Notes: a model not told the origin generated them from the letters alone. 64,000 nt of DNA from an uncultured Planctomycetota bacterium (GCA_963845755.1 CAWJTV010000034.1:224001-288000), one strand, 5' to 3'; counted from the first letter of the stretch, positions 1 through 64,000 are shown. Numbers and translations: made by a program.

Positions 1-128
1 GTAAGATCTTCTCCCCTGGATCGAATCTCGATACAGGTCTTCCACCCCGAGAATAACGCATCCGTCCTTCCGCGAATCAGGCAGCGTCCTGTTGTTAGTC
101 ACGAGACGGTCGATGAGGATCATTTCCC

Positions 129-2431
129 TTGCGTCGAATGGCATTGGCAGGGATCAGAGGAGTGGTCTTGAGCCTCGCGCTCGTAACGATCGAGCGCGCC
201 GTGGGTCGGGTCGATGCACGACAGGTGCCGGAGACATCGACGCCGAGCTTCCTGAACACGCCGGTGTCAGATGACTCAACACCTCCTTCTGGGACGCTGG
301 GTTCTACCCCGGCACGAGCACGAAGCGCGGACGCCGCCGCGCGAATGGCGAATTATTTCGCCCAGACGCCGGCACCGGATGGGACTCGAGCGCCGGACGG
401 TCCGAGCACCGCGGTTCCGGGAATCCAGGCACTGCCCACTCCCGGCCAGCCGGCCCAACCACCAGTCCGGTCCGCGCCGGCCGCGGAACCGCAGCACCTC
501 CGAGGCAGGGGCCGGCACCGCCCCCGGCTGCGAGAGGTGGGCAAGGCGCGGTGCGAGCCCCCGGCTCGAATGCCGAGCAGCAGATCCAATTCGACTCCAG
601 CGGTTCGGTCACGATGCATACCAACGAGCTGGATGTTCGCCAGCTCCTGGAACTGCTCAGCCGGCGGAGCCGGATGAACATCCTCGTCTCACCCAAGGTC
701 ACCGGCACGATCACCGCCAATTTCGAAGGCGTCACGGTCGAACAGGTTCTCAACTCGATCATCAAGCTGGCCAATCTCGTGGACAAGCACGAAGGCTCGA
801 TCCACTACATCTACTCCAAGGACGAGCTGCAAGACGACCAAGAAATGGAAAAAAAAGAACGGATTCGAACGAGAGTCTATAAACTGAATTATGTCCGCGC
901 GGACGAGATCCTGGGGATCATCCGTCCGTTCTTGAGCGCCGACGTCGGTCGGCGGCGGATCTCGGTCACGCCTTCGTATCGGTTCGGAATCAGTGAGTCA
1001 GCGACGTTCGTCAGTGGCGGCGGACAGGCGATGTCGGCGGGCGGCGGTGGGGGAGCCGCTGGCGGCGGTGCTAGCTCGATGGGCGGTCCGGGAGGCGGAG
1101 CGGCCTCGGGGAGCGGTCCGACCATCGGCGGCTATCAGCCACCAACGGGCGGCAACTCCCTTTCGGACTTCGATCACCTGATCATCCAGGATTATGAATC
1201 CAACCTCGAGATCATCGACCAGATCATCCAGCGAATCGACGTCCGGCCGGTCCAGGTCCTGATCGAGGCGGTCATCATCAGCGTGGACCACGAGCACGCG
1301 ACACAGCTCGGTGTTAACTTCGGCGTGGTCGACAACCTGGGCACGATGCTCGGCACGGTCGGCACCGGAACGGCGTTGAACGGGAACGTCGGCTTTACCC
1401 CAACGAAACTGCTGACCGCGGCCGGAACCATCGCCCAAAGTTCCGTTACGGACGCCCAGGGCTTTACCTCGGCACAGAACGGGGTCAAGTTCGGTTTTGT
1501 CGCCAACAATGTGACGGGATTCGTCCAGGCTTTGGAGACGATCGGCAGTACCAAGATCCTGGCCAGTCCCCGGATCCTCGTCTTGAACAAGCAACGAGCC
1601 GAGATCCAACTCGGTTCTCGGCTCGGGTTCCAGACACTCTCTCAGAACTTCACGAGCACGATCCAGCAGGTCCAGTTTCTGAACACGGGGACCATGCTGC
1701 GGCTCCGACCCTTCGTCTCGGACGACGGGATGGTCCGGATGGAGATCCATCCCGAGCGGAGCTCGGGCTCGGTCACCAACAACATTCCCAACCAGCAGAC
1801 GGCGGAGCTGACGACCAACGTGATGGTCCCCGACGGGGCGACGCTGGTCATTGGCGGCCTGATGGAAGACGAAGACGACTTTTCGATGCAAGGGCTTCCG
1901 GGCCTCGCGCGGCTCCCGGTGCTCGGTTATCTCTTCGGCGCCCGGCAGAAGAGCGAGGGACGGCGTGAGCTGGTCGTGCTCTTGACGCCGCATATCTGGT
2001 CGCCCGACCTGGAGATGGCGCATGCCCCCACTCCCCCCCCCGGACCAGGGCCGGCCGGCGGCGCGGGTTCGAGAACGAGGAAGACCGCCTTTCTGGAACT
2101 ATCGACCGGAGAAACCGACCCGAGTTCGAAGACACCCGAATCGGCGGCAGGCCGCGAGATCGCATCCGGGACGGTCGATCCATCCACCACGCTCACCCAG
2201 GCTGGCGCGGACTCGACGCCGGCCGCACCGCCCGACCCGGCGACGGCCGCGGTCCCACCAACCCCCGACCGGCAAGTCTCATCGTCGCGCCGACACCGTT
2301 TGATGCCAAATCTCCGTCAATGGCTGTCCGGACGAACGCCCGAACGATCGCCTGATCAATCCCCAGCCGCCGGTCTGCAATCGAACGGCGCACCTCAGGA
2401 CCCCCAGGGACTCAATCCAGCCGACGGTTGA
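129..2431 (+). CDS. pilQ: Secretin (PilQ/GspD family), frameshifted near 550-570; probably continues through the in-frame TGA at 2429-2431 into the LysM region
   Basis: ORF 551..2431 has the N0 region (LDVRQLLELLSRRSRMNILVSPKVTGTIT), N3 (VYKLNYVRADEI) and secretin motifs (QVLIEAVII, ILASPRILVLNKQRAEIQLG, TTNVMVPDGATLVIGGL, LPVLGYLFG, RELVVLLTPHI). The signal-like N-terminus lies in ORF 129..677. Confidence 0.9.
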
Positions 2432-2464
2432 CCGGCAGTCCCAGCCTCGGGTATCCTTGCACCC

Positions 2465-3298
2465 ATGACGACGCCTCACGATGAGGCTCCATCGCCGGAG
2501 GACGAGCCAGCCATCAACCCCGCCGTGACCACTCCGCTCGGCGCGGCAACGCCCGTTCGTGCTGGCCGGAAGGACCCGATGGTGTCGCTGACGCGATGGG
2601 AGCCGGAACCCAGCTCGAGGACGTCACGCGACCAGCAACCGGCTCGAGGACGTGAGGAATCCGTAACGGCGCCGCGGTCAGACCCGGCAGGACTGCCGCT
2701 CCGGGCCGGTACCCGCCGGGATCAGTCAGCACACCGTCGCTGCCGGGGAAAGCTTCGCGAGCATCGCCTGGCTCTACTATGGAGCCGAGAGCTATGGCCA
2801 GGCCCTCTGGCAATTCAACCGGGGCAGGATCGCCCGGCCTGATCGCCTGAAAGTTGGAGATCTGCTCGTCGTGCCTCCTGCCGGAGTGCTGAATTCCCCG
2901 CGAGTGAACCACCAACGATCGGCCTCGCCGAACACCCTGGACCACAACCCGATCGCCCGCGCGAATCCAGCAGCATCCGGGCGTCCGAGATCGGCCGGAA
3001 CGACGGGCGGTTGGGTCGAGCAGCCGCGCGGTCGCAATCCCAGCGCCGTCGCGAACGATGCGGCCGCATCCGGTCCGAGGGTGACTCATCCTGGACCTCG
3101 TCCCGAGTCGCGCGTCCACCTGGTTCGGCGCTGACGAGACCCTGCGCAGCATCGCCCGAGATCGGCTGGGGGACGCCCACCGAGCGGACGAGATCCTCCA
3201 GTTGAACCGGGATCGTCTCGACGGCGAGGGCTCGCTCAGACCGGGCCTATTCCTCCGCCTGCCCGACGATGCTCGAACCCAGCGGTCGGTGCCTTGAA
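2465..3298 (+). CDS. Pro-rich linker plus two LysM peptidoglycan-binding domains (frameshifted); likely the C-terminus of the secretin
   Basis: From 2721: [21 protein letters not shown]...[24 protein letters not shown]. From about 3111: [36 protein letters not shown]...[10 protein letters not shown]. Both fit the LysM pattern. ATG 2465 is in the secretin frame. Confidence 0.75.
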
Positions 3299-3723
3299 GC
3301 CTGCCGCGCATCCGAGCCGAGCAGTGCCGCGACTACGACCAAGCTGATTACAGCCCAGCCTGCAACCACCGCGGCCATCACTCTCGAGACCCCGACACGC
3401 TCCCAAAGGTCGCCGGTTCCCATGCCAATCAGCAGCAGGTAGAACGAGGGGAAGAGTAGCGCCGTTGTCAACTCCACGATCGCATATCGTGGTGAAATCC
3501 GACCACGACAGTGCCGGCATCTGCCGGCCAGGAACAGCCACCCCAGAACTGGAATATTGTCGCGTGCACGGATCAGCGCCAGGCAGCGCGGGCATCGCGA
3601 CCTCGGACGAAAGAGACTCATCAACCGGCGAATCCGATATACGCACACGTTCAGAAAGCTGCCGATGCATCCGCCCACGATCAAAAACAGGATCGCGAGT
3701 ACAACATGATGTGAAATAGTCAT
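3247..3723 (-). CDS. Prepilin peptidase A24 N-terminal (Zn-binding) domain protein, short form
   Basis: [15 protein letters not shown]...PRSRCPRC...[31 protein letters not shown] is the PilD N-terminal signature. No GxGD motif follows. Confidence 0.85.
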
Positions 3724-4283
3724 GAGGCTTCCGTTGACTCATGGGTTGCGAGGCGCGGACCGACCACTCCCGTTGAGGCCGATTGATGGTGTGCCCGCCG
3801 TTGTGCCGCGGACGGCTCGATGCGCCCGCTGTGAAGCAGTACCCATTGATAGCACAATAGGACGAGATACAGGCCGAGAAACAGGGGAAGGAAGTATCCC
3901 GCGCGGAATCGGCTGCCGAACATGGGATAATTCTTGTAGACGACGAGGAAGGGGATGCCCGCCGCGGTCATCACGTACTTGCCCAGCAGGAAAGCCGTAT
4001 GTCCATGGGACAGCAGGTAAAGCATGAACGGGTTGCCTTCCTCGCTATTGATCTCGAGCAGTTCGATGGTCAGCAGGCCGTCGACGAGCGTCAAGCCAAG
4101 AATCGCCACGATCATGCCGAGCGTGATCGCATCGAATTGATCGACGAAGAACGCGCCACGACGCTCCTCTTCTCGCCTCGGCCCTCGGCGGCGGCCCCCA
4201 AAGCGGAACGCATCGAGGGGTGACGTGGGATTCTGGCGCCGATCTTCCCGCTTCCGCGATTCTCCATGGGGATTCTCGTTCAT
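3720..4283 (-). CDS. DUF5658-like membrane protein
   Basis: [10 protein letters not shown]...FVDQF, then a TM segment with [11 protein letters not shown]...[11 protein letters not shown]...FLLGKY. 4-nt overlap with the peptidase gene. Confidence 0.7.
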
Positions 4284-4506
4284 GCGCGATGGTGAAGGTA
4301 CGCGCGCACTGGGAGCGCGGTTTCCCAGCGACCAAACCCGAGACACGAACGATCCGTGAGCCCCCGGCACGCTGGTAGGACCGGGGCCGCGTCCACCTGT
4401 TCAATCCAGCCTAGGCCGAGTTCGCAACGAGCGAGCGAGCATGCGTCTGCGCGTTGACGTAGAACAACATTGGCGAGAGGCGATGGTGATGTAAGGGAAG
4501 CAAGGG

Positions 4507-6246
4507 TTACTCTTCTTCGGCCATGGTGACGCTCAAGGCAGCCTCGAGGCTGGTCAGTCCCTGGCGGACCTTATCAAGCGCGCTATCAAAGAGCATCTTC
4601 ATCCCTTCCTCGCGAGCGGCCTTGCGGAGCTGGTCCACAGGGGATCGCTTCTGAATCAGAGAAATGAGCCTGGGAGTGATGCGAATCACCTCGAAAACGC
4701 CGACTCGTCCGCGATAACCCATGCGCCGGCACTGGAGGCATCCCTTGGGGCGGTAGATGGTCTCGCCGAGCGGCAGGCCATGCTGATCGGCCATTTCGGC
4801 ACTGACCTCATAGGGTTCCTTGCAGTGCGTGCAGAGCCGGCGAACCAGCCGCTGAGCCTCCAGCACCCGGAGGGAGCAGGCGAGCAGGAACGGCTCGATG
4901 CCCATGTCCTGAAGTCGGGTCACGGCCGACAGGGCATCGTTCGTGTGGATCGTCGAGAGGACGAAGTGCCCGGTCAGCGCGGCGCGAAGGCAGATCTCGG
5001 CGGTCTCCTGGTCGCGTACCTCGCCGACCATGATAATGTCCGGATCCTGCCGCAGGAACGCCCGCAGGGCCGACTGGAAGGTCAACCCGACCGGGGCTTT
5101 GACCTGCACCTGGTTCATCCCCTTGAACTTGTACTCCACCGGGTCCTCGACCGTGCAGATATTGACCTTCGCATCGTTGAGCTGGTTGAGGCACGAATAC
5201 AGCGTAGTTGACTTGCCGCTTCCGGTCGGGCCGGTTACCAGCGCCAGGCCGTATGGCGAGTGGATCGACTCGATCAGGTCGGTCAACTGCCGCTCGTCCA
5301 GGCCCAGGCCGGTCAGATTCAGGGGGATCGCGCCTTTGTCCAGGATTCGCATGACCATCTTCTCGCCATGGACCGTCGGGACCGTATTGACGCGAAGGTC
5401 GATCCGCTTGTCGCCCGTCCGCAGCGCGATCGCGCCGTCCTGAGGAATCCGCTTCTCGGCGATATCCATCTTCGCGAGCACTTTCAACCGGGAGATGATC
5501 ATGATGAACACGGTCTTCGACGGCGACGGGAGTTCGTGCAGCACGCCGTCGATTCGGAGCCGGAACTTGCAGCCGTCTTCGAATGGCTCGAGGTGAATGT
5601 CGCTGGCTCCGTTGCGTAGCGCCTGCTCGAGGATCTGATTGACCATGCGGACGATCCGGCCGTTGGCGTCCGCGGTGGGCGTGGCGTCGAGGTTGAGGAT
5701 GTTCTCATTGTCGTCGCCCTCCTCACCCTCGATCACGTCGAAGCCCTCGCTCCCCTCGCCGATGCCCTTGGTGTGCTGATCGGTCCGATAGAGGAGGTCG
5801 AGCTGACTCTGCACGACCGATAGGGGCGCGATGATCGGGTTGATCCGCAGCCCGGTCATGAGCTCGAGCTCGTCCACGACCCCCATCTCCTCGGGGGAGA
5901 CGAACGCGACGTCGAGCACGTTGTCCCGGACCGCCATCGGGCAGATCAGCCGATCGATGCAGAGTTTCTCCGGAACCAGGCTGCCGATCTCCTTATCGAC
6001 CACGCCGGCTTCGATATTGTTGCGGATCACCGGCAGGAACAGGTCCTCGGCATAGAGGTTGGTGATCTCTTGCTCGGAGATGTGGCCGGCACGGATCAGG
6101 GCCACCTCGGACAAGGTCCCGGACCCGGCTTTGCGGAGCGTCTCCTCGATCTGGTCGAGCTGTTTCGCTGTGAACCAGTTGCGTCGCGCCAGCAGCTCCA
6201 GGACCAGAGGTTGCGTTTCTGTTTCTTTGTAGAGGGTGGCCATCAC
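4507..6246 (-). CDS. pilB: Pilus assembly ATPase, PilB/GspE family
   Basis: ASDIHLEP, RIPQDG, Walker A GPTGSGKSTT, TVEDPVEY, LRQDPDIIMVGEVRD, ALTGHFVLSTIHTND, CxxC...CxxC, GYRGRVGVFEV. Confidence 0.96.
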   Translation of the reverse strand: MMATLYKETETQPLVLELLARRNWFTAKQLDQIEETLRKAGSGTLSEVALIRAGHISEQEITNLYAEDLFLPVIRNNIEAGVVDKEIGSLVPEKLCIDRLICPMAVRDNVLDVAFVSPEEMGVVDELELMTGLRINPIIAPLSVVQSQLDLLYRTDQHTKGIGEGSEGFDVIEGEEGDDNENILNLDATPTADANGRIVRMVNQILEQALRNGASDIHLEPFEDGCKFRLRIDGVLHELPSPSKTVFIMIISRLKVLAKMDIAEKRIPQDGAIALRTGDKRIDLRVNTVPTVHGEKMVMRILDKGAIPLNLTGLGLDERQLTDLIESIHSPYGLALVTGPTGSGKSTTLYSCLNQLNDAKVNICTVEDPVEYKFKGMNQVQVKAPVGLTFQSALRAFLRQDPDIIMVGEVRDQETAEICLRAALTGHFVLSTIHTNDALSAVTRLQDMGIEPFLLACSLRVLEAQRLVRRLCTHCKEPYEVSAEMADQHGLPLGETIYRPKGCLQCRRMGYRGRVGVFEVIRITPRLISLIQKRSPVDQLRKAAREEGMKMLFDSALDKVRQGLTSLEAALSVTMAEEE

Positions 6247-6270
6247 GGTTCGCCAACGGTGTTGAGGATG

Positions 6271-6385
6271 GGATCTAGGATCTCAGATTCAATATTCCCG
6301 ATTCAAGATTCAAAATGATGAAGTTTCAAGAATTCGGTCTCTGACGTGTGGAAAACTTCGCGTTTTGCGATGGGGCCGCGTCAGG
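6271..6385. repeat. Heptamer (GATYNNN) array with GCCGCGTCAG end; dispersed repeat copy A
   Basis: ggatctaggatctcagattcaatattcccgattcaagattcaa ... ttgcgatggggccgcgtcagg. Confidence 0.55.
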
Positions 6386-7139
6386 GATCGGCGGCAGGGG
6401 TTGTTGCTGAGTCGGCACGTGACGTCGGAGCACGGCGCCCCCGCGATGAGGGGGCTTTCCCCGACATGAGATCGGTCAGGTCCGACTTTCCGACGATGCT
6501 CCGTCCCAATGCGCCCAGCGGTGACTTGAGCAGCTTCTGGATCACGGCGAGCTGGCCGGACGGGTCGAGCATCGTCGCCTCCGGAGACCCGGCAATGCCC
6601 GGCCTCGGTGCCGCGGGGCGATTGCCGAGCTGATCCGGATAACTCAGCACGTAGTTCCGGTTATTTCCCCTCAGGATGACTCTCGACGGCAGGACAACGG
6701 TTAGCAACAACTGCGAGGAGGGATCTTGGGAGTCGTTCCGGAATCGAAGAGGTTGACCCCTTGAGTAGATCCGGCCGTCGATAATCGCGATCTGGTCGCG
6801 ACCTTGGAAAAACGTGGCTTCCAGCGTCATCTGCCGAACGAGATCGGCCAGTGGATCGGATGGGGGATCGGAAGGGAGGCTGGCCTGCGATTGGGACGCG
6901 TCTGCCGACGGGCTCGTCACGTGGCTGACCTGGAACGGGTCGCGAAACTCTCCGATCAGCCGTTCCGCCGTTTCGGTGCCGGATTCCAGCATGCCTTCCA
7001 TCACCTCCAGGCCCTTCTCCACGTCGGACCGGCCCGTTGCCCGCTTGGGAAGACTCTCATGGAGTGAGTAGCTGGAGTACCCGAGAAAGACGATCAGGAT
7101 GAGCGTCGGTGCCAGCTTCAACAGCTTCGCGGTGTTCAT
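6381..7139 (-). CDS. Pilus/T2SS accessory protein (PilP/GspB-like position)
   Basis: N-terminal TM, RDPF motif and LEATFFQGRDQIAIIDGRIY beta domain; located between pilO and pilB. Confidence 0.6.
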   Translation of the reverse strand: MNTAKLLKLAPTLILIVFLGYSSYSLHESLPKRATGRSDVEKGLEVMEGMLESGTETAERLIGEFRDPFQVSHVTSPSADASQSQASLPSDPPSDPLADLVRQMTLEATFFQGRDQIAIIDGRIYSRGQPLRFRNDSQDPSSQLLLTVVLPSRVILRGNNRNYVLSYPDQLGNRPAAPRPGIAGSPEATMLDPSGQLAVIQKLLKSPLGALGRSIVGKSDLTDLMSGKAPSSRGRRAPTSRADSATTPAADP

Positions 7140-7181
7140 TGGAGAGGGGTCCCGTTACGAGGGCGGCTCCCGGGAGCTTCT

Positions 7182-7764
7182 TCAGCGCCGGCCTGCCTCG
7201 GACTGGGCCTTCGCGCCGGTCGCCGACTTTTCGGTCAGGCTGACGAGGGTGACCTGGACGTTGAGACGCCTGGGGTCCGTGTGGTTCGGGGCGAGTTGGA
7301 TCGAGTCAATTCGCAACAGCCGCCGGTCGGTTTCAACCCAGTTCAGAAACGCATCGATGTCGGTGAAGTGTCCGTCCATCGTCAAGCGAAGGCCGATCGC
7401 CCGATAGGGACCGAGGCCCTTGGAACCTTCGGGTTTCAGGTCGATCAGCCTCAGAGGGGATGACCGAATGTGATCGATCACGCGCCGCATCAGTTCGTTG
7501 GCGTCGGCCCCGCCCGAGATGAGGCCCTGGTAGGGTGCCAGGCTCTTCCGGAGCTGCTCGACCTCGCGCGCCGTCGCGAGTCGCTTGCGCTCCCTGATCG
7601 ATCCGCGCCGTCGTGGTGATCATCTGTTCGTTTAAGGGTATGAAGTACATCACATACCATCCAGCGATGATCGCAATGCAGAGGACGACCCGGAGCTTCA
7701 GGGGATGACTGAGCTGTTCCAGGATGATCCGCTTGTAGCCGGACTTCGAGGACGGCTGGCTCAT
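7182..7764 (-). CDS. PilO-like pilus alignment protein (frameshift near 7590)
   Basis: N-terminal TM and coiled coil (ORF 7333..7764) joined to LTMDGHFTDIDAFLNWVETDRRLLRIDSIQL (ORF 7182..7490). Confidence 0.75.
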
Positions 7765-7914
7765 GGCCTCAGTTCCCTCGGCGGCAGAGAGTGGGCAGCA
7801 GGCACTGACGACATTACAGGTTCGGTCACTTCCGGGTTGGTCTCGTCCTCAGGGTGGTTCAGGTCCAGGTTGGCCGGGTGGCACCCGGCGTGCCCAACCC
7901 GATCGCGAGCCGCT

Positions 7915-9431
7915 CTACCGTGCTCCGCCGGCTTTGGATTCCATCTTCGGCAGGCAGATGACGGTATAAGACGCGAAAGGATGGCCTTTCTGAACGGCCG
8001 GATTGGACCGCAGGCCGGAGACCTCGATGAGGGGGAAATTCCGCTTGAGCGACGGATCCTTGCAGCGCAGCCAGGAAGCCGTCGATCTCGCTCGGCAACG
8101 ACCCGTCATCGGCCATCGGCGTCGCAAAGTTCATGGTCAGTTGTTTCTTGGTGGTGGTCGGAGTTGACTTGGAGCCGATCTCCAGGGTGGCCGTTCCCGA
8201 CATCGAAGTAATCACCGTGTTTTCGGGCGCGGCCGTGGCGATGGACCGGAGTGGGACGGACCAGGCGATACGACTGTTCTGAAACAGATCGAGCGACTGG
8301 GAACGATCCTGGAGTGCCTTCTTCTCAACATCGAGCTTCTTCTGGTCCCAGTCTTTCAGCCAGGAGAACGCTTTGAGTTGGATCCCGACCTCGTTGAGCT
8401 GAACTTCGGCTTCTGCCGCCGTCCCGTTCAGGAAGAGCGAGACGGCACCGAGCAGGGCGCCTTGGACGGCAAGCTCCCCCCAGGGAAAGATCTCGCGGAG
8501 CGTGGGGGAGGGCTTGAGCGTTCGCGACAGATCGAGCCCCGACTCGTCTTCGAGGGGGCTGGCCAGGGCGACTCCGAGCGCGGCCGAAGCCGCATCGTAG
8601 TTCGGCTCGGCGCAGCGAATTAACCGTGTCGCCGGTGCGCTGTTGGAACGCCTCAGGTCGCTGCGTCAGGACGACTTCCGGGCGGCCGTGTAGTATCATG
8701 GTATCGATCGGCAGAGGAATCCGGCAGTTCCGCCAGAGCATCCAGAGGGTCGAGTAGGCGGCCAGGACCGCGACCGTCTCCTCGCCGGGGGTCAGATCGA
8801 ATGTGTGCCAGAAGAGGGGCTGCGATCCCGCGGCCAGCACGCCGATCGCCTGGTGGGGACCGAGGAAGATCCGCACGCACAACACGGAGCCGCGGGGCGG
8901 CTTGCGGTGATACGCGCCGGCACGGTACAGCGCGGCGGGGACCGGCTCGGCCAGTCCGACGCGCGTACCCAATCCGCCCATCATCCCGACCAACGACTCG
9001 ATCGCCCCGCGCGGGGAAGCCGCCACGCAGGCTAGGGGTTGCTTGTTGAGCTCAAGCTTGAGCAACTCGATGATCCGTTCTTCGGACCGGATGTTGGTCG
9101 CCTGCACGGCCTCGAGGAAATAGGTCTGCGGGGGCGCGTTGCGATTGGCTTGGGTGATGGGCACCACGGCCTGGAAGACTTGCGACTCGGGCACACCCAG
9201 TTGGACCCAGGGACCAGCCTCGGCCTGCCGGCCCCGTCGCGACTTGATCCACGGTCCCATGACGCGCTCCAGGACCTCCTGCGCGGACTCGCCTTCGCAG
9301 GACTGGACGTCGCGGAAGACCTGGCGCCGGCTGAGCGGCGTTGCCGACACGATGGAAATGGCGATCCGCCGTTCCTCGATCACCAGCCCGATGGACCGCC
9401 GGACGGCGCATCGCGATAAGAGTGACTTCAT
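7915..9431 (-). CDS. PilM-PilN-like fusion protein (frameshifts near 8635 and 8060)
   Basis: SIGLVIEERRIAI (actin-fold start), EPVPAAL and AALGVAL, then GLDLSRTL, a TM, a coiled coil and WSVPLRSIATAAPENTVITSM, typical of PilN, in one reconstructed frame. Confidence 0.7.
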
Positions 9432-9487
9432 GGTCGGTTGGCTCTCGGTTTTCGGGCCCGGCCCTCCGGCTGGACCTGTCCTCCGGA

Positions 9488-9630
9488 GGATCTCCGCGCC
9501 GCGCACACCTTGCGGATTCGAGATTCTCAATCCCAGATTCGCGATTCCGTCGCGTGACGCGTTTCCCCAACTGGCATCCGGAATCGGAAATCCGGAATCC
9601 TGGTTGGGTTGCAGCCGAAGGCCGCGTGAG
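9488..9630. repeat. Hairpin-plus-heptamer dispersed repeat copy B, downstream of the major pilin
   Basis: GATTC-type heptamers facing GAATC-type heptamers, ending ttgcagccgaaggccgcgtgag. Confidence 0.7.
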
Positions 9631-9755
9631 CACTCGATCAAATAGCGGCGGGCGACCGCAACCGGCCGCCCGCACAAAGGTCAGGTCCACAACAACCTGT
9701 GAGCCCGGGGACGACGATGCCGCCCGCCGGTTCTCGCCATCACGCGATGCGGCGA

Positions 9756-10232
9756 TCAGGAGCCGCTGCTGCTGGAGCTGCCACTCGCGCTGACCGTGAC
9801 CGGGCAGATCTGCGGGAAGGTCATGATCGTCGAGGTGGACGAAGAGTCAAACCCGGTCTGCGTCCAGTTGACGGTATAAGCGTAGCTCGAGTTCGCATTC
9901 CGTGTGAGCATCAGCGACCACGTCGGGTTCCCGGCACTGTCGGCTGTCACCGTGATGGTGCTCGGGACGGTGAAATACTGGGGCGCGGGAAGGTTGACAT
10001 CGAGCGAACTGATCGTGCTGGCGTAGACGCCGTTCTGGGCCAGGTACCGCTCCTCGGCGGACTGGATGGCCGAGAGGTAATTGAAGGATTCCGCCGCCTT
10101 CGATTTCTCCACGGACTGGAGGAAGCGGGGGACGCCGAAGGCAGCCAGAACGCCGATGATGACGATCACGACCGCGAGTTCGACGAGGGTGAACCCTTTG
10201 CGGGTTCGCTGGCGTGAGACGAATCTGTGCAT
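9756..10232 (-). CDS. pilA: Major type IV pilin
   Basis: Class III signal RKG|FTLVELAVVIVIIGVLAAFGVPRF; KAAESFNYLSAIQSAEERY; Ser/Thr-rich C-terminus. Confidence 0.9.
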   Translation of the reverse strand: MHRFVSRQRTRKGFTLVELAVVIVIIGVLAAFGVPRFLQSVEKSKAAESFNYLSAIQSAEERYLAQNGVYASTISSLDVNLPAPQYFTVPSTITVTADSAGNPTWSLMLTRNANSSYAYTVNWTQTGFDSSSTSTIMTFPQICPVTVSASGSSSSSGS

Positions 10233-10780
10233 GGTCTTTGGCTCTCTCTCGTTACTTGATCCGAATCCAGGTAATCAACCGACAGAAACTGATTCTTCAG
10301 GTTCTTCTACCCCGGCCGAGCTGACTTCAGCCGGGAGACGAACACGGCGGATGGGTGGGGCATTCGCCGGGGACAGACCTGACAACCTTCACTGTCCTCG
10401 ATTGTCCCGGGCAACGATTTTTCCGACTTGCAAGCCCTGCCCATGTGGAGAGGCGACGTCGCCCTGCGGTCGCATGCCGCCGGTGACACTCAACGCTAGT
10501 TCAAATCCAGCCTTCGTCAAATCCGTGCGTGATACGCTGGCTGACCCATCGACTCGGCTCCGGGTCGCGAGTTGATCGAATTCAACATGGTTGCACGCCG
10601 GTGGAGAAATCGGGCCTAGAGTTGAACGAAGAGAGGGAGAGAATCCGACCCCAGTACCGGATGGCCGCGGAGTGTTGACGGGGCGGAACTCGCGTCCTCC
10701 CGGGTTGGCGAAGCCGGTGGTTCGCCTTCCCTTCCAGTCGACAGCGGTAGGTCTCAGAGGGCGCTCCGTCGCGACCAATT

Positions 10781-10883
10781 AGACATCTCAGATTACGCGT
10801 TTCCGGTGTGGATTCAGCTTTCGTGGGTCCCTTCGTCTTAGAATCGGGGATCTGGAATCTCGTTGCGGCGCCAGCCGCGTGAG
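10781..10883. repeat. Degenerate hairpin-plus-heptamer repeat copy C, directly upstream of pilC
   Basis: gaatcggggatctggaatctcgttgcggcgccagccgcgtgag. Confidence 0.5.
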
Positions 10884-10893
10884 GGGGTGGAAC

Positions 10894-11988
10894 GTGCCGT
10901 TCGAAGAGTGGGTCGTCTCACACGCGAAGATTTCGACCAAACCCCACCGGTCCGCCAAGATGGAAGATACACTGACCTTCTTCCACCAGCTCTCGACCCT
11001 GGTCGGCTCGGGGACCCCCTTGCTCCAGGCCCTCAAGATCGCAACGGCGCAATGCGAGAGCATCAAGCTACGGGAGGTCCTGGGTGAGATCGTCTCGAAG
11101 GTGTCGGCCGGCAGCAGCTTCCACTCGGCGGCTGCCGCCTTTCCTCAGGTCTTCGAATTCTCGTGGCTCGAGGCAATCCGAACCGGCGAAGTGACGGGAA
11201 AGATGGCCTCGGTGCTCACCGAGCTCAGCAAACAGATCCGCGAGACGCGCGAGACCAAGCGGAAGGTCAAGGGCGCCCTGATGTACCCCGTGATCCTGAT
11301 TTCGGTGGCCGTGATCGCCGTGACCCTCATGCTCTGGCTCGTCGTGCCGGTCTTCGCCAAGATGTTCAAGGACATGGATGCCCAGCTTCCCGGCATCACC
11401 CAGTTCGTGGTAGACATGTCGAACTACATCGTCCAGTACGGCATCTACGGCGTGATTGCGATCGGCGCCGCGATCTACGGTTTCAAGCGGTTCCTCAATA
11501 CCGAGTCCGGGCGCCGGTATGTCGGCGGCACGCTCATGATCCTCCCCACGGTAGGTCAACTGATGGTCGAGATGGCGATGTACCGCTTCGCCTCGAACCT
11601 CTCGCTGCTCCTCAAGAGCGGCGTGCCCATGATGGAGACGATCAACACGGTCCAGGGCATCTTCCAGAACAGCCCAATTTACCGCGATGCCCTCGCGCGG
11701 GTCGCCGCCCGGGTCGCGGCGGGCAAGCCGCTCAACGCCGCGCTCCAGGAGACCGGATTGTTCCTCCCCATGCTGATTAGCATGGTCCAGGTCGGCGAGG
11801 AATCGGGCCAACTGCCCGCGGTGATGGAGCAGATCGCCCCGTTCTACAAGGAGAAGATGGAGACCATGATCTTGAAGGTCACAAAAATGTTGGAGCCCAT
11901 GACAATCATGTTCATGGGTACGTCGATTGCGGGGATGATGCTGGCGATCTACATGCCGATGTTCGAGATGGCGGGCAGCGTGAAATGA
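10894..11988 (+). CDS. pilC: Inner-membrane platform protein, PilC/GspF family
   Basis: FFHQLSTLVGSGTPLLQAL, GEVTG, KVKGALMYP, LLKSGVP, MVQVGEESGQL, LEP, AIYMPMF. GTG 10894 follows a GAGGGGG RBS; alternative start 10879. Confidence 0.95.
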   Translation: MPFEEWVVSHAKISTKPHRSAKMEDTLTFFHQLSTLVGSGTPLLQALKIATAQCESIKLREVLGEIVSKVSAGSSFHSAAAAFPQVFEFSWLEAIRTGEVTGKMASVLTELSKQIRETRETKRKVKGALMYPVILISVAVIAVTLMLWLVVPVFAKMFKDMDAQLPGITQFVVDMSNYIVQYGIYGVIAIGAAIYGFKRFLNTESGRRYVGGTLMILPTVGQLMVEMAMYRFASNLSLLLKSGVPMMETINTVQGIFQNSPIYRDALARVAARVAAGKPLNAALQETGLFLPMLISMVQVGEESGQLPAVMEQIAPFYKEKMETMILKVTKMLEPMTIMFMGTSIAGMMLAIYMPMFEMAGSVK

Positions 11989-12073
11989 GACCGGTCGTGC
12001 GACATCGCCCCGGGCCCATTCAGGGAGCGGGGCGCGTTCCACGATCGAACGATTCCGCGGCGGAGATCCGAGA

Positions 12074-12576
12074 ATGACGAAGAGAATATCGAAACAACAG
12101 GCCATGGTGATGGACGGCACGACCGCGGTGACTGCGGCGCTGCCGAGCTCCGCCCGGATCGGGAGGGGGGGAAGCTCGCTCGTCGAGATGATCATCACCA
12201 TCCTGGTGCTTGGAGTGCTGCTGTCGATGGGGGTCCCCCAGTTCGCGCAGTCACTGGAGCAGTCGTGCGCGAACGTCGCCGGGGCCAACCTGCGCGCATC
12301 TGGTCGGCCCAGCGGCTCTACTGGCTGCAGAATCGCACATATTCACCCGACCTGAACACGCTCTTGACCGCGAATTTAATCGACCCGTCCCTCACCACGG
12401 CGACCGCGCCCTATACTTACGCCATGTCCAACTCCAGCAGTAGCACGTTCACCGCGACGGCGACCCGCGCCGGCTCGTCGACGTGGTCGGGCAGCTACAC
12501 GATCATCCAGGACGGGACGTTCTCCGGGACCGTCCAGTCGGGTTCGAGCGTCACCATCGAGCCGGGGTTCCAATGA
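12074..12576 (+). CDS. Minor pilin (frameshift near 12295)
   Basis: RGG|SSLVEMIITILVLGVLLSMGVPQF...ANLRA/IWSAQRLYWLQNRTY; resembles the major pilin. Confidence 0.8.
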
Positions 12577-13154
12577 GACCGATGAGATCGGTTCCTGGCC
12601 TTGCCTCTACGGTCCTGCCCGATGGCCGAGGACGGCCCAGAGATCGCCGGTCCTGGCCTCGCCGCGGCTCCGCGTTGCTCGAGGTCCAGATGGCCTTCGC
12701 GATCCTGGGGATCGGTCTGGCGGGGCTCTGCCCGTTCGTCGTGATGCGACTCCGGCAGATCCGCCAGCTCGAACAAGGGTTGCAGGGGCAGGTGATCAAC
12801 AGCCGCGTGGGTGAGGCGATGTGGACGAGCCTGGGCACGGACCGGCGCCAGGGCCAGACCTACTATCTCGTCCCGTGGCAGAACCCGTGGACCCGGAAGC
12901 TCGCCGGCAGCTCAGATCGTCGCCTGGTCCCCCGACCCAGTCGTGGTGGGACGCCTTGACGTGAAACTGGCCGGCATGCTCAGATCGTCGCCTACACGGA
13001 CACGATTCCCAATCCGCCCACCATCCCCTGCGATCCGGGCCCGCTGTCGAACCCATTATCGATCAGCGCATCGAATACCGTGACGATCGTCGAATTGGAT
13101 GCCTCGCCCGGGAGCCAGAACGTGACCGTCTACGTGAACGTCACCGGCCTGTGA
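12573..13154 (+). CDS. Minor pilin, PilV-like (disrupted near 12910-12990)
   Basis: RRG|SALLEVQMAFAILGIGLAGL prepilin motif; ATGA overlap with the upstream gene. Confidence 0.7.
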
Positions 13155-13203
13155 TCCGAGACGACGACCTCAGACGCCCCTCTTGGCGACGACGAAGCAG
13201 GAC

Positions 13204-13741
13204 ATGATGCGACCGTATCGATCCCCCATTCGCTACCGTCGCGGCTTTTCCCTGACCGAGCTGGTGGTGGCCGCCGTGCTGGCCACCTTGCTCATGAGCT
13301 TGATGGCGATATCCTGGGTGGCCTTCGGTTCGACCGGCCCTGGAGGTCGAGGCCCGTGCCCGGATCGCGCAGGAGGGCGTACTCGCCACTCAATCGATCG
13401 CCTGCGACCTCGGCGGCTTCCTGGCCGACTCGCCCGGACAAACCGGCAACCTGGCCCAGTATCAGTTCGTCGACTGGAACCTCTCCAATAGTGGTGTCTT
13501 CCTCCTGAACTTCCAGGGGGCGAACGTGGGAGACACCATCGTCATCACCTATCAGGTCTCGGGGAACGAGCTCGTTCGGTCCAACTCATCCACCGGCGTA
13601 TCCACGACCATCGCCAAGTACGTGACGGCCTTTTCCGTCGTCTCGAATCCGGACAATTCCAGCCAGGCGTTGATCCAGATCACGATCGCCTTCCGTTATT
13701 TCTCGGCAACCTATACCTTGATCGGTGTACCACCCTCATGA
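13204..13741 (+). CDS. Minor pilin, PilW-like (frameshift at 13328-13334)
   Basis: RRG|FSLTELVVAAVLATLL. Removing one T at 13329 joins it to the ORF 13526..13741 frame. Confidence 0.8.
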
Positions 13742-14163
13742 TCGGACCCGCCCCCGTCCGCCCGCGCAGGGGTTACTCCCTGACGGTCGTGCTCATCTTT
13801 CTGATCCTCCTCTTCGCCCTGTGGAGCGCGGCCTCCCGCACATCCTCCAGCTTGCTCAGGATCGAGACGAACCAGGTCCTGCAAGAGACCCGCGACCAGG
13901 GTGCCATGAACGCCCTGGCTCAAGCCGTCCAGTTGCTGCAATATAGCACGCCCTCGGATTCGTCGGACCCCGAGCGCACCCAGTACACTTACGGCGTCCA
14001 AGTGACGGTTACCAGTGCCTCGGGAGCATGTACGACTTCTGACTACACGATTGTCTATACCGCCCCGCCGAATAAGTACCCGTCGAGCTGGGAGATTCAG
14101 GTGTCTGCCGGGTATTACAGCGTCCCGCTGCCCACTCCGGGTGCCAGTCCCCAATGGCCCTGA
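13738..14163 (+). CDS. Minor pilin, PilX/GspK-like
   Basis: RRG|YSLTVVLIFLILLFAL lacks Glu5, as is typical of PilX/GspK; last gene of the pilin run. Confidence 0.75.
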   Translation: MIGPAPVRPRRGYSLTVVLIFLILLFALWSAASRTSSSLLRIETNQVLQETRDQGAMNALAQAVQLLQYSTPSDSSDPERTQYTYGVQVTVTSASGACTTSDYTIVYTAPPNKYPSSWEIQVSAGYYSVPLPTPGASPQWP

Positions 14164-14238
14164 GAGCAAACCGGACGTCCCAGACTTTGCGGATCCGATT
14201 ACAACACGGGCATCCCGCCTCGGCGCCGTCTGGGCCGT

Positions 14239-15951
14239 TCAGGGACTGATGGACAACTGCGTGCCGGTTTTCCGCCGGTAGACGTGAAATGCGTTGACCC
14301 TGGTCAAGGGCTCGTACTCTCGCAGAAGGGCGGCGAATCGCGGATCCTGGGAGTAGTAATCGAGGTAGTCGAAATGCTTCCAGTTGAAGACCATCTTGTG
14401 ATCGGCTTCATCGACGAAGAGGAGCGAGGGTCGGTACTTCAGCAAGTCATCGACCACCGTTTTAAACAGGGATCGTTCTGCATCACTCATCGTCTCGATG
14501 GGATGATAAACAATAGCGCTCTTGTGGGAATCCTCGGCATACATGGCCGGCAAGAACCAGAGGCAAGGATGACGCGAGGCCCAGCCCACATCGCTGTATG
14601 TGACTAATGGAAACGCGTTCACCAATGCTGGCGAGAACGTGTAAATGCTTCCACCCTTCGCGTGGTCCCTTGCCAGCCGGACCATCCGCCCCAGGGGCGA
14701 GTCCGGGCTGTCCAGAATTCCACTCCACTGCCTCGTCTCGTTCACCCGATCGGTGATGGCCAGTACCAGCAGGATCGCCAGGAGGCCCCCACACACTTCG
14801 CCGACGAGCCTCATGCGAACCGCATCAAGTCCGCCCGACTCGAGCGCGAGCAGTCCCATGAGCAGCATCGCCGAGGCGTACGGCGGGTAATAATGATAGT
14901 GATAGCCCTTGTGCTGAATGAAAACGGCACTCAAGAGGCAGATGTTGGCGATGAGGATGACCTCGCAGCATCTTCGGAGGCTCCCTCGGGGTCGCGCGCA
15001 CAGGAAACCTAGCCAGGCCATCATCGAGACCATCGCCCCCGGCTCGCTGATCAAGGTCGAGAAGGAGAGCATTTTATTATTCAAGTACATAGGGCTGGCC
15101 CACATGACCAGTCTCAGATAGGCCGGAGTGATCGCCAGGATGGCGATCGCATAGGTCACGCCCAGGACAGCCACGACCAGGGCCTCCGGCCGAAGCCAGA
15201 CCCGCCATTCCCGGCGCACGCGGGCGAGGTAAACTTCGACGGCCAACCAGAGCGGGACGAAGTGCGGCTTGAGCAGGATGCCAACCGCTGCCGCGGCCCC
15301 AACGACCCACGGCATCACGCCGTCCATGGGTCGGTCCATCGCTCGGCCCGATGCCATCAACAGGTAGGGCAATGTCAGGGCGATCAAAATATGTTCGCGC
15401 TCTCCGAAATCGTAACCGGTCAACGGCAACAGGATGAAGAGCGAGAGGATCAGAAGAAATCGGCGAGCGGCCGGCCGACCCGGCAGGACCCGGCACAGGG
15501 TCCATTGGGTCATCAGCAGCGAGCTCACGATCAGGCCGAACACGATCAGGCGCAGCCCAAGAACCTCCGAGATACCCACGGCCCGCGCGAAAATCACCGG
15601 CAGGAAGTTGAGCCAGACGATCAACGGTGGATTCGTCTCGACCACGTCCACGTAGAGCCTGTCGCCGGCCAGTACTCGAGCTGCGGCGTGGAGGAGCCAG
15701 GCATCGTCGTGGTTCAGCAGACCCAGGAAAACGGGGAGGACGCCGAGGCCAAACACAGCTAGCATTAAGGCCCCGAAAGCCGCTTGATGCGTGCCTTTTC
15801 CCGACGAAATGGGGACTGGCTCCGAATGGTCGAGGTGGCTATCCCGCCGCCTGCCGGAATTTCTCACGAAAGGATCGAGGTGGTTCGTTTCCGAAGTTTC
15901 GCGCATGGGGTGTAGCATCGAAGTCCCAGGGATCTGTAAAGAGGCGCCCAC
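14239..15951 (-). CDS. Polytopic membrane glycosyltransferase, GT-C fold (start uncertain, possibly 15906)
   Basis: First loop NHDDAWLL...LYVDVVETNPPL, FGEREH, LLKPHF, about 11 TM segments and a C-terminal periplasmic domain. Confidence 0.75.
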   Translation of the reverse strand: MGASLQIPGTSMLHPMRETSETNHLDPFVRNSGRRRDSHLDHSEPVPISSGKGTHQAAFGALMLAVFGLGVLPVFLGLLNHDDAWLLHAAARVLAGDRLYVDVVETNPPLIVWLNFLPVIFARAVGISEVLGLRLIVFGLIVSSLLMTQWTLCRVLPGRPAARRFLLILSLFILLPLTGYDFGEREHILIALTLPYLLMASGRAMDRPMDGVMPWVVGAAAAVGILLKPHFVPLWLAVEVYLARVRREWRVWLRPEALVVAVLGVTYAIAILAITPAYLRLVMWASPMYLNNKMLSFSTLISEPGAMVSMMAWLGFLCARPRGSLRRCCEVILIANICLLSAVFIQHKGYHYHYYPPYASAMLLMGLLALESGGLDAVRMRLVGEVCGGLLAILLVLAITDRVNETRQWSGILDSPDSPLGRMVRLARDHAKGGSIYTFSPALVNAFPLVTYSDVGWASRHPCLWFLPAMYAEDSHKSAIVYHPIETMSDAERSLFKTVVDDLLKYRPSLLFVDEADHKMVFNWKHFDYLDYYSQDPRFAALLREYEPLTRVNAFHVYRRKTGTQLSISP

Positions 15952-15990
15952 TTCACCGCGATGCTCGTCAGGAATTGACCGGAATGAAGT

Positions 15991-16838
15991 TCAGCGGGTG
16001 ATCGTGATGGACGTCGAGGTCGACGTCTCGCCGACACGACGTTTTCCCGAGTGTGGCGCGGCGGCGACCCGACCTTGCGGCTTGCCGACTCTCCCCCCAT
16101 AGGTCCAGCGGATGGCCGCAAGTCCGAAGGCCGCCTTCAGCCAGTTGAACGGGCCTGAGCTTGGAACCGGCGACGTCGTTCCACTCGTGGAGCGGAAACT
16201 CGTAGATCGCCTGTTCGATCGCAGGTCGTCCCGTCCCGCGGCGGGCGGCGATCGCCCGGGCGACGATCTCGACATCGAAGATCCACCGGCTGCGGAAGGG
16301 CTTCTCGAAGAACGCCTTGACCTCGGGCGTGGCGCGGAACAGCTTTGCCCCACATTGCGTATCATAGAAGTGCACCCCCAGGGCGAGGGAGGCAGCCGTC
16401 GCGAATGCCCGACCGAGATAATGACGAATGGGTTTGCGCGTGACGGCCCGACCGTGCAAGCAGACCCGTGCGCCGAATACCATGTCGATGTCGGGCCGGA
16501 AGTCCAGGATCGAACAAAACGTCCGGATGGCCGCCAGGGGAGTCGCGAGGTCGGCGTCCCAGTAGCCCACATAATCGGGCCGATCGTCGAAGGCTCTAAG
16601 GAGGCCCTGGCGGACAGCCTCGGCCTTGCCGGCATTCTGTCGCAGGTGGCAGACCAGGAAGCGTTCGCGAGCTTCGCGATGCAGCTCGTCGAGCAGATTC
16701 CGGGTTCCGTCCGTGCTCCCGTCGTTGAACGAAGAGGAATCGTGGGTCAGGGTGCTCCTGTGCGAAGTCCCGCAATGCGCGCAGGTCGAGCCTCTTCGCT
16801 TCGTTGTAACAAGGAACGACGACGATCGCCCGTGACAT
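15991..16838 (-). CDS. GT2 polyprenyl-phosphate sugar synthase (DPM/DPG-synthase-like); frameshifts at about 16727 and 16147
   Basis: VVVPCYNE, V(N/D)DGSTD, NAGKAEAVRQG, YWDADLATP, YDTQCGAKLF, WIFDVEI. Confidence 0.9.
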
Positions 16839-16933
16839 GATGATGACCTCAACGAATATCGGCGAATGTTCCCGGCGGAAGGAATCCCACCGGACTCCCG
16901 AACGATGCCGGGATCGGAGAACCGAGCCGCCTC

Positions 16934-17848
16934 CTACAACGGAGCCCTCAAGGACGCATCGGATCGGTGTGGTCGCCGGCTTCGTCCGGCGACGCTGCTG
17001 GTCAAGGGATGACGGTGGCCCGTGGCCGGGTCGTAAAAATCGGGGGCCACGTCACCCGGCTTGTTTCTGGGGACGATCTCCCCGACCTCGCGCCGGATCA
17101 GCGCCACGAGGCTCACTCCGGCCGAGTACCCCCGCCGTCGTCGGCCGGACAGGGCCTCGATGAGTACCCGACCTTCGCCCGCGAGGATCGTCTCCAGGAT
17201 GGCATTGACCGGTCGCCCGGGCAGACTGACGTCGGTCCCGGCCATGCCCGTCGCCCGGCCGCGCCATCGGCTCCAGGCCCGCACTGTGCGAGCGATGGGA
17301 TACAGTCGCGCGTTGAAGTACGACAGGAGGCGTGTCGTGACGGGCAGACCCGACCACGCACGGCTCAGTCGGTCGGGTTCATACCGCCGATAATGCCCAT
17401 TGCTCTCGTCGTGCTCCGACCAGAACGACGGATTGGCCGGCACGGTGATCAAGAAGTGGGCCCCTGGAGTCGATGCGGCCAGCAGTTCGGAGAGGAACGC
17501 AAAATCATCGGGAACGTGCTCGAGGACATCCATGAGCAGGATCAAGCGGGCCTCCTGCATCGCTCCGGCCACGTCGCGGGGCGCGCGTCCCGAGATAAAG
17601 CGCGTCCCGGGGAACCGGCGACGCGCCAGCGCAATCGCCTCGCGCGAGGGATCAATCCCGACGCAGGCGTACTCCCTCTCCATCGAGGCGATGTTCGCAC
17701 CCGTGCCACAACCGACGTCAACCACCGTCTGTCTCTGCCCCGGTGGGACGATCTGCCGGATCAATTCCCCCATGATCCTCCGGCGGCCGGCGAACCACCA
17801 GTGAGAGTCCTCGACCCGCGCGTGAAGCTGAAACTGCGCCGAGTGCAT
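16934..17848 (-). CDS. Class I SAM-dependent methyltransferase
   Basis: EDSHWWFAGRR, VVDVGCGTG, MDVLEHVPDD, ITVPA, WSEHDESNGHYRRY. Confidence 0.9.
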   Translation of the reverse strand: MHSAQFQLHARVEDSHWWFAGRRRIMGELIRQIVPPGQRQTVVDVGCGTGANIASMEREYACVGIDPSREAIALARRRFPGTRFISGRAPRDVAGAMQEARLILLMDVLEHVPDDFAFLSELLAASTPGAHFLITVPANPSFWSEHDESNGHYRRYEPDRLSRAWSGLPVTTRLLSYFNARLYPIARTVRAWSRWRGRATGMAGTDVSLPGRPVNAILETILAGEGRVLIEALSGRRRRGYSAGVSLVALIRREVGEIVPRNKPGDVAPDFYDPATGHRHPLTSSVAGRSRRPHRSDASLRAPL

Positions 17849-18451
17849 GGTGAATTCCAGACTCTTTGCCGAGGCTCCATCCCGATGCAGGGACTGACTC
17901 CCTCGTTGCCGTGTTCGGTGTTCCGACTTCGGTTTGATGCAGGATCGACCTACGGAAAACCGTCTCTCGGGAATACGGTCCCGCGAAGCGGCCTGGCATG
18001 GTGATCCTCGACGGGACATCTCCCGCCCTACGGGCAACATAGCTCGCGAGATCGGGACTGTCCGGCAATCCGTCGTTTTTTCGAGACTGCCGCGACGAAT
18101 CCGGTGATCGGCTTGCTCCGGCGCGGGCCCTCCTGAGTGCGGATTGGTGCCGCAGAGAACGGACGGGAATTCGCCCGGTGTCCGGGACACAGACTCGTCT
18201 TTTCGGGAATCACGCTGTCCCTCAGCCCGGCTCCAGTGCGAGTTCCCGATGGCCAACCGGACGACTCGCCTCGGGAGGTCGGGTCCGATCGGCGTCCCGC
18301 ACGTCGTTTCCGGAAGAATCGCGGTTTCGGAAAGAATCAAGACAACCGGACTCTCCGGTCGAGAATATGGATGATAGTGTCGGCTGTCGGCGCGAATGCC
18401 CACACCGACGCTCAGACCGGGTACCCCGAGACGCAGGAGGCGAGGTCGGTC

Positions 18452-19174
18452 ATGGGACGGATCGTTCCGCTGATCGTGATGGTCATTCCTCTGGCGGCGA
18501 GCTGCGGGTGCGCCGGCCCGGGATGGTATCGCGCGATCGGGAACCTGCCCGGCGTTGCCTCCTCCGACTACGCATTTTATTTCTTCTGCTCCACGGCCTC
18601 GCAGCTCTACCAGTTCACACCGCCCCAGGTGGAATCGTCGATGCTGGAAGCGCTGGCCGATCTCGGCTTCAAGGTCGAAGAGCCGCCAAGCCATCAGAAA
18701 GATGGGGAGTGCTTGATCGAGGCCCGTGCCCCCGACGGCCGCCCTACCCGAATCACGATTACGCCCCAGAACGCGATGACCAACGTGAAGGTCGCGGTCG
18801 GCCATTTGCAACTCGGCGATTACGAGCTATCACGCACGCTGCTACGCCGCGTGGCCTTGAATTTCGGCACGGTGATGTGCGCTTATAACCCCGTGGAAAC
18901 GACATTGCCTCGGCGGTTCAATGTGTCGCGTGGGATTCCCGCCTCGCCGCCACCCAGGCCACCCGAAGAGATCGAGGGCGACGGTCTGCGTCCGAGCCCG
19001 GGAGAGGCGGCCACGAACCTCGACGAGCCGGCAATCCCCGGCCAGGTCGCCCCGCCGACTATCCCTCAGACTTTGGGCCTCCCCGGCGCCGCGCAAGGAT
19101 TCATCCCGACGCGCGACTTCCCGAATCCACCCTACATGCCCTATGCCCCATTCCCTTACTATCCTCTACAATGA
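18452..19174 (+). CDS. Lipoprotein, DUF3568-like
   Basis: Signal with LAASCGC lipobox; VESSMLEALADLGF...VKVAVG..GDYELSRTLLRRV; Pro-rich tail. Confidence 0.65.
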   Translation: MGRIVPLIVMVIPLAASCGCAGPGWYRAIGNLPGVASSDYAFYFFCSTASQLYQFTPPQVESSMLEALADLGFKVEEPPSHQKDGECLIEARAPDGRPTRITITPQNAMTNVKVAVGHLQLGDYELSRTLLRRVALNFGTVMCAYNPVETTLPRRFNVSRGIPASPPPRPPEEIEGDGLRPSPGEAATNLDEPAIPGQVAPPTIPQTLGLPGAAQGFIPTRDFPNPPYMPYAPFPYYPLQ

Positions 19175-19299
19175 GGATCTTCCCGAGTTGGTGACCGATC
19201 GTCGTCAATTCGAGGCTCGGAGAGGGGCGTGGAAACGTCGATGATACCCACGTCCAACCTGTGACGAATGACCGGATCGAACTGTGCGAGATTTCCATC

Positions 19300-20334
19300 A
19301 TGGATCAGGGCCGCCGTCGCCGCCGCCATCACCGATTTCGACCCGATGTCTCCCTGGCCAGCGACCGGGCCATGATCCTGGATCGGCGGCAATTGCTGTC
19401 CGGCGGATTGACTGCCGATGTCGGCCATCCCGATGCGGCCCATCATGTCGCGCATCCGGAGGCGCACGCGCGCGCTCATGCGAAGGCGCATCCCACGACA
19501 AAACGCGTGGGACCGGCCCAGGAGATCAACACCCAGTACGCCAGGTTCCTCGCCGCATTCCGCGCGATCGAGCAAGCCTACGTCTCGACCCTCAACCAGA
19601 CGACGACCAATACGATCTCAGTCTCTACCACCGTGACGGAGCCCTACGCGGCCGGCTCGCCCGTCATGGTCGTCGATGATGCCACGGTCTTCGGGCCGGC
19701 AGGGACGTTCAGTCCTTCTGTGACCGCGACCGCGGAGGTTGGCGGCATACCCATCGGAACCTTCGTTCTGCTCGGCAGCTCCGGCGACCAGCTCGTCATC
19801 GATGTTTCCAAATCGACCTCGATCCCCTTGAATCCGAACACGATCATCACGGCCAACGTCCCGGTCTCCGCCCAGAATAGCGCCGCCTCGATCTTCCCCA
19901 GTTACATCGGTTCGAGCACGACCCAACTGGCCGTGACGCTGGTCCAGTACTTCAACAACCTGCCGATCCCGCTGCCCCGAAAGTTCGCTCCGGTCCGTCA
20001 GAATCCCCAGACTGGTGCGATTCAGGAATACGTTTACCAGCAGATCGCCAGTGGTCAGGCAAGCAGCCTCAAGTCGGTACTCATGGCGATTACCCTGCCG
20101 ACCACGCCGGGTGGTGACCTCCAGATATACGACGCCGCGGTAAACTCCGCGGTCGCGACATCCCGCCTCCAGGTGCTCGACGGCGTCAAGCAGATCTTTG
20201 CCGGAAAGTATCAGGTCGCGCCCGTGACTTCCTCGACCACAAGCGGAACCGGAACCACGTCGACCAGCACCAGCTCCTCGTCATCGACCGGCTCCTCGTC
20301 ACCGACCTCCGGGTCGTCAACTACAGCCGCATAA
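19300..20334 (+). CDS. Planctomycete extracellular protein with LEPR-xLL-type N-terminal motif
   Basis: RRRRRHHRFRP...LDRRQLLS; Ser/Thr-rich C-terminus. Confidence 0.65.
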   Translation: MDQGRRRRRHHRFRPDVSLASDRAMILDRRQLLSGGLTADVGHPDAAHHVAHPEAHARAHAKAHPTTKRVGPAQEINTQYARFLAAFRAIEQAYVSTLNQTTTNTISVSTTVTEPYAAGSPVMVVDDATVFGPAGTFSPSVTATAEVGGIPIGTFVLLGSSGDQLVIDVSKSTSIPLNPNTIITANVPVSAQNSAASIFPSYIGSSTTQLAVTLVQYFNNLPIPLPRKFAPVRQNPQTGAIQEYVYQQIASGQASSLKSVLMAITLPTTPGGDLQIYDAAVNSAVATSRLQVLDGVKQIFAGKYQVAPVTSSTTSGTGTTSTSTSSSSSTGSSSPTSGSSTTAA

Positions 20335-20704
20335 CCCTGGACGGGAGGCGGCCTCGGCACGCTCGCCCGTTTCCTCGTTGTGACGGAGAGGCCACGAATG
20401 ACTCCGTGTATTTTCGGCCAACTCCGCCCTTGAACGAACGTGACCCCAGGTAATCTGACCTCGACAGACTGCATCCTGGGCGTGGGCTCGGTCGCCTGAA
20501 CAGAACGAGGCCGTCAGACGTCCTCTCGGGCACTTCACCAAAATGAACCGAGCATGGGCATCACATGATTTTTTGCGACAAGAAGTGAAAGTGATGGCGT
20601 AGAGTTCTTTCATGGAGCTCTCGCGGGACATGCCAAATCTCGCCCGTTTCGGTTGGAGTCCACTGGTCGTATTTTCAGTAAGTTCCGTCAAGGGCGGGCC
20701 AACC

Positions 20705-21397
20705 ATGAGCGAGCCGATTGCGAAGACGATCGCTTCGACCCCCGATCGATCGAGAACTCCTCCGCGGGAGCAACGGCGATGGATTCGCTATACACCCAAG
20801 ACGACTCGGGCGTCGTTGAGTTGGGATGAGGGTTCCCAGCGCATTCGGTGCGACGCGAACCTGGTCGATATCAGCGGGGGAGGCGCGGCCTTGCTATGCG
20901 ATCGAGCGCCGGGTCCGGACGAGCCGCTGTGGCTGCGATTGGAATCCGGCTCGACCACGATGGAAGACGTGGAGGCTCGATCCATCGCGATTTCGGATGA
21001 TCCCGCGGGTAAGCGTCTGGTCCGACTCCGGTTTACGTCCTGGGTCTCGCTAGATTCGGTGCTTGGGCAACTGGAGGAACGCCGGCTCTGGCAGCGCTAT
21101 CCGGCCCGCGAGAAACGCGCGCGACTGACGTGGCACGAAGCGGGCAGTCAGCGAACGATCCAGGGTGAGCTGTTGAATATCAGCGGCGGTGGCGCGGCCA
21201 TCATCACCGACGCCGAGCCCACGCCTGACGCCCCGGCCTGGCTGGAGCTGGCGACCGAGGCGGCTGTGATCGACCCGGTCGAATCCAAGGTACTCGGCAT
21301 TTCGTTCGACCCTTCCGGTCAGAAGTTCGTCCGACTGACGTTCGTCGGAACCTGTCCCATCGAGTTCTTCGAGCTGGTCGTGCATGGCTCGATGTAG
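20705..21397 (+). CDS. Tandem PilZ-domain (c-di-GMP receptor) protein
   Basis: Two repeats, each with RxxxR (QRRWIRY; RRLWQRY) and (D/N)ISGGG. Confidence 0.85.
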   Translation: MSEPIAKTIASTPDRSRTPPREQRRWIRYTPKTTRASLSWDEGSQRIRCDANLVDISGGGAALLCDRAPGPDEPLWLRLESGSTTMEDVEARSIAISDDPAGKRLVRLRFTSWVSLDSVLGQLEERRLWQRYPAREKRARLTWHEAGSQRTIQGELLNISGGGAAIITDAEPTPDAPAWLELATEAAVIDPVESKVLGISFDPSGQKFVRLTFVGTCPIEFFELVVHGSM

Positions 21398-21600
21398 GCT
21401 TCTTGACGAGCAGACTCGCGGGGACAACTCCCGACATCGGGCTGCCGCGCAACTGGTTATCCAGACGCCGACGCGCATGCGCGAGGAATGCGCTCGGTTG
21501 CTGTGAGAGGGGAGAGAACCTTCCGCCGGGCGGTTCCAGGGATTAGATTAGTATCGAGCGGTCCCTTGAGCTTTGCCCTTGGGGCGAAAGGAGCTGAGCG

Positions 21601-22173
21601 ATGAGGCGCGCTCGATTCTCGATTCGTGGGCTGATGCTGGCGATCGTGCTGCTTGCCGCGGCCTTCGCCGCGCTCCGGACTCCTTCGCGCTTCTGGGCCA
21701 ATACCTGGTTCTCGATGGCCCTTGCCGGCGTCACGCTGGCGGTTCCCGCGGCCCTGTGCACTCGCGATGGAGACAGGGCGTTCTGGTGCGGGTTCGCCAC
21801 CTGCGGCTGGGTTTACTTCCTCGTCTCACTGGGGCCCTGGATTCACAGGGAAACCAGCTTCCAGCTCGTGACGACGACCTTGCTGGACATCGCGGCGCCG
21901 CACATCATCGAGCGGGAGTACCTGCTCCGCAGCTACATGGCCGGGTTCAACCCGCCGAGTGCCCCCCAGGCACCGACGCCCTGGCAGGTCTGGAATCTGC
22001 CGGACTTTACCGAGGGCGAGGTCTGGCACCTGGGTTATGCCACCCTCCAATGCCCAGGCCTGTATCTGCGGATCGGCCATGCGGCCCTCTGTCTCCTGCT
22101 CGCGTTCTTCGGCGGCGAGGTGGCTCGGTACGTCCATGCGTCGCACTCGGGACCAGGAGTGCCAAGTCGATGA
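21601..22173 (+). CDS. Membrane protein with planctomycete RFSIRxLM N-terminus
   Basis: MRRARFSIRGLMLAIVLLA, RAFWCGFA, IGHAALCLLLAFFGG; multiple TMs. Confidence 0.7.
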   Translation: MRRARFSIRGLMLAIVLLAAAFAALRTPSRFWANTWFSMALAGVTLAVPAALCTRDGDRAFWCGFATCGWVYFLVSLGPWIHRETSFQLVTTTLLDIAAPHIIEREYLLRSYMAGFNPPSAPQAPTPWQVWNLPDFTEGEVWHLGYATLQCPGLYLRIGHAALCLLLAFFGGEVARYVHASHSGPGVPSR

Positions 22174-22550
22174 CAGAAAGATCGGCCGTTAGGCGACGGA
22201 TTCAATTCTCGTTGCGCTCGCTCCTGGTCGTGACGGGACTTCTGGCCCTGCTCCTCACGCCTGTGGCCTGGATGGCGCGCCAGCGCGAGCAGGTGCGCCA
22301 GGCGCGCGACGAGGCCATTCGCTCCTTCTATCTGGAACAGCAGTATCGCGACGAACAGCGTAAGGGGAAGGTTGCCGAAATTGCGGCGATCGATCGGGCC
22401 GGCTCGATCCAGGCACTGCAGGACATACCTCCAAGGTCGCACGACACGACCGCTCAGATTGAGCAACTCGAGCGCGAGAACGCCGAATTGAAGAAAACGG
22501 TTGAGCTCCTCCGCCGAGAGATCCAGCGGCGGAAAGACCTGAACCGTTGA
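22170..22550 (+). CDS. Membrane-anchored coiled-coil protein with QFSLRSLL N-terminus
   Basis: ATGA overlap with the upstream gene; RIQFSLRSLLVVTGLLALLL; C-terminal IEQLERENAELKK. Confidence 0.65.
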   Translation: MTERSAVRRRIQFSLRSLLVVTGLLALLLTPVAWMARQREQVRQARDEAIRSFYLEQQYRDEQRKGKVAEIAAIDRAGSIQALQDIPPRSHDTTAQIEQLERENAELKKTVELLRREIQRRKDLNR

Positions 22551-22609
22551 AGCGGATCGCGAGCCGGCCCCGCGTTCGAACCCTCCGATAGCCCCTGGTG
22601 GCTGCCCCT

Positions 22610-22638
22610 TTGACAAGCGGGAGTTCCAGCCGTATGAT
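22610..22638 (+). promoter_or_regulatory. Sigma70-type promoter
   Basis: TTGACA (22610-22615), 17 bp spacer, TATGAT (22633-22638), immediately 5' of the riboswitch. Confidence 0.8.
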
Positions 22639-22652
22639 CTCGGATGCTTCGG

Positions 22653-22850
22653 GTGCGGGTGGCCGAGCGTCGCGGTCTGCGACGGCCGGCAAACAGGGAA
22701 TCCGGTGTGAATCCGGAACGGTCCCGCCGCTGTAACCGAGCGTCCAAGGGCTCCGCCCCTCTTTTGCCATTGTCGCGCCGGCCTGGAAGCAGGCTGGACC
22801 GATGAGAAGGCCGGGAGCCCCAGCTCGGAAGTCAGAAGACCTACCCCCAC
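22653..22850 (+). ncRNA. Cobalamin (B12) riboswitch
   Basis: AACAGGGAATCCGGTGTGAATCCGGAACGGTCCCGCCGCTGTAA, GCCATTG...GAGAAGG, B12-box-like AAGTCAGAAGACCTACC; 22653-22662 pairs with 22841-22850. Confidence 0.92.
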
Positions 22851-23011
22851 CGACGTCGGTGCGACTCCGCGAGGGACGGAGAGCCCGGACCAAACCCCTC
22901 ACCACGAGGAGCCGGAATCGGCGTCGCGACGCGGATCGATGCACCCCCCTGCCCCGTACCGGGCGGGGTGCTCGGCACGATGTGCGCCGCGTCTCGCCCG
23001 CTGGTAGATCC

Positions 23012-23237
23012 ATGAATGGGAACACGATCGGTCGTTCGCGCACGCGCTGGTTCAGCGCCTCGATGAGTTCTGGCCTGATGCTGATCGCCCTCGCATTGGG
23101 GGGCTGCGGCAACTCGTCCGACGTGATGGAGATCCCCGAAGGCGCACGCACGTCGGCGCTCCAGAAGAAGGTCGATGTCCAGCCACGAGCCGTGAAGTCA
23201 TCGAAGCCCGGACAGCGGCCCGCCGAACGGCCGTTGA
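23012..23237 (+). CDS. Small lipoprotein (3' end uncertain; a frameshift is likely near 23215-23235)
   Basis: GLMLIALALGGC lipobox; first gene after the riboswitch. The uncorrected frame runs on to 23548, into the next gene. Confidence 0.6.
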
Positions 23238-23297
23238 CCGAGGTGCCGCTCCAGCAACCCCGGATCCTCACCAATCGCAAGATCGAGAGAACTTCTG

Positions 23298-24520
23298 ATG
23301 AACATGCAGCGATGTTCCGTTCCAGACCGATGGACGGGCGACTTCCTGGACAGTCATCGGGCACTGCGCGATCGAGCGCATCGTCCGCGCACCGGCTTCA
23401 CCCTGATCGAGCTGCTGGTGGTGATCGCGATCATCGCCGTCCTGATTGCCCTGCTGTTACCGGCCGTGCAGGCGGCGCGCGAGGCTGCCCGCCGTGCCCA
23501 GTGCGTGAACAACCTGAAGCAGCTTTCCCTGGCACTTTCCAATTATGAGAGCGCCAATGGGATCTATGCCTACGGCATGGCGCGGGAGAGCTGTGGGCCG
23601 AACTGCGCGTTCTCTGCCCCCAACAGTTATTATGTCGGCAGCAGCCTGTTCGTTCGGATGCTCCCCTTCATCGAGCAGCAGGCGCTGGCCAACGCTTACA
23701 ACTATAGCCTGATCAACTGGACGGCCGACAACGGTACGGCCGGCGGGACGGGGCTGGCGGCCCTCTGGTGCCCCAGCGACGGGTCGATCGCCGGCTTGAG
23801 GTCCACGTTCGCCGGCTGGGGCTGGGACGGCTCGACGCAGACCCTGGTTTACACCAGCTACGCGGGCAACATGGGGACGTTCTGCAAGGTCCCGATCTCG
23901 ATCACATCGCCGGCGCAGCATCAGGCCGTGTTGAACCAGGCCAACGGCCTGTTCTTCTACCTCGGCTGGCCGGATTGGAATCCCCCGCGCAGCCCGACCC
24001 GATCACTCCGCTGAACCCCGGCAGCGTCCGGCCCGCGACGCTAGCCTCGATCACCGACGGGCTCAGCAACACCTTCGCCTTTGGCGAGAAGGCTCATGGC
24101 AAGTTCAGCCAGGTTCCCGACATCTATTATTCGATCGACTACTATTACTACGGTGCCTGGGTCTCCGGCGGCTTCGGCGACACGCTGTTCACCACGCTCT
24201 ATCCCATGAACCCATTCAACCGGATCGGCGACGATCCTAACGGCGATTTCTTCTACAGCTTCGACGCCCAGGAGGACAACTTCTCCATCGCCGCGTCGAG
24301 CTTCCATCCCGGCGGCTGCAATTTCGCATTCCTCGACGGCTCGGTCCACTTCGTCAAGGAGACGATCAATACCTGGCCATACAGCCCGACCAACGGGGCA
24401 CCGACGAACGTGAGCTATAACGCGGCGACGGGCCTCTTCACGGCCGGCCCCCCATCGGGAGTTTACCAGTCACTCTCGACGCGAGCCGGGAGTGAGATCG
24501 TGAGCGCGGATCAGTATTGA
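23298..24520 (+). CDS. DUF1559 prepilin-type protein with H-X9-DG C-terminal motif (frameshift near 23985)
   Basis: [80 protein letters not shown]. Confidence 0.93.
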
Positions 24521-24610
24521 TGCGGCTCTCATGATCAACGGTCGAAAGAAGTGCCTCCGCTCCTGGGCTCCTCGCCGGTCGGAGATCAACAGATGAACGG
24601 GGCGGAGGTC

Positions 24611-25276
24611 TCAGCTTTCTGGCGTGAGGCCCAGTACGATGTCGAACTTCGCGGCGAGTTCGCCGATCCGCGACCCTTTGACCGGCACGAAGTCCACGGG
24701 GAGCATCTGGCCGCCCTTGGCCTGAGTGGCGCGGCGGTAGATGTTGTCCTTCTCGTTGCCGGCATGACCCTTGACGAAGCACTCGGTGGTGAGCAGTTCC
24801 TTCCGGCCCTTCCAGATCTTGAAATGGATGTGCGCGGCCGGCCGGCCGGTATACGGCACCGGCTTGATGGTCCGGAAGTAATACTCCCCGGTCGAACCGG
24901 TGAGGAACCGTCCGAAACCCTGGAAGTTGGTATCGAACTTGGCCTGGTCGTCGATGTGCGGCTTGAGGTAATTCCCGTCGCGGTCGCACTGCCAGAGCTC
25001 AACGACGGCGTTGCGGATCGGGTCGCCATGCGTGTCGAGGATGCGACCGCTCAGGTGCGTGACCGCTCCCACGGCGGGGGTGATGCCGTCGTTGATGATG
25101 AGCAGGTCGTTATCAGTATCGAGCGGCAGCTTGGTCGGGTAGTACGGCCCCTCCTGGATACGAGGCGTACGGGTCAACTCCTCGGCGAAGGCGCCTCGGG
25201 TCGTGAAAGCCGCGGTGCCGAGCGCGAGGGTGCCGAGGAAGGCGCGCCGACTGGGAAGCGTGATGGCGTCGTTCAT
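24611..25276 (-). CDS. Tat-exported intradiol ring-cleavage dioxygenase family protein
   Basis: SRRAFL Tat motif; EGPYYP, VELWQCDRDGNY, FRTIKPVPYTGRPAAHIHFK. Confidence 0.88.
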   Translation of the reverse strand: MNDAITLPSRRAFLGTLALGTAAFTTRGAFAEELTRTPRIQEGPYYPTKLPLDTDNDLLIINDGITPAVGAVTHLSGRILDTHGDPIRNAVVELWQCDRDGNYLKPHIDDQAKFDTNFQGFGRFLTGSTGEYYFRTIKPVPYTGRPAAHIHFKIWKGRKELLTTECFVKGHAGNEKDNIYRRATQAKGGQMLPVDFVPVKGSRIGELAAKFDIVLGLTPES

Positions 25277-25438
25277 CGAAAAGGCTCCTGGAGTGGGAGG
25301 TTCGGTTCGCCGACGGATCGAGACCCTGATGGTAGCTCTGTGTCGCGCCCAGGATCAACCCTCAACACCATCTTGCCGGGAAACGGCCGTTTGTCATAGG
25401 CTGCACCGGCGCAACAACTCTCTTCGTGGGGAGCAGCC

Positions 25439-26380
25439 ATGCCCATTCGCGTGTTTCAGCCTGGCGACGAGCCCGCACAGGCGCAGATCTATAACCTGAC
25501 CGCCGGCTCCTTGCCGGGCTTCAAGCCGGCCACGGCCGAGGAGATCGTCCGCCGCTATGCCCGGGCCGAGCCCGATGCCGGATCGCGGTATTATGCCGTC
25601 GATCGCGGCGAAATCGTCGGCTACGCCGGGTTCTCACTCAACGGCCGCATCAGCTACCCATGGTGCCTACCCGGGGCCGACGCCGCGCGCGAACCGCTGC
25701 TCCAGACGGTCCTCTCAGCCATGAAGGAGCGGAACATCCCGGAAGCCTGGGCCGCTTACCGCGCCGACTGGTCTCCCGTGCTGGGGTTTCTCCGCGGGCA
25801 CGGCTTCCTCGATAAGCGGCAGATGATCAACTACGTGGCCGAGGTCTCACAGCTCCTCCCGGATACGGCCTTACCTCCCGACCGGGTCATCGAGCCAATG
25901 AGTTCCGTCGCGCTAGGTATTCTCAACGATCTGGCACCCGTTCTGTACTCCGGGGAAGAGCCACAGGCATTCCAGCGATTCTATGAGAAGAATCCCTTCC
26001 ACGATTTCTCGGGCGAGCTCTTCGCCTTGAAGGAAGCGGGAACCGGCACGACACTGGGAATCGCCCACCTCGTCATCGAGGAGCATTTCTCCGATCCGAC
26101 CAAGATCGACCCCGCCATGCCCTGCTTCCGTTTCGGAGCGTTTGGAACCGAGCGCGAACGACACAAGCGCGTCAACGGCCTCTTCTCGACCGTGTTCGCC
26201 GGCGAGATCGATGGTGAGCTCTTGCTCTCGTGGCTGGTCCGCACGCGAGCCCGGCCCGCCGGACTCACGCACATCGCGGCCCAGGCGCCTTCCGATGTGC
26301 CCGCTCTCTGTGCCCTGTACGGCCGGTTTTTCCAACGACAGGGCGCATTCCCGATCCTCTCGCGACGGTTGCAGGACTGA
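25439..26380 (+). CDS. GNAT-fold hypothetical protein
   Basis: IRVFQPGDE...YAVDRGEIVGYAGF; intact 313-aa ORF. Confidence 0.6.
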   Translation: MPIRVFQPGDEPAQAQIYNLTAGSLPGFKPATAEEIVRRYARAEPDAGSRYYAVDRGEIVGYAGFSLNGRISYPWCLPGADAAREPLLQTVLSAMKERNIPEAWAAYRADWSPVLGFLRGHGFLDKRQMINYVAEVSQLLPDTALPPDRVIEPMSSVALGILNDLAPVLYSGEEPQAFQRFYEKNPFHDFSGELFALKEAGTGTTLGIAHLVIEEHFSDPTKIDPAMPCFRFGAFGTERERHKRVNGLFSTVFAGEIDGELLLSWLVRTRARPAGLTHIAAQAPSDVPALCALYGRFFQRQGAFPILSRRLQD

Positions 26381-26458
26381 GGGTCCCAGCGATTCTCATC
26401 CCAGGACCTGTCCCATTCCCATTGGGATTCGTGGACGTCTTCCTCGGGGAGGATTGCC

Positions 26459-26755
26459 GTGGCGACCTGGATGATGGTCGGGTGGGTGCTCATCATTGCC
26501 CTCGGTCTGAGTTCGATCTACGGACTGCACCGACTCGGGCTGTGGATGGAAGAACGCGGATACATCTATTATCTGCATAAGAAGCCGAAGGGCGGCAGCG
26601 CGATCGGTTCCCTGGTCGCGTTCCAGCGGGCGATCGAGCCACGCGCGGAGTATGTGATTCAGGCAGAGCAGGTGAACCAGGAGATCGCCGAGGAGGGCGC
26701 CTCGGGGCAAGGCGACACCGACGAGGGGAATTCGTCGCCCGTCACGTCGCCTTGA
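26459..26755 (+). CDS. Small single-TM hypothetical protein
   Basis: TM followed by LHRLGLWMEERGYIYY; GGAGG RBS upstream. Confidence 0.6.
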   Translation: MATWMMVGWVLIIALGLSSIYGLHRLGLWMEERGYIYYLHKKPKGGSAIGSLVAFQRAIEPRAEYVIQAEQVNQEIAEEGASGQGDTDEGNSSPVTSP

Positions 26756-26780
26756 GATGACCTGTGGTCCCAACCCCGAT

Positions 26781-28262
<1,482 letters not shown>

Positions 28263-28285
28263 GGCGGAACCTCCGGCATTCTGTT

Positions 28286-30541
28286 TCAGGGGATATAGAT
28301 AAATTCATTCATGCCGACGAGGGCCTGGCAGAAATCGACGAGTGCCCGCCGGTCCGGATCCGGCCGGCCGTCGCGGGCATAGGCCGCGCGCTGGGCGGCG
28401 AGGAACGCAGCGGCGAGCCGGGACTCGGTTACGGTCGGCTCGCGGCCGAAGGCGATCCGATAGGCCCGCGTCACGGCGGATGCCGGATCGCCGCCGTCTG
28501 CAATTCGTCCCGCGAATCCCTCGGCGCAATGCCGGGCTAGCCCGCTGTTGAGCATCGCCAGGGCCTGGGGTGCCGTCGTCGTCGTGCTCCTCTGGCCGAT
28601 GCTCACGAGGTGCTCGGGCCAGTCGAAAAGCATCATCATCGGGATGAGCCGGCTCCGCTTGATGAAGAAATAAACGCTCCGGCGCGGCATTTCCAGGTCG
28701 AGCACGCCCGATCCGTACATCCGTCGGTCCAATCGTCCAGCGACGGCCAGCATCGCGTCGCGTATCGGCTCGGCCTCGAGTCGGCGCGGTGTGTGTCGCC
28801 ACCGGAACACATTCTCGCGATCGATGGCTGCGCGCGATTCGTCGTGCCGGCTGTCCTGCATGTAGACGGCACTCGTCACAATCAGTCGATGAATGGGCTT
28901 CAGCCGCCAACCGTTGGCGATTACAGCGTTCGCGAGCCAGTCGAGAAGCTCGGGGTGGGACGGCCGGCTCCCCTGCGCCCGAAATCGTTGGGTGTGGCGA
29001 CGATCCCCTGGCCGAAGTGGTACTGCCAGAGCCGGTTGACGATCACCCGCGCGGCGAGTTGGCCGGCCCCGTACTCGGTATCCGTGAGCCATCCGGCGAG
29101 CGCCGCGCGTCGGTAGCTGGTCGGATGTGCGTGTGCGACCGTCGGCTCGACCTTCCAGCGCGCGGGATTCGTCCTCTCGCCTAGCAGGATCCGGAGCACC
29201 CCAGGCGTCGCCTCGCTCACCTTCTGGGCGACATCGCCCCGGCGCAGGATGTACGTCTTGGGATAGAAGTGAGGGAATCCGCGATCGTCGGCATGGTGCT
29301 TCGTATGTGGGTAGCCCTCGGCGGTGACCTGCACCTTCACGGGCTTGACGCCGGGACCGGACGCGACCTCGATCTCGCTACGGATGGTGGTCGTGAACGC
29401 GGCGGCAATCCGGTAGTAGTCTTCGGAGGAGATCGGGTCGAACTTGTGATCGTGGCATCGCGCCAGCCGACCGAGAGGCCCAGGAACGCGACGCCGGTCG
29501 TCGCGACCATGTCGTCGAGCTCGTTATACCGGGCCGATTCGAATTCGGCCTCGGTTAACTGCGTCGGAAACGCGCCGGCGCCAGGAACCCGGTCGCGGCC
29601 ATGGCCAGTGGGTCATCAGGCGCCAGCTCGTCACCCGCGAGTTGCCAGTGGACGAGCTGGTCGTAAGGCATGTCTTCGTTGAAGGCGCGGATCAAGAAGT
29701 CGCGATAGTGGAAGGCGAACGGCCGATCGTAGTCCTGCTCGTAGCCGTGCGACTCGGCAAACCGGGCCACGTCCATCCAGTGGCAGGCGAAGCGTTCTCC
29801 GTGATCGGGCGACGCCAGCAAGCGATCGACGAGGCGCTCATAGGCATCGGGCGCCGGATCGTTGACGAAAGCGTCGATCTCTGCGGGAGACGGAGGCAAG
29901 CCGGTCAGGTCGAAGGCGACGCGTCGGATCAAGGTGCGTCGGTCGGCGCTGGAATTCGGCTTGAGACCGCGACGCTCCAGCGCGGCGAGGATGAAGCGGT
30001 CGACGGGCGTGCGGACCCAGTCCGTGCTGCGCACCGAGGGGGTCGAAACGACGGCCAACGGCCGGAACGACCAGAAGTCCTTGTTGGGCTGAGTGGGTCC
30101 TCCCATCGCGCCCGCCGTGGGAGCCCGATCCACGAGCGGCCGGTCATACGGGGCGCCGAGGTCGATCCATCGGGAGATCTCGGCGATCGTGGTATCGGGA
30201 AGCTTCGCGCCCTTCTGGGGCATGTGCGGATCTTCATCGTGCCGGATCAGCGCGGCGAGCCGGCTCTCCTTGCCGCCTCCTTCGAGCACGCCGCTTTCGA
30301 CGAGGGGCTTGCGGTCCGAGAGGTCCAGTCCGCCCTTCTTCGCCTTGCTGCCGTGGCAGTCGAGGCAGTGCTCGATGAGCACGGGTCGGACCTTCGCCTT
30401 GAACACCGCGAGCCCCTGCTGCATTTTCTGGGCATGGTCCGGCGGTACGCGACTCGGCGTGTCGTCCGCTTCCAGCGAAGGCGCCAGCCCCATCAGGCTG
30501 AGGACCAGGACGGTGAGGCCAGGCGGGATTCGGATTCTCAT
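28286..30541 (-). CDS. Planctomycete cytochrome c / DUF1549 / DUF1553 protein (several frameshifts)
   Basis: CLDCH heme motif, [74 protein letters not shown]. Confidence 0.9.
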
Positions 30542-30798
30542 GGCGGATGTTCGGTTCCTGTCCGGATGGGGGACTCGACGCATCGCGGCGCTTCTCATCA
30601 GTCCGCGCGATCTCTCGTTCCCATTGTCTGAAGGACTGGTGCCGATTCCTAGTCCTCTTCGGCCGCGGACGATCAGGGGGGGAGTCCGGACACCCGCTCC
30701 CAGTGTTCCGCGCGGATTCGTCGCCCACGCCTTCGCGCCATGTCTCGCCGGTCGGACGCACCTCGTGGCGACCGAGGTGCAGCTTACTCAGAGTCTTC

Positions 30799-30936
30799 CG
30801 CCCTAGGATCCCTGCCCCGTGCGCGCATCCGGGGGATCGTCGATTCCGAATTCCGGATTCCCGAATCCTTTTCATCCGCAATCCGGAATTGGGAATCGTG
30901 AATCCTTCTTTGCTTTCGGCCGAAGGCCGCGTTAGG
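30799..30936. mobile_element. Hairpin-plus-heptamer repeat copy D, inserted in a receiver-domain coding region
   Basis: Same architecture as copy B, ending tttcggccgaaggccgcgttagg; separates RILMVDDYSANA from [13 protein letters not shown]. Confidence 0.6.
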
Positions 30937-32788
30937 CATTGGCGGAGTAATCGTCCACCATGAGAATCCGCCTTGGGGCAGGGCGCGGGCGGCGCGATTC
31001 TCACGTGAATCGCCGGTGGCAGGAGCCGGCGACTCGCTCAGTCCCGGCAGCCGGACCACAAACTCGCTGCCGCGGTTGGCCCCTCCACTGTGGGCCTCGA
31101 CACTTCCGCCATGCATCTCGACGAGTTCACGCACGAGCGTCAGACCCACTCCCAGGCCCCCCTGAGAACGGTCGATGGACCGGTCGATCTGCGTGAAGAG
31201 GTCGAAGACGCTGCCGATCTTCTCCGGCGCGATGCCGATCCCGTTGTCGCAGACGCGGAAGACAATCTCATCGCCGACCCGCACCACATCCAGCACGATC
31301 CGGCCGCCATCTTCGGTGTACTTCGCCGCGTTGTTGAGCAGGTTGGCGAGCACTTGCGCCAGCCGGACCAGGTCGGCCTTGACGCATTCCGGCTGCGGGG
31401 GGAGGGTGACCGTCAGCTCATGCCGTCGGGCGTCGATCAACGGCCGGCTGGTCTCGATTGCGCGCGCCACGGCGACCGAGACGTTCAACCGGTTCCAGGC
31501 GGAGCTGGATCTTGCCACCGGTGATCCGCGAGATGTCCAGCAGGTCATCCACCAGCCGGACCAGGTGCTCGACCTGTCGCGAGATCACCTCGTTGGCCCA
31601 TTCGAGTTTCGCATCGGAGGTATTCAGCAACCGGAGGATCTCGACGGCGTTGCGGATCGGCGCCAGGGGATTGCGGAGCTCGTGGGCGAGCATCGCGAGG
31701 AATTCGTTCTTGCGCCGATCGTTCTCCTGGACATCGCGATACAGCCGGGCGTTGTCGATGGCGATGGCGGCGCGGCCGGCGAGGTCGGCCGCCAGGGTGA
31801 GATCCTCCGGTCCGTACACGCGGCGATCGTCGCGGAGGGCCAGCAGGATCGCTCCGAGGATACGCCCCCGCGCGCAGAGCGGCACGGCGACCGCCGTCCG
31901 CGGCTCAAATCCGAAGCCGTGGCGGATGGGATCGGGACCGACACTCCCGCCCGGCTCGTCCCGGGTCCCTTCCCGGGCCTCGATCGGATCCGCCGAAGGG
32001 TTCGCGACGTTCGAGAAGAGGTCGGCCTCTCCACTCTCGATCACCCCACGGATCAGGCCGGAGATCGCGCCGAGATCGCGCTCATCCGCCACCGAAGCCA
32101 TCTGCACCCGAGACGACGCGCCCGCATCCGAGCCGTCCCCGGTCTCGATCCAGGCCATCTCGGTTCGCCATCGATCCGGCGCGTTCTCGACGATCAGCGC
32201 GACCGCGCACAGGTCGCCCAGGAAGGGCACGGCCTGACGCGCCAGCCCGCGCGGGATCGCTTCGTAGTCGAGCGATCGCACCAGCACGGTGCTCGCCTCG
32301 GCCAGGAACTCCGAGCGGCGCGTGGCCTCTTCGGCCGCCGCCCGTGCCGCCTGCGCCCTCGCCAGCGCAACGTGCTCCTCCGCCTGCCGCTTCACCTGCT
32401 GCGTCTTCTTGTACAAATCCACGAATACGCCAACCTTGGTCCGTAGGATCTCCGGCACCACCGGCGTGAGGATATAGTCAACCGCGCCCAGCGAATAGCC
32501 CTGGGCCGTGTGCATCTCGTCGCTGAAGGCCGTGATGAAGATGATCGGTGTATGGATGGTTTGCCGGCGGCTCCGGATCATCGCGGCCGTCTCCAGGCCG
32601 TCCATGTCCGGCATATGCACGTCCAGCAGGATCACCGCGAATTCCTTATCCAGCAGATGCCGCAGCGCCTCCCGGCCGGACCGCGCCTCGACCACGTTCT
32701 GGTCCAGCCCTTCCAGGATGGTCTCGTAGACCAGGAGTTTCTCCTCCAGGTCGTCTACCACCAGGATATTGACCTTCTCGTCGCTCAC
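30932..32788 (-). CDS. Hybrid histidine kinase (REC-GAF-HisKA-HATPase); C-terminal REC truncated; frameshift at about 31486
   Basis: NILVVDD, LLDVHMPDMDG, FLAMLAHELRNPL, QVLANLLNNAAKYT, DNGIGI, GGLGVGL. Confidence 0.9.
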
Positions 32789-32800
32789 TCGTTCGCTCCG

Positions 32801-32925
32801 GTAGGCAGCAGGCAGTCGGCAGTACGCTTTCGCGTGGGTCAAGGACAGATTGGCCCTCGAAGCGATCGCCCGTCCGCGGTATGTCTCCGGTCGTTACTGC
32901 GTAACGCCTACCGCCTACTTCCCAC
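32801..32925. repeat. Inverted heptamer arrays (GGCAGYM versus GCCTACY) between the two kinase genes
   Basis: gtaggcagcaggcagtcggcagtac ... cgcctaccgcctacttcccac. Confidence 0.5.
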
Positions 32926-32932
32926 GATTCTT

Positions 32933-35900
32933 TCAGCGATGCAGCCACACGCGGAGGACCGAGAGGAGTTGCTCGGTATCCACGGGCTTGGAGAGATAAT
33001 CCCACGCCCCGGCCTCGATGCATTTCTCCCGGTCGCCCTTCATGGCCTTGGCCGTCAGGGCGATGATCGGCAGCGTGCCGAATTGGGGGAGCTTGCGGAT
33101 GACGCGCATGGTGTCGAGTCCGTCCATCTCGGGCATCATGATGTCCATCAGGACGATATCGACGTTGGACTGCGTCTGGAGGATCGTGATCGCGTCGCGC
33201 CCGGTCTCGGCGGAGACGATGATCATGTTGCGCCACTCGAGGATGCTCGTCAACGCGAAAATGTTTCGGATATCGTCGTTGACGATCAGCACTTTCTTGC
33301 CGGCGAGCACCTGGTCGGTCTGATAGAGTTGCTCGAGGGTCCTCCGCTTGACCTCCGGCAGCTTGTCGATCGGAGAATGCAGGAAGAATGCGGTCTGGTC
33401 GAGGAGACGCTCGGGCGAGGAGACCTGGCGGAAGACGATCGACGGGGCGAGGGTCCGTACCGCGTCGGTGCCGCCAGTCGGAGGCTGGTCGGAGTAGAGG
33501 ATGACCGGCAGGGCGACGGATGTCCCATCGCGGCGAAGCTGCTGGAGGAACCCGTCGGCCGTCATGTCGGGGAGCGACGAGTTGACGACCAGGCAATCGA
33601 CGTGATGGGAGTTGAGCATCGCCAGCCCGTCGCGTCCGTTCGGCGCCGTCTCGACCCGGAACTCGTCGCCGCCGATGGACCGGACAATCTGCTCGCGACG
33701 GACCGGATCCCCCCCGACGACGAGCAGCTCCTTGACCCTGGGGCCGATGAAGCCGCGCAGGGTGTCGAGCAACTGGTCCAGCGCGTCGCGATTCTGCAAC
33801 GGCTTGGTCAACACGGCGGCGGCACCATAGCTCGAGGCCCGGTCGTTCGCGTCCTCGGTCGAGATCACGCAGACGGGAATATGCCGCGTGTTGATGTCAT
33901 TCTTCAGGCGATCCATAACCCGCCAGCCGTCGATATCCGGCAGGCAGATGTCCAGGGTGATGGCATCGGGCTTGTAGTCGCGGGTCATGGCCAGCGCGGC
34001 GGCGCCGAGCGAAGTGACCAGGCCCTTGATCCCCTTCTCTCGCGCCGCTTCCAGCATGAGGCGGGCGAATGCCAGGTCGTTCTCGACGATCAGGAGCAGG
34101 GGGTCGCCGGGCTGGACGTTGTCGCGGTCATCGCCCACCTCATTGACGAGCCGCGATGTCTCGATGATCAGGGGTAGGCCGTCGGCGACCGGCGACATCG
34201 GCCGCACCGGGGCCGGTGTCAGCAATGCGGCGAACGCGGCCGATGCCAACGAGGGGGGCGCGGACCGGCTCGATCCATTCTCGGGGCCGACCGCGACCGC
34301 CCGCCGCGACGTCTTCTGATGGACGTAGTTCTGCGGCAGGAAGAGCGTGAACGTGCTCCCCTTGCCGGGCGAGCTGACCAGCCGGATCTCCCCGCCCAGG
34401 AGTCGCGAGATCTCGCGGCTGATCGCCAGACCCAGGCCGGTCCCCCCGTACTTCCGGCTCGTACTGCCGTCGGCCTGCTGGAACGCCTCGAAGATGATCT
34501 GCTGCTTGTCCGGCGGGATGCCAATGCCCGTATCCGAGACGGAGATCGCCAGCACGGCCGATGCCCGATTCAAATCCTCGTTGTCCGAGTTCCAGCCGCC
34601 GTGCACGGGATCCATGCTCAGACGCACCTGTCCCTGCTGGGTGAACTTGAACGCGTTGGAGAGCAAGTTCTTGATCACCTGCTGGAGTCGCTTCGCATCG
34701 GTATAGATCGCCTTGGGCAGCCCCTTGTTGACCTCGATGACGAAATCCACGCTCTTCGACTCGGCCACGTGGCGGAATGTCCGCTCGACGTAGCTGTGCA
34801 GGTCGGCCAGCCGGACCTCGCCCACGTTGACCACCACCGTACCCGACTCGATCTTCGAGATGTCGAGGATGTCGTTGATCAGCATCAGCAGGTCGTTGCC
34901 CGACGAGTGGATCGTCTTGGCGAATTCGGTCTGCCGCGCCGAGAGGTTCCCCTCGGGGTTCTTCGAAAGCTGGTCGGAGAGGATCAGCAGGCTGTTCAGC
35001 GGCGTCCGCAGCTCGTGCGACATGTTCGCCAGGAACTCCGACTTGTATTTCGACGTCACGGCCAACTGCTTGGCCTTCTCCTCAAGCGCCTGCCGGGCCT
35101 GCTCGACCTCCTGGTTCTTCCGCTCGACCTCCTGGTTCTGGTGGGCCAGGAGCCGGGCCTTCTCCTGGAGCTCCTCGTTGGTCTGCTGCAATTCCTCCTG
35201 GCGGCTCTGGAGCTCCTGGGCCAGCGATTGCGACTGCTTGAGCAGGTCTTCCGTCCGCATGTTCGCCTCGATCGTGTTGAGCACGATCCCGATGCTCTCG
35301 GTCAACTGATCGAGGAATGCCTGGTGCGTGGGGTTGAATCGTTCGAATGAGGCCAGCTCCAGCACCCCCTTGACCTGGCCTTCGAAGATGACCGGCAGCA
35401 CGATGATATTCTGCGGCACCGCATCCCCGAGTCCCGAAGAGATCCGGATGTAGTCGGGCGGTACGTTGGACAGCAGGATCTTCTGCTTCTCGAGCGCACA
35501 CTGGCCGACCAGGCCTTCGCCAAGCTGGAGCTGACTGCCCACCGCGCTCTGGCCCCTGTACGCGTAGCTGGCCAGGAGCGACAACTGGGCCGGTTCCCTC
35601 CCGGTATCGAGAATATAGAACACCGCATGCTGGGCCGAGACCACCGGCGCCAACTCGGAGAGGATCAGCCGGCCTACCGTGAGCAGGTCCTTCTGTCCCT
35701 GGAGCATCCGGCTGAACTTCGCCAGGTTGGTCTTCAGCCAGTCCTGCTCGCTGTTCTTGAGCGTGGTATCCTTGAGGTTGCGGATCATCTCATTGATATT
35801 GTCCTTGAGCACGGCCACCTCGCCGAGCGCCTCGACCTTGATCGAGCGGGTGAGGTCGCCCTTGGTCACCGCGGTGGCCACCTCGGCGATCGCGCGGACC

Positions 35901-38713
35901 TGCGTGGTCAGGTTGGCCGCGAGCTGGTTGACGTTGTCGGTGAGGTCCTTCCAGGTGCCCGCGGCGCCGGGCACGCTCGCCTGACCGCCGAGCTTCCCCT
36001 CCACGCCCACTTCGCGGGCGACCGAGGTCACCTGATCGGCGAATGTCGCCAGGGTGTCGATCATGCTGTTGATCGTATCGGCCAGCTCGGCGATCTCCCC
36101 CTTGGCCTCGACCGTCAGTTTCTGATTCAGGTCGCCGTTAGCGACGGCGGTGACGACCTTGGCGATCCCGCGCACCTGGCTGGTCAGGTTGCCCGCCATG
36201 AAGTTCACGTTATCGGTCAGGTCCTTCCACGTGCCGGATACGCCCTTCACCTGGGCCTGGCCGCCGAGCTTCCCCTCCGTGCCGACTTCGCGCGCCACCC
36301 GCGTCACCTCGGCGGCGAACGAGCTGAGCTGGTCGACCATCGTATTGACCGTGTTCTTCAGCTCGAGGATCTCCCCCTTGACGTCGACGGTGATCTTCTT
36401 CGACAGGTCGCCCGTGGCCACGGCCTTGGTCACATCGGCGATGTTCCGCACCTGGCCGGTGAGATTGCCGGCCATGAAGTTCACGCTGTCGGTGAGGTCC
36501 TTCCAGGTGCCCGCCACGTCGCGCACGTCGGCCTGACCGCCCAGCTTCCCTTCGGTGCCGACCTCGCGCGCCACCCGCGTCACCTCGGCGGCGAACGACC
36601 GGAGTTGGTCGACCATCGTATTGATGGTATTCTTGAGCTCGAGGATCTCCCCCTTGACGTCGACATCAATCTTCTTGGACAGGTCGCCGGTGGCCACGGC
36701 GGTCGTAACCTCGGCGATGTTGCGGACCTGTCCCGTGAGGTTACCGGCCATGGAGTTGACGCTGTCGGTGAGGTCTTTCCAGGTGCCGGCGACGCCCTTG
36801 ACGTCGGCCTGGCCGCCCAGCTTCCCCTCGGTCCCCACCTCGCGCGCCACCCGGGTCACTTCGGAAGCGAACGAGCTGAGCTGATCGACCATCGTATTGA
36901 CCGTGTTCTTCAGCTCGAGGATCTCCCCCTTGACGTCGACGGTGATCTTCTTCGACAGGTCGCCGTTGGCCACGGCCTTGGTGACGTCGGCGATGTTCCG
37001 CACCTGGCTGGTCAAATTGCCTGCCATGAAATTGACGTTGTCGGTGAGGTCCTTCCAGGTGCCCGCCACGTCGCGCACGTCGGCCTGACCGCCCAGCTTC
37101 CCCTCGGTGCCCACCTCGCGCGCCACCCGCGTCACCTCCGAGGCGAACGACCGGAGCTGGTCGACCATCGTGTTGATGGTGTTCTTGAGCTCGAGGATCT
37201 CGCCCTTGACGTCAACGGTGATCTTCTTCGACAGGTCGCCGGTGGCCACCGCGGTGGTCACGTCGGCGATGTTCCGGACCTGGGCGGTGAGGTTGCCGGC
37301 CATGAAGTTCACGCTGTCGGTGAGGTCCTTCCAGGTGCCGGCGACGCCCTTGACGTCGGCCTGGCCGCCCAGCTTCCCCTCGGTCCCCACCTCGCGCGCC
37401 ACCCGGGTGACCTCCGACGCGAACGAGCTGAGCTGGTCAACCATCGTATTGATAGTGTTCTTCAGCTCGAGGATCTCGCCCTTGACGTCAACGGTGATCT
37501 TCTTCGACAGGTCGCCGGTGGCCACCGCGGTGGTCACGTCGGCGATGTTGCGGACCTGGGCGGTGAGGTTGCCGGCCATGAAGTTCACGCTGTCGGTGAG
37601 GTCCTTCCAGGTGCCGGCGACGCCCTTGACGTCGGCCTGGCCACCCAGCTTCCCCTCGGTCCCCACCTCGCGCGCCACCCGGGTCACTTCGGAGGCGAAC
37701 GAGCTGAGCTGGTCGACCATCGTGTTGATGGTGTTCTTCAGCTCGAGGATCTCGCCCTTGACGTCAACGGTGATCTTCTTGGACAGGTCGCCGTTGGCCA
37801 CAGCCGTCGTCACCGCGGCGATGTTCCGGACCTGGGCGGTGAGGTTTCCGGCCATGAAGTTGACGTTGTCGGTGAGGTCCTTCCAGGTACCGGAGACACC
37901 TTCGACCCGCGCCTGACCGCCCAGCTTCCCCTCGGTGCCCACCTCGCGCGCCACCCGCGTTACCTCGGCGGCGAACGACCGAAGTTGGTCGACCATCGTA
38001 TTGATGGTGTTCTTCAGCTCGAGGATCTCCCCCTTGACGTCGACAGTGATCTTCTTCGACAGGTCGCCGTTGGCCACGGCGGTCGTGACCTCGGCGATAT
38101 TGCGGACCTGTCCCGTGAGGTTACCGGCCATGGAGTTGACGCTGTCGGTGAGGTCCTTCCAGGTGCCGGCGACGCCCTTAACGTCGGCCTGGCCGCCCAG
38201 CTTCCCCTCGGTCCCCACCTCGCGCGCCACCCGGGTGACCTCCGAGGCGAACGAGCTGAGCTGGTCAACCATCGTGTTGATGGTCTTGGCTGTCCTGAGG
38301 AACTCGCCGCGCAAGGGCCGATCGCTGATCTCCAGGGCCATGGTCTGGGACAGGTCGCCCTGGGCGACGGCCCCGATGACGCGGGCCGTCTCGCTGGTCG
38401 GATGGACCAGGTCGCCGATCAGGGTATTGACCGATGTCAGCGCCTCTTCCCAGGAGCCGCTGACGGCCCCGACGGAGGCGCGCTGGTTAATCTTGCCTTC
38501 CTTGCCCACAACCCGGCTGATCCGCTCCAGCTCGTTGGCCATCCGCTCGTTGAGCTCGATGACGTCGTTGAACGTGTCGGCCACTTTTCCGGCGAGGCCC
38601 GTCCAGTCCAGCGGCAAGCGTACGGTGAAGTCCCCCTTCTTCAAGGCGGTCAGGGCCATCAACAAAGCGGTGGTGTCGAGGCCCTGGACGGGCGACTCTT
38701 GCAGTGCCGGCAT
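32933..38713 (-). CDS. Poly-HAMP hybrid histidine kinase (HAMP repeats-GAF-HisKA-HATPase-3xREC)
   Basis: Nine clear 92-aa repeats ([13 protein letters not shown]...GTWKDLTD) plus a degenerate first unit; [22 protein letters not shown]; three receiver domains. Confidence 0.96.
35850..38340 (-). repeat. Coding tandem repeat of about 276-bp units (HAMP array)
   Basis: Near-identical units recur every 276 bp, e.g. gtgaggtccttccaggtg. Confidence 0.9.
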
Positions 38714-39615
38714 ATCATCCTCCCAGAAGACGCGAAGCAGCCAGCAACACGCGGACCACCGAGTCCATCATGTTGCCCCGGGCGCATAGGAGCGCCGACC
38801 GGCAATTCAGGGCGAATTGCCGGGCTCTCGATCGATCAGACATCTGCGGGAGAGCGCGTAAGAGACGGACATCATGTTCCGAGTGGGATTCCGGTCCGAC
38901 GGTGCCGGGTGAGTCGTGGAGGTCCCGATCGAACGGGACGCACGGTTCCACGCCGATCGAGAGCTTCCCACCATTCGTTCTCGGAAAACGGGTTTCCGGA
39001 TCCTGGAACTTGTGGTCAGGAAATCACATGCGCTCGCCCATCGACGCCACTCTCGAACGAACCGACCATATTTTCGATGCATGTAGCGATGCATGCGATC
39101 GAACTGCGCTCAATCCCGATTCGTCGCGATTTCGCTCAATCCGACGATTCTCGGTCCCCAAGCGGATCACTCGCGAGCATGAATTCCTGACGGTCCCGGC
39201 ACCCCTTCTCCGTCGAGTTCCAAGCTATGGAGCATAATTAATCGACTGAGCAACCGTCAACGGGGTGACGGCGGGTGCCGAAGAGCCTGGCCGGTCTACC
39301 AGGGGACCCAGGATACAAATCCTTGACGGGTAAGCCGATAAATCGAGCGAGCACGGCGGATCGATCGTGTCGCCCCCCTGAAAGCCGCATCGCTCCAGGA
39401 GGATCTTCCGGTCTGGCAGGTCTCCGAGCGGATCCGACCCGATCCGAGGTCTCTCTCGCCTGGCGGATCCGCCGTTCTTTAAATGATGTTCGTGTTATGA
39501 AATGAAGTTCGGAGTCGAAACCCTCGGAGAGGGGCGAACAACCAAGGCCGCGCCCGTGGGTCGCCGCCGCACGGTCGGCCAAGACCAGGTTCCGAAGAGG
39601 CTATTTGAGAATGAA

Positions 39616-39675
39616 GTAGGGTGGGTGAAACCCGCCAGGAAGCCCCGCGCTCCTGGTGGGTTTCACCCACCCTAC
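39616..39675. repeat. GTAG-type REP-like palindrome (REPIN-like doublet)
   Basis: GTAGGGTGGGTGAAACCCGCCAGGA, 10-nt loop, TCCTGGTGGGTTTCACCCACCCTAC: 25-bp arms with one G-T pair. Confidence 0.8.
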
Positions 39676-39767
39676 AAAGGCCGGTAATCGATGCGAACTT
39701 GGCGGAGACGTCCAAGGCCCTCGTGGCCGCCGGCCTCGGGCGCCATGTTAGGTTGGATACCAGACGC

Positions 39768-40916
39768 TCAGGAGACGAGCTTCCGACTGACCGCCGCCGC
39801 CCGGGCCTTCCGGGCTCGGGCAACCAACCCGACCATCGCCAAGGCGGTGAGCCCGAGGACGATTCCGCTCGGCTCCGGCACCGAGCCGGCGAATTCGCTC
39901 ACATTGATGAGTTCCGTACCACCGTTTACCGTGACGGACAGCCAGTCGCCGTCCGGCGAGATCCGCATCCATCCGTCCTGGAATGCAGCGTTCCCGTTCC
40001 AGCCCCAAGACTCACTGCCCAGGTTGGCGACAACCTGCCAGGTGTTGGTGTCGTAGACCAGTAGCGCATTGTTGGTTCCGGAGACATCCCAGTTCGCCGC
40101 GAACAGGTAGTGGGAATTCGGTGAGTAGACGGCGTACATCGGCAGGTCGCCGCCCGTCCCCAGGGTCGTCACCGACGTGAACGTCGATCCAGACAGGTTC
40201 AAGATTTCGGTACCAGAAAAGGTGGGCACGGCCAATTGCGTGCCATGAGCGTTCGCAGCGATGGTATAGAGGAAAGACGAGCCTATCGATGTCGAGGCCG
40301 AGATGCTGTCGGTCGCGACCGAAAACGCGTGCATCGGCCCCCCGGTCTGGTTCGACTCGGCCACACCGATCGTGTTCCGGTCGGCGCTGGCGGACAGCAT
40401 GGTGTTCTGGCGGAATTCGCCGCTCGGACCGCTACCACCTCCGATGATGGTGGTCACCGCGGTAGCCGGATCGTATTGGCGAAGAGGGGTCCATCCCGAT
40501 CCCAGGTCCTGGGTGGACAACAGCAGGCTTCCGTTGGATTCGTAGGCGACCGTGAAGCCCCCGCCTTCCTGGAAGGCGGGCGTGTAACTCACCGGAGTGA
40601 CGGCCCCCGTGGACGTGCTGACGAGATCGAACCCGGTGAAGGTCGTGTTCGCCACCGCCAAGGTCCTGCCGTCCGGCGAGAGGTCCATGCCGAGCAGGCT
40701 ACCCCCGACCGAGAACGGTGTCAGGAAGCTGCTGGTCTGCGTGTCGTACCGGTCGATGTTCCCGCCGCTCGTGCTGATGTAGAGGATCCCCGAATTACTG
40801 AAGACGTAGTCCTCCGCGCCGGTGATCGGGAGGACCTGGGCGAAGGCGGGGCTCGCGAGGCTCGAAGCGACGACCAGCACCGCCGTCGCCAAGATCGATC
40901 GATGAAACCATTTCAT
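39768..40916 (-). CDS. PEP-CTERM surface protein with beta-propeller
   Basis: Signal peptide (ASPAFA|Q), DLSPDGRTLAV and ISPDGDWL blades, C-terminal VPEPSGIVLGLTALAMVGLVARARK. Confidence 0.9.
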   Translation of the reverse strand: MKWFHRSILATAVLVVASSLASPAFAQVLPITGAEDYVFSNSGILYISTSGGNIDRYDTQTSSFLTPFSVGGSLLGMDLSPDGRTLAVANTTFTGFDLVSTSTGAVTPVSYTPAFQEGGGFTVAYESNGSLLLSTQDLGSGWTPLRQYDPATAVTTIIGGGSGPSGEFRQNTMLSASADRNTIGVAESNQTGGPMHAFSVATDSISASTSIGSSFLYTIAANAHGTQLAVPTFSGTEILNLSGSTFTSVTTLGTGGDLPMYAVYSPNSHYLFAANWDVSGTNNALLVYDTNTWQVVANLGSESWGWNGNAAFQDGWMRISPDGDWLSVTVNGGTELINVSEFAGSVPEPSGIVLGLTALAMVGLVARARKARAAAVSRKLVS

Positions 40917-41133
40917 GCGATTTCTCCATTCGATGTCTATCAAACTGTGATCGCGCACGACGCGTTCACCGGGCATCGTTGTCCCGGTTTTTGGGAATCA
41001 CCCGGCCATCACGCGTGAAACAACGGCCAGAATCAGGTGTTTTACGGACAGACCCAACCCTGCCCCGCGCGGCTCTTGGATTCCAACCACTCTTCGTCGC
41101 ACCGCATCCCGGACGTCTCGTGCGGCTCCGAAG

Positions 41134-41162
41134 AATGTATTAACGAAATGTTACAATGTCAA
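41134..41162 (-). promoter_or_regulatory. Sigma70-type promoter for the PEP-CTERM gene
   Basis: Minus strand TTGACA, 17 bp spacer, TACATT, in an AT-rich intergenic region about 220 nt upstream of the start. Confidence 0.6.
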
Positions 41163-41526
41163 CGACAGGGAACGGATTTCTCGAGACCTTCCAGGAAATG
41201 TTGATTTTGTACAACACCTGAACGATCAGGCTTCACCGACAAATCGCCGCAATGACAACAGGATTCATGACTTAGGGAATCGGACGATTGCATTAAGCCG
41301 AATTTTGTTTACTTATTCTCCTAATCGTGGCTATTATTGCACAATGGTTCTCGATTTGCAGACCCAGCCTTCGAACTTGCTCCCATGCCTGCATAGATTC
41401 TTATGGAGAGCGGTATCCTCGGACATCACCAGGGGCGTAGCGTTCCGGCGGCCGCCTCCCTCCGAGGCTAGCCCCAGCGCGCGGAATGAGGCGGCTACTG
41501 TCGAGCCAGCGCCGCCGACAAAAGCC

Positions 41527-42961
41527 TCAGGCCCCCGTCAAGGTTCGCTCGTACTTCGGGTTGTCGAGCCCTTCGAGCGGCCCGGTGCTGTCGGCGAACC
41601 GCGGCACCGACGCGCCGGCGCGGTCGAGCATCGAGACGTAGAGGTTACACAGGGGCGTATCCTTGCCATAGACGAGGTGTCGCCCCGGCGCGAGCCGGCC
41701 GCCGGCCTTGCCGGCGAGCACCGTCGGCAGGTTGTGCGGGTCGTGCTCGTTCCCATCGCGCAGGCGCCGAGCCAATCAGGACCATGGAGTGGTCCAGCAA
41801 AGTGCCGTCCCCTTCGCGGATCTGCTTCATCCGGTCGAGCAACTGGGCGCACTGCTCGATATGCCAGGTGGTGATCCGCTGATACTGGTCCAGCTTCTTC
41901 GCGTCGTTCTCGTGATGGGAGAACTGATGGTGACCGCCCTTCACGCCCTCGACGAATGAGAAGTTCTTGTTGCTGACCGAGTTGCCGAACATGAACGTGG
42001 CGATTCGTGTCGCGTCGGTCTGGAACGCCAGGAGGACAAGGTCGAGCATCAGCCGGACGTGCTCCGAGTGATTGATCGACCGCTGGCGGAGCCGGCCCGG
42101 GTCGTGGTTGTAGAGGTCAACCCGGCCGCCGAGGGTCGCGATGTCCTTGCGGGCCTGTGAATCGTCGCGATACTGGGCACGCCGGTCGCTCGCCTCGAAG
42201 CCGATCCGTTTCTCCACCGCGCGGACCGAGTCGAGGTACTCGTCCAGCTTACGGCGGTCGTCCTGCCCGACCCGTGATCTGAGGGCCTGGGCGTCGTCGG
42301 CGACCAGGTCGAGCACGCTCCGGTCGTCATCGCGGCCGGCGGAGGGGCTGGTGCCGGCATTCGAGCGGAAGAGCCGGTCGAAGGCCAGCTTGGGGTTGAT
42401 CTCGCGGGCGACCGGCGTCGTCGGGCTCGACCACGAGATGTGCGAGCCGTACAGCCGGGTGTAGCCGACGTTGGTATCCACGCCCGTGGTCACCGGCTCG
42501 ACGCCCAGCTCGAGCGAGGGGATCGGGGTCAACACGCCGATCCGCTTGGCTGCGAGCTGGTCGAGCGAGATCCCGCCCGCGTTCAGGTCGGAGCCCGTCG
42601 TGCGATGGATCGTCGTGCCGGTCAGCCAGGCGGCATCCTTGACGTAGTGGCCGTCGCCGGTGAACGTGCCCCGGTTGCTCAGGTGGGTGAAGATGAGCAC
42701 ATCGTCCTTGTGGCGGGCCATAGGCTGGAGGATCGGCGAGAACTCGAAGTCCTTCCCCTGGCCTTTCGGGGTCCAGGTTCGGGGATTGCAGCCGTTGGGC
42801 CAGAACAGGCAGGCCATCCGGACCGGCGGCCGGTCGTCGCCCGCCACCGCGCCGCCCATGGCCGCCGCCGGGCGCATGGCATCCAGCAACGGCAAGCCGA
42901 CCATTGCGCCCATGCCCCGAAGTACCGACCTCCGCGTAATCGGCCGATTCTTCTCGCTCAT
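41527..42961 (-). CDS. DUF1552 family protein (frameshift near 41768)
   Basis: ITRRSVLRGMGAMVGLPLLDAM, SLELG, SHISWSSPTTP, AFQTDATRIATFM, HHQFSHH, LRDGNEHDPHNLP. Confidence 0.92.
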
Positions 42962-42984
42962 GGCTGGGTCCCTTTCCTCTTTGA

Positions 42985-43084
42985 AGATTCCCGATTCTTT
43001 ATTCAAGATTCCCAAGGGGATGATCTCGAATCTCGAATCCGGAATCTCGAATCCCTTTGTGGGTGCGGCCATAGGCCGTGTTTA
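42985..43084. repeat. Hairpin-plus-heptamer repeat copy E
   Basis: gattcccgattctttattcaagattccc ... gaatctcgaatccggaatctcgaatcc ... ggtgcggccataggccgtgttta. Confidence 0.65.
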
Positions 43085-43090
43085 CGGCGA

Positions 43091-44961
43091 TCAGGGACGC
43101 TGTGCACCCCGACGGTACTGGAACGGAACGCTCTCGACGACTGCGGCGATCAACGAGGCTCCACGATAATCGTTCGCTTCCAGCTCCGCCAGGATCCGCT
43201 TGACCGCCGGTGCATCGTAATACTCCACGCCCCTCCGCAACGCATAGCCCAGCATCCGCTCGACCAGGTTGCGGACGAACAGATCGCGCTTCGTTTCGAC
43301 CAGGATCGTCTTGAGCGCCACCGGACCGACGAACGACTCGCCGGTGGTCAGGTTGCCCGAGGCATCCACCGGCTTTTTCTGGATCTCATCGCGCCAGCGG
43401 CCCAGGACATCGAAGTTCTCCAGCCCGAACCCCAGCGGGTCGAGCCGCGAGTGGCACGTGGCGCACTCGGCCTTCTTGCGATGCATCTCCAGCCGCTGAC
43501 GGAAGGTCAGCCCATTACGGATTCGGTCGTCGGTGGGAAGCGACTTGATCATGGCCGGCGGCGGAGGTGGCGGCGTTCCCAGCAGTTCCTCCAGGACCCA
43601 CTTCCCGCGTAGGACCGGACTGGTGCGCCGGGGATACGAGGTCAACGTCAGGACGGCCGCCATGCCCAGCACGCCCCCGCGCCGGGGATCGTTCAGGTCG
43701 ACCCGGCGGAACTCGGAGCCGGTCACGCCAGCGATTCCGTAATGCTTCGCCAGGGGCTCGTTGAGATACGTGTAGTAACCATTGAGCAGCTCCACGACCG
43801 GCCGGTCCTCGCGGAGGATCCCATGGACGAACGAGACAGCCTCCTCGACCATCGCCTCCCGCAGCTCGGGCGTGTATTCGGGGAAGAGTCGCTTGTCGGG
43901 CTCGGCCAGGTCGGCGAGGCTGCCGACGCGGAGCCATTGCCCGGCGAAGTCCTCGGCCATCGCCCGCGACTTCGGGTCGGCGAGCATCCGCCGCACCTGG
44001 AGCTGGAGCACCTCGGGCTCGTGGAGCCGCCTGGAGTCGGCGAGTGCCGACAGCTCCCGGTCGGGCATCGACGACCAGAGGAAGTACGACAACCGGCTGG
44101 CGAGCTCGTGCTCGGAGACGCGGTACGGCCCCTCGACGTCGGTCCGGTCGCCCTCGAGCAGGAACAGGAAGCTTGGCGAGACCAGTACGGCACGCAACGC
44201 GAGCCGGACCGCGGTTTCGAAATCGTCACCGCGAGCCTCCGCGCGGCGGACGAGCCTCATCAATCGCTCGACTTCCTCGTTCCCGACCGGCCGCCGGAAG
44301 GCTCGGCGCGAATGCGTCGAGGCATCGGCGCGCGGCCTCGTCACGCGACAGACCCGGACCAGGCCGGTCCTCGAGGTAACGCGACGAATCGGCCAGCTTG
44401 AGCACGTCGGCCGCCGCGGCCAGGTATTTCTCCATGAGGATCGGCGGCACGAACAGGGTCAACGCGTTATTCTCGAACCCCGCGCCGCCGCCGCCGTCGG
44501 CGGGGAACGCGTCGGCTGGACGGGTGTCGAACGCCCAGTAGGTCGCGGATCGTGTTGTTGTACTGCCGGCGGGTCAGCCGCTGGATCAGGCCGGGGCCCG
44601 GATCCGGGACGCCCTCGGTCGCGTCCAGGACCGCCCGGATCGAGTCCGCCGCCCGCTGGCGATCGTCCACATTCGGACCGGCCCGATTGCCCGGCGGAGG
44701 CATCGTCCGCTCGATCAACGCATCGACGACCTTGAGCCACACCTCGGGATCACGGCGGAGCGACTCCTCGTCCTCGAACTTGCCCAGGTTGACGTCCCCT
44801 TTCGGCTTCCCACCACCGTGGCACCGCAGGCAGTGTTTCTGGAGCAGTGGCCGGACATTCCGCTCGAAGCCATCGCCACGGACTGGCGCAGCGGCTGCCA
44901 TGGCCAGGACAAACACGGCCAGGCCCAGCGTCCAGCGGACGATCGTGATCCATCGATTCAT
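43091..44961 (-). CDS. DUF1587/1592/1588/1585 cytochrome-c-domain protein (frameshifts at about 44529 and 44310)
   Basis: [71 protein letters not shown]. Confidence 0.9.
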
Positions 44962-45171
44962 GGACGGTTCCGGTTTCGAAAGTTACCAGGGGCGGGAGCG
45001 CATCGTTGCGGGCAGGCCAGGAATCTCCATATTATCTAAGCGTCAATCGTCCATCCAGTGTCCCGTTCCCCGGTCGACGCCGATCCGTGACGACTGGGTG
45101 ACTTCGCGGCCAACAGCCTCGTGCTCGAGCGGGCACCGGAAGCGCCGGCCTCGAGCACACCGGGAGAGACC

Positions 45172-46816
45172 ATGCACTCTTCTGATGCCCTCTCGCGGCC
45201 GCAGTTCAAGATCATCGACTACATGATCTTCGCCGCCGTCCTGGCGGTTGCCCTTGCCATATTCCGTGAGGAACCGGAGACGCCCGTATCCATCTGGCTT
45301 ATTTTCGCATTCGCTTTTTTTCACGCCTTCATCACCAGGACGAACCCGCTCAGAAAGGTGCTCGCCCACCTCCCCGTGGATCTGGACCAGCGGATTGCGT
45401 CCCTGAAAGACGGGCTGACCCGGGGCAACTCGTTCGATCCGCCCGCGACCTTGAAGGCGCGTTATCTCTTGCTGGATCTCTACGAGGCTCGTCATCGTCA
45501 CGTGGAAGCCGTCATCGAAGGCCGAAGGATCCTGAAGTTCGCGGAGTACCGCTGGTCATCCGGAGCGACACGCACTTGAGGATCTCGAACTGTCTCGACT
45601 CGATGGGCCTGGGGGCCGAGTCCCATGCCGAGCGGCTGAAGGCCGAGACCTATCTGGCCCAACAACCCTGGGATGCCAATGGCCGGTTTGTCCGAGGAAA
45701 GTTGCTCGACAAGCAGCGGCGCTACGACGACGCGGCGGAGGCATACGAGCACGCCTTGGAGTGGAATCCTCGGGAGGACACGGTGACCCGGGATGCCATG
45801 TTGAGCAAGCTGATACTCGCCTTGTTCCAGGCGGGACGATCCGAGGACTCGCTGAAATGGGCGGAACGGGCGATCGCCGTGGGCGTCTCGTCGCCGCGCT
45901 TGTTCATCGCGCATCGCACGGCCGCTGCCGCGGCAGCGAGCCTGGGTCGAACTCGACGAGGCCCAGCGACATCAACAGCGTGCCCATGAGCTGGCGGTCC
46001 AGGCGGGAAATACCAAGAACGTCGTGGAGTGCCTGGCCTCCCTTGGCGACCTTCATTTCCGGCGGGGAGATCTCGACAAGGCCGAGGCCCTCTGCCAGGA
46101 AGCCGAGGCGCTTCAACCCGAGGAGTCGCGGCACGCCCTCTTGAACCATTCCCACATCCTCCGCGCGCGCGGCCGGTTCCTGGAGGCCAAGGAAAGGATC
46201 GAGCAGGCCAGCAAGGTGGGTGTGATCCACATCGCTTCTCTCGAGCGGCGTTCCCAGGCGACATTGCGATTGTGGAAGTCCATCAACGAGATTGACCTCG
46301 GCCGACTCGACGAGGCATCGGCCGACGTCGAGGTTGACCTCGGCCGACTCGACGAGGCATCGGCCGACCTCCAGCAGGCGACCGCCGAGCTGTCCACACA
46401 TCCCCAGTTTGGGCCGCTCTGCGAATCCGCCTGGGTCCGGGTCCTGGCCTTCGGAGGCGCACGCGAGGAAGCCGTCCGCCGGGCCGCCGCACTCCTCCGC
46501 GTCCTCAACACATCAACGGTGCGACCGTCCATCGAGTGCGGCGTGCCTCGCTCCGCTCGGTCGGGGCTTGCTCGAGGCCGGCGAAATCGAGCTGGCGCGA
46601 TACTGCTGGGAACGCTTCTTGTCGAGTACGCCTCCCCCCATCAACGCGCCGATCGGCCATTATTACCTCGGGGAGTGCCGATGGAGCCTCGGCGATCCTA
46701 TCGGTGCGCTCGAAGAATTCCGACATGCCTCGGCACCGGGGTTCGACTCATATCACGCCAGGCTCGCGGAACAAAGGGCCCGCGACCTCTTTCCCGATCG
46801 AGCGACTGGCTCTTGA
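45172..46816 (+). CDS. Membrane-anchored TPR protein, paralog 1 (multiple frameshifts)
   Basis: Two N-terminal TMs, TPR helices (GKLLDKQRRYDDAAEAYEHAL; GDLDKAEALC) and a C-terminal GHYYLGECRW shared with the next gene. Confidence 0.75.
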
Positions 46817-47043
46817 AACCGGATCGGGGAGCGGAGCGTGGTTCTGATTCCCGAGTTCGGCGACTCATCCTCGCTATGTCTCGGGATTCCAATCGGTTAG
46901 CATGAGACCTCGACGAAGAAGCGATGACCGGAACGCGTCGGTGCAGGTGAGAGCGCCAACGCGCGGGCCCGTCGGGCATTGACGGCATTCCGCCCAGATA
47001 CGTCGCGGTCGATCGGGGGTCGGAAACGTACCCAGCGAGGAGG

Positions 47044-48664
47044 ATGGGAGAGATCATGGACTTCTGGGATCGCATACAGCGTCCTCGCGTCAAGATCATC
47101 CACATCATGATCGTCACGGTGGTGCTGGCGATCGTCTTCGGTGCGCTTCGCTCCCGCCCGGCCGAGAGTGCCGTCGGTGTGACGTGTCTGTTCACGCTGA
47201 TATTCGTCTGGCTCCTGGTCCCGATTCTCCGTCCGGATGCCGTGAAGGGCCTGCTCGACGACCCTCCCGAGGATCCAGATGATTTGATGAGGTCCCTGGA
47301 GGAATGTCTCGCCACGAGCTCACCTCGCCCCGTGATGCTGACGGTCCGGGCGACATCGCCTCATGGGACTGTACAAGGTCCGGAAGCGCTATGAGGACGC
47401 CATCGAACAGGGCCGATCCATCCTCAGATTGATGTGCATGTCGGATTCCTTCGAGGCCGAGGTGCACCTGGAGATTGCGATCTGCTTCGACTTCCTCGGC
47501 CGCCCGGACGAGGCCGAGGCCGAGCGACAGGAGGCCGCGGAATGCCTCGAGTCCGGCCCCGAGGACTACTTCGGCTGGCTCGCCCGGGGCAAGCTTTTCG
47601 ACAAGCTCAATCGCTACGAGGAAGCCGCCACGGCCTACGAGCGGGCCCTGGAGCTGAGCCTTACAGACGATACAGCATCACGAGAGAATCTCTTGATTTG
47701 TATGGTCCATGCGACATTCGCCGCGGGGCGACCCGATGAGACGCTGAGATGGGCGGAAGCGGCGATCGCGCAATGCACCTCGGAAACGCGACTGTACAAC
47801 GCCCATCGAATGGCCGGGATCGCCGCCGCGAACCTCGGCCGATTGGAGGAAGCCGAGCAGTACCGGCTGCGCGCGTACAACATGGCCCTGGAGGGAGGAG
47901 ATGCGAAGAAGATTTCCGACAGCCTGGCTCTGCTTGCCCACCTCCATTGCTTGCGGGGCGACCTCGACAAGGCGGAAACCCTCTGCCTCAAGGCGGAGTC
48001 GCTCGGTCCCGACTCGACCCGCATGGTCCTCTTGACCTTCGCCGGTGTACTCCGCGCCCGGGGCCAGATCGCCGAGGCGCTCGAGGGGCTGGAGGAGGCC
48101 TGCCATTGCGGCGTGATGGCCAGTTCCTACTCCGAACGGCGAATGCAGGCCGCTTTCCGATTGTGGATGGCGATCTACAAGCTCGAGCTCGGCCGCCTTG
48201 CCGAAGCCTCTTCGGATCTCCGTGAAGCCGAGGACGAACTCCTCGCGGTTCCGAAGCTCGGCCGCGTCTGCGAGGCCGCACGAGTCCGTGTCCTGGCGCA
48301 CCAGGGTGCGCGCGATGAGGCGGTCCAGCGTGCCGAGTCGCTACTGGGTCGGCTGGACGAACGCGAGATCAATTCGTCCACGAGGCTGGAGTGTCTCGAC
48401 CTCCTGGGACGAGCCCTGTTCGAGATCGGGGACTACGAGCGAGCCGAGCGCTTCTGGTACCACTTCCTCTCGCGCACGTCTCCCCCCATCGCCGAGCCGA
48501 CCGGCCACTATTTCCTCGGCGAGTGCCGATGGAACCGCGGCGATCCGATCGGCGCACGCGACCATTTCCAGCTCGCGACCGCCCCGGGGATCGACTCGCT
48601 TCACGCCAGGCTCAGCGAGCAAAGGCTCCGCGACCTCGGTCTCGATCGAGATGGCCCGTCCTGA
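47044..48664 (+). CDS. Membrane-anchored TPR protein, paralog 2 (frameshift near 47357)
   Basis: Two TMs, GKLFDKLNRYEEAATAYERAL, GDLDKAETLC, GHYFLGECRW. Confidence 0.8.
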
Positions 48665-48800
48665 AGAGACCTCACGGGAACGGCGACCCCGGCCGGCCGT
48701 TGGAGGAGATCCGGAGCCGAACCGTCGAACGTCGTCACCCGTCGAGCAAGCCGGCAGGATCGCGGATCTCTGTCGTTTCTTCCGCGACGTCCCTTCGCGA

Positions 48801-50663
48801 TTATTTCGCCGGGGCGGGGTCGAGCCGGACTTCGTCGATCCAGAAAGCGAACGGGCCGGTGTTGGTCCCGCCGCCGAAGAAGATGCCGAGGGTCTGCGTG
48901 CCATCGAGGCCGTCGAAGTCCTTCCACGCGAAGTGGAACGGCTTCCATTCCTTGCTGGGGATGAACGTCCTGATGACCGGCACGAAGCCCCGGGCCTGGC
49001 TGAAGACCATCACGGAGGCGGTCTGGCCGTCGCCGCGCGCCCAGAACGAGAGCCCGGCCTTGCCCGAGAGGTTCGCCGCGGTCATCGGCGCCGTGCCCGG
49101 CGAGAAGAACACGCCCGCCCAGCGCTGGGCGGATTTCCCGGTGATCGTGCCGTTGATCTTCATGGCGTGCTTCGACTCCCCGGCACCGCCGTCGACGACG
49201 TCCAACTGCGCCTTCGATTTCCCGCCGATCATGGCGTCGGTCGAGACCATCCAACCGGCGCCGAACTCGGTCTTGGTCGCCGCCTTTTCGCCTTCGAAGT
49301 CGCTGATCAGTCCGCCCTCCGAGCCCAAGGGGGGCGGGGCATTGCGCGCCTTGGCGACGGCCTCGTGCTTGCGACGGACCTCGGCGCGATAGGAATCGCG
49401 ATCGATCGGACGGCCCCGCTTCCAGATTCCGACGATCTTGCGGGTGGAGGCGATGTCGACGGTGGGATCATTGTCGACGAGCACGAGATCGGCGCGGAGG
49501 CCCGGGGCGATCCGGCCGCGGTCGGCCAGGTGGAAAGCATCGGCGGTCGTGGCCGTCGCGGCGGTGAGAGCCTCCACCGGTGTCAGCCCGGCGGCCACCA
49601 GCAGCGCCAGCTCGCGGTGAAGGCTCGCGCCGTGGGCCGTCCCGGGGTTACTGCAATCGGTACCGGCCAGGATCCGAACGCCCGCTGCCTTCAACGCCTT
49701 GACCGCCTCGCTGGGAATCCGGAGCACGTCCGAGGCTTGCGCCGCACCGGGGAAGCTTGATCGCAGCATCCGGACGTCATCCGGGGTCAGGTACGGAGAA
49801 AGCACGGGGTCATCCGCCAGGGCGGCGTTGCCAGCCCCTCGATTGACGCTGTCCAGTACGGTGAGCGTGGGGATGACGAAGATCTTGCGATCGGCCGCCA
49901 GGCGGACGAAGGCGGCGTCGATCGGCTGATCGTACCAGAGATGGACCAGCCCGTCGGCACCGGAGTCGACGGCCTTCCGGGCGAATTCGCGGGCCAGGAT
50001 GTGGACGACGGCCAACTTCTTGCGGGCCTTGGCCGCGCGGATGACGGCGGCCAGCGTCGCCTCGTCGATCGGTTTCCATGGCAAGTGGGCCTCCGAACCG
50101 TCGTCGTAAACGATCTTGATGTAGTCCGAGCCTTCGGCGACCCGCGCCGCGACGAACGCCTCGGCCTGGTCGGTGGACGCAATGGTCGGGATCGGGACCC
50201 CGTACTCGGTCCCGTGACCGCCGGGAGCCGTGATGAGCGTGCCGGCCGAATACAGGTCCGCGCGATCGGCCGCCTTCCCCGCGGCTTGTTCCGCGCGCCG
50301 CTCCGCGGCGAACGAGGCGCTGGTAAACATGTCCAGCTCGGTCGTCACGCCGAACATGACCGCCGCGCGGAGGTGGTCGGTGGTGAACGCATGGGTATGC
50401 GCGTCGATCAGGCCGGGGAGGAGCGTCTTGCCCCGACCGTCGATCACCGTCGCACCGTTGGGAATCCCCACCTCGGCGCCAACGGCCGCGATCGTCCCAT
50501 CCCGGACGATCACGTTGGCGACAGGGATCACCTTCGTCCCGTCGAATACCCGGACGTTCTGGAAAGCCACGGTGTCGCCCCGAACGGCTGAGGCGCCCGC
50601 CATCACACCGATCGCAGCGATCACTTGTGTGAAAAAGATCAATCGGTGAGACCGCGTCGCCAT
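48801..50663 (-). CDS. Secreted amidohydrolase with C-terminal CIA30/CBM-like domain
   Basis: LLPGLIDAHTH, YIK, VVH, GLVH, AGTD, GRIAPGLRADLVLV; then ISDFEG...GLSFWARGDG. Confidence 0.9.
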   Translation of the reverse strand: MATRSHRLIFFTQVIAAIGVMAGASAVRGDTVAFQNVRVFDGTKVIPVANVIVRDGTIAAVGAEVGIPNGATVIDGRGKTLLPGLIDAHTHAFTTDHLRAAVMFGVTTELDMFTSASFAAERRAEQAAGKAADRADLYSAGTLITAPGGHGTEYGVPIPTIASTDQAEAFVAARVAEGSDYIKIVYDDGSEAHLPWKPIDEATLAAVIRAAKARKKLAVVHILAREFARKAVDSGADGLVHLWYDQPIDAAFVRLAADRKIFVIPTLTVLDSVNRGAGNAALADDPVLSPYLTPDDVRMLRSSFPGAAQASDVLRIPSEAVKALKAAGVRILAGTDCSNPGTAHGASLHRELALLVAAGLTPVEALTAATATTADAFHLADRGRIAPGLRADLVLVDNDPTVDIASTRKIVGIWKRGRPIDRDSYRAEVRRKHEAVAKARNAPPPLGSEGGLISDFEGEKAATKTEFGAGWMVSTDAMIGGKSKAQLDVVDGGAGESKHAMKINGTITGKSAQRWAGVFFSPGTAPMTAANLSGKAGLSFWARGDGQTASVMVFSQARGFVPVIRTFIPSKEWKPFHFAWKDFDGLDGTQTLGIFFGGGTNTGPFAFWIDEVRLDPAPAK

Positions 50664-50759
50664 GTTTCTGACCTCTCAATGAAACAGGGAAATGGAATCG
50701 CCGGATCGCCCGAGCAACCGTATTGATCGCCACCGTCGAGGAGACCCAGGACGAGCTCG

Positions 50760-50900
50760 CCAGGCGGACCAGCTCGGGACTTGCGGGCCTGACGTCCCAG
50801 ATCCCGACGGCCTGCTCACCGGCAGTGTAGCGCATTTTGCCGTCCGGCGAGAAGGCCACGCCGGAGACGTCCTCACTTCCTGACAGTGCAAGCACCGCCC
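50760..50900 (-). pseudogene. WD40-repeat gene remnant
   Basis: VLALSGSEDVSGVAFSPDGKMRYTAGEQAVGIWDVRP: a single WD40 blade with no recognisable intact gene. Confidence 0.5.
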
Positions 50901-51065
50901 GGTTCGCGGATTTTTTCTTGATCGCCCCGTCGCAGCCCTGTAGCCTACGTTCTGTCGAAGGCACACCGACTTAGGGCATCCGATGTCTCGATCCAGGGCA
51001 ACCAGGAATCACGATTGACACCGAGTCCCCCTGGGTGAGACGAAACGTAGGAGTGAGGTGGAGCG

Positions 51066-52209
51066 ATGAGCGCGATGGCGACCATGCTCTGGCTCCCCTG
51101 GTTGCTGGCGCTCCCCGCGACGGATCTTGACGACCCGGCTCGCGAGGTCGATGAACTTCGCGGCCGAGTCCAGGTGCTGGTCCAGCCGTTGCTGGATAAG
51201 AAGCAGAGCGTTGGGGTGGCCGTCGGCGTGATCCAGGCGGGCCGGACACACGTCTTTGGCTTTGGCCGCGCGGCCCTCGACGCCGACAAGCCGCCCGATG
51301 GCAAGACGATCTTCGAGATCGGGTCGGTCACGAAGGTCTTCACGTCGCTGGCATTGGCCGAGATGGCGCGAGAGGGCCTCCTCCGCCTCGATGATCCCGT
51401 TCAACGCTACCTGCCCGAGGGAGTGAAGATCGCTTCGCGCCGGGCGAGAGGTCACCCTGGAGGACCTGGCGACCCATACTTCCGGCCTGCCTCGCATTCC
51501 GCCGAAAGTGCTGGTGCTCGCCCTGAAATCCGGCAATCCTTACGCCGACTTCAAGGAGAAGGATCTTTACGAGTTCCTCAAGATCTGGAAACCCACCCAG
51601 GACATCGGTTCGAAGTGGTCGTACTCGAACCTCGGCGCCGGCCTGCTGGGCCATGCCCTCTCACGACGCGCGGGCGTAGACTACGGCCAGTTGATTGCGA
51701 AGCGGATCACCGAACCGCTCGGCATGAAGGACACGAGTGTCAAGCTCAACGACGAGCAAGAACGGCGGCTGGCCAAGCCCTACGAGAAGGGCGGCAAGCC
51801 CGCCGCCCGCTGGACTTTCGACGTCTTGGCCGGCGCCGGCGCGATCCACTCGACGGCCGATGATCTGCTCGTGTTCCTCTCCGCCGAGCTGGGCCTCAAG
51901 GACTCGAAGCTCCGCACCGCGATGGCAGCCACTCAGGAGCCGCGCCGGGAGACCAGCATGGGAGGGATGCGGATCGGTCTCGCCTGGCTCGTGAAGAAGC
52001 TTCCCAAGGAGGACGGAGCGGTCGATCTCTACTGGCACAATGGAGGCACGGCCGGATACAGCAGCTTTCTCGGGTTCAACAAGGCGAAGAAGACCGCTGT
52101 GGTCGTCTTGAGCAACACCGGGCCGACCCTCGGGTCATTCGGTGCGCTCGATTCGGTCGGGGCGAACGTCCTCCGACTCCTGAACGCGAAGGAGAATCCG
52201 CCCAAGTGA
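51066..52209 (+). CDS. Serine hydrolase, class C beta-lactamase-like (frameshift near 51440)
   Basis: FEIGSVTK (SxxK), LATHTSGLPR, YSN, WHNGGTAG. Confidence 0.92.
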
Positions 52210-52371
52210 ACCGGCCCGGCACGAGTCGGGCGCGCTCGTCGGTCGGCCTCCGGGCTTCACGACTCGAGCCGCCGTGTTCCCCTATGGGAAAGTCGGAGTG
52301 TGCGCGCCTGAACTTTACGTCGCGAATCCCAGCCCGACGCACCAGCGAGTCATGGGATGATCCTCACCGGA

Positions 52372-52567
52372 ATTCACTCGCTGACGCCTCGGGCTCGCAT
52401 CCCATCGATGCTGTCGTCGCGAGTGCAAGCCATCCGTTGAGCGCTCTCGCCGTATTCTTCCAATTTTCTCGGGGAAAACTCGTGTTGCGTCGATCGGAAC
52501 TCGATAAGTTGGAGTCCCGGCTTCAGCCGGATTCTTCCGCCTAACGCAGCCGAAGTCCGCGTCAGGC
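52372..52567. repeat. Cluster of short REP-like motifs
   Basis: cactcgctgacgcctcgggct; ttggagtcccggcttcagccgg; cctaacgcagccgaagtccgcgtcagg (same terminal motif as repeats A-E). Confidence 0.5.
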
Positions 52568-52652
52568 CGTGGATCGAAGCTCGACGGACCACTCGGAATT
52601 CGGCCTGCCACCGCCCGCCCCGACCCCATCGCCCTGCATTGAGGTAACAACC

Positions 52653-54047
52653 ATGGAAATCCGAATTCGTCCACTGCTCCTGATCTCGGCCATCTGCACC
52701 GTCGTGGCGCTCCCATGGAGCGCCACGGCGGCGGCACAGTCGGCCCCCGAGACAGTCGCTGATGGAGCCTTCAAGGTCGAGACGAACCTACGCGCGGGTG
52801 TTGCCAAGATCGACATCACGCCGCCGCCCGATACGAAAGTCGTCGGCCATGTGCGCGAGACCCACGGAGTCCGCGATCCGATCCGGGCCGCGATCCTGCT
52901 GCTGGACGACGGCCGGACGAAGGCCGCCATCGTCAGCTTCGATCTACTCGCCCCGTGGGACGATCTGGTCGCCGAGGTCCGGTCGGCGGTTTCGGGGGCT
53001 GCGGGCATCCCCAAGCCGCATATCCTGATCGCCTGTTCGCATAACCACTCCGGTCCGGCCTGGTCGAAGGAGACTCCGTACGGCAAGCGGGTCATCGAAC
53101 AAATCACGACTGCCGCAGCCGAGGCCGCACGATCGTTGCGCCCGGTGTCCATCGGTTACGGTGAGGGGTCGATCCAGTTCGGGATCAACCGCCGGAAAGT
53201 CATCGACGGCCGGGCGGTCGTTCGACTCAATCCCGAAGGGCCGAATGATCGCCGGGTGAAAGTGCTGAGGATCGACGATGGCCGCGGTTTGGCTCCGATG
53301 GCCGTCGTGATGCATGCCGTCTGCCACCCGTGTGTCTTCACCTGGGGCGACAAGTTCTCCGATCCCCACCCCAATGGCTTCCCCAAGATGAGTGCCGACT
53401 TTCCGGGTGAGGCCCAGCGGTTCGTCGAGATGGTCTACGGCCTTCCGACCCAGACACTCTTCCTCCAGGGTTGCGCCGGGAACATTCGTCCCAACCTGCC
53501 CGGCTTCCCGTATCGCTGCGGCGATGAGGCCGACATCCGCTGGATCGGTCGGGACCTGGGATGCGAGGTGGTCCGGGCGGCGGATCGCGCCGCGATCCGA
53601 GAAGAAATGGCCCGGCGACCCAAGGTTTATCCGATCAAGATCGCGTCGTCGGTCGTGGACCTGCCCGGCAAGGAGAAACCGGTCCGATGCGAGTTCCAGG
53701 CGCTACGGGTCGGCCCGTTCGTTTTCCTGGCACTCCCCGGCGAGCCGTTCGTCGAATATGGGTTCCAGATTGAGAAAGCCATCGCCGACCGCGCCGTACC
53801 GATCGTGGTGGGCTACGCCAACGGCGGCCCGTACTATGTCTGCACGGCCCAAGCCCACAAGGAGGGGGGTTACGAGCCGAACATGACGCCCCTGGCACCC
53901 GAGGCCGAGCCGCTCATCGTCAAAGAGATCCTGCTCCTGGCAGACCGAGTTATCGGCGACGTCTTCGAGTCGTTCGCCCCGCGGCTCCCGGTCGAGAACC
54001 CGTATTACACCCCGTCGATACCGGGCGGTCCGGCCGCAAAGAAATAG
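52653..54047 (+). CDS. Neutral/alkaline ceramidase-like hydrolase, secreted
   Basis: AGVAKIDITPP, CSHNHSGP, INRR, HAVCHP, SADFPG, FLQGCAGNIRP, PGEPFVE, GGYEP. Confidence 0.85.
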   Translation: MEIRIRPLLLISAICTVVALPWSATAAAQSAPETVADGAFKVETNLRAGVAKIDITPPPDTKVVGHVRETHGVRDPIRAAILLLDDGRTKAAIVSFDLLAPWDDLVAEVRSAVSGAAGIPKPHILIACSHNHSGPAWSKETPYGKRVIEQITTAAAEAARSLRPVSIGYGEGSIQFGINRRKVIDGRAVVRLNPEGPNDRRVKVLRIDDGRGLAPMAVVMHAVCHPCVFTWGDKFSDPHPNGFPKMSADFPGEAQRFVEMVYGLPTQTLFLQGCAGNIRPNLPGFPYRCGDEADIRWIGRDLGCEVVRAADRAAIREEMARRPKVYPIKIASSVVDLPGKEKPVRCEFQALRVGPFVFLALPGEPFVEYGFQIEKAIADRAVPIVVGYANGGPYYVCTAQAHKEGGYEPNMTPLAPEAEPLIVKEILLLADRVIGDVFESFAPRLPVENPYYTPSIPGGPAAKK

Positions 54048-54244
54048 CCGGCTGTGTTAAGAAGGCGGACGGGCTCCGAGTCGTCGAGACGCCTGTCCGT
54101 TTTCTTGAAACGGTGCGGTCAATGGTGAGCGAAGAATCGATTCAGAATAACAAATGCAAAATAGAATAAAGATGTAAACTATTGCTGCATTGGAAGCCTC
54201 ATTGATCGAAACTCGAGTCTTCCATCCGATTCGATCACATTCTC

Positions 54245-54928
54245 TCAGAGGGTCCCGAAGCGTTCGTAGGCGGCGGTGGCCTTCATCCCGGCACGGATCG
54301 CATCCCGGACGCGGTTTTCTTCGTGGACCTTCTCCCACGCCCTGTGCAGGACGGCGGCCTCGATCGATTTCGGGATCACGACCACGCCGTCATCGTCGGC
54401 GACGACGAGGTCCCCGGGTGTGAAGAGGACCCCGCCGATCTCGACCGGCACGTCGAAGTCGATCACGCGCTGACGGTCCTTGCTGTCGTATGGGCTGGTG
54501 TGCCGGGCGAAGACGGGGAACCCCATCACCCGCATCTGACGGACGTCGCGCACGGCGCCGTCGACGATCGCGCCGACGCACCCGGAGTTCCGCGCGGCGG
54601 TCAACAACAGCTCTCCCCAGATCCCCGATCTTGCCGAGCCGCCCGCGGCCGCGATCAACACATCGCCCGGCAGGCAGGCGTCGACCGCGATCAACTCCAG
54701 CTCGTAGGGCCGAGGATCCGGGTGCCCCATGTCGGCCCAGAGCGTGGTACGGCATCGGCCGACGAGGACACCGCTGGCCGTCATCGGCCGTAAGGAGAGG
54801 CGCGGCGATTGGTGTCGGAACCCCTCGGCGTCGAGCCCGTCGCAGATCAAGGCGCTTCCGAGCCGCTCCCGGATCATCACGGCGGTGATTTCCGGCCTGT
54901 CAGATTCCGGCTCAACTCGCGTGTTCAT
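54245..54928 (-). CDS. RraA / HMG-aldolase family protein
   Basis: ALICDGLD, WGELL(S/L)TAA, GAIVDGAVRD, GDLVVADDDGVVVIP. Confidence 0.9.
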   Translation of the reverse strand: MNTRVEPESDRPEITAVMIRERLGSALICDGLDAEGFRHQSPRLSLRPMTASGVLVGRCRTTLWADMGHPDPRPYELELIAVDACLPGDVLIAAAGGSARSGIWGELLLTAARNSGCVGAIVDGAVRDVRQMRVMGFPVFARHTSPYDSKDRQRVIDFDVPVEIGGVLFTPGDLVVADDDGVVVIPKSIEAAVLHRAWEKVHEENRVRDAIRAGMKATAAYERFGTL

Positions 54929-55341
54929 TGTTCTCTCCACGATTCGAATCGCAGCCGTCCTGATGCCGGCCGCAAGCCGCGTGCCTCGGTTCTTCGGCGT
55001 GCATCGTGTATTCGGACGTTCTGGGCGGGGTCTTGAGCCGCCAGGGATTCTCTTTCGTGCGGTCCAGCTTGGCCATGAAGCCTCCAGTCTTCGCCAGTCC
55101 CGATGAATCCTGCCGTCGCCCCGTGGGCGGGCTTTCTCACCCGCTCGATACGCCGATTGCCGCCTCAGCATGCCCACTTCGGGTTCGGTTCGCAAGAGCA
55201 GCCGCCCGCTCCGTATACCCGGTTTAGCTATGACGGTTCTTTCCCCCAGTGCCAGCCCGCCGGATGGCCCTTGACCAGATCGCGATCGACTTCACGTAGG
55301 ACCTTCGCCACCTGATCGTCGGTCCGTCGTTTCCTCATGAT

Positions 55342-55486
55342 GAGTCCCTGCGACTCAGAGTCTGTCCCCGAAGGGGCCGGTCGGCGAGCGGGGGCGTCAG
55401 CCCCCTGTCTTGGAGGTCCGTCGCTTACCGGACAGGGGGCTGACGCCCCCGCTCGCCCTTTGCAGACTCAGTCTTGTGAGGGACTC
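55342..55486. repeat. Long REP-like inverted repeat
   Basis: Perfect 27-bp arms at 55383-55409 and 55431-55457, with outer pairs GAGTCTG/CAGACTC and GAGTCCCT/AGGGACTC. Confidence 0.8.
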
Positions 55487-55824
55487 TCACTTCGACTGGA
55501 CCAGTTTTGGGGAGCAGAGCACATATGGCCCCGTTTTTCACGCTGTTCCGGTTTTTCCCGCCCCATCCTGGCAGGCTTTTGATTCTCGCGTTAATACTCT
55601 TCGTACTACTTTATCGGGAGGCTTGACTTACTGACGTTGCGGATCGGCTTAAATTGCATGAGGGCATCGTTGTAAGCTCCTGGGAAAGTCGAGTTCCGAT
55701 CGAAACTCCCACTCATTCTTGAGCACACCATGATCGCGTGGCTCACCAGCCCGGCACGGGCCGGCGATGAAGAGCGGTCGCATTAAAGCCCCCTGGAGGG
55801 CATTCGCCATGTCTACGCCAGATC

Positions 55825-58062
55825 GTGATCGAGCGACCCTTCGCTTGTGGAACCTCGTATCTCGCTCGGCCGAACGATCCGGCGCCGGCTCGGCGCCTGC
55901 GCCGATCGCCGTCCCGCCGTGCGCATCGGTCGCCTCGGGGGCGCGGAAGACTCTCTGGCGGCGCAGGCTCGCGACCGCGACGGCTGGAGAGGCTCCCCTC
56001 TCGCGTCCGGTTCCGGCCCCAGGTCGGCCTGCTCGAACAGCGCGCACTGTTGAGTGCCCTGCCCACCCTCACGGCGCTGAGGGCCTCGACCGCTTTTGCG
56101 GGCCTCGGACAGTCGGTCACGTTCACCGCGACGGTCAGCGACTTGACTGCGGGCGGGGCCACTCCGAACGGGGGAACAGTCACATTCAATGACCAGCATG
56201 GAGCGCTCGACAGGGCGACGCTGGTTGACGGCGTGGCGGCGTTCACGACCTCGAGCCTGGCGTTAGGCACGTATACCGTCACGGCCTCCTACGGGGGCAC
56301 GGCGGCCTTCGCACCGAGCGTCACGGGCACGATTGTCACCTCCGCCGGCGACGGCATCCCCAATTACAGCGGTGACAATGGGCCCGCGACCGCGGCCGGG
56401 ATCGTCTCTCCCTATGGTGTTGCCGTCGACTCCGCGGGCGACCTGTTCCTCTCCGGCGGAGGCGCCGGCAGAATCCGTGAGGTCGTCAAGGCGACCGGTG
56501 ACATCATCACCGTCGCCGGCGACGGCACCCCCGGCTACAGCGGTGACGGCGGGTCCGCGACCGCCGCCGAGCTGTACGGTGGCGAGGGCCTCGCCGTCGA
56601 CTCCGCGGGCGACCTGTTCATCGCCGACAACCGAAACAACGTGGTCCGTGAGGTGGTCAAGTCGAGCGGCGACATCTTCACCGTCGCCGGCAACGGCACA
56701 GCCGGTTACAGCGGCGACGGCGGGTCCGCGACTGCCGCCGAGCTGAACGGTCCCGACGGCCTCGCGGTCGACTCCGCTGGCAACCTGTTTATCGACGACG
56801 CGCGAAACCAGGTGATCCGCGAGGTAGTCAAGTCGACCGGCAACATTATGACGATTGCCGGCACCGGCACCCCGGGTTACACCGGTGACAACGGGCCCGC
56901 GACCGCCGCCAAGATGCGCCCCGTCGGCGTCGCCGTCAACTCCGGTGACAACGTGTTCAGCGCCGAGTACAACAACAACGTGATCCGTGAGGTGTTCAAG
57001 GCGACCGGTGACATTACGACCGTCGCCGGCAACGGCAAGGGCGCCGGCAACGGCGCCGGCCCCGGCACCGGCACCGGCGGTTACACCGGCGACGGCGGGT
57101 CCGCGACCGCCGCCGAGCTGAACTCTCCCCGCGGCGTCGCCGTCGACTCCGTTGGCGACCTCTTCATCGCCGACTTCAATAACAACGTGGTCCGCGAGGT
57201 GGTCAAGGCGACCGGCGACATCATCACCGTCGCCGGTAACGGCACCGGGGCCGGCACCGGCCTCGGCGGTTACAGCGGCGACAACGGGCCCGCGACCGCC
57301 GCCGAGCTGTCCGAACCCAACGGCGTCGCCATCGATTCCGCGGGCGACCTGTACATCGCCGACCTTGCCAACCACGTGGTCCGCGAGGTCACGCCGGCGG
57401 TAACCGTGACCATCACCCTAACGCCGACGCCAACACCGACCACGACGCCAACACCGACCACGACGCCAACACCGACCACGACGCCAACGCCAACGCCCAT
57501 CCCCGTGGGTCCGATTGGACCCACGGACACGACGCAAACTCACCTGACGGCAACGCCCAGGCCGGCAAACCTCGGGCGGCCGGTCACCCTGACCGCCACG
57601 GTCAAGAATCTCAAGCACGGCGGCGGGACGCCGATCGGTTCCATCACCTTTCGGGACGGCGCGCTGAGTCTGGGTACGGTCGCTCTTCGACGTGGCAAGG
57701 CGAGCCTCAAGACCTCAAGCCTGCCGCTCGGCCCGAATCCAATTCACGCCGAATACACGCCAAGTCAGGGCTTCGCTCCCAGCGCCGCGACCATCATCGA
57801 GAACGTCCGGGCACATCGATCGAGGATCAAGGCCACGCCATCGGCGGAGACCGGGAGACAGGCAGTCCCCTTGACGTCCGGGACCATTCGCATTGCCGGA
57901 GTTGCGGCGATTCCCGCTGGCGTCATTACAATCGTCGGTGGACCCACCGTCCTGGGGCCGATCGGGCCCGACTTGGCAAGTGCGGCAGGCAGCGACGGCA
58001 TCCCCGCAGCAACTCGTCACATCCGGACGAGGCTCTGGTCGCCTAATCCCGACCGGTCTTGA
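55825..58062 (+). CDS. Surface protein: LEPR-xLL motif, Ig-like domain, NHL-repeat propeller, TP linker, second Ig-like domain
   Basis: FRPQVGLLEQRALLS; GQSVTFTATV; six GxAVDSAGxLFIAD...VAGxG.GYSGDxG repeats; (TPTPTT)n; PVTLTATV. Confidence 0.9.
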   Translation: MIERPFACGTSYLARPNDPAPARRLRRSPSRRAHRSPRGRGRLSGGAGSRPRRLERLPSRVRFRPQVGLLEQRALLSALPTLTALRASTAFAGLGQSVTFTATVSDLTAGGATPNGGTVTFNDQHGALDRATLVDGVAAFTTSSLALGTYTVTASYGGTAAFAPSVTGTIVTSAGDGIPNYSGDNGPATAAGIVSPYGVAVDSAGDLFLSGGGAGRIREVVKATGDIITVAGDGTPGYSGDGGSATAAELYGGEGLAVDSAGDLFIADNRNNVVREVVKSSGDIFTVAGNGTAGYSGDGGSATAAELNGPDGLAVDSAGNLFIDDARNQVIREVVKSTGNIMTIAGTGTPGYTGDNGPATAAKMRPVGVAVNSGDNVFSAEYNNNVIREVFKATGDITTVAGNGKGAGNGAGPGTGTGGYTGDGGSATAAELNSPRGVAVDSVGDLFIADFNNNVVREVVKATGDIITVAGNGTGAGTGLGGYSGDNGPATAAELSEPNGVAIDSAGDLYIADLANHVVREVTPAVTVTITLTPTPTPTTTPTPTTTPTPTTTPTPTPIPVGPIGPTDTTQTHLTATPRPANLGRPVTLTATVKNLKHGGGTPIGSITFRDGALSLGTVALRRGKASLKTSSLPLGPNPIHAEYTPSQGFAPSAATIIENVRAHRSRIKATPSAETGRQAVPLTSGTIRIAGVAAIPAGVITIVGGPTVLGPIGPDLASAAGSDGIPAATRHIRTRLWSPNPDRS
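57427..57480 (+). repeat. 3 x 18-bp coding tandem repeat (TPTPTT linker)
   Basis: ACGCCAACACCGACCACG x3. Confidence 0.85.
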
Positions 58063-58097
58063 TCTCCCGGCGGAGAGGAAAAGACAGCCATGTGGGA

Positions 58098-58362
58098 ATT
58101 GGCGTGATGCCGATTTGGGACCTATGTACGGACGATCCCTGTCCCCGCCGAACCGGCGGGTTTTACAGATGTCGTTTGATGGCCAATCCCGACCAGGGGC
58201 CACCTCGGTCTCGTCAGGGATCACGTCTCGCCATACTGGTTTATCAGGGGAGTGACCCCACACAGCCTTATCCGACGTTGGTGATCCGAGACAGAGCGCC
58301 ACGCTTTTCCACGGCTTTGCGCCTTGGGGACAGATTCGACGTTGTTCGGCCCCTGGTCCGGA
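58098..58362 (-). ncRNA. Candidate IS110 bridge/seek RNA
   Basis: Two large hairpins on the minus strand: GACCAGGGGCC...GGCCCCTGGTC, and TTGGC...CCCGCCG-GTT-CGGCGGG...GCCAA. Confidence 0.5.
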
Positions 58363-58365
58363 TGG

Positions 58366-59940
58366 TCACTCTGTGGGATCAGCCTCCCCTGACTCCGGTG
58401 ATCTTACCAGGTTCCCCTCCAGTTTGGCCAAGATGGCGGGGAGAATCGTGTCTAGCTGGCGCGGTCCCGTTCCCCGCGATTTCGGGACCCGAGCCAGCTC
58501 CTCCGCCACAGCGGCCGCTTCCTCACGATGCGCCGTGTGCGGGAGTTGGGCCACTGCGGCGTCGAGGTTTCGCGAGAGCTGATCAGGTGGAATGATATGC
58601 TCAAGAGAAAACCTGATCAGTTTATCGAGGATGGGATCCCGCTGCTGAGCGCAGGGGTGTTGGAAGGTCATCCGACCGGCTACCATCTGGTAGGCGATCC
58701 GGCAGAACCGACCGGCGACCTGGACACGGACGCTACGGGCGTCCTTGCCCCTGAGCCGCCATCCCGCGGCCAGGACCGCGAAGTGATCATTGCATTTGAT
58801 CAAGTTATCTGCAATCGTGAGGATGGCGGATCGCAGGTCGCGATTGGCGTGTCGGACCAGCGCGCCGTCGCGACGATCGACCTGGTCGCTCTGGTACCGC
58901 GAGGGGAACAACCCGGCGCGGCCCGTAATCGCTCGGGCCTTGGTGTAGCGCTCGATCGGCCCCATCTCGCCGGCGAACTCGGCGGCCGAGACCACGTTGA
59001 TCCCGACGATGCCCAGCAGGAGCAGGTAGGGCGTCCCGGCCAAGAGCCCGGCCAGGTCACCCTCGACCGCCTGGATGGCTTGAGCCTTGGCGACCTGGTC
59101 GGCGTCGAGCTCCAGGAAGATGCGGTGATGGAGCGACGCCGGTTCCTCGGCCGACGGTGCCGACCGGGCCCAAGCGACGATCTTTTCCAGGGTGGACCGA
59201 TACACTCGGAGGCCGGCCTGTCGAACCTGTTGGCTCAAGCCGGCCAGGCCGATCTGGGCGATCGCCGCGGCCGAGCCGAGGTCCCTGGCCACCCAGAGGA
59301 TGGCCGGAGAACCGAAGAGATCGCCGACGCACTTCGAGTATCCTGGCATGAACGATTGAAGATGCTCGAGCATCTGCTGTTGGAGGACGACTCGCTTTTG
59401 CACCGAGGTGCGGCGGTGCCTGGCCAGCAGTTGGAGTCGGGCATAGACCGGGTCGGGTTCGGGCTCCAGCAGGCCGAAGCCGTTGACGGCGGCGCGGTGG
59501 ATGGCGGAGAGGTCGGTGTCGTCGGTCTTGTTGCCGGGGTCGGCGGGGAGTCGATACTGCTTGGTGGTGTAAGGATGAACGATGCGGACCTCGAACCCCG
59601 CCTTGCGGAAGCTGCGCTGGACCGGGCCGTGATAGCGACCGGTGCGCTCGACGACCACGATCACCTCCCGGATGCCGTGCCGGGCCATGGCCGCGCGAAC
59701 CGACGTCACGGCGGTCTCGAAGTCGGATCGGTTGTGTTCGACGGTGGTCGGCTCGAGCAGGACTCGGCCGTAGAAGTCGGCGAACATCATCCGGGAGCGT
59801 GCCTTGGCGCAATCGACGCACACCAAGCCGAAGTGCTCCGGTCCGACCGCTTGGACGCGCGGGTGAATGACCCCCCGAGGCTTATGAAGGGCATGCGGCT
59901 GCGACGGGCGACGGTTCTTCGACGGGGACTTGGTAGCCAT
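58366..59940 (-). CDS. IS110 family transposase/recombinase (524 aa)
   Basis: DEDD RuvC-like residues (VCVDCAK, VVERTGRYH, NKTDDTD); Tnp domain GINVVSAAEFAGEMG...AGLFPSRYQSD. Confidence 0.93.
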   Translation of the reverse strand: MATKSPSKNRRPSQPHALHKPRGVIHPRVQAVGPEHFGLVCVDCAKARSRMMFADFYGRVLLEPTTVEHNRSDFETAVTSVRAAMARHGIREVIVVVERTGRYHGPVQRSFRKAGFEVRIVHPYTTKQYRLPADPGNKTDDTDLSAIHRAAVNGFGLLEPEPDPVYARLQLLARHRRTSVQKRVVLQQQMLEHLQSFMPGYSKCVGDLFGSPAILWVARDLGSAAAIAQIGLAGLSQQVRQAGLRVYRSTLEKIVAWARSAPSAEEPASLHHRIFLELDADQVAKAQAIQAVEGDLAGLLAGTPYLLLLGIVGINVVSAAEFAGEMGPIERYTKARAITGRAGLFPSRYQSDQVDRRDGALVRHANRDLRSAILTIADNLIKCNDHFAVLAAGWRLRGKDARSVRVQVAGRFCRIAYQMVAGRMTFQHPCAQQRDPILDKLIRFSLEHIIPPDQLSRNLDAAVAQLPHTAHREEAAAVAEELARVPKSRGTGPRQLDTILPAILAKLEGNLVRSPESGEADPTE

Positions 59941-60293
59941 GGAACAGGACCTCCGAATCGAGTTGAGAAGAGACCCAACTCCCATTCTGGAAGTCTGATC
60001 GGGCGTTCAGTAGAAAAGATCCTTGACCCCCCCAGGCCCCCCCTGTTGTTGCTGGTCAAGAATCTTTAGTACCTCACTTCGCCACATACCAGGGGAGCGG
60101 AAACGGAGGTAACGGTCAAGGTTCAATCCCGGTTTGCGCGGGTCTGACCCCGACCTCTCCGCGCTCTGACCCGACCTCACGACCTCTCATAAGCGCTCCA
60201 TTGCTCCCCGCGAGCCCCTCTCTGATAATGGGAACGGCAGAGAAACGTCAAGCGTGGCTCGGCTCTCCCAACGAACGATCTGCGGATATTATT

Positions 60294-61268
60294 ATGAGCA
60301 TGAACGAGCAACGAACACTTCACTCGCGTTGGCAAACCGTCGGAGCCCTGGCTTTCGGGATAGGGCTCGGTCTCACGGCGTTCGCGACCTCCCAGGTCGC
60401 CGAACCGGCGGTGAAGAGCTCGGCCAAGGCCCAGGATTCCCCCGAGCCGTTCACCACCCTTAACGATGCGTCGCGGATCGCTTATCGTCTCGCCAAGAAC
60501 GCGGCGCTGGCCCGAAACGGACCGGTGATCTTCGTCGAGGGAGACGACCTCGTTCTCAAGCGAGGGGCCGAACGTAATAAGGTTCGGTTCATCCCCGACA
60601 TCTACCACACGATGAAGGCAATCTCGCACGTCGCGCTGGCGATCGACGTGACTCTCGCCGCACATGCCGACGAGAACCCTCTGAGCGATGAGGTTCTCAA
60701 GGATCTTGGCGAATACCGCGGCCTGTTACCACCCGTGATGGAGAAGCTCGCCACATCGGGACTCGATGGCGAGCATCGGGAACGTCAGAACGTGATTCTC
60801 ACGGAGTGCGCGGCCTTCCTCGATTCGGTCATCGAACGGCGGGCAGGCTCCCTGGCCGACCGCGTGGCGTTCGCCCGGCACATGTGGCCGTTGATGACGA
60901 GGAACGCCGGGTCCGCGGCCCGCCTCGCGCTCGATTCGCTGCATCGCCAGGTCAACACCTGGAAAGGACAGCTCTCAGCGGAGGAATGGAACCGGCTCAC
61001 GGTCGTGGTCATGGGGACGCAATTGCCACGCAAGGGCAACCTGGCCGTCCAGTATTTCGCGCGCCTGTTGGGCGAGCCGGGCGAGGGCCGGCGAATCATC
61101 TACGCCGAGGCTCTCTTCGACGAACAGCGCGCACTCGAGCTCCTGGCCACCCGACTCGTCAACACCCAGATCGGCATCGACTTCTTCAACGATCCCCTTC
61201 GGATGCACCGCGACTTGCTCTCCGACGCCGCCCAGGACTACCTTCCCATCCTGATCGATAAACCATGA
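60294..61268 (+). CDS. Secreted or membrane-anchored hypothetical protein
   Basis: N-terminal hydrophobic segment; intact ORF with YHTMKAISH and RMHRDLL motifs. Confidence 0.7.
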   Translation: MSMNEQRTLHSRWQTVGALAFGIGLGLTAFATSQVAEPAVKSSAKAQDSPEPFTTLNDASRIAYRLAKNAALARNGPVIFVEGDDLVLKRGAERNKVRFIPDIYHTMKAISHVALAIDVTLAAHADENPLSDEVLKDLGEYRGLLPPVMEKLATSGLDGEHRERQNVILTECAAFLDSVIERRAGSLADRVAFARHMWPLMTRNAGSAARLALDSLHRQVNTWKGQLSAEEWNRLTVVVMGTQLPRKGNLAVQYFARLLGEPGEGRRIIYAEALFDEQRALELLATRLVNTQIGIDFFNDPLRMHRDLLSDAAQDYLPILIDKP

Positions 61269-61380
61269 AGGAGTGCGCAAGCGGGTCGGTGAACTCGCAG
61301 GAATGCCCCCCTGGCCCTACCTTGACCCCTGGTCTCCGGAAACAAATCTTGACCCCTGGTCTTCCCTGGCCTTCGTCTCT

Positions 61381-61872
61381 CTATCTCTCCTTGGAGAACG
61401 CAAAGATTCGCAGATGGGAAACCAGCCATCGATCATCCCGCTTGACTCGGATTTGAACGAACGGAACCTTGAGAGGGTGGTCGGTGTGCGGCTCGAAGAA
61501 GCCACAGATGAGCAACATCTCCGGGTCCAGGAGCCGGGCATACTCGACGGTGTTCTTGGGTTTGAGGGCTTGAACCCCCGGAAAGGTGTCATTATATATA
61601 CCATTGAAGATATTTTTATAGAATTCTTCGATTGACACTCGGCCACTTCTCACTTCCGTCTTCGTCTCACCCTTGGTCTTGTTCGTCAGCACGATTTCGG
61701 CGTCTTCCGTGTAATTTGAGGCCATCGCCTTGGCGTCCTTGTCGCCGAACGCTTGGGCGCCCTTGTCGAGAATCTGCGCTGCAAGGGTCTTCGCGGCCTC
61801 GTCTGCCTGCTGGGCTCGGGTTGTCGGGACCAGCAAAGCCAGCACCGCGAGCGTTGAAACCAAGCGGATCAT
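61381..61872 (-). CDS. Secreted NTF2/SnoaL-like protein
   Basis: Signal peptide; AFGDKDAKAMASNYTEDA, GRVSIEEFY, VKRDDRWLV. Confidence 0.75.
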   Translation of the reverse strand: MIRLVSTLAVLALLVPTTRAQQADEAAKTLAAQILDKGAQAFGDKDAKAMASNYTEDAEIVLTNKTKGETKTEVRSGRVSIEEFYKNIFNGIYNDTFPGVQALKPKNTVEYARLLDPEMLLICGFFEPHTDHPLKVPFVQIRVKRDDRWLVSHLRIFAFSKER

Positions 61873-62546
61873 GAGTTCGCTCCACCTGAGGTTGTTTGGA
61901 TCGTCATCACGTGGCCCGAGTTGGCGTAGGCCGCCTCGAACCATAATCTTGCCTCCTCGTCATCCTGATAACACGATACGATACGGCGCAGAGGAGACCG
62001 GACCTGATGGAACCAGGACACGTCGCCGAATATCATAAGCAAAGGCATTTTTAATCCATAACTCGGACACACGAAAGGCGCCTCGTACGTGCGATATCCA
62101 AGGTGAGCATAGAGAGGCAGCATGTGGGGGCTGCAATCACCGTAATTCAGTCGAATTCCCCGACCTCGAGCGTCAACATAGACGGCCTCCATCAGTCGCA
62201 GGATCGCCTTCGAACCTCGGTATTCCGGGGCGACCATGAACCGGCTGGTCGTGCCGATGGCGGAGCGGCCGAAGCGGCAGAGCGCGGAGCCCATCCTGAA
62301 GCGTTGGACAAGGTCGGAAGGATCGGAGACGTCATCAAGGAATGTCGCCCGCAACGAGCCGACAACCGTCTTGTTGCTTAGCAACGCATACTGATAACTG
62401 CAATCGTCCAAAGAGTCGTGGAGGAGTCGCCCGAGATGATCCGCCTCCGGAGGCGAGTAACCCAGGTTCTCGACGTAGACCTGGTAACGAAACCGGAAGA
62501 GCTCGTCCCGTGAATCGAGATCGAGCCGGACGACATCCAGGGTCAT
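61869..62546 (-). CDS. GNAT-fold N-acyltransferase (FeeM / N-acyl amino acid synthase-like)
   Basis: ELFRFRYQVYVENLGY, LHDSLD, VVGSLR, SRFMVAPEYRG, PHMLPLYAHLGY. Confidence 0.75.
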   Translation of the reverse strand: MTLDVVRLDLDSRDELFRFRYQVYVENLGYSPPEADHLGRLLHDSLDDCSYQYALLSNKTVVGSLRATFLDDVSDPSDLVQRFRMGSALCRFGRSAIGTTSRFMVAPEYRGSKAILRLMEAVYVDARGRGIRLNYGDCSPHMLPLYAHLGYRTYEAPFVCPSYGLKMPLLMIFGDVSWFHQVRSPLRRIVSCYQDDEEARLWFEAAYANSGHVMTIQTTSGGANS

Positions 62547-63220
62547 TGTTGATTTCCCGGGTTAACTTCCTCGAACATCCGCACATAAAGTTCGACCGAG
62601 ACTTCCGCCACGTGATCGATGTCGGCACGATCCCGTTCGCTATCGGCGTATCGCTCGATCTGCTCGTCGAGTTCCCGGATGTGAATCTGATCCGCCTCGC
62701 CGTGACCGGCGACAAAACGAACGCCTTGGTCCGAGAGCCCCAGTTTTTGGCGCAGCTTCTGCGCGGCGCTCGGCCCAAGATCGTTGCCGACGGCCTCGAG
62801 GACATACATCCAGCCGAAAAGACCGACTGGGTTGGCATGCTCGGCGATGAAATACGTGTAACCGATCATGCCGGCACAAGAGGGAACGGGCCGCGCCGAC
62901 GCGATCTCCGCCCGCGAGCAGCCGAGGGCGAGAAGATCCTCGAAGGCCCACGAATCATGCCCTTGTTCTTCCCGGGCGTGATGGAGCAGGTAGCGGGAAA
63001 GTTCCCGATGGCTCGACATACAGCGACTGGCGGCCAGAGCCATCACAACCGGACTGTGCGGCGAGTACTGCTGAGCGATCTGCGACAAATATCGGATGTA
63101 ACGTCTCGGGAACGTCGCCAAGGTCTCCGGAGTACTTTCGTCCTCCAGAACCGACTTCACGAGCGGCGTCTTCCTGAGGCGAGCATCAAGCACTTTTCTC
63201 AACTCTCGTAGTCGGTCCAT
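62543..63220 (-). CDS. Heme-oxygenase-like di-iron oxidase (iron-containing redox enzyme)
   Basis: HAREEQGHDSWAFEDL..LG, GWMYVLE, FVAGHGEADQIH metal-ligand pattern. Confidence 0.85.
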   Translation of the reverse strand: MDRLRELRKVLDARLRKTPLVKSVLEDESTPETLATFPRRYIRYLSQIAQQYSPHSPVVMALAASRCMSSHRELSRYLLHHAREEQGHDSWAFEDLLALGCSRAEIASARPVPSCAGMIGYTYFIAEHANPVGLFGWMYVLEAVGNDLGPSAAQKLRQKLGLSDQGVRFVAGHGEADQIHIRELDEQIERYADSERDRADIDHVAEVSVELYVRMFEEVNPGNQQ

Positions 63221-63482
63221 GGATCCTCCATCAAGGTGGCGGAACTCGTATTGATGACACACTGTGTTCGAGAGATGAGACGCACGTCCCGTCCCGGCGG
63301 AGCGACGATCCATCGATCGCAGAGCCCGAACTGGGAACTCTCCGTCACGGGAGCGGACACAGATCGTCCGGAATCACTCCCACGTCAAATTAGATCATGA
63401 CGAATGGATCTTGTCCAGGTAGAATGTGACGATCGCCTGCGATTATCGTGGAGGGATACGATCCACTCAAGGCTGGCAAATC

Positions 63483-63525
63483 ATATATATTTCGATATAT
63501 ATTATTAATATTATAAAAATATAAT
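63483..63525. promoter_or_regulatory. Extremely AT-rich palindromic site upstream of the oxidase operon
   Basis: ATATATAT-TTCG-ATATATAT followed by TATTAATATTATAAAAATATAAT, in a high-GC background. Confidence 0.5.
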
Positions 63526-63661
63526 GTCCATCAGGAGTTGTGTTCGAATCTCATCGAATCAAGGAAGGGGGTCAGATGGACGAGGGGAAACGGGGACGGA
63601 GGAGGGGAAACGGGTACGCAACTTGTTTCCCAACCCTTGCTGGCGTGAAGGACTGGATCTC

Positions 63662-64000
63662 CTACACCGCCAGGTTCTCGGCCAGCCGGGGCGCCAGCTC
63701 GGGGATGGCGGTCGCCAGGACGTCCTCGATCCGCTTCGCCAGGGTGAATTCCATGTCCTGGCGAACAGATTCGGGCAGTTCGCCAAGGTCTTTCTCGTTG
63801 GCCCTGGGAATGACGACGCGGCGGATGCCGGCGCGGTGGGCGGCCAGCATCTTTTCCTTGATCCCGCCGACCGGCAGGACCAGGCCGGTCAGTGTGATCT
63901 CGCCGGTCATGGCGGTGTGGTCGCGTACGGGTAGCTTGGTGTAGAGCGACGTCAAGGCGGTCGCCATGGTCACGCCGGCCGAGGGGCCGTCCTTGGGGAC
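63662..64000 (-). CDS. lon: Lon protease, C-terminal part (runs off the window)
   Basis: PKDGPSAG catalytic Ser motif, [21 protein letters not shown]. Confidence 0.95.

Follow-up and report, generated by a model that had tools for sequence, protein, structure and literature searches.

The DNA analysed here, hereafter the window, is a stretch of 64,000 nucleotides from an uncultured planctomycete that appears, from the source names of its close homologs, to belong to the family Isosphaeraceae. Between positions 22610 and 24520 it contains a short unit in which a promoter-like site and a cobalamin riboswitch precede a small lipoprotein gene and a prepilin-like gene of the DUF1559 family:

22610..22638, plus strand, sigma70-type promoter-like site TTGACA-17-TATGAT (11 of 12 consensus matches)
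22640..22862, plus strand, cobalamin riboswitch aptamer RF00174, long form (Rfam covariance model)
22865..22881, plus strand, P13-like hairpin with loop GAGGGA, able to pair with L5 TCCCGC (22722-22727)
23012..23237 (probable true end; 23548 as assembled), plus strand, small lipoprotein with lipobox LGGC and Cys32 at 23105
23298..23984, plus strand, 5' half of the DUF1559 prepilin-like gene, class III signal G/FTLIE (slash at the cleavage site) with its Gly at 23394
23982..23986, plus strand, one-base frameshift at a C5 run, one base short relative to orthologs
23984..24520, plus strand, 3' half of the DUF1559 gene, H-X9-DG motif at 24305-24340

The next gene is convergent (24611-25276, intradiol dioxygenase family) and neither btuB nor btuF lies in the two-gene unit, both as stated in a preliminary description of this locus made from its sequence.

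The leader is as that description had proposed, with a near-consensus sigma70 promoter followed by a cobalamin riboswitch. Sites of the TTGACA-17-TATGAT type occur once against 0.4 expected in shuffled sequence, and a similar site is conserved 5' of the aptamer in 27 of 30 rows (the window and 29 orthologous riboswitch loci), the hexamers being kept while the spacer between them varies. The Rfam check returned RF00174 at 73.5 bits against a gathering threshold of 31.5 (E 3e-16, model positions 1-189), the sole RNA family that Rfam detects in the 64-kb window, and the position is that of a 5' leader (promoter ending at 22638, aptamer at 22640-22862, same-strand ATG at 23012). A kissing loop between L5 and L13 is the regulatory layout of the cobalamin riboswitch class. 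Between the loop of the hairpin at 22865-22881 and its partner, which we take to be P13 and L5 in riboswitch nomenclature, five of six pairs are possible in 25 of the 27 rows parsed and four of six in two (three of the 30 rows were unparsed), a count that describes pairing potential and not compensatory change. No intrinsic terminator was detected in the leader, and the whole leader folded no better than shuffles (z -0.8).

The small lipoprotein described 3' of the riboswitch is likewise present. Its signal, read from the sequence and not with a signal-peptide predictor, consists of a basic n-region, a hydrophobic h-region and the lipobox LALGGC, a layout common to 26 of the 30 orthologous loci; a motif search also finds E-[IL]-P-E-x-A-[RK]-K-x-L-x-x-K-K-V-D at 26 of the 30. 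The gene is single copy and has no paralog in the genome, no Pfam or NCBIfam model matches it, and an Atlas search gave only unnamed matches below 0.9. In the window the ORF extends to 23548, but the lipoproteins of the 26 motif-positive orthologous loci have a mature part of ~37-61 residues, so that a second frameshift probably lies in this gene and the true stop at 23235-23237.

The DUF1559 gene exceeds the cut-offs for the prepilin motif (PF07963, 34.4 bits versus 21.2), for DUF1559 itself (PF07596, 78.5 and 50.8 bits versus 23.3) and for the H-X9-DG motif (TIGR04294, 40.1 bits versus 19), and the protein has a class III prepilin signal with a G/F cleavage site and E5. The N-terminus resembles GspG/PulG, and the corresponding equivalog model (TIGR01710) scored 39.1 and 41.2 bits, below its cut-off of 88.85. 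The type IV prepilin signal and the H-X9-DG tail of the preliminary description are therefore real features, but the single intact gene that it assumed is not present in the assembly, where the frameshift at 23982-23986 splits the gene into one ORF at 23298-24014 and another that corresponds to the 3' part of 23768-24520. Orthologs, including one from a genome of the same genus, have one more base in this C5 run, and the reading frame, discontinuous in the window assembly, is continuous in most of them. The frameshift near 23984 is most likely an assembly error, judging from the sequence, because rpoB and rpoC are likewise split; metH is also split in this genome, which is 88% complete and frameshifted and whose ~138 DUF1559 loci comprise 81 intact, 35 split and 22 partial copies. 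Whether the unit is a true pseudogene in this strain is a separate question. Two apparent frameshifts inside 1 kb speak for it, but it is quite improbable given that rpoB and rpoC are split too, that 35 of the 116 full-length DUF1559 loci are split, that the break falls in a homopolymer run, that the two halves still share 84% and 87% identity with an intact ortholog, and that the promoter and riboswitch are intact. Elsewhere in the window, two genes that we take from their translations to be a glycosyltransferase-like gene (15968-16852) and a planctomycete cytochrome/DUF1549-1553-like gene (28286-30598) are apparently frameshifted.

The association between riboswitch and DUF1559 gene was surveyed in both directions. 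In the class-level survey of 41 family and class genomes, 38 have a cobalamin riboswitch, and 57 riboswitches besides the window's were found, of which 55 were usable after two with fewer than 300 bases downstream were left out. The preliminary description had suggested looking for DUF1559 enrichment after riboswitches, and a Pfam-confirmed DUF1559 gene indeed lies at most 2 kb downstream of 38 of the 55 (in 30 of the 38 genomes), although these and the other linkage counts come from related genomes and hence are not independent. The remaining 17, where annotated, lead CobN, MetE/ribonucleotide reductase, DUF6580/BtuF, PEP-CTERM-like, DUF4465 or BtuB-like receptor genes (the last in G026 and G036). 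Both cobalamin riboswitches of the window's genome lead DUF1559 genes, and a riboswitch lies upstream of only 2 of its ~138 DUF1559 loci. The second (L003, G000:C43:105433-105620, minus strand) precedes a frameshifted DUF1559 gene of subfamily A (subfamilies as defined below), then two PEP-CTERM genes, the first of them with DUF4465. As a control, all three TPP riboswitches over the cut-off lead not DUF1559 but a protein that is presumably ThiC-like; this control is small, with TPP candidates in 4 of the 41 genomes and three over the cut-off, all in one family.

Beyond the class the association thins out. A phylum-wide draw of 121 genomes gave 109 loci (in most cases the top-scoring riboswitch of a genome, and 29 of them with at most 1.5 kb downstream), in which DUF1559 is linked at 2 of 5 loci inside the class and at 11 of 104 outside it (8 of 70 among loci with at least 3.5 kb); 47 of the 79 out-of-class genomes tested lack any PF07596 match, and one genome (G157) has three riboswitches and no DUF1559 gene in the downstream DNA retrieved. 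A TonB-dependent receptor gene lies 3' of the riboswitch at 24 loci (22 in the phylum draw, 2 in the class), and at none of these does the DNA retrieved contain a DUF1559 gene.

Several other arrangements were observed in these surveys. At L003 there is also a gene homologous to an unnamed secreted family whose members stand first or second in other B12 operons (L083, L043, L077). At L041 (G021:C4:474915, minus strand), a gene for a PepSY-TM membrane protein comes after a riboswitch-linked DUF1559 gene that belongs to none of subfamilies A-C. Divergent riboswitch pairs occur at L046 and L036 (G001:C4, G021:C5), one member leading DUF1559 and the other MetE and class I ribonucleotide reductase, and a third riboswitch in G001 leads an acyl-ACP desaturase-like gene. 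Outside the class, the genes after the riboswitch encode one or two secreted proteins whose tails are of PEP-CTERM or dockerin-like type, and then a subfamily B pilin (L155, L168, L183, L144, L165, L190). TPP riboswitches are rare among the relatives (4 of 41, candidates scored only in part) in comparison with cobalamin riboswitches (38 of 41).

In the reverse direction, 121 family genomes were searched with the intact ortholog as query, which returned a distinct group at 68-100% identity. RF00174 lies upstream of 29 of these 30 orthologous loci, four of the 29 having already been in the class-level survey; absence of the linkage in relatives, which the preliminary description had named as grounds for refutation, is thus not what was found. 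The exception, G158, has the lipoprotein and the pilin and no riboswitch in 14 kb, and has either lost its riboswitch or never had one. Three sister proteins (L311-L313; 55% identity) have no riboswitch in 1.7-2.8 kb upstream and branch outside the window's subfamily with strong support. For a second DUF1559 subfamily (80 loci, five of them too short), a riboswitch was found at 65 of the 75 loci with enough upstream DNA and not at 10, using an nhmmer profile which gave the same calls as Rfam at the 30 orthologous loci and whose training set overlaps at least 5 of the 80. The link between riboswitch and DUF1559 is strong in both directions.

The riboswitch-linked proteins do not form one lineage. 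In a FastTree analysis of 40 linked proteins and 71 intact paralogs from the window's genome (unrooted, with long-branch warnings), the linked state required 6 label changes as opposed to 33 in shuffles. Three subfamilies were distinguished. Subfamily A (12 rows) goes with DUF4465, B (19 rows) goes with btuFCD/DUF6580 or PEP-CTERM genes and reaches other classes, and C (4 rows) is the window's; five further linked rows lie outside A-C. The clade monophyly that the preliminary description proposed to check does not hold, and a single origin was rejected, since the linked DUF1559 proteins occupy at least three clades and an AU test on a 35-row subset rejected a single clade (p=0.0005); a grouping of subfamilies A plus C, a hypothesis chosen after inspection of the tree, gave p 0.003. 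Subfamily C is nested among riboswitch-less paralogs and, because it has its own lipoprotein and a riboswitch-less sister group, its sequences suggest that it was recruited separately, although in an unrooted tree repeated gain of the riboswitch is not fully separable from loss. The presence of at least three clades would fit repeated recruitment of interchangeable modules, in line with the swappable uptake modules of the preliminary description, and not one dedicated B12 ortholog. Aromatic enrichment (0.16 versus 0.11 in paralogs) was considered as a mark of a B12 site and rejected, with values of 0.14-0.15 in the riboswitch-less sister group and low values in subfamily A. Because that sister group is equally aromatic-rich, B12 specificity appears to be marked by no sequence feature.

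Most of the orthologous units seem to stand alone, according to a rough ORF list spanning ~1 kb, and only 2 of the 30 were seen with B12 genes in the unit. One of these (G015) reads riboswitch-lipoprotein-DUF1559-BtuF-like-DUF71-DUF6580, and the other (G162) riboswitch-lipoprotein-DUF1559-bluB-cobQ-cobA-like-cobT-cobS-cobU-btuF/C/D-like-cbiB, its ABC genes and cobA scoring below equivalog cut-offs. Among the 38 linked loci of the class, at least 17 include DUF4465 (11) or BtuF/BtuC/DUF6580 (6) genes, subfamily A being followed by DUF4465/PEP-CTERM genes at 11 loci. The preliminary description had proposed capture of corrinoid or cobalt; the corrinoid half is supported by these btuF, btuFCD and salvage neighbours, and the same operon context, as far as gene order can indicate, speaks against the cobalt half.

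Two side observations concern these operons. The cobinamide-salvage operon of G162 terminates in an incomplete copy, the 3' portion, of another DUF1559 gene of subfamily C (L308, G162:C392, 12895-13467), which suggests that the cob/btu block either inserted into the pilin gene or was duplicated together with it. A gene for a DUF71/diphthamide-synthase-like ATP pyrophosphatase recurs with BtuF and DUF6580 in B12-riboswitch operons (L080, L039, L042, L048, L076), and its product possibly has a role in corrinoid salvage.

The B12 gene repertoire was surveyed in the 31 genomes with the window's subfamily. No match to the TonB-dependent barrel (PF00593) was found in any of the 31, nine of them of high quality, with positive controls, nor in 25 genomes of family f1 (a set that overlaps the 31) or three of family f4, and the genomes without a match reach up to 16 Mb. 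Matches to cobQ occur in only 3 of the 31, to DUF6580 in 28 and to the BtuF family in 24; these genomes therefore seem to need external B12 and to have candidate inner-membrane steps, with no known outer-membrane step found. The window's genome encodes metH, and neither BtuF nor CobN was found in it at 88% completeness and with its frameshifts. A TonB-dependent barrel is encoded elsewhere in 8 of the 30 class genomes with a linked DUF1559 gene, so substitution of DUF1559 for BtuB is not strict.

The intact ortholog was modelled with a pLDDT of 91.7, the model comprising an N-terminal helix (residues 4-55), a loop-rich insertion of ~250 residues, and terminal beta-strands carrying the H-X9-DG motif, whose His and Asp are invariant. 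In a wide VIA structure search 19 of the 20 rows are pilins, aligned over the helix and terminal strands with a best Z of only 3.9 (PilA4, rmsd 3.3, 116 aligned; ComP, Z 3.3), and Foldseek gave no match at E<=0.001. Neither search matched the insertion to a solved structure, B12-binding or otherwise, and a B12-binding fold is possible nonetheless; folded alone the insertion gave a poor model (pLDDT 57), and it probably needs the pilin core in order to fold. The genome encodes prepilin peptidases, PilC/GspF and secretins. The window also contains a type IV pilus/type II secretion cluster at 551-14163, several genes of which are apparently frameshifted and which includes a prepilin-peptidase-like fragment, a PilM-like gene and minor pilins in addition to the following:

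551-2431, plus strand, secretin
4507-6246, minus strand, PilB-like ATPase
9756-10232, minus strand, major pilin
10879-11988, plus strand, PilC

A functional link between the unit and this cluster, 8 kb upstream, was considered and rejected, no secretin having been found near the riboswitch in five of five relatives (some on short contigs).

We propose, with a probability of roughly 0.6, that the riboswitch-headed lipoprotein and DUF1559 unit serves to capture corrinoids at the envelope for uptake, and that it is turned on under B12 scarcity, in planctomycetes where BtuB was not found. The riboswitch argues for B12 regulation, operon position and the missing receptor argue for an uptake role, and the fold is the one ground for filament transport. 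Adenosylcobalamin (AdoCbl) would repress the unit through the L5-L13 kissing loop, a prepilin peptidase would process the DUF1559 protein, and the insertion would bind a corrinoid or a corrinoid-loaded partner. Either a type IV filament/secretin machine or anchoring in the inner membrane would then allow the corrinoid to be handed to BtuF/BtuCD or to the DUF6580 membrane protein, so that the pilin-like capture protein would take the position of BtuB, and the lipoprotein may be a subfamily-specific helper.

The same gene arrangements can be read in other ways. The pilin-like protein could serve a type II secretion-like machine as an adaptor that exports or presents surface B12 binders (DUF4465, PEP-CTERM or dockerin-tailed proteins) and itself carries no B12, as would suit the 11 loci where subfamily A precedes DUF4465/PEP-CTERM genes, the pilins that come after PEP-CTERM-like genes outside the class, the N-terminal resemblance to GspG/PulG, and the 67 pulG-like pseudopilin homologs of a verrucomicrobium for which type II secretion was suggested for enzyme export (accessible text of PMC13274419). 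We consider this unlikely, because no secreted binder lies in the unit of the window's subfamily, other linked operons (G015, G162, G111, G021) combine the pilin solely with uptake genes of the periplasm or inner membrane, and the score stays below the GspG equivalog cut-off (39 versus 89 bits). Regulation by B12 could also have a purpose other than uptake (a B12-independent substitute, adhesion to B12 producers or envelope remodelling), or the gene could lie behind the riboswitch through inheritance alone. The unit is mostly alone, MetE and class I ribonucleotide reductase are also under B12 riboswitches in the same genomes, and DUF1559 paralogs respond to general stress (PMC2754498, accessible part); even so, such readings seem rather improbable, since inheritance alone does not account for three subfamilies in one regulon or for retention at 29 of 30 loci, no enzyme fold appears among the structural matches, and a leading position in btuFCD operons favours transport.

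It is very unlikely that the unit captures cobalt or another metal for corrin synthesis or salvage and not whole corrinoids. Cobalt transporters are also found under cobalamin riboswitches (PMC2667541, in the accessible text), in several relatives a riboswitch precedes CobN-family genes, in one case (G029) with the CobN-family gene immediately 3' of DUF1559, and the invariant His and Asp of H-X9-DG could be counted in its favour, but that motif marks the whole family (TIGR04294) and not the window's subfamily, and the neighbours are corrinoid-handling genes. Free cobalt would moreover be of little use, because no cobQ match was found in 28 of the 31 subfamily genomes and no CobN match in the window's genome.

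Corrinoid capture by this unit might be one instance of something broader, a TonB-independent, type IV filament-based import of B12 in planctomycetes in which a single machine would accept interchangeable DUF1559 pilins as substrate adaptors, recruitment to B12 having occurred on three or more occasions and each of the hundred-plus paralogs per genome importing a different nutrient. We offer this tentatively, as more probably wrong than right; if true, this planctomycete lineage would have a general mechanism of uptake across the outer membrane in place of TonB-dependent receptors. The question addressed is how Isosphaeraceae-type planctomycetes with no detectable TonB-dependent receptor move large nutrients across the outer membrane. 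With a riboswitch to indicate which ligand, which condition and which gene are involved, a DUF1559 role becomes directly testable, and the separate recruitments together with a near sister group that lacks the switch provide a built-in specificity control.

A transport role has already been guessed for the family, in the NCBI name 'DUF1559 family PulG-like putative transporter' and in the label 'solute binding' (PMC2754498, accessible part). In the accessible portions of four reports (PMC10632474, PMC8567305, PMC2754498, PMC4807772), DUF1559 figures as an expanded family with a prepilin signal and no known function, and in the first of these it is the largest paralog group of Planctopirus limnophila (68 copies, two essential). 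A cobalamin riboswitch is noted in Thermogutta, with no target given in the accessible text (PMC5673643), and in that of PMC13274419 a pseudopilin is induced on alginate and one pulG-like homolog lies in an alginate cluster. DUF4465 proteins bind B12 across phyla, with Mucisphaera and Coraliomargarita among the examples, and pilins are not mentioned in the accessible part of the accompanying neighbourhood analysis (10.1101/2025.08.21.671476). No paper on a riboswitch-DUF1559 link was found in the main texts of the accessible literature, and the papers found give no DUF1559 substrate or regulator. What is new here is the stand-alone subfamily, which has a lipoprotein of its own and a sister group lacking the riboswitch, together with the salvage operon of G162 and the finding that the linked proteins are not a single clade.

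Compared with known systems, the unit resembles the E. coli-type btuB leader and BtuB-TonB plus BtuFCD pathway in placing a cobalamin riboswitch before an envelope gene, and in relatives it is the DUF1559 gene that holds the first position before btuF/btuCD-like genes. The regulated product in the window is, however, a prepilin-type protein and not a beta-barrel, and no TonB-dependent barrel was found in its genome. BtuG, BtuH and BtuJ (DUF4465) of Bacteroides are likewise riboswitch-controlled accessory capture proteins, but they work with BtuB, whereas the window's proteins have no match to PF14717 (DUF4465) or another B12 binder, and DUF4465 genes go with a different DUF1559 subfamily, also at the genome's second riboswitch. 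With type IV filament uptake systems such as competence pili and their DNA-binding minor pilin ComP, the unit has a predicted pilin scaffold in common and, putatively, substrate capture; here the cargo would be a vitamin, the pilin has an insertion of ~250 residues, and in relatives the riboswitch-linked pilin gene lies apart from assembly genes. The Akkermansia MUL2 pilin-like locus belongs to the same comparison and is tied mainly to attachment (PMC13174399, accessible text). Within the DUF1559/SBP_bac_10 (PF07596), H-X9-DG (TIGR04294) family, the window's protein is a full member by all three profile cut-offs, and its subfamily differs from the wider family in being tied by a riboswitch to a named ligand and in having a lipoprotein of its own.
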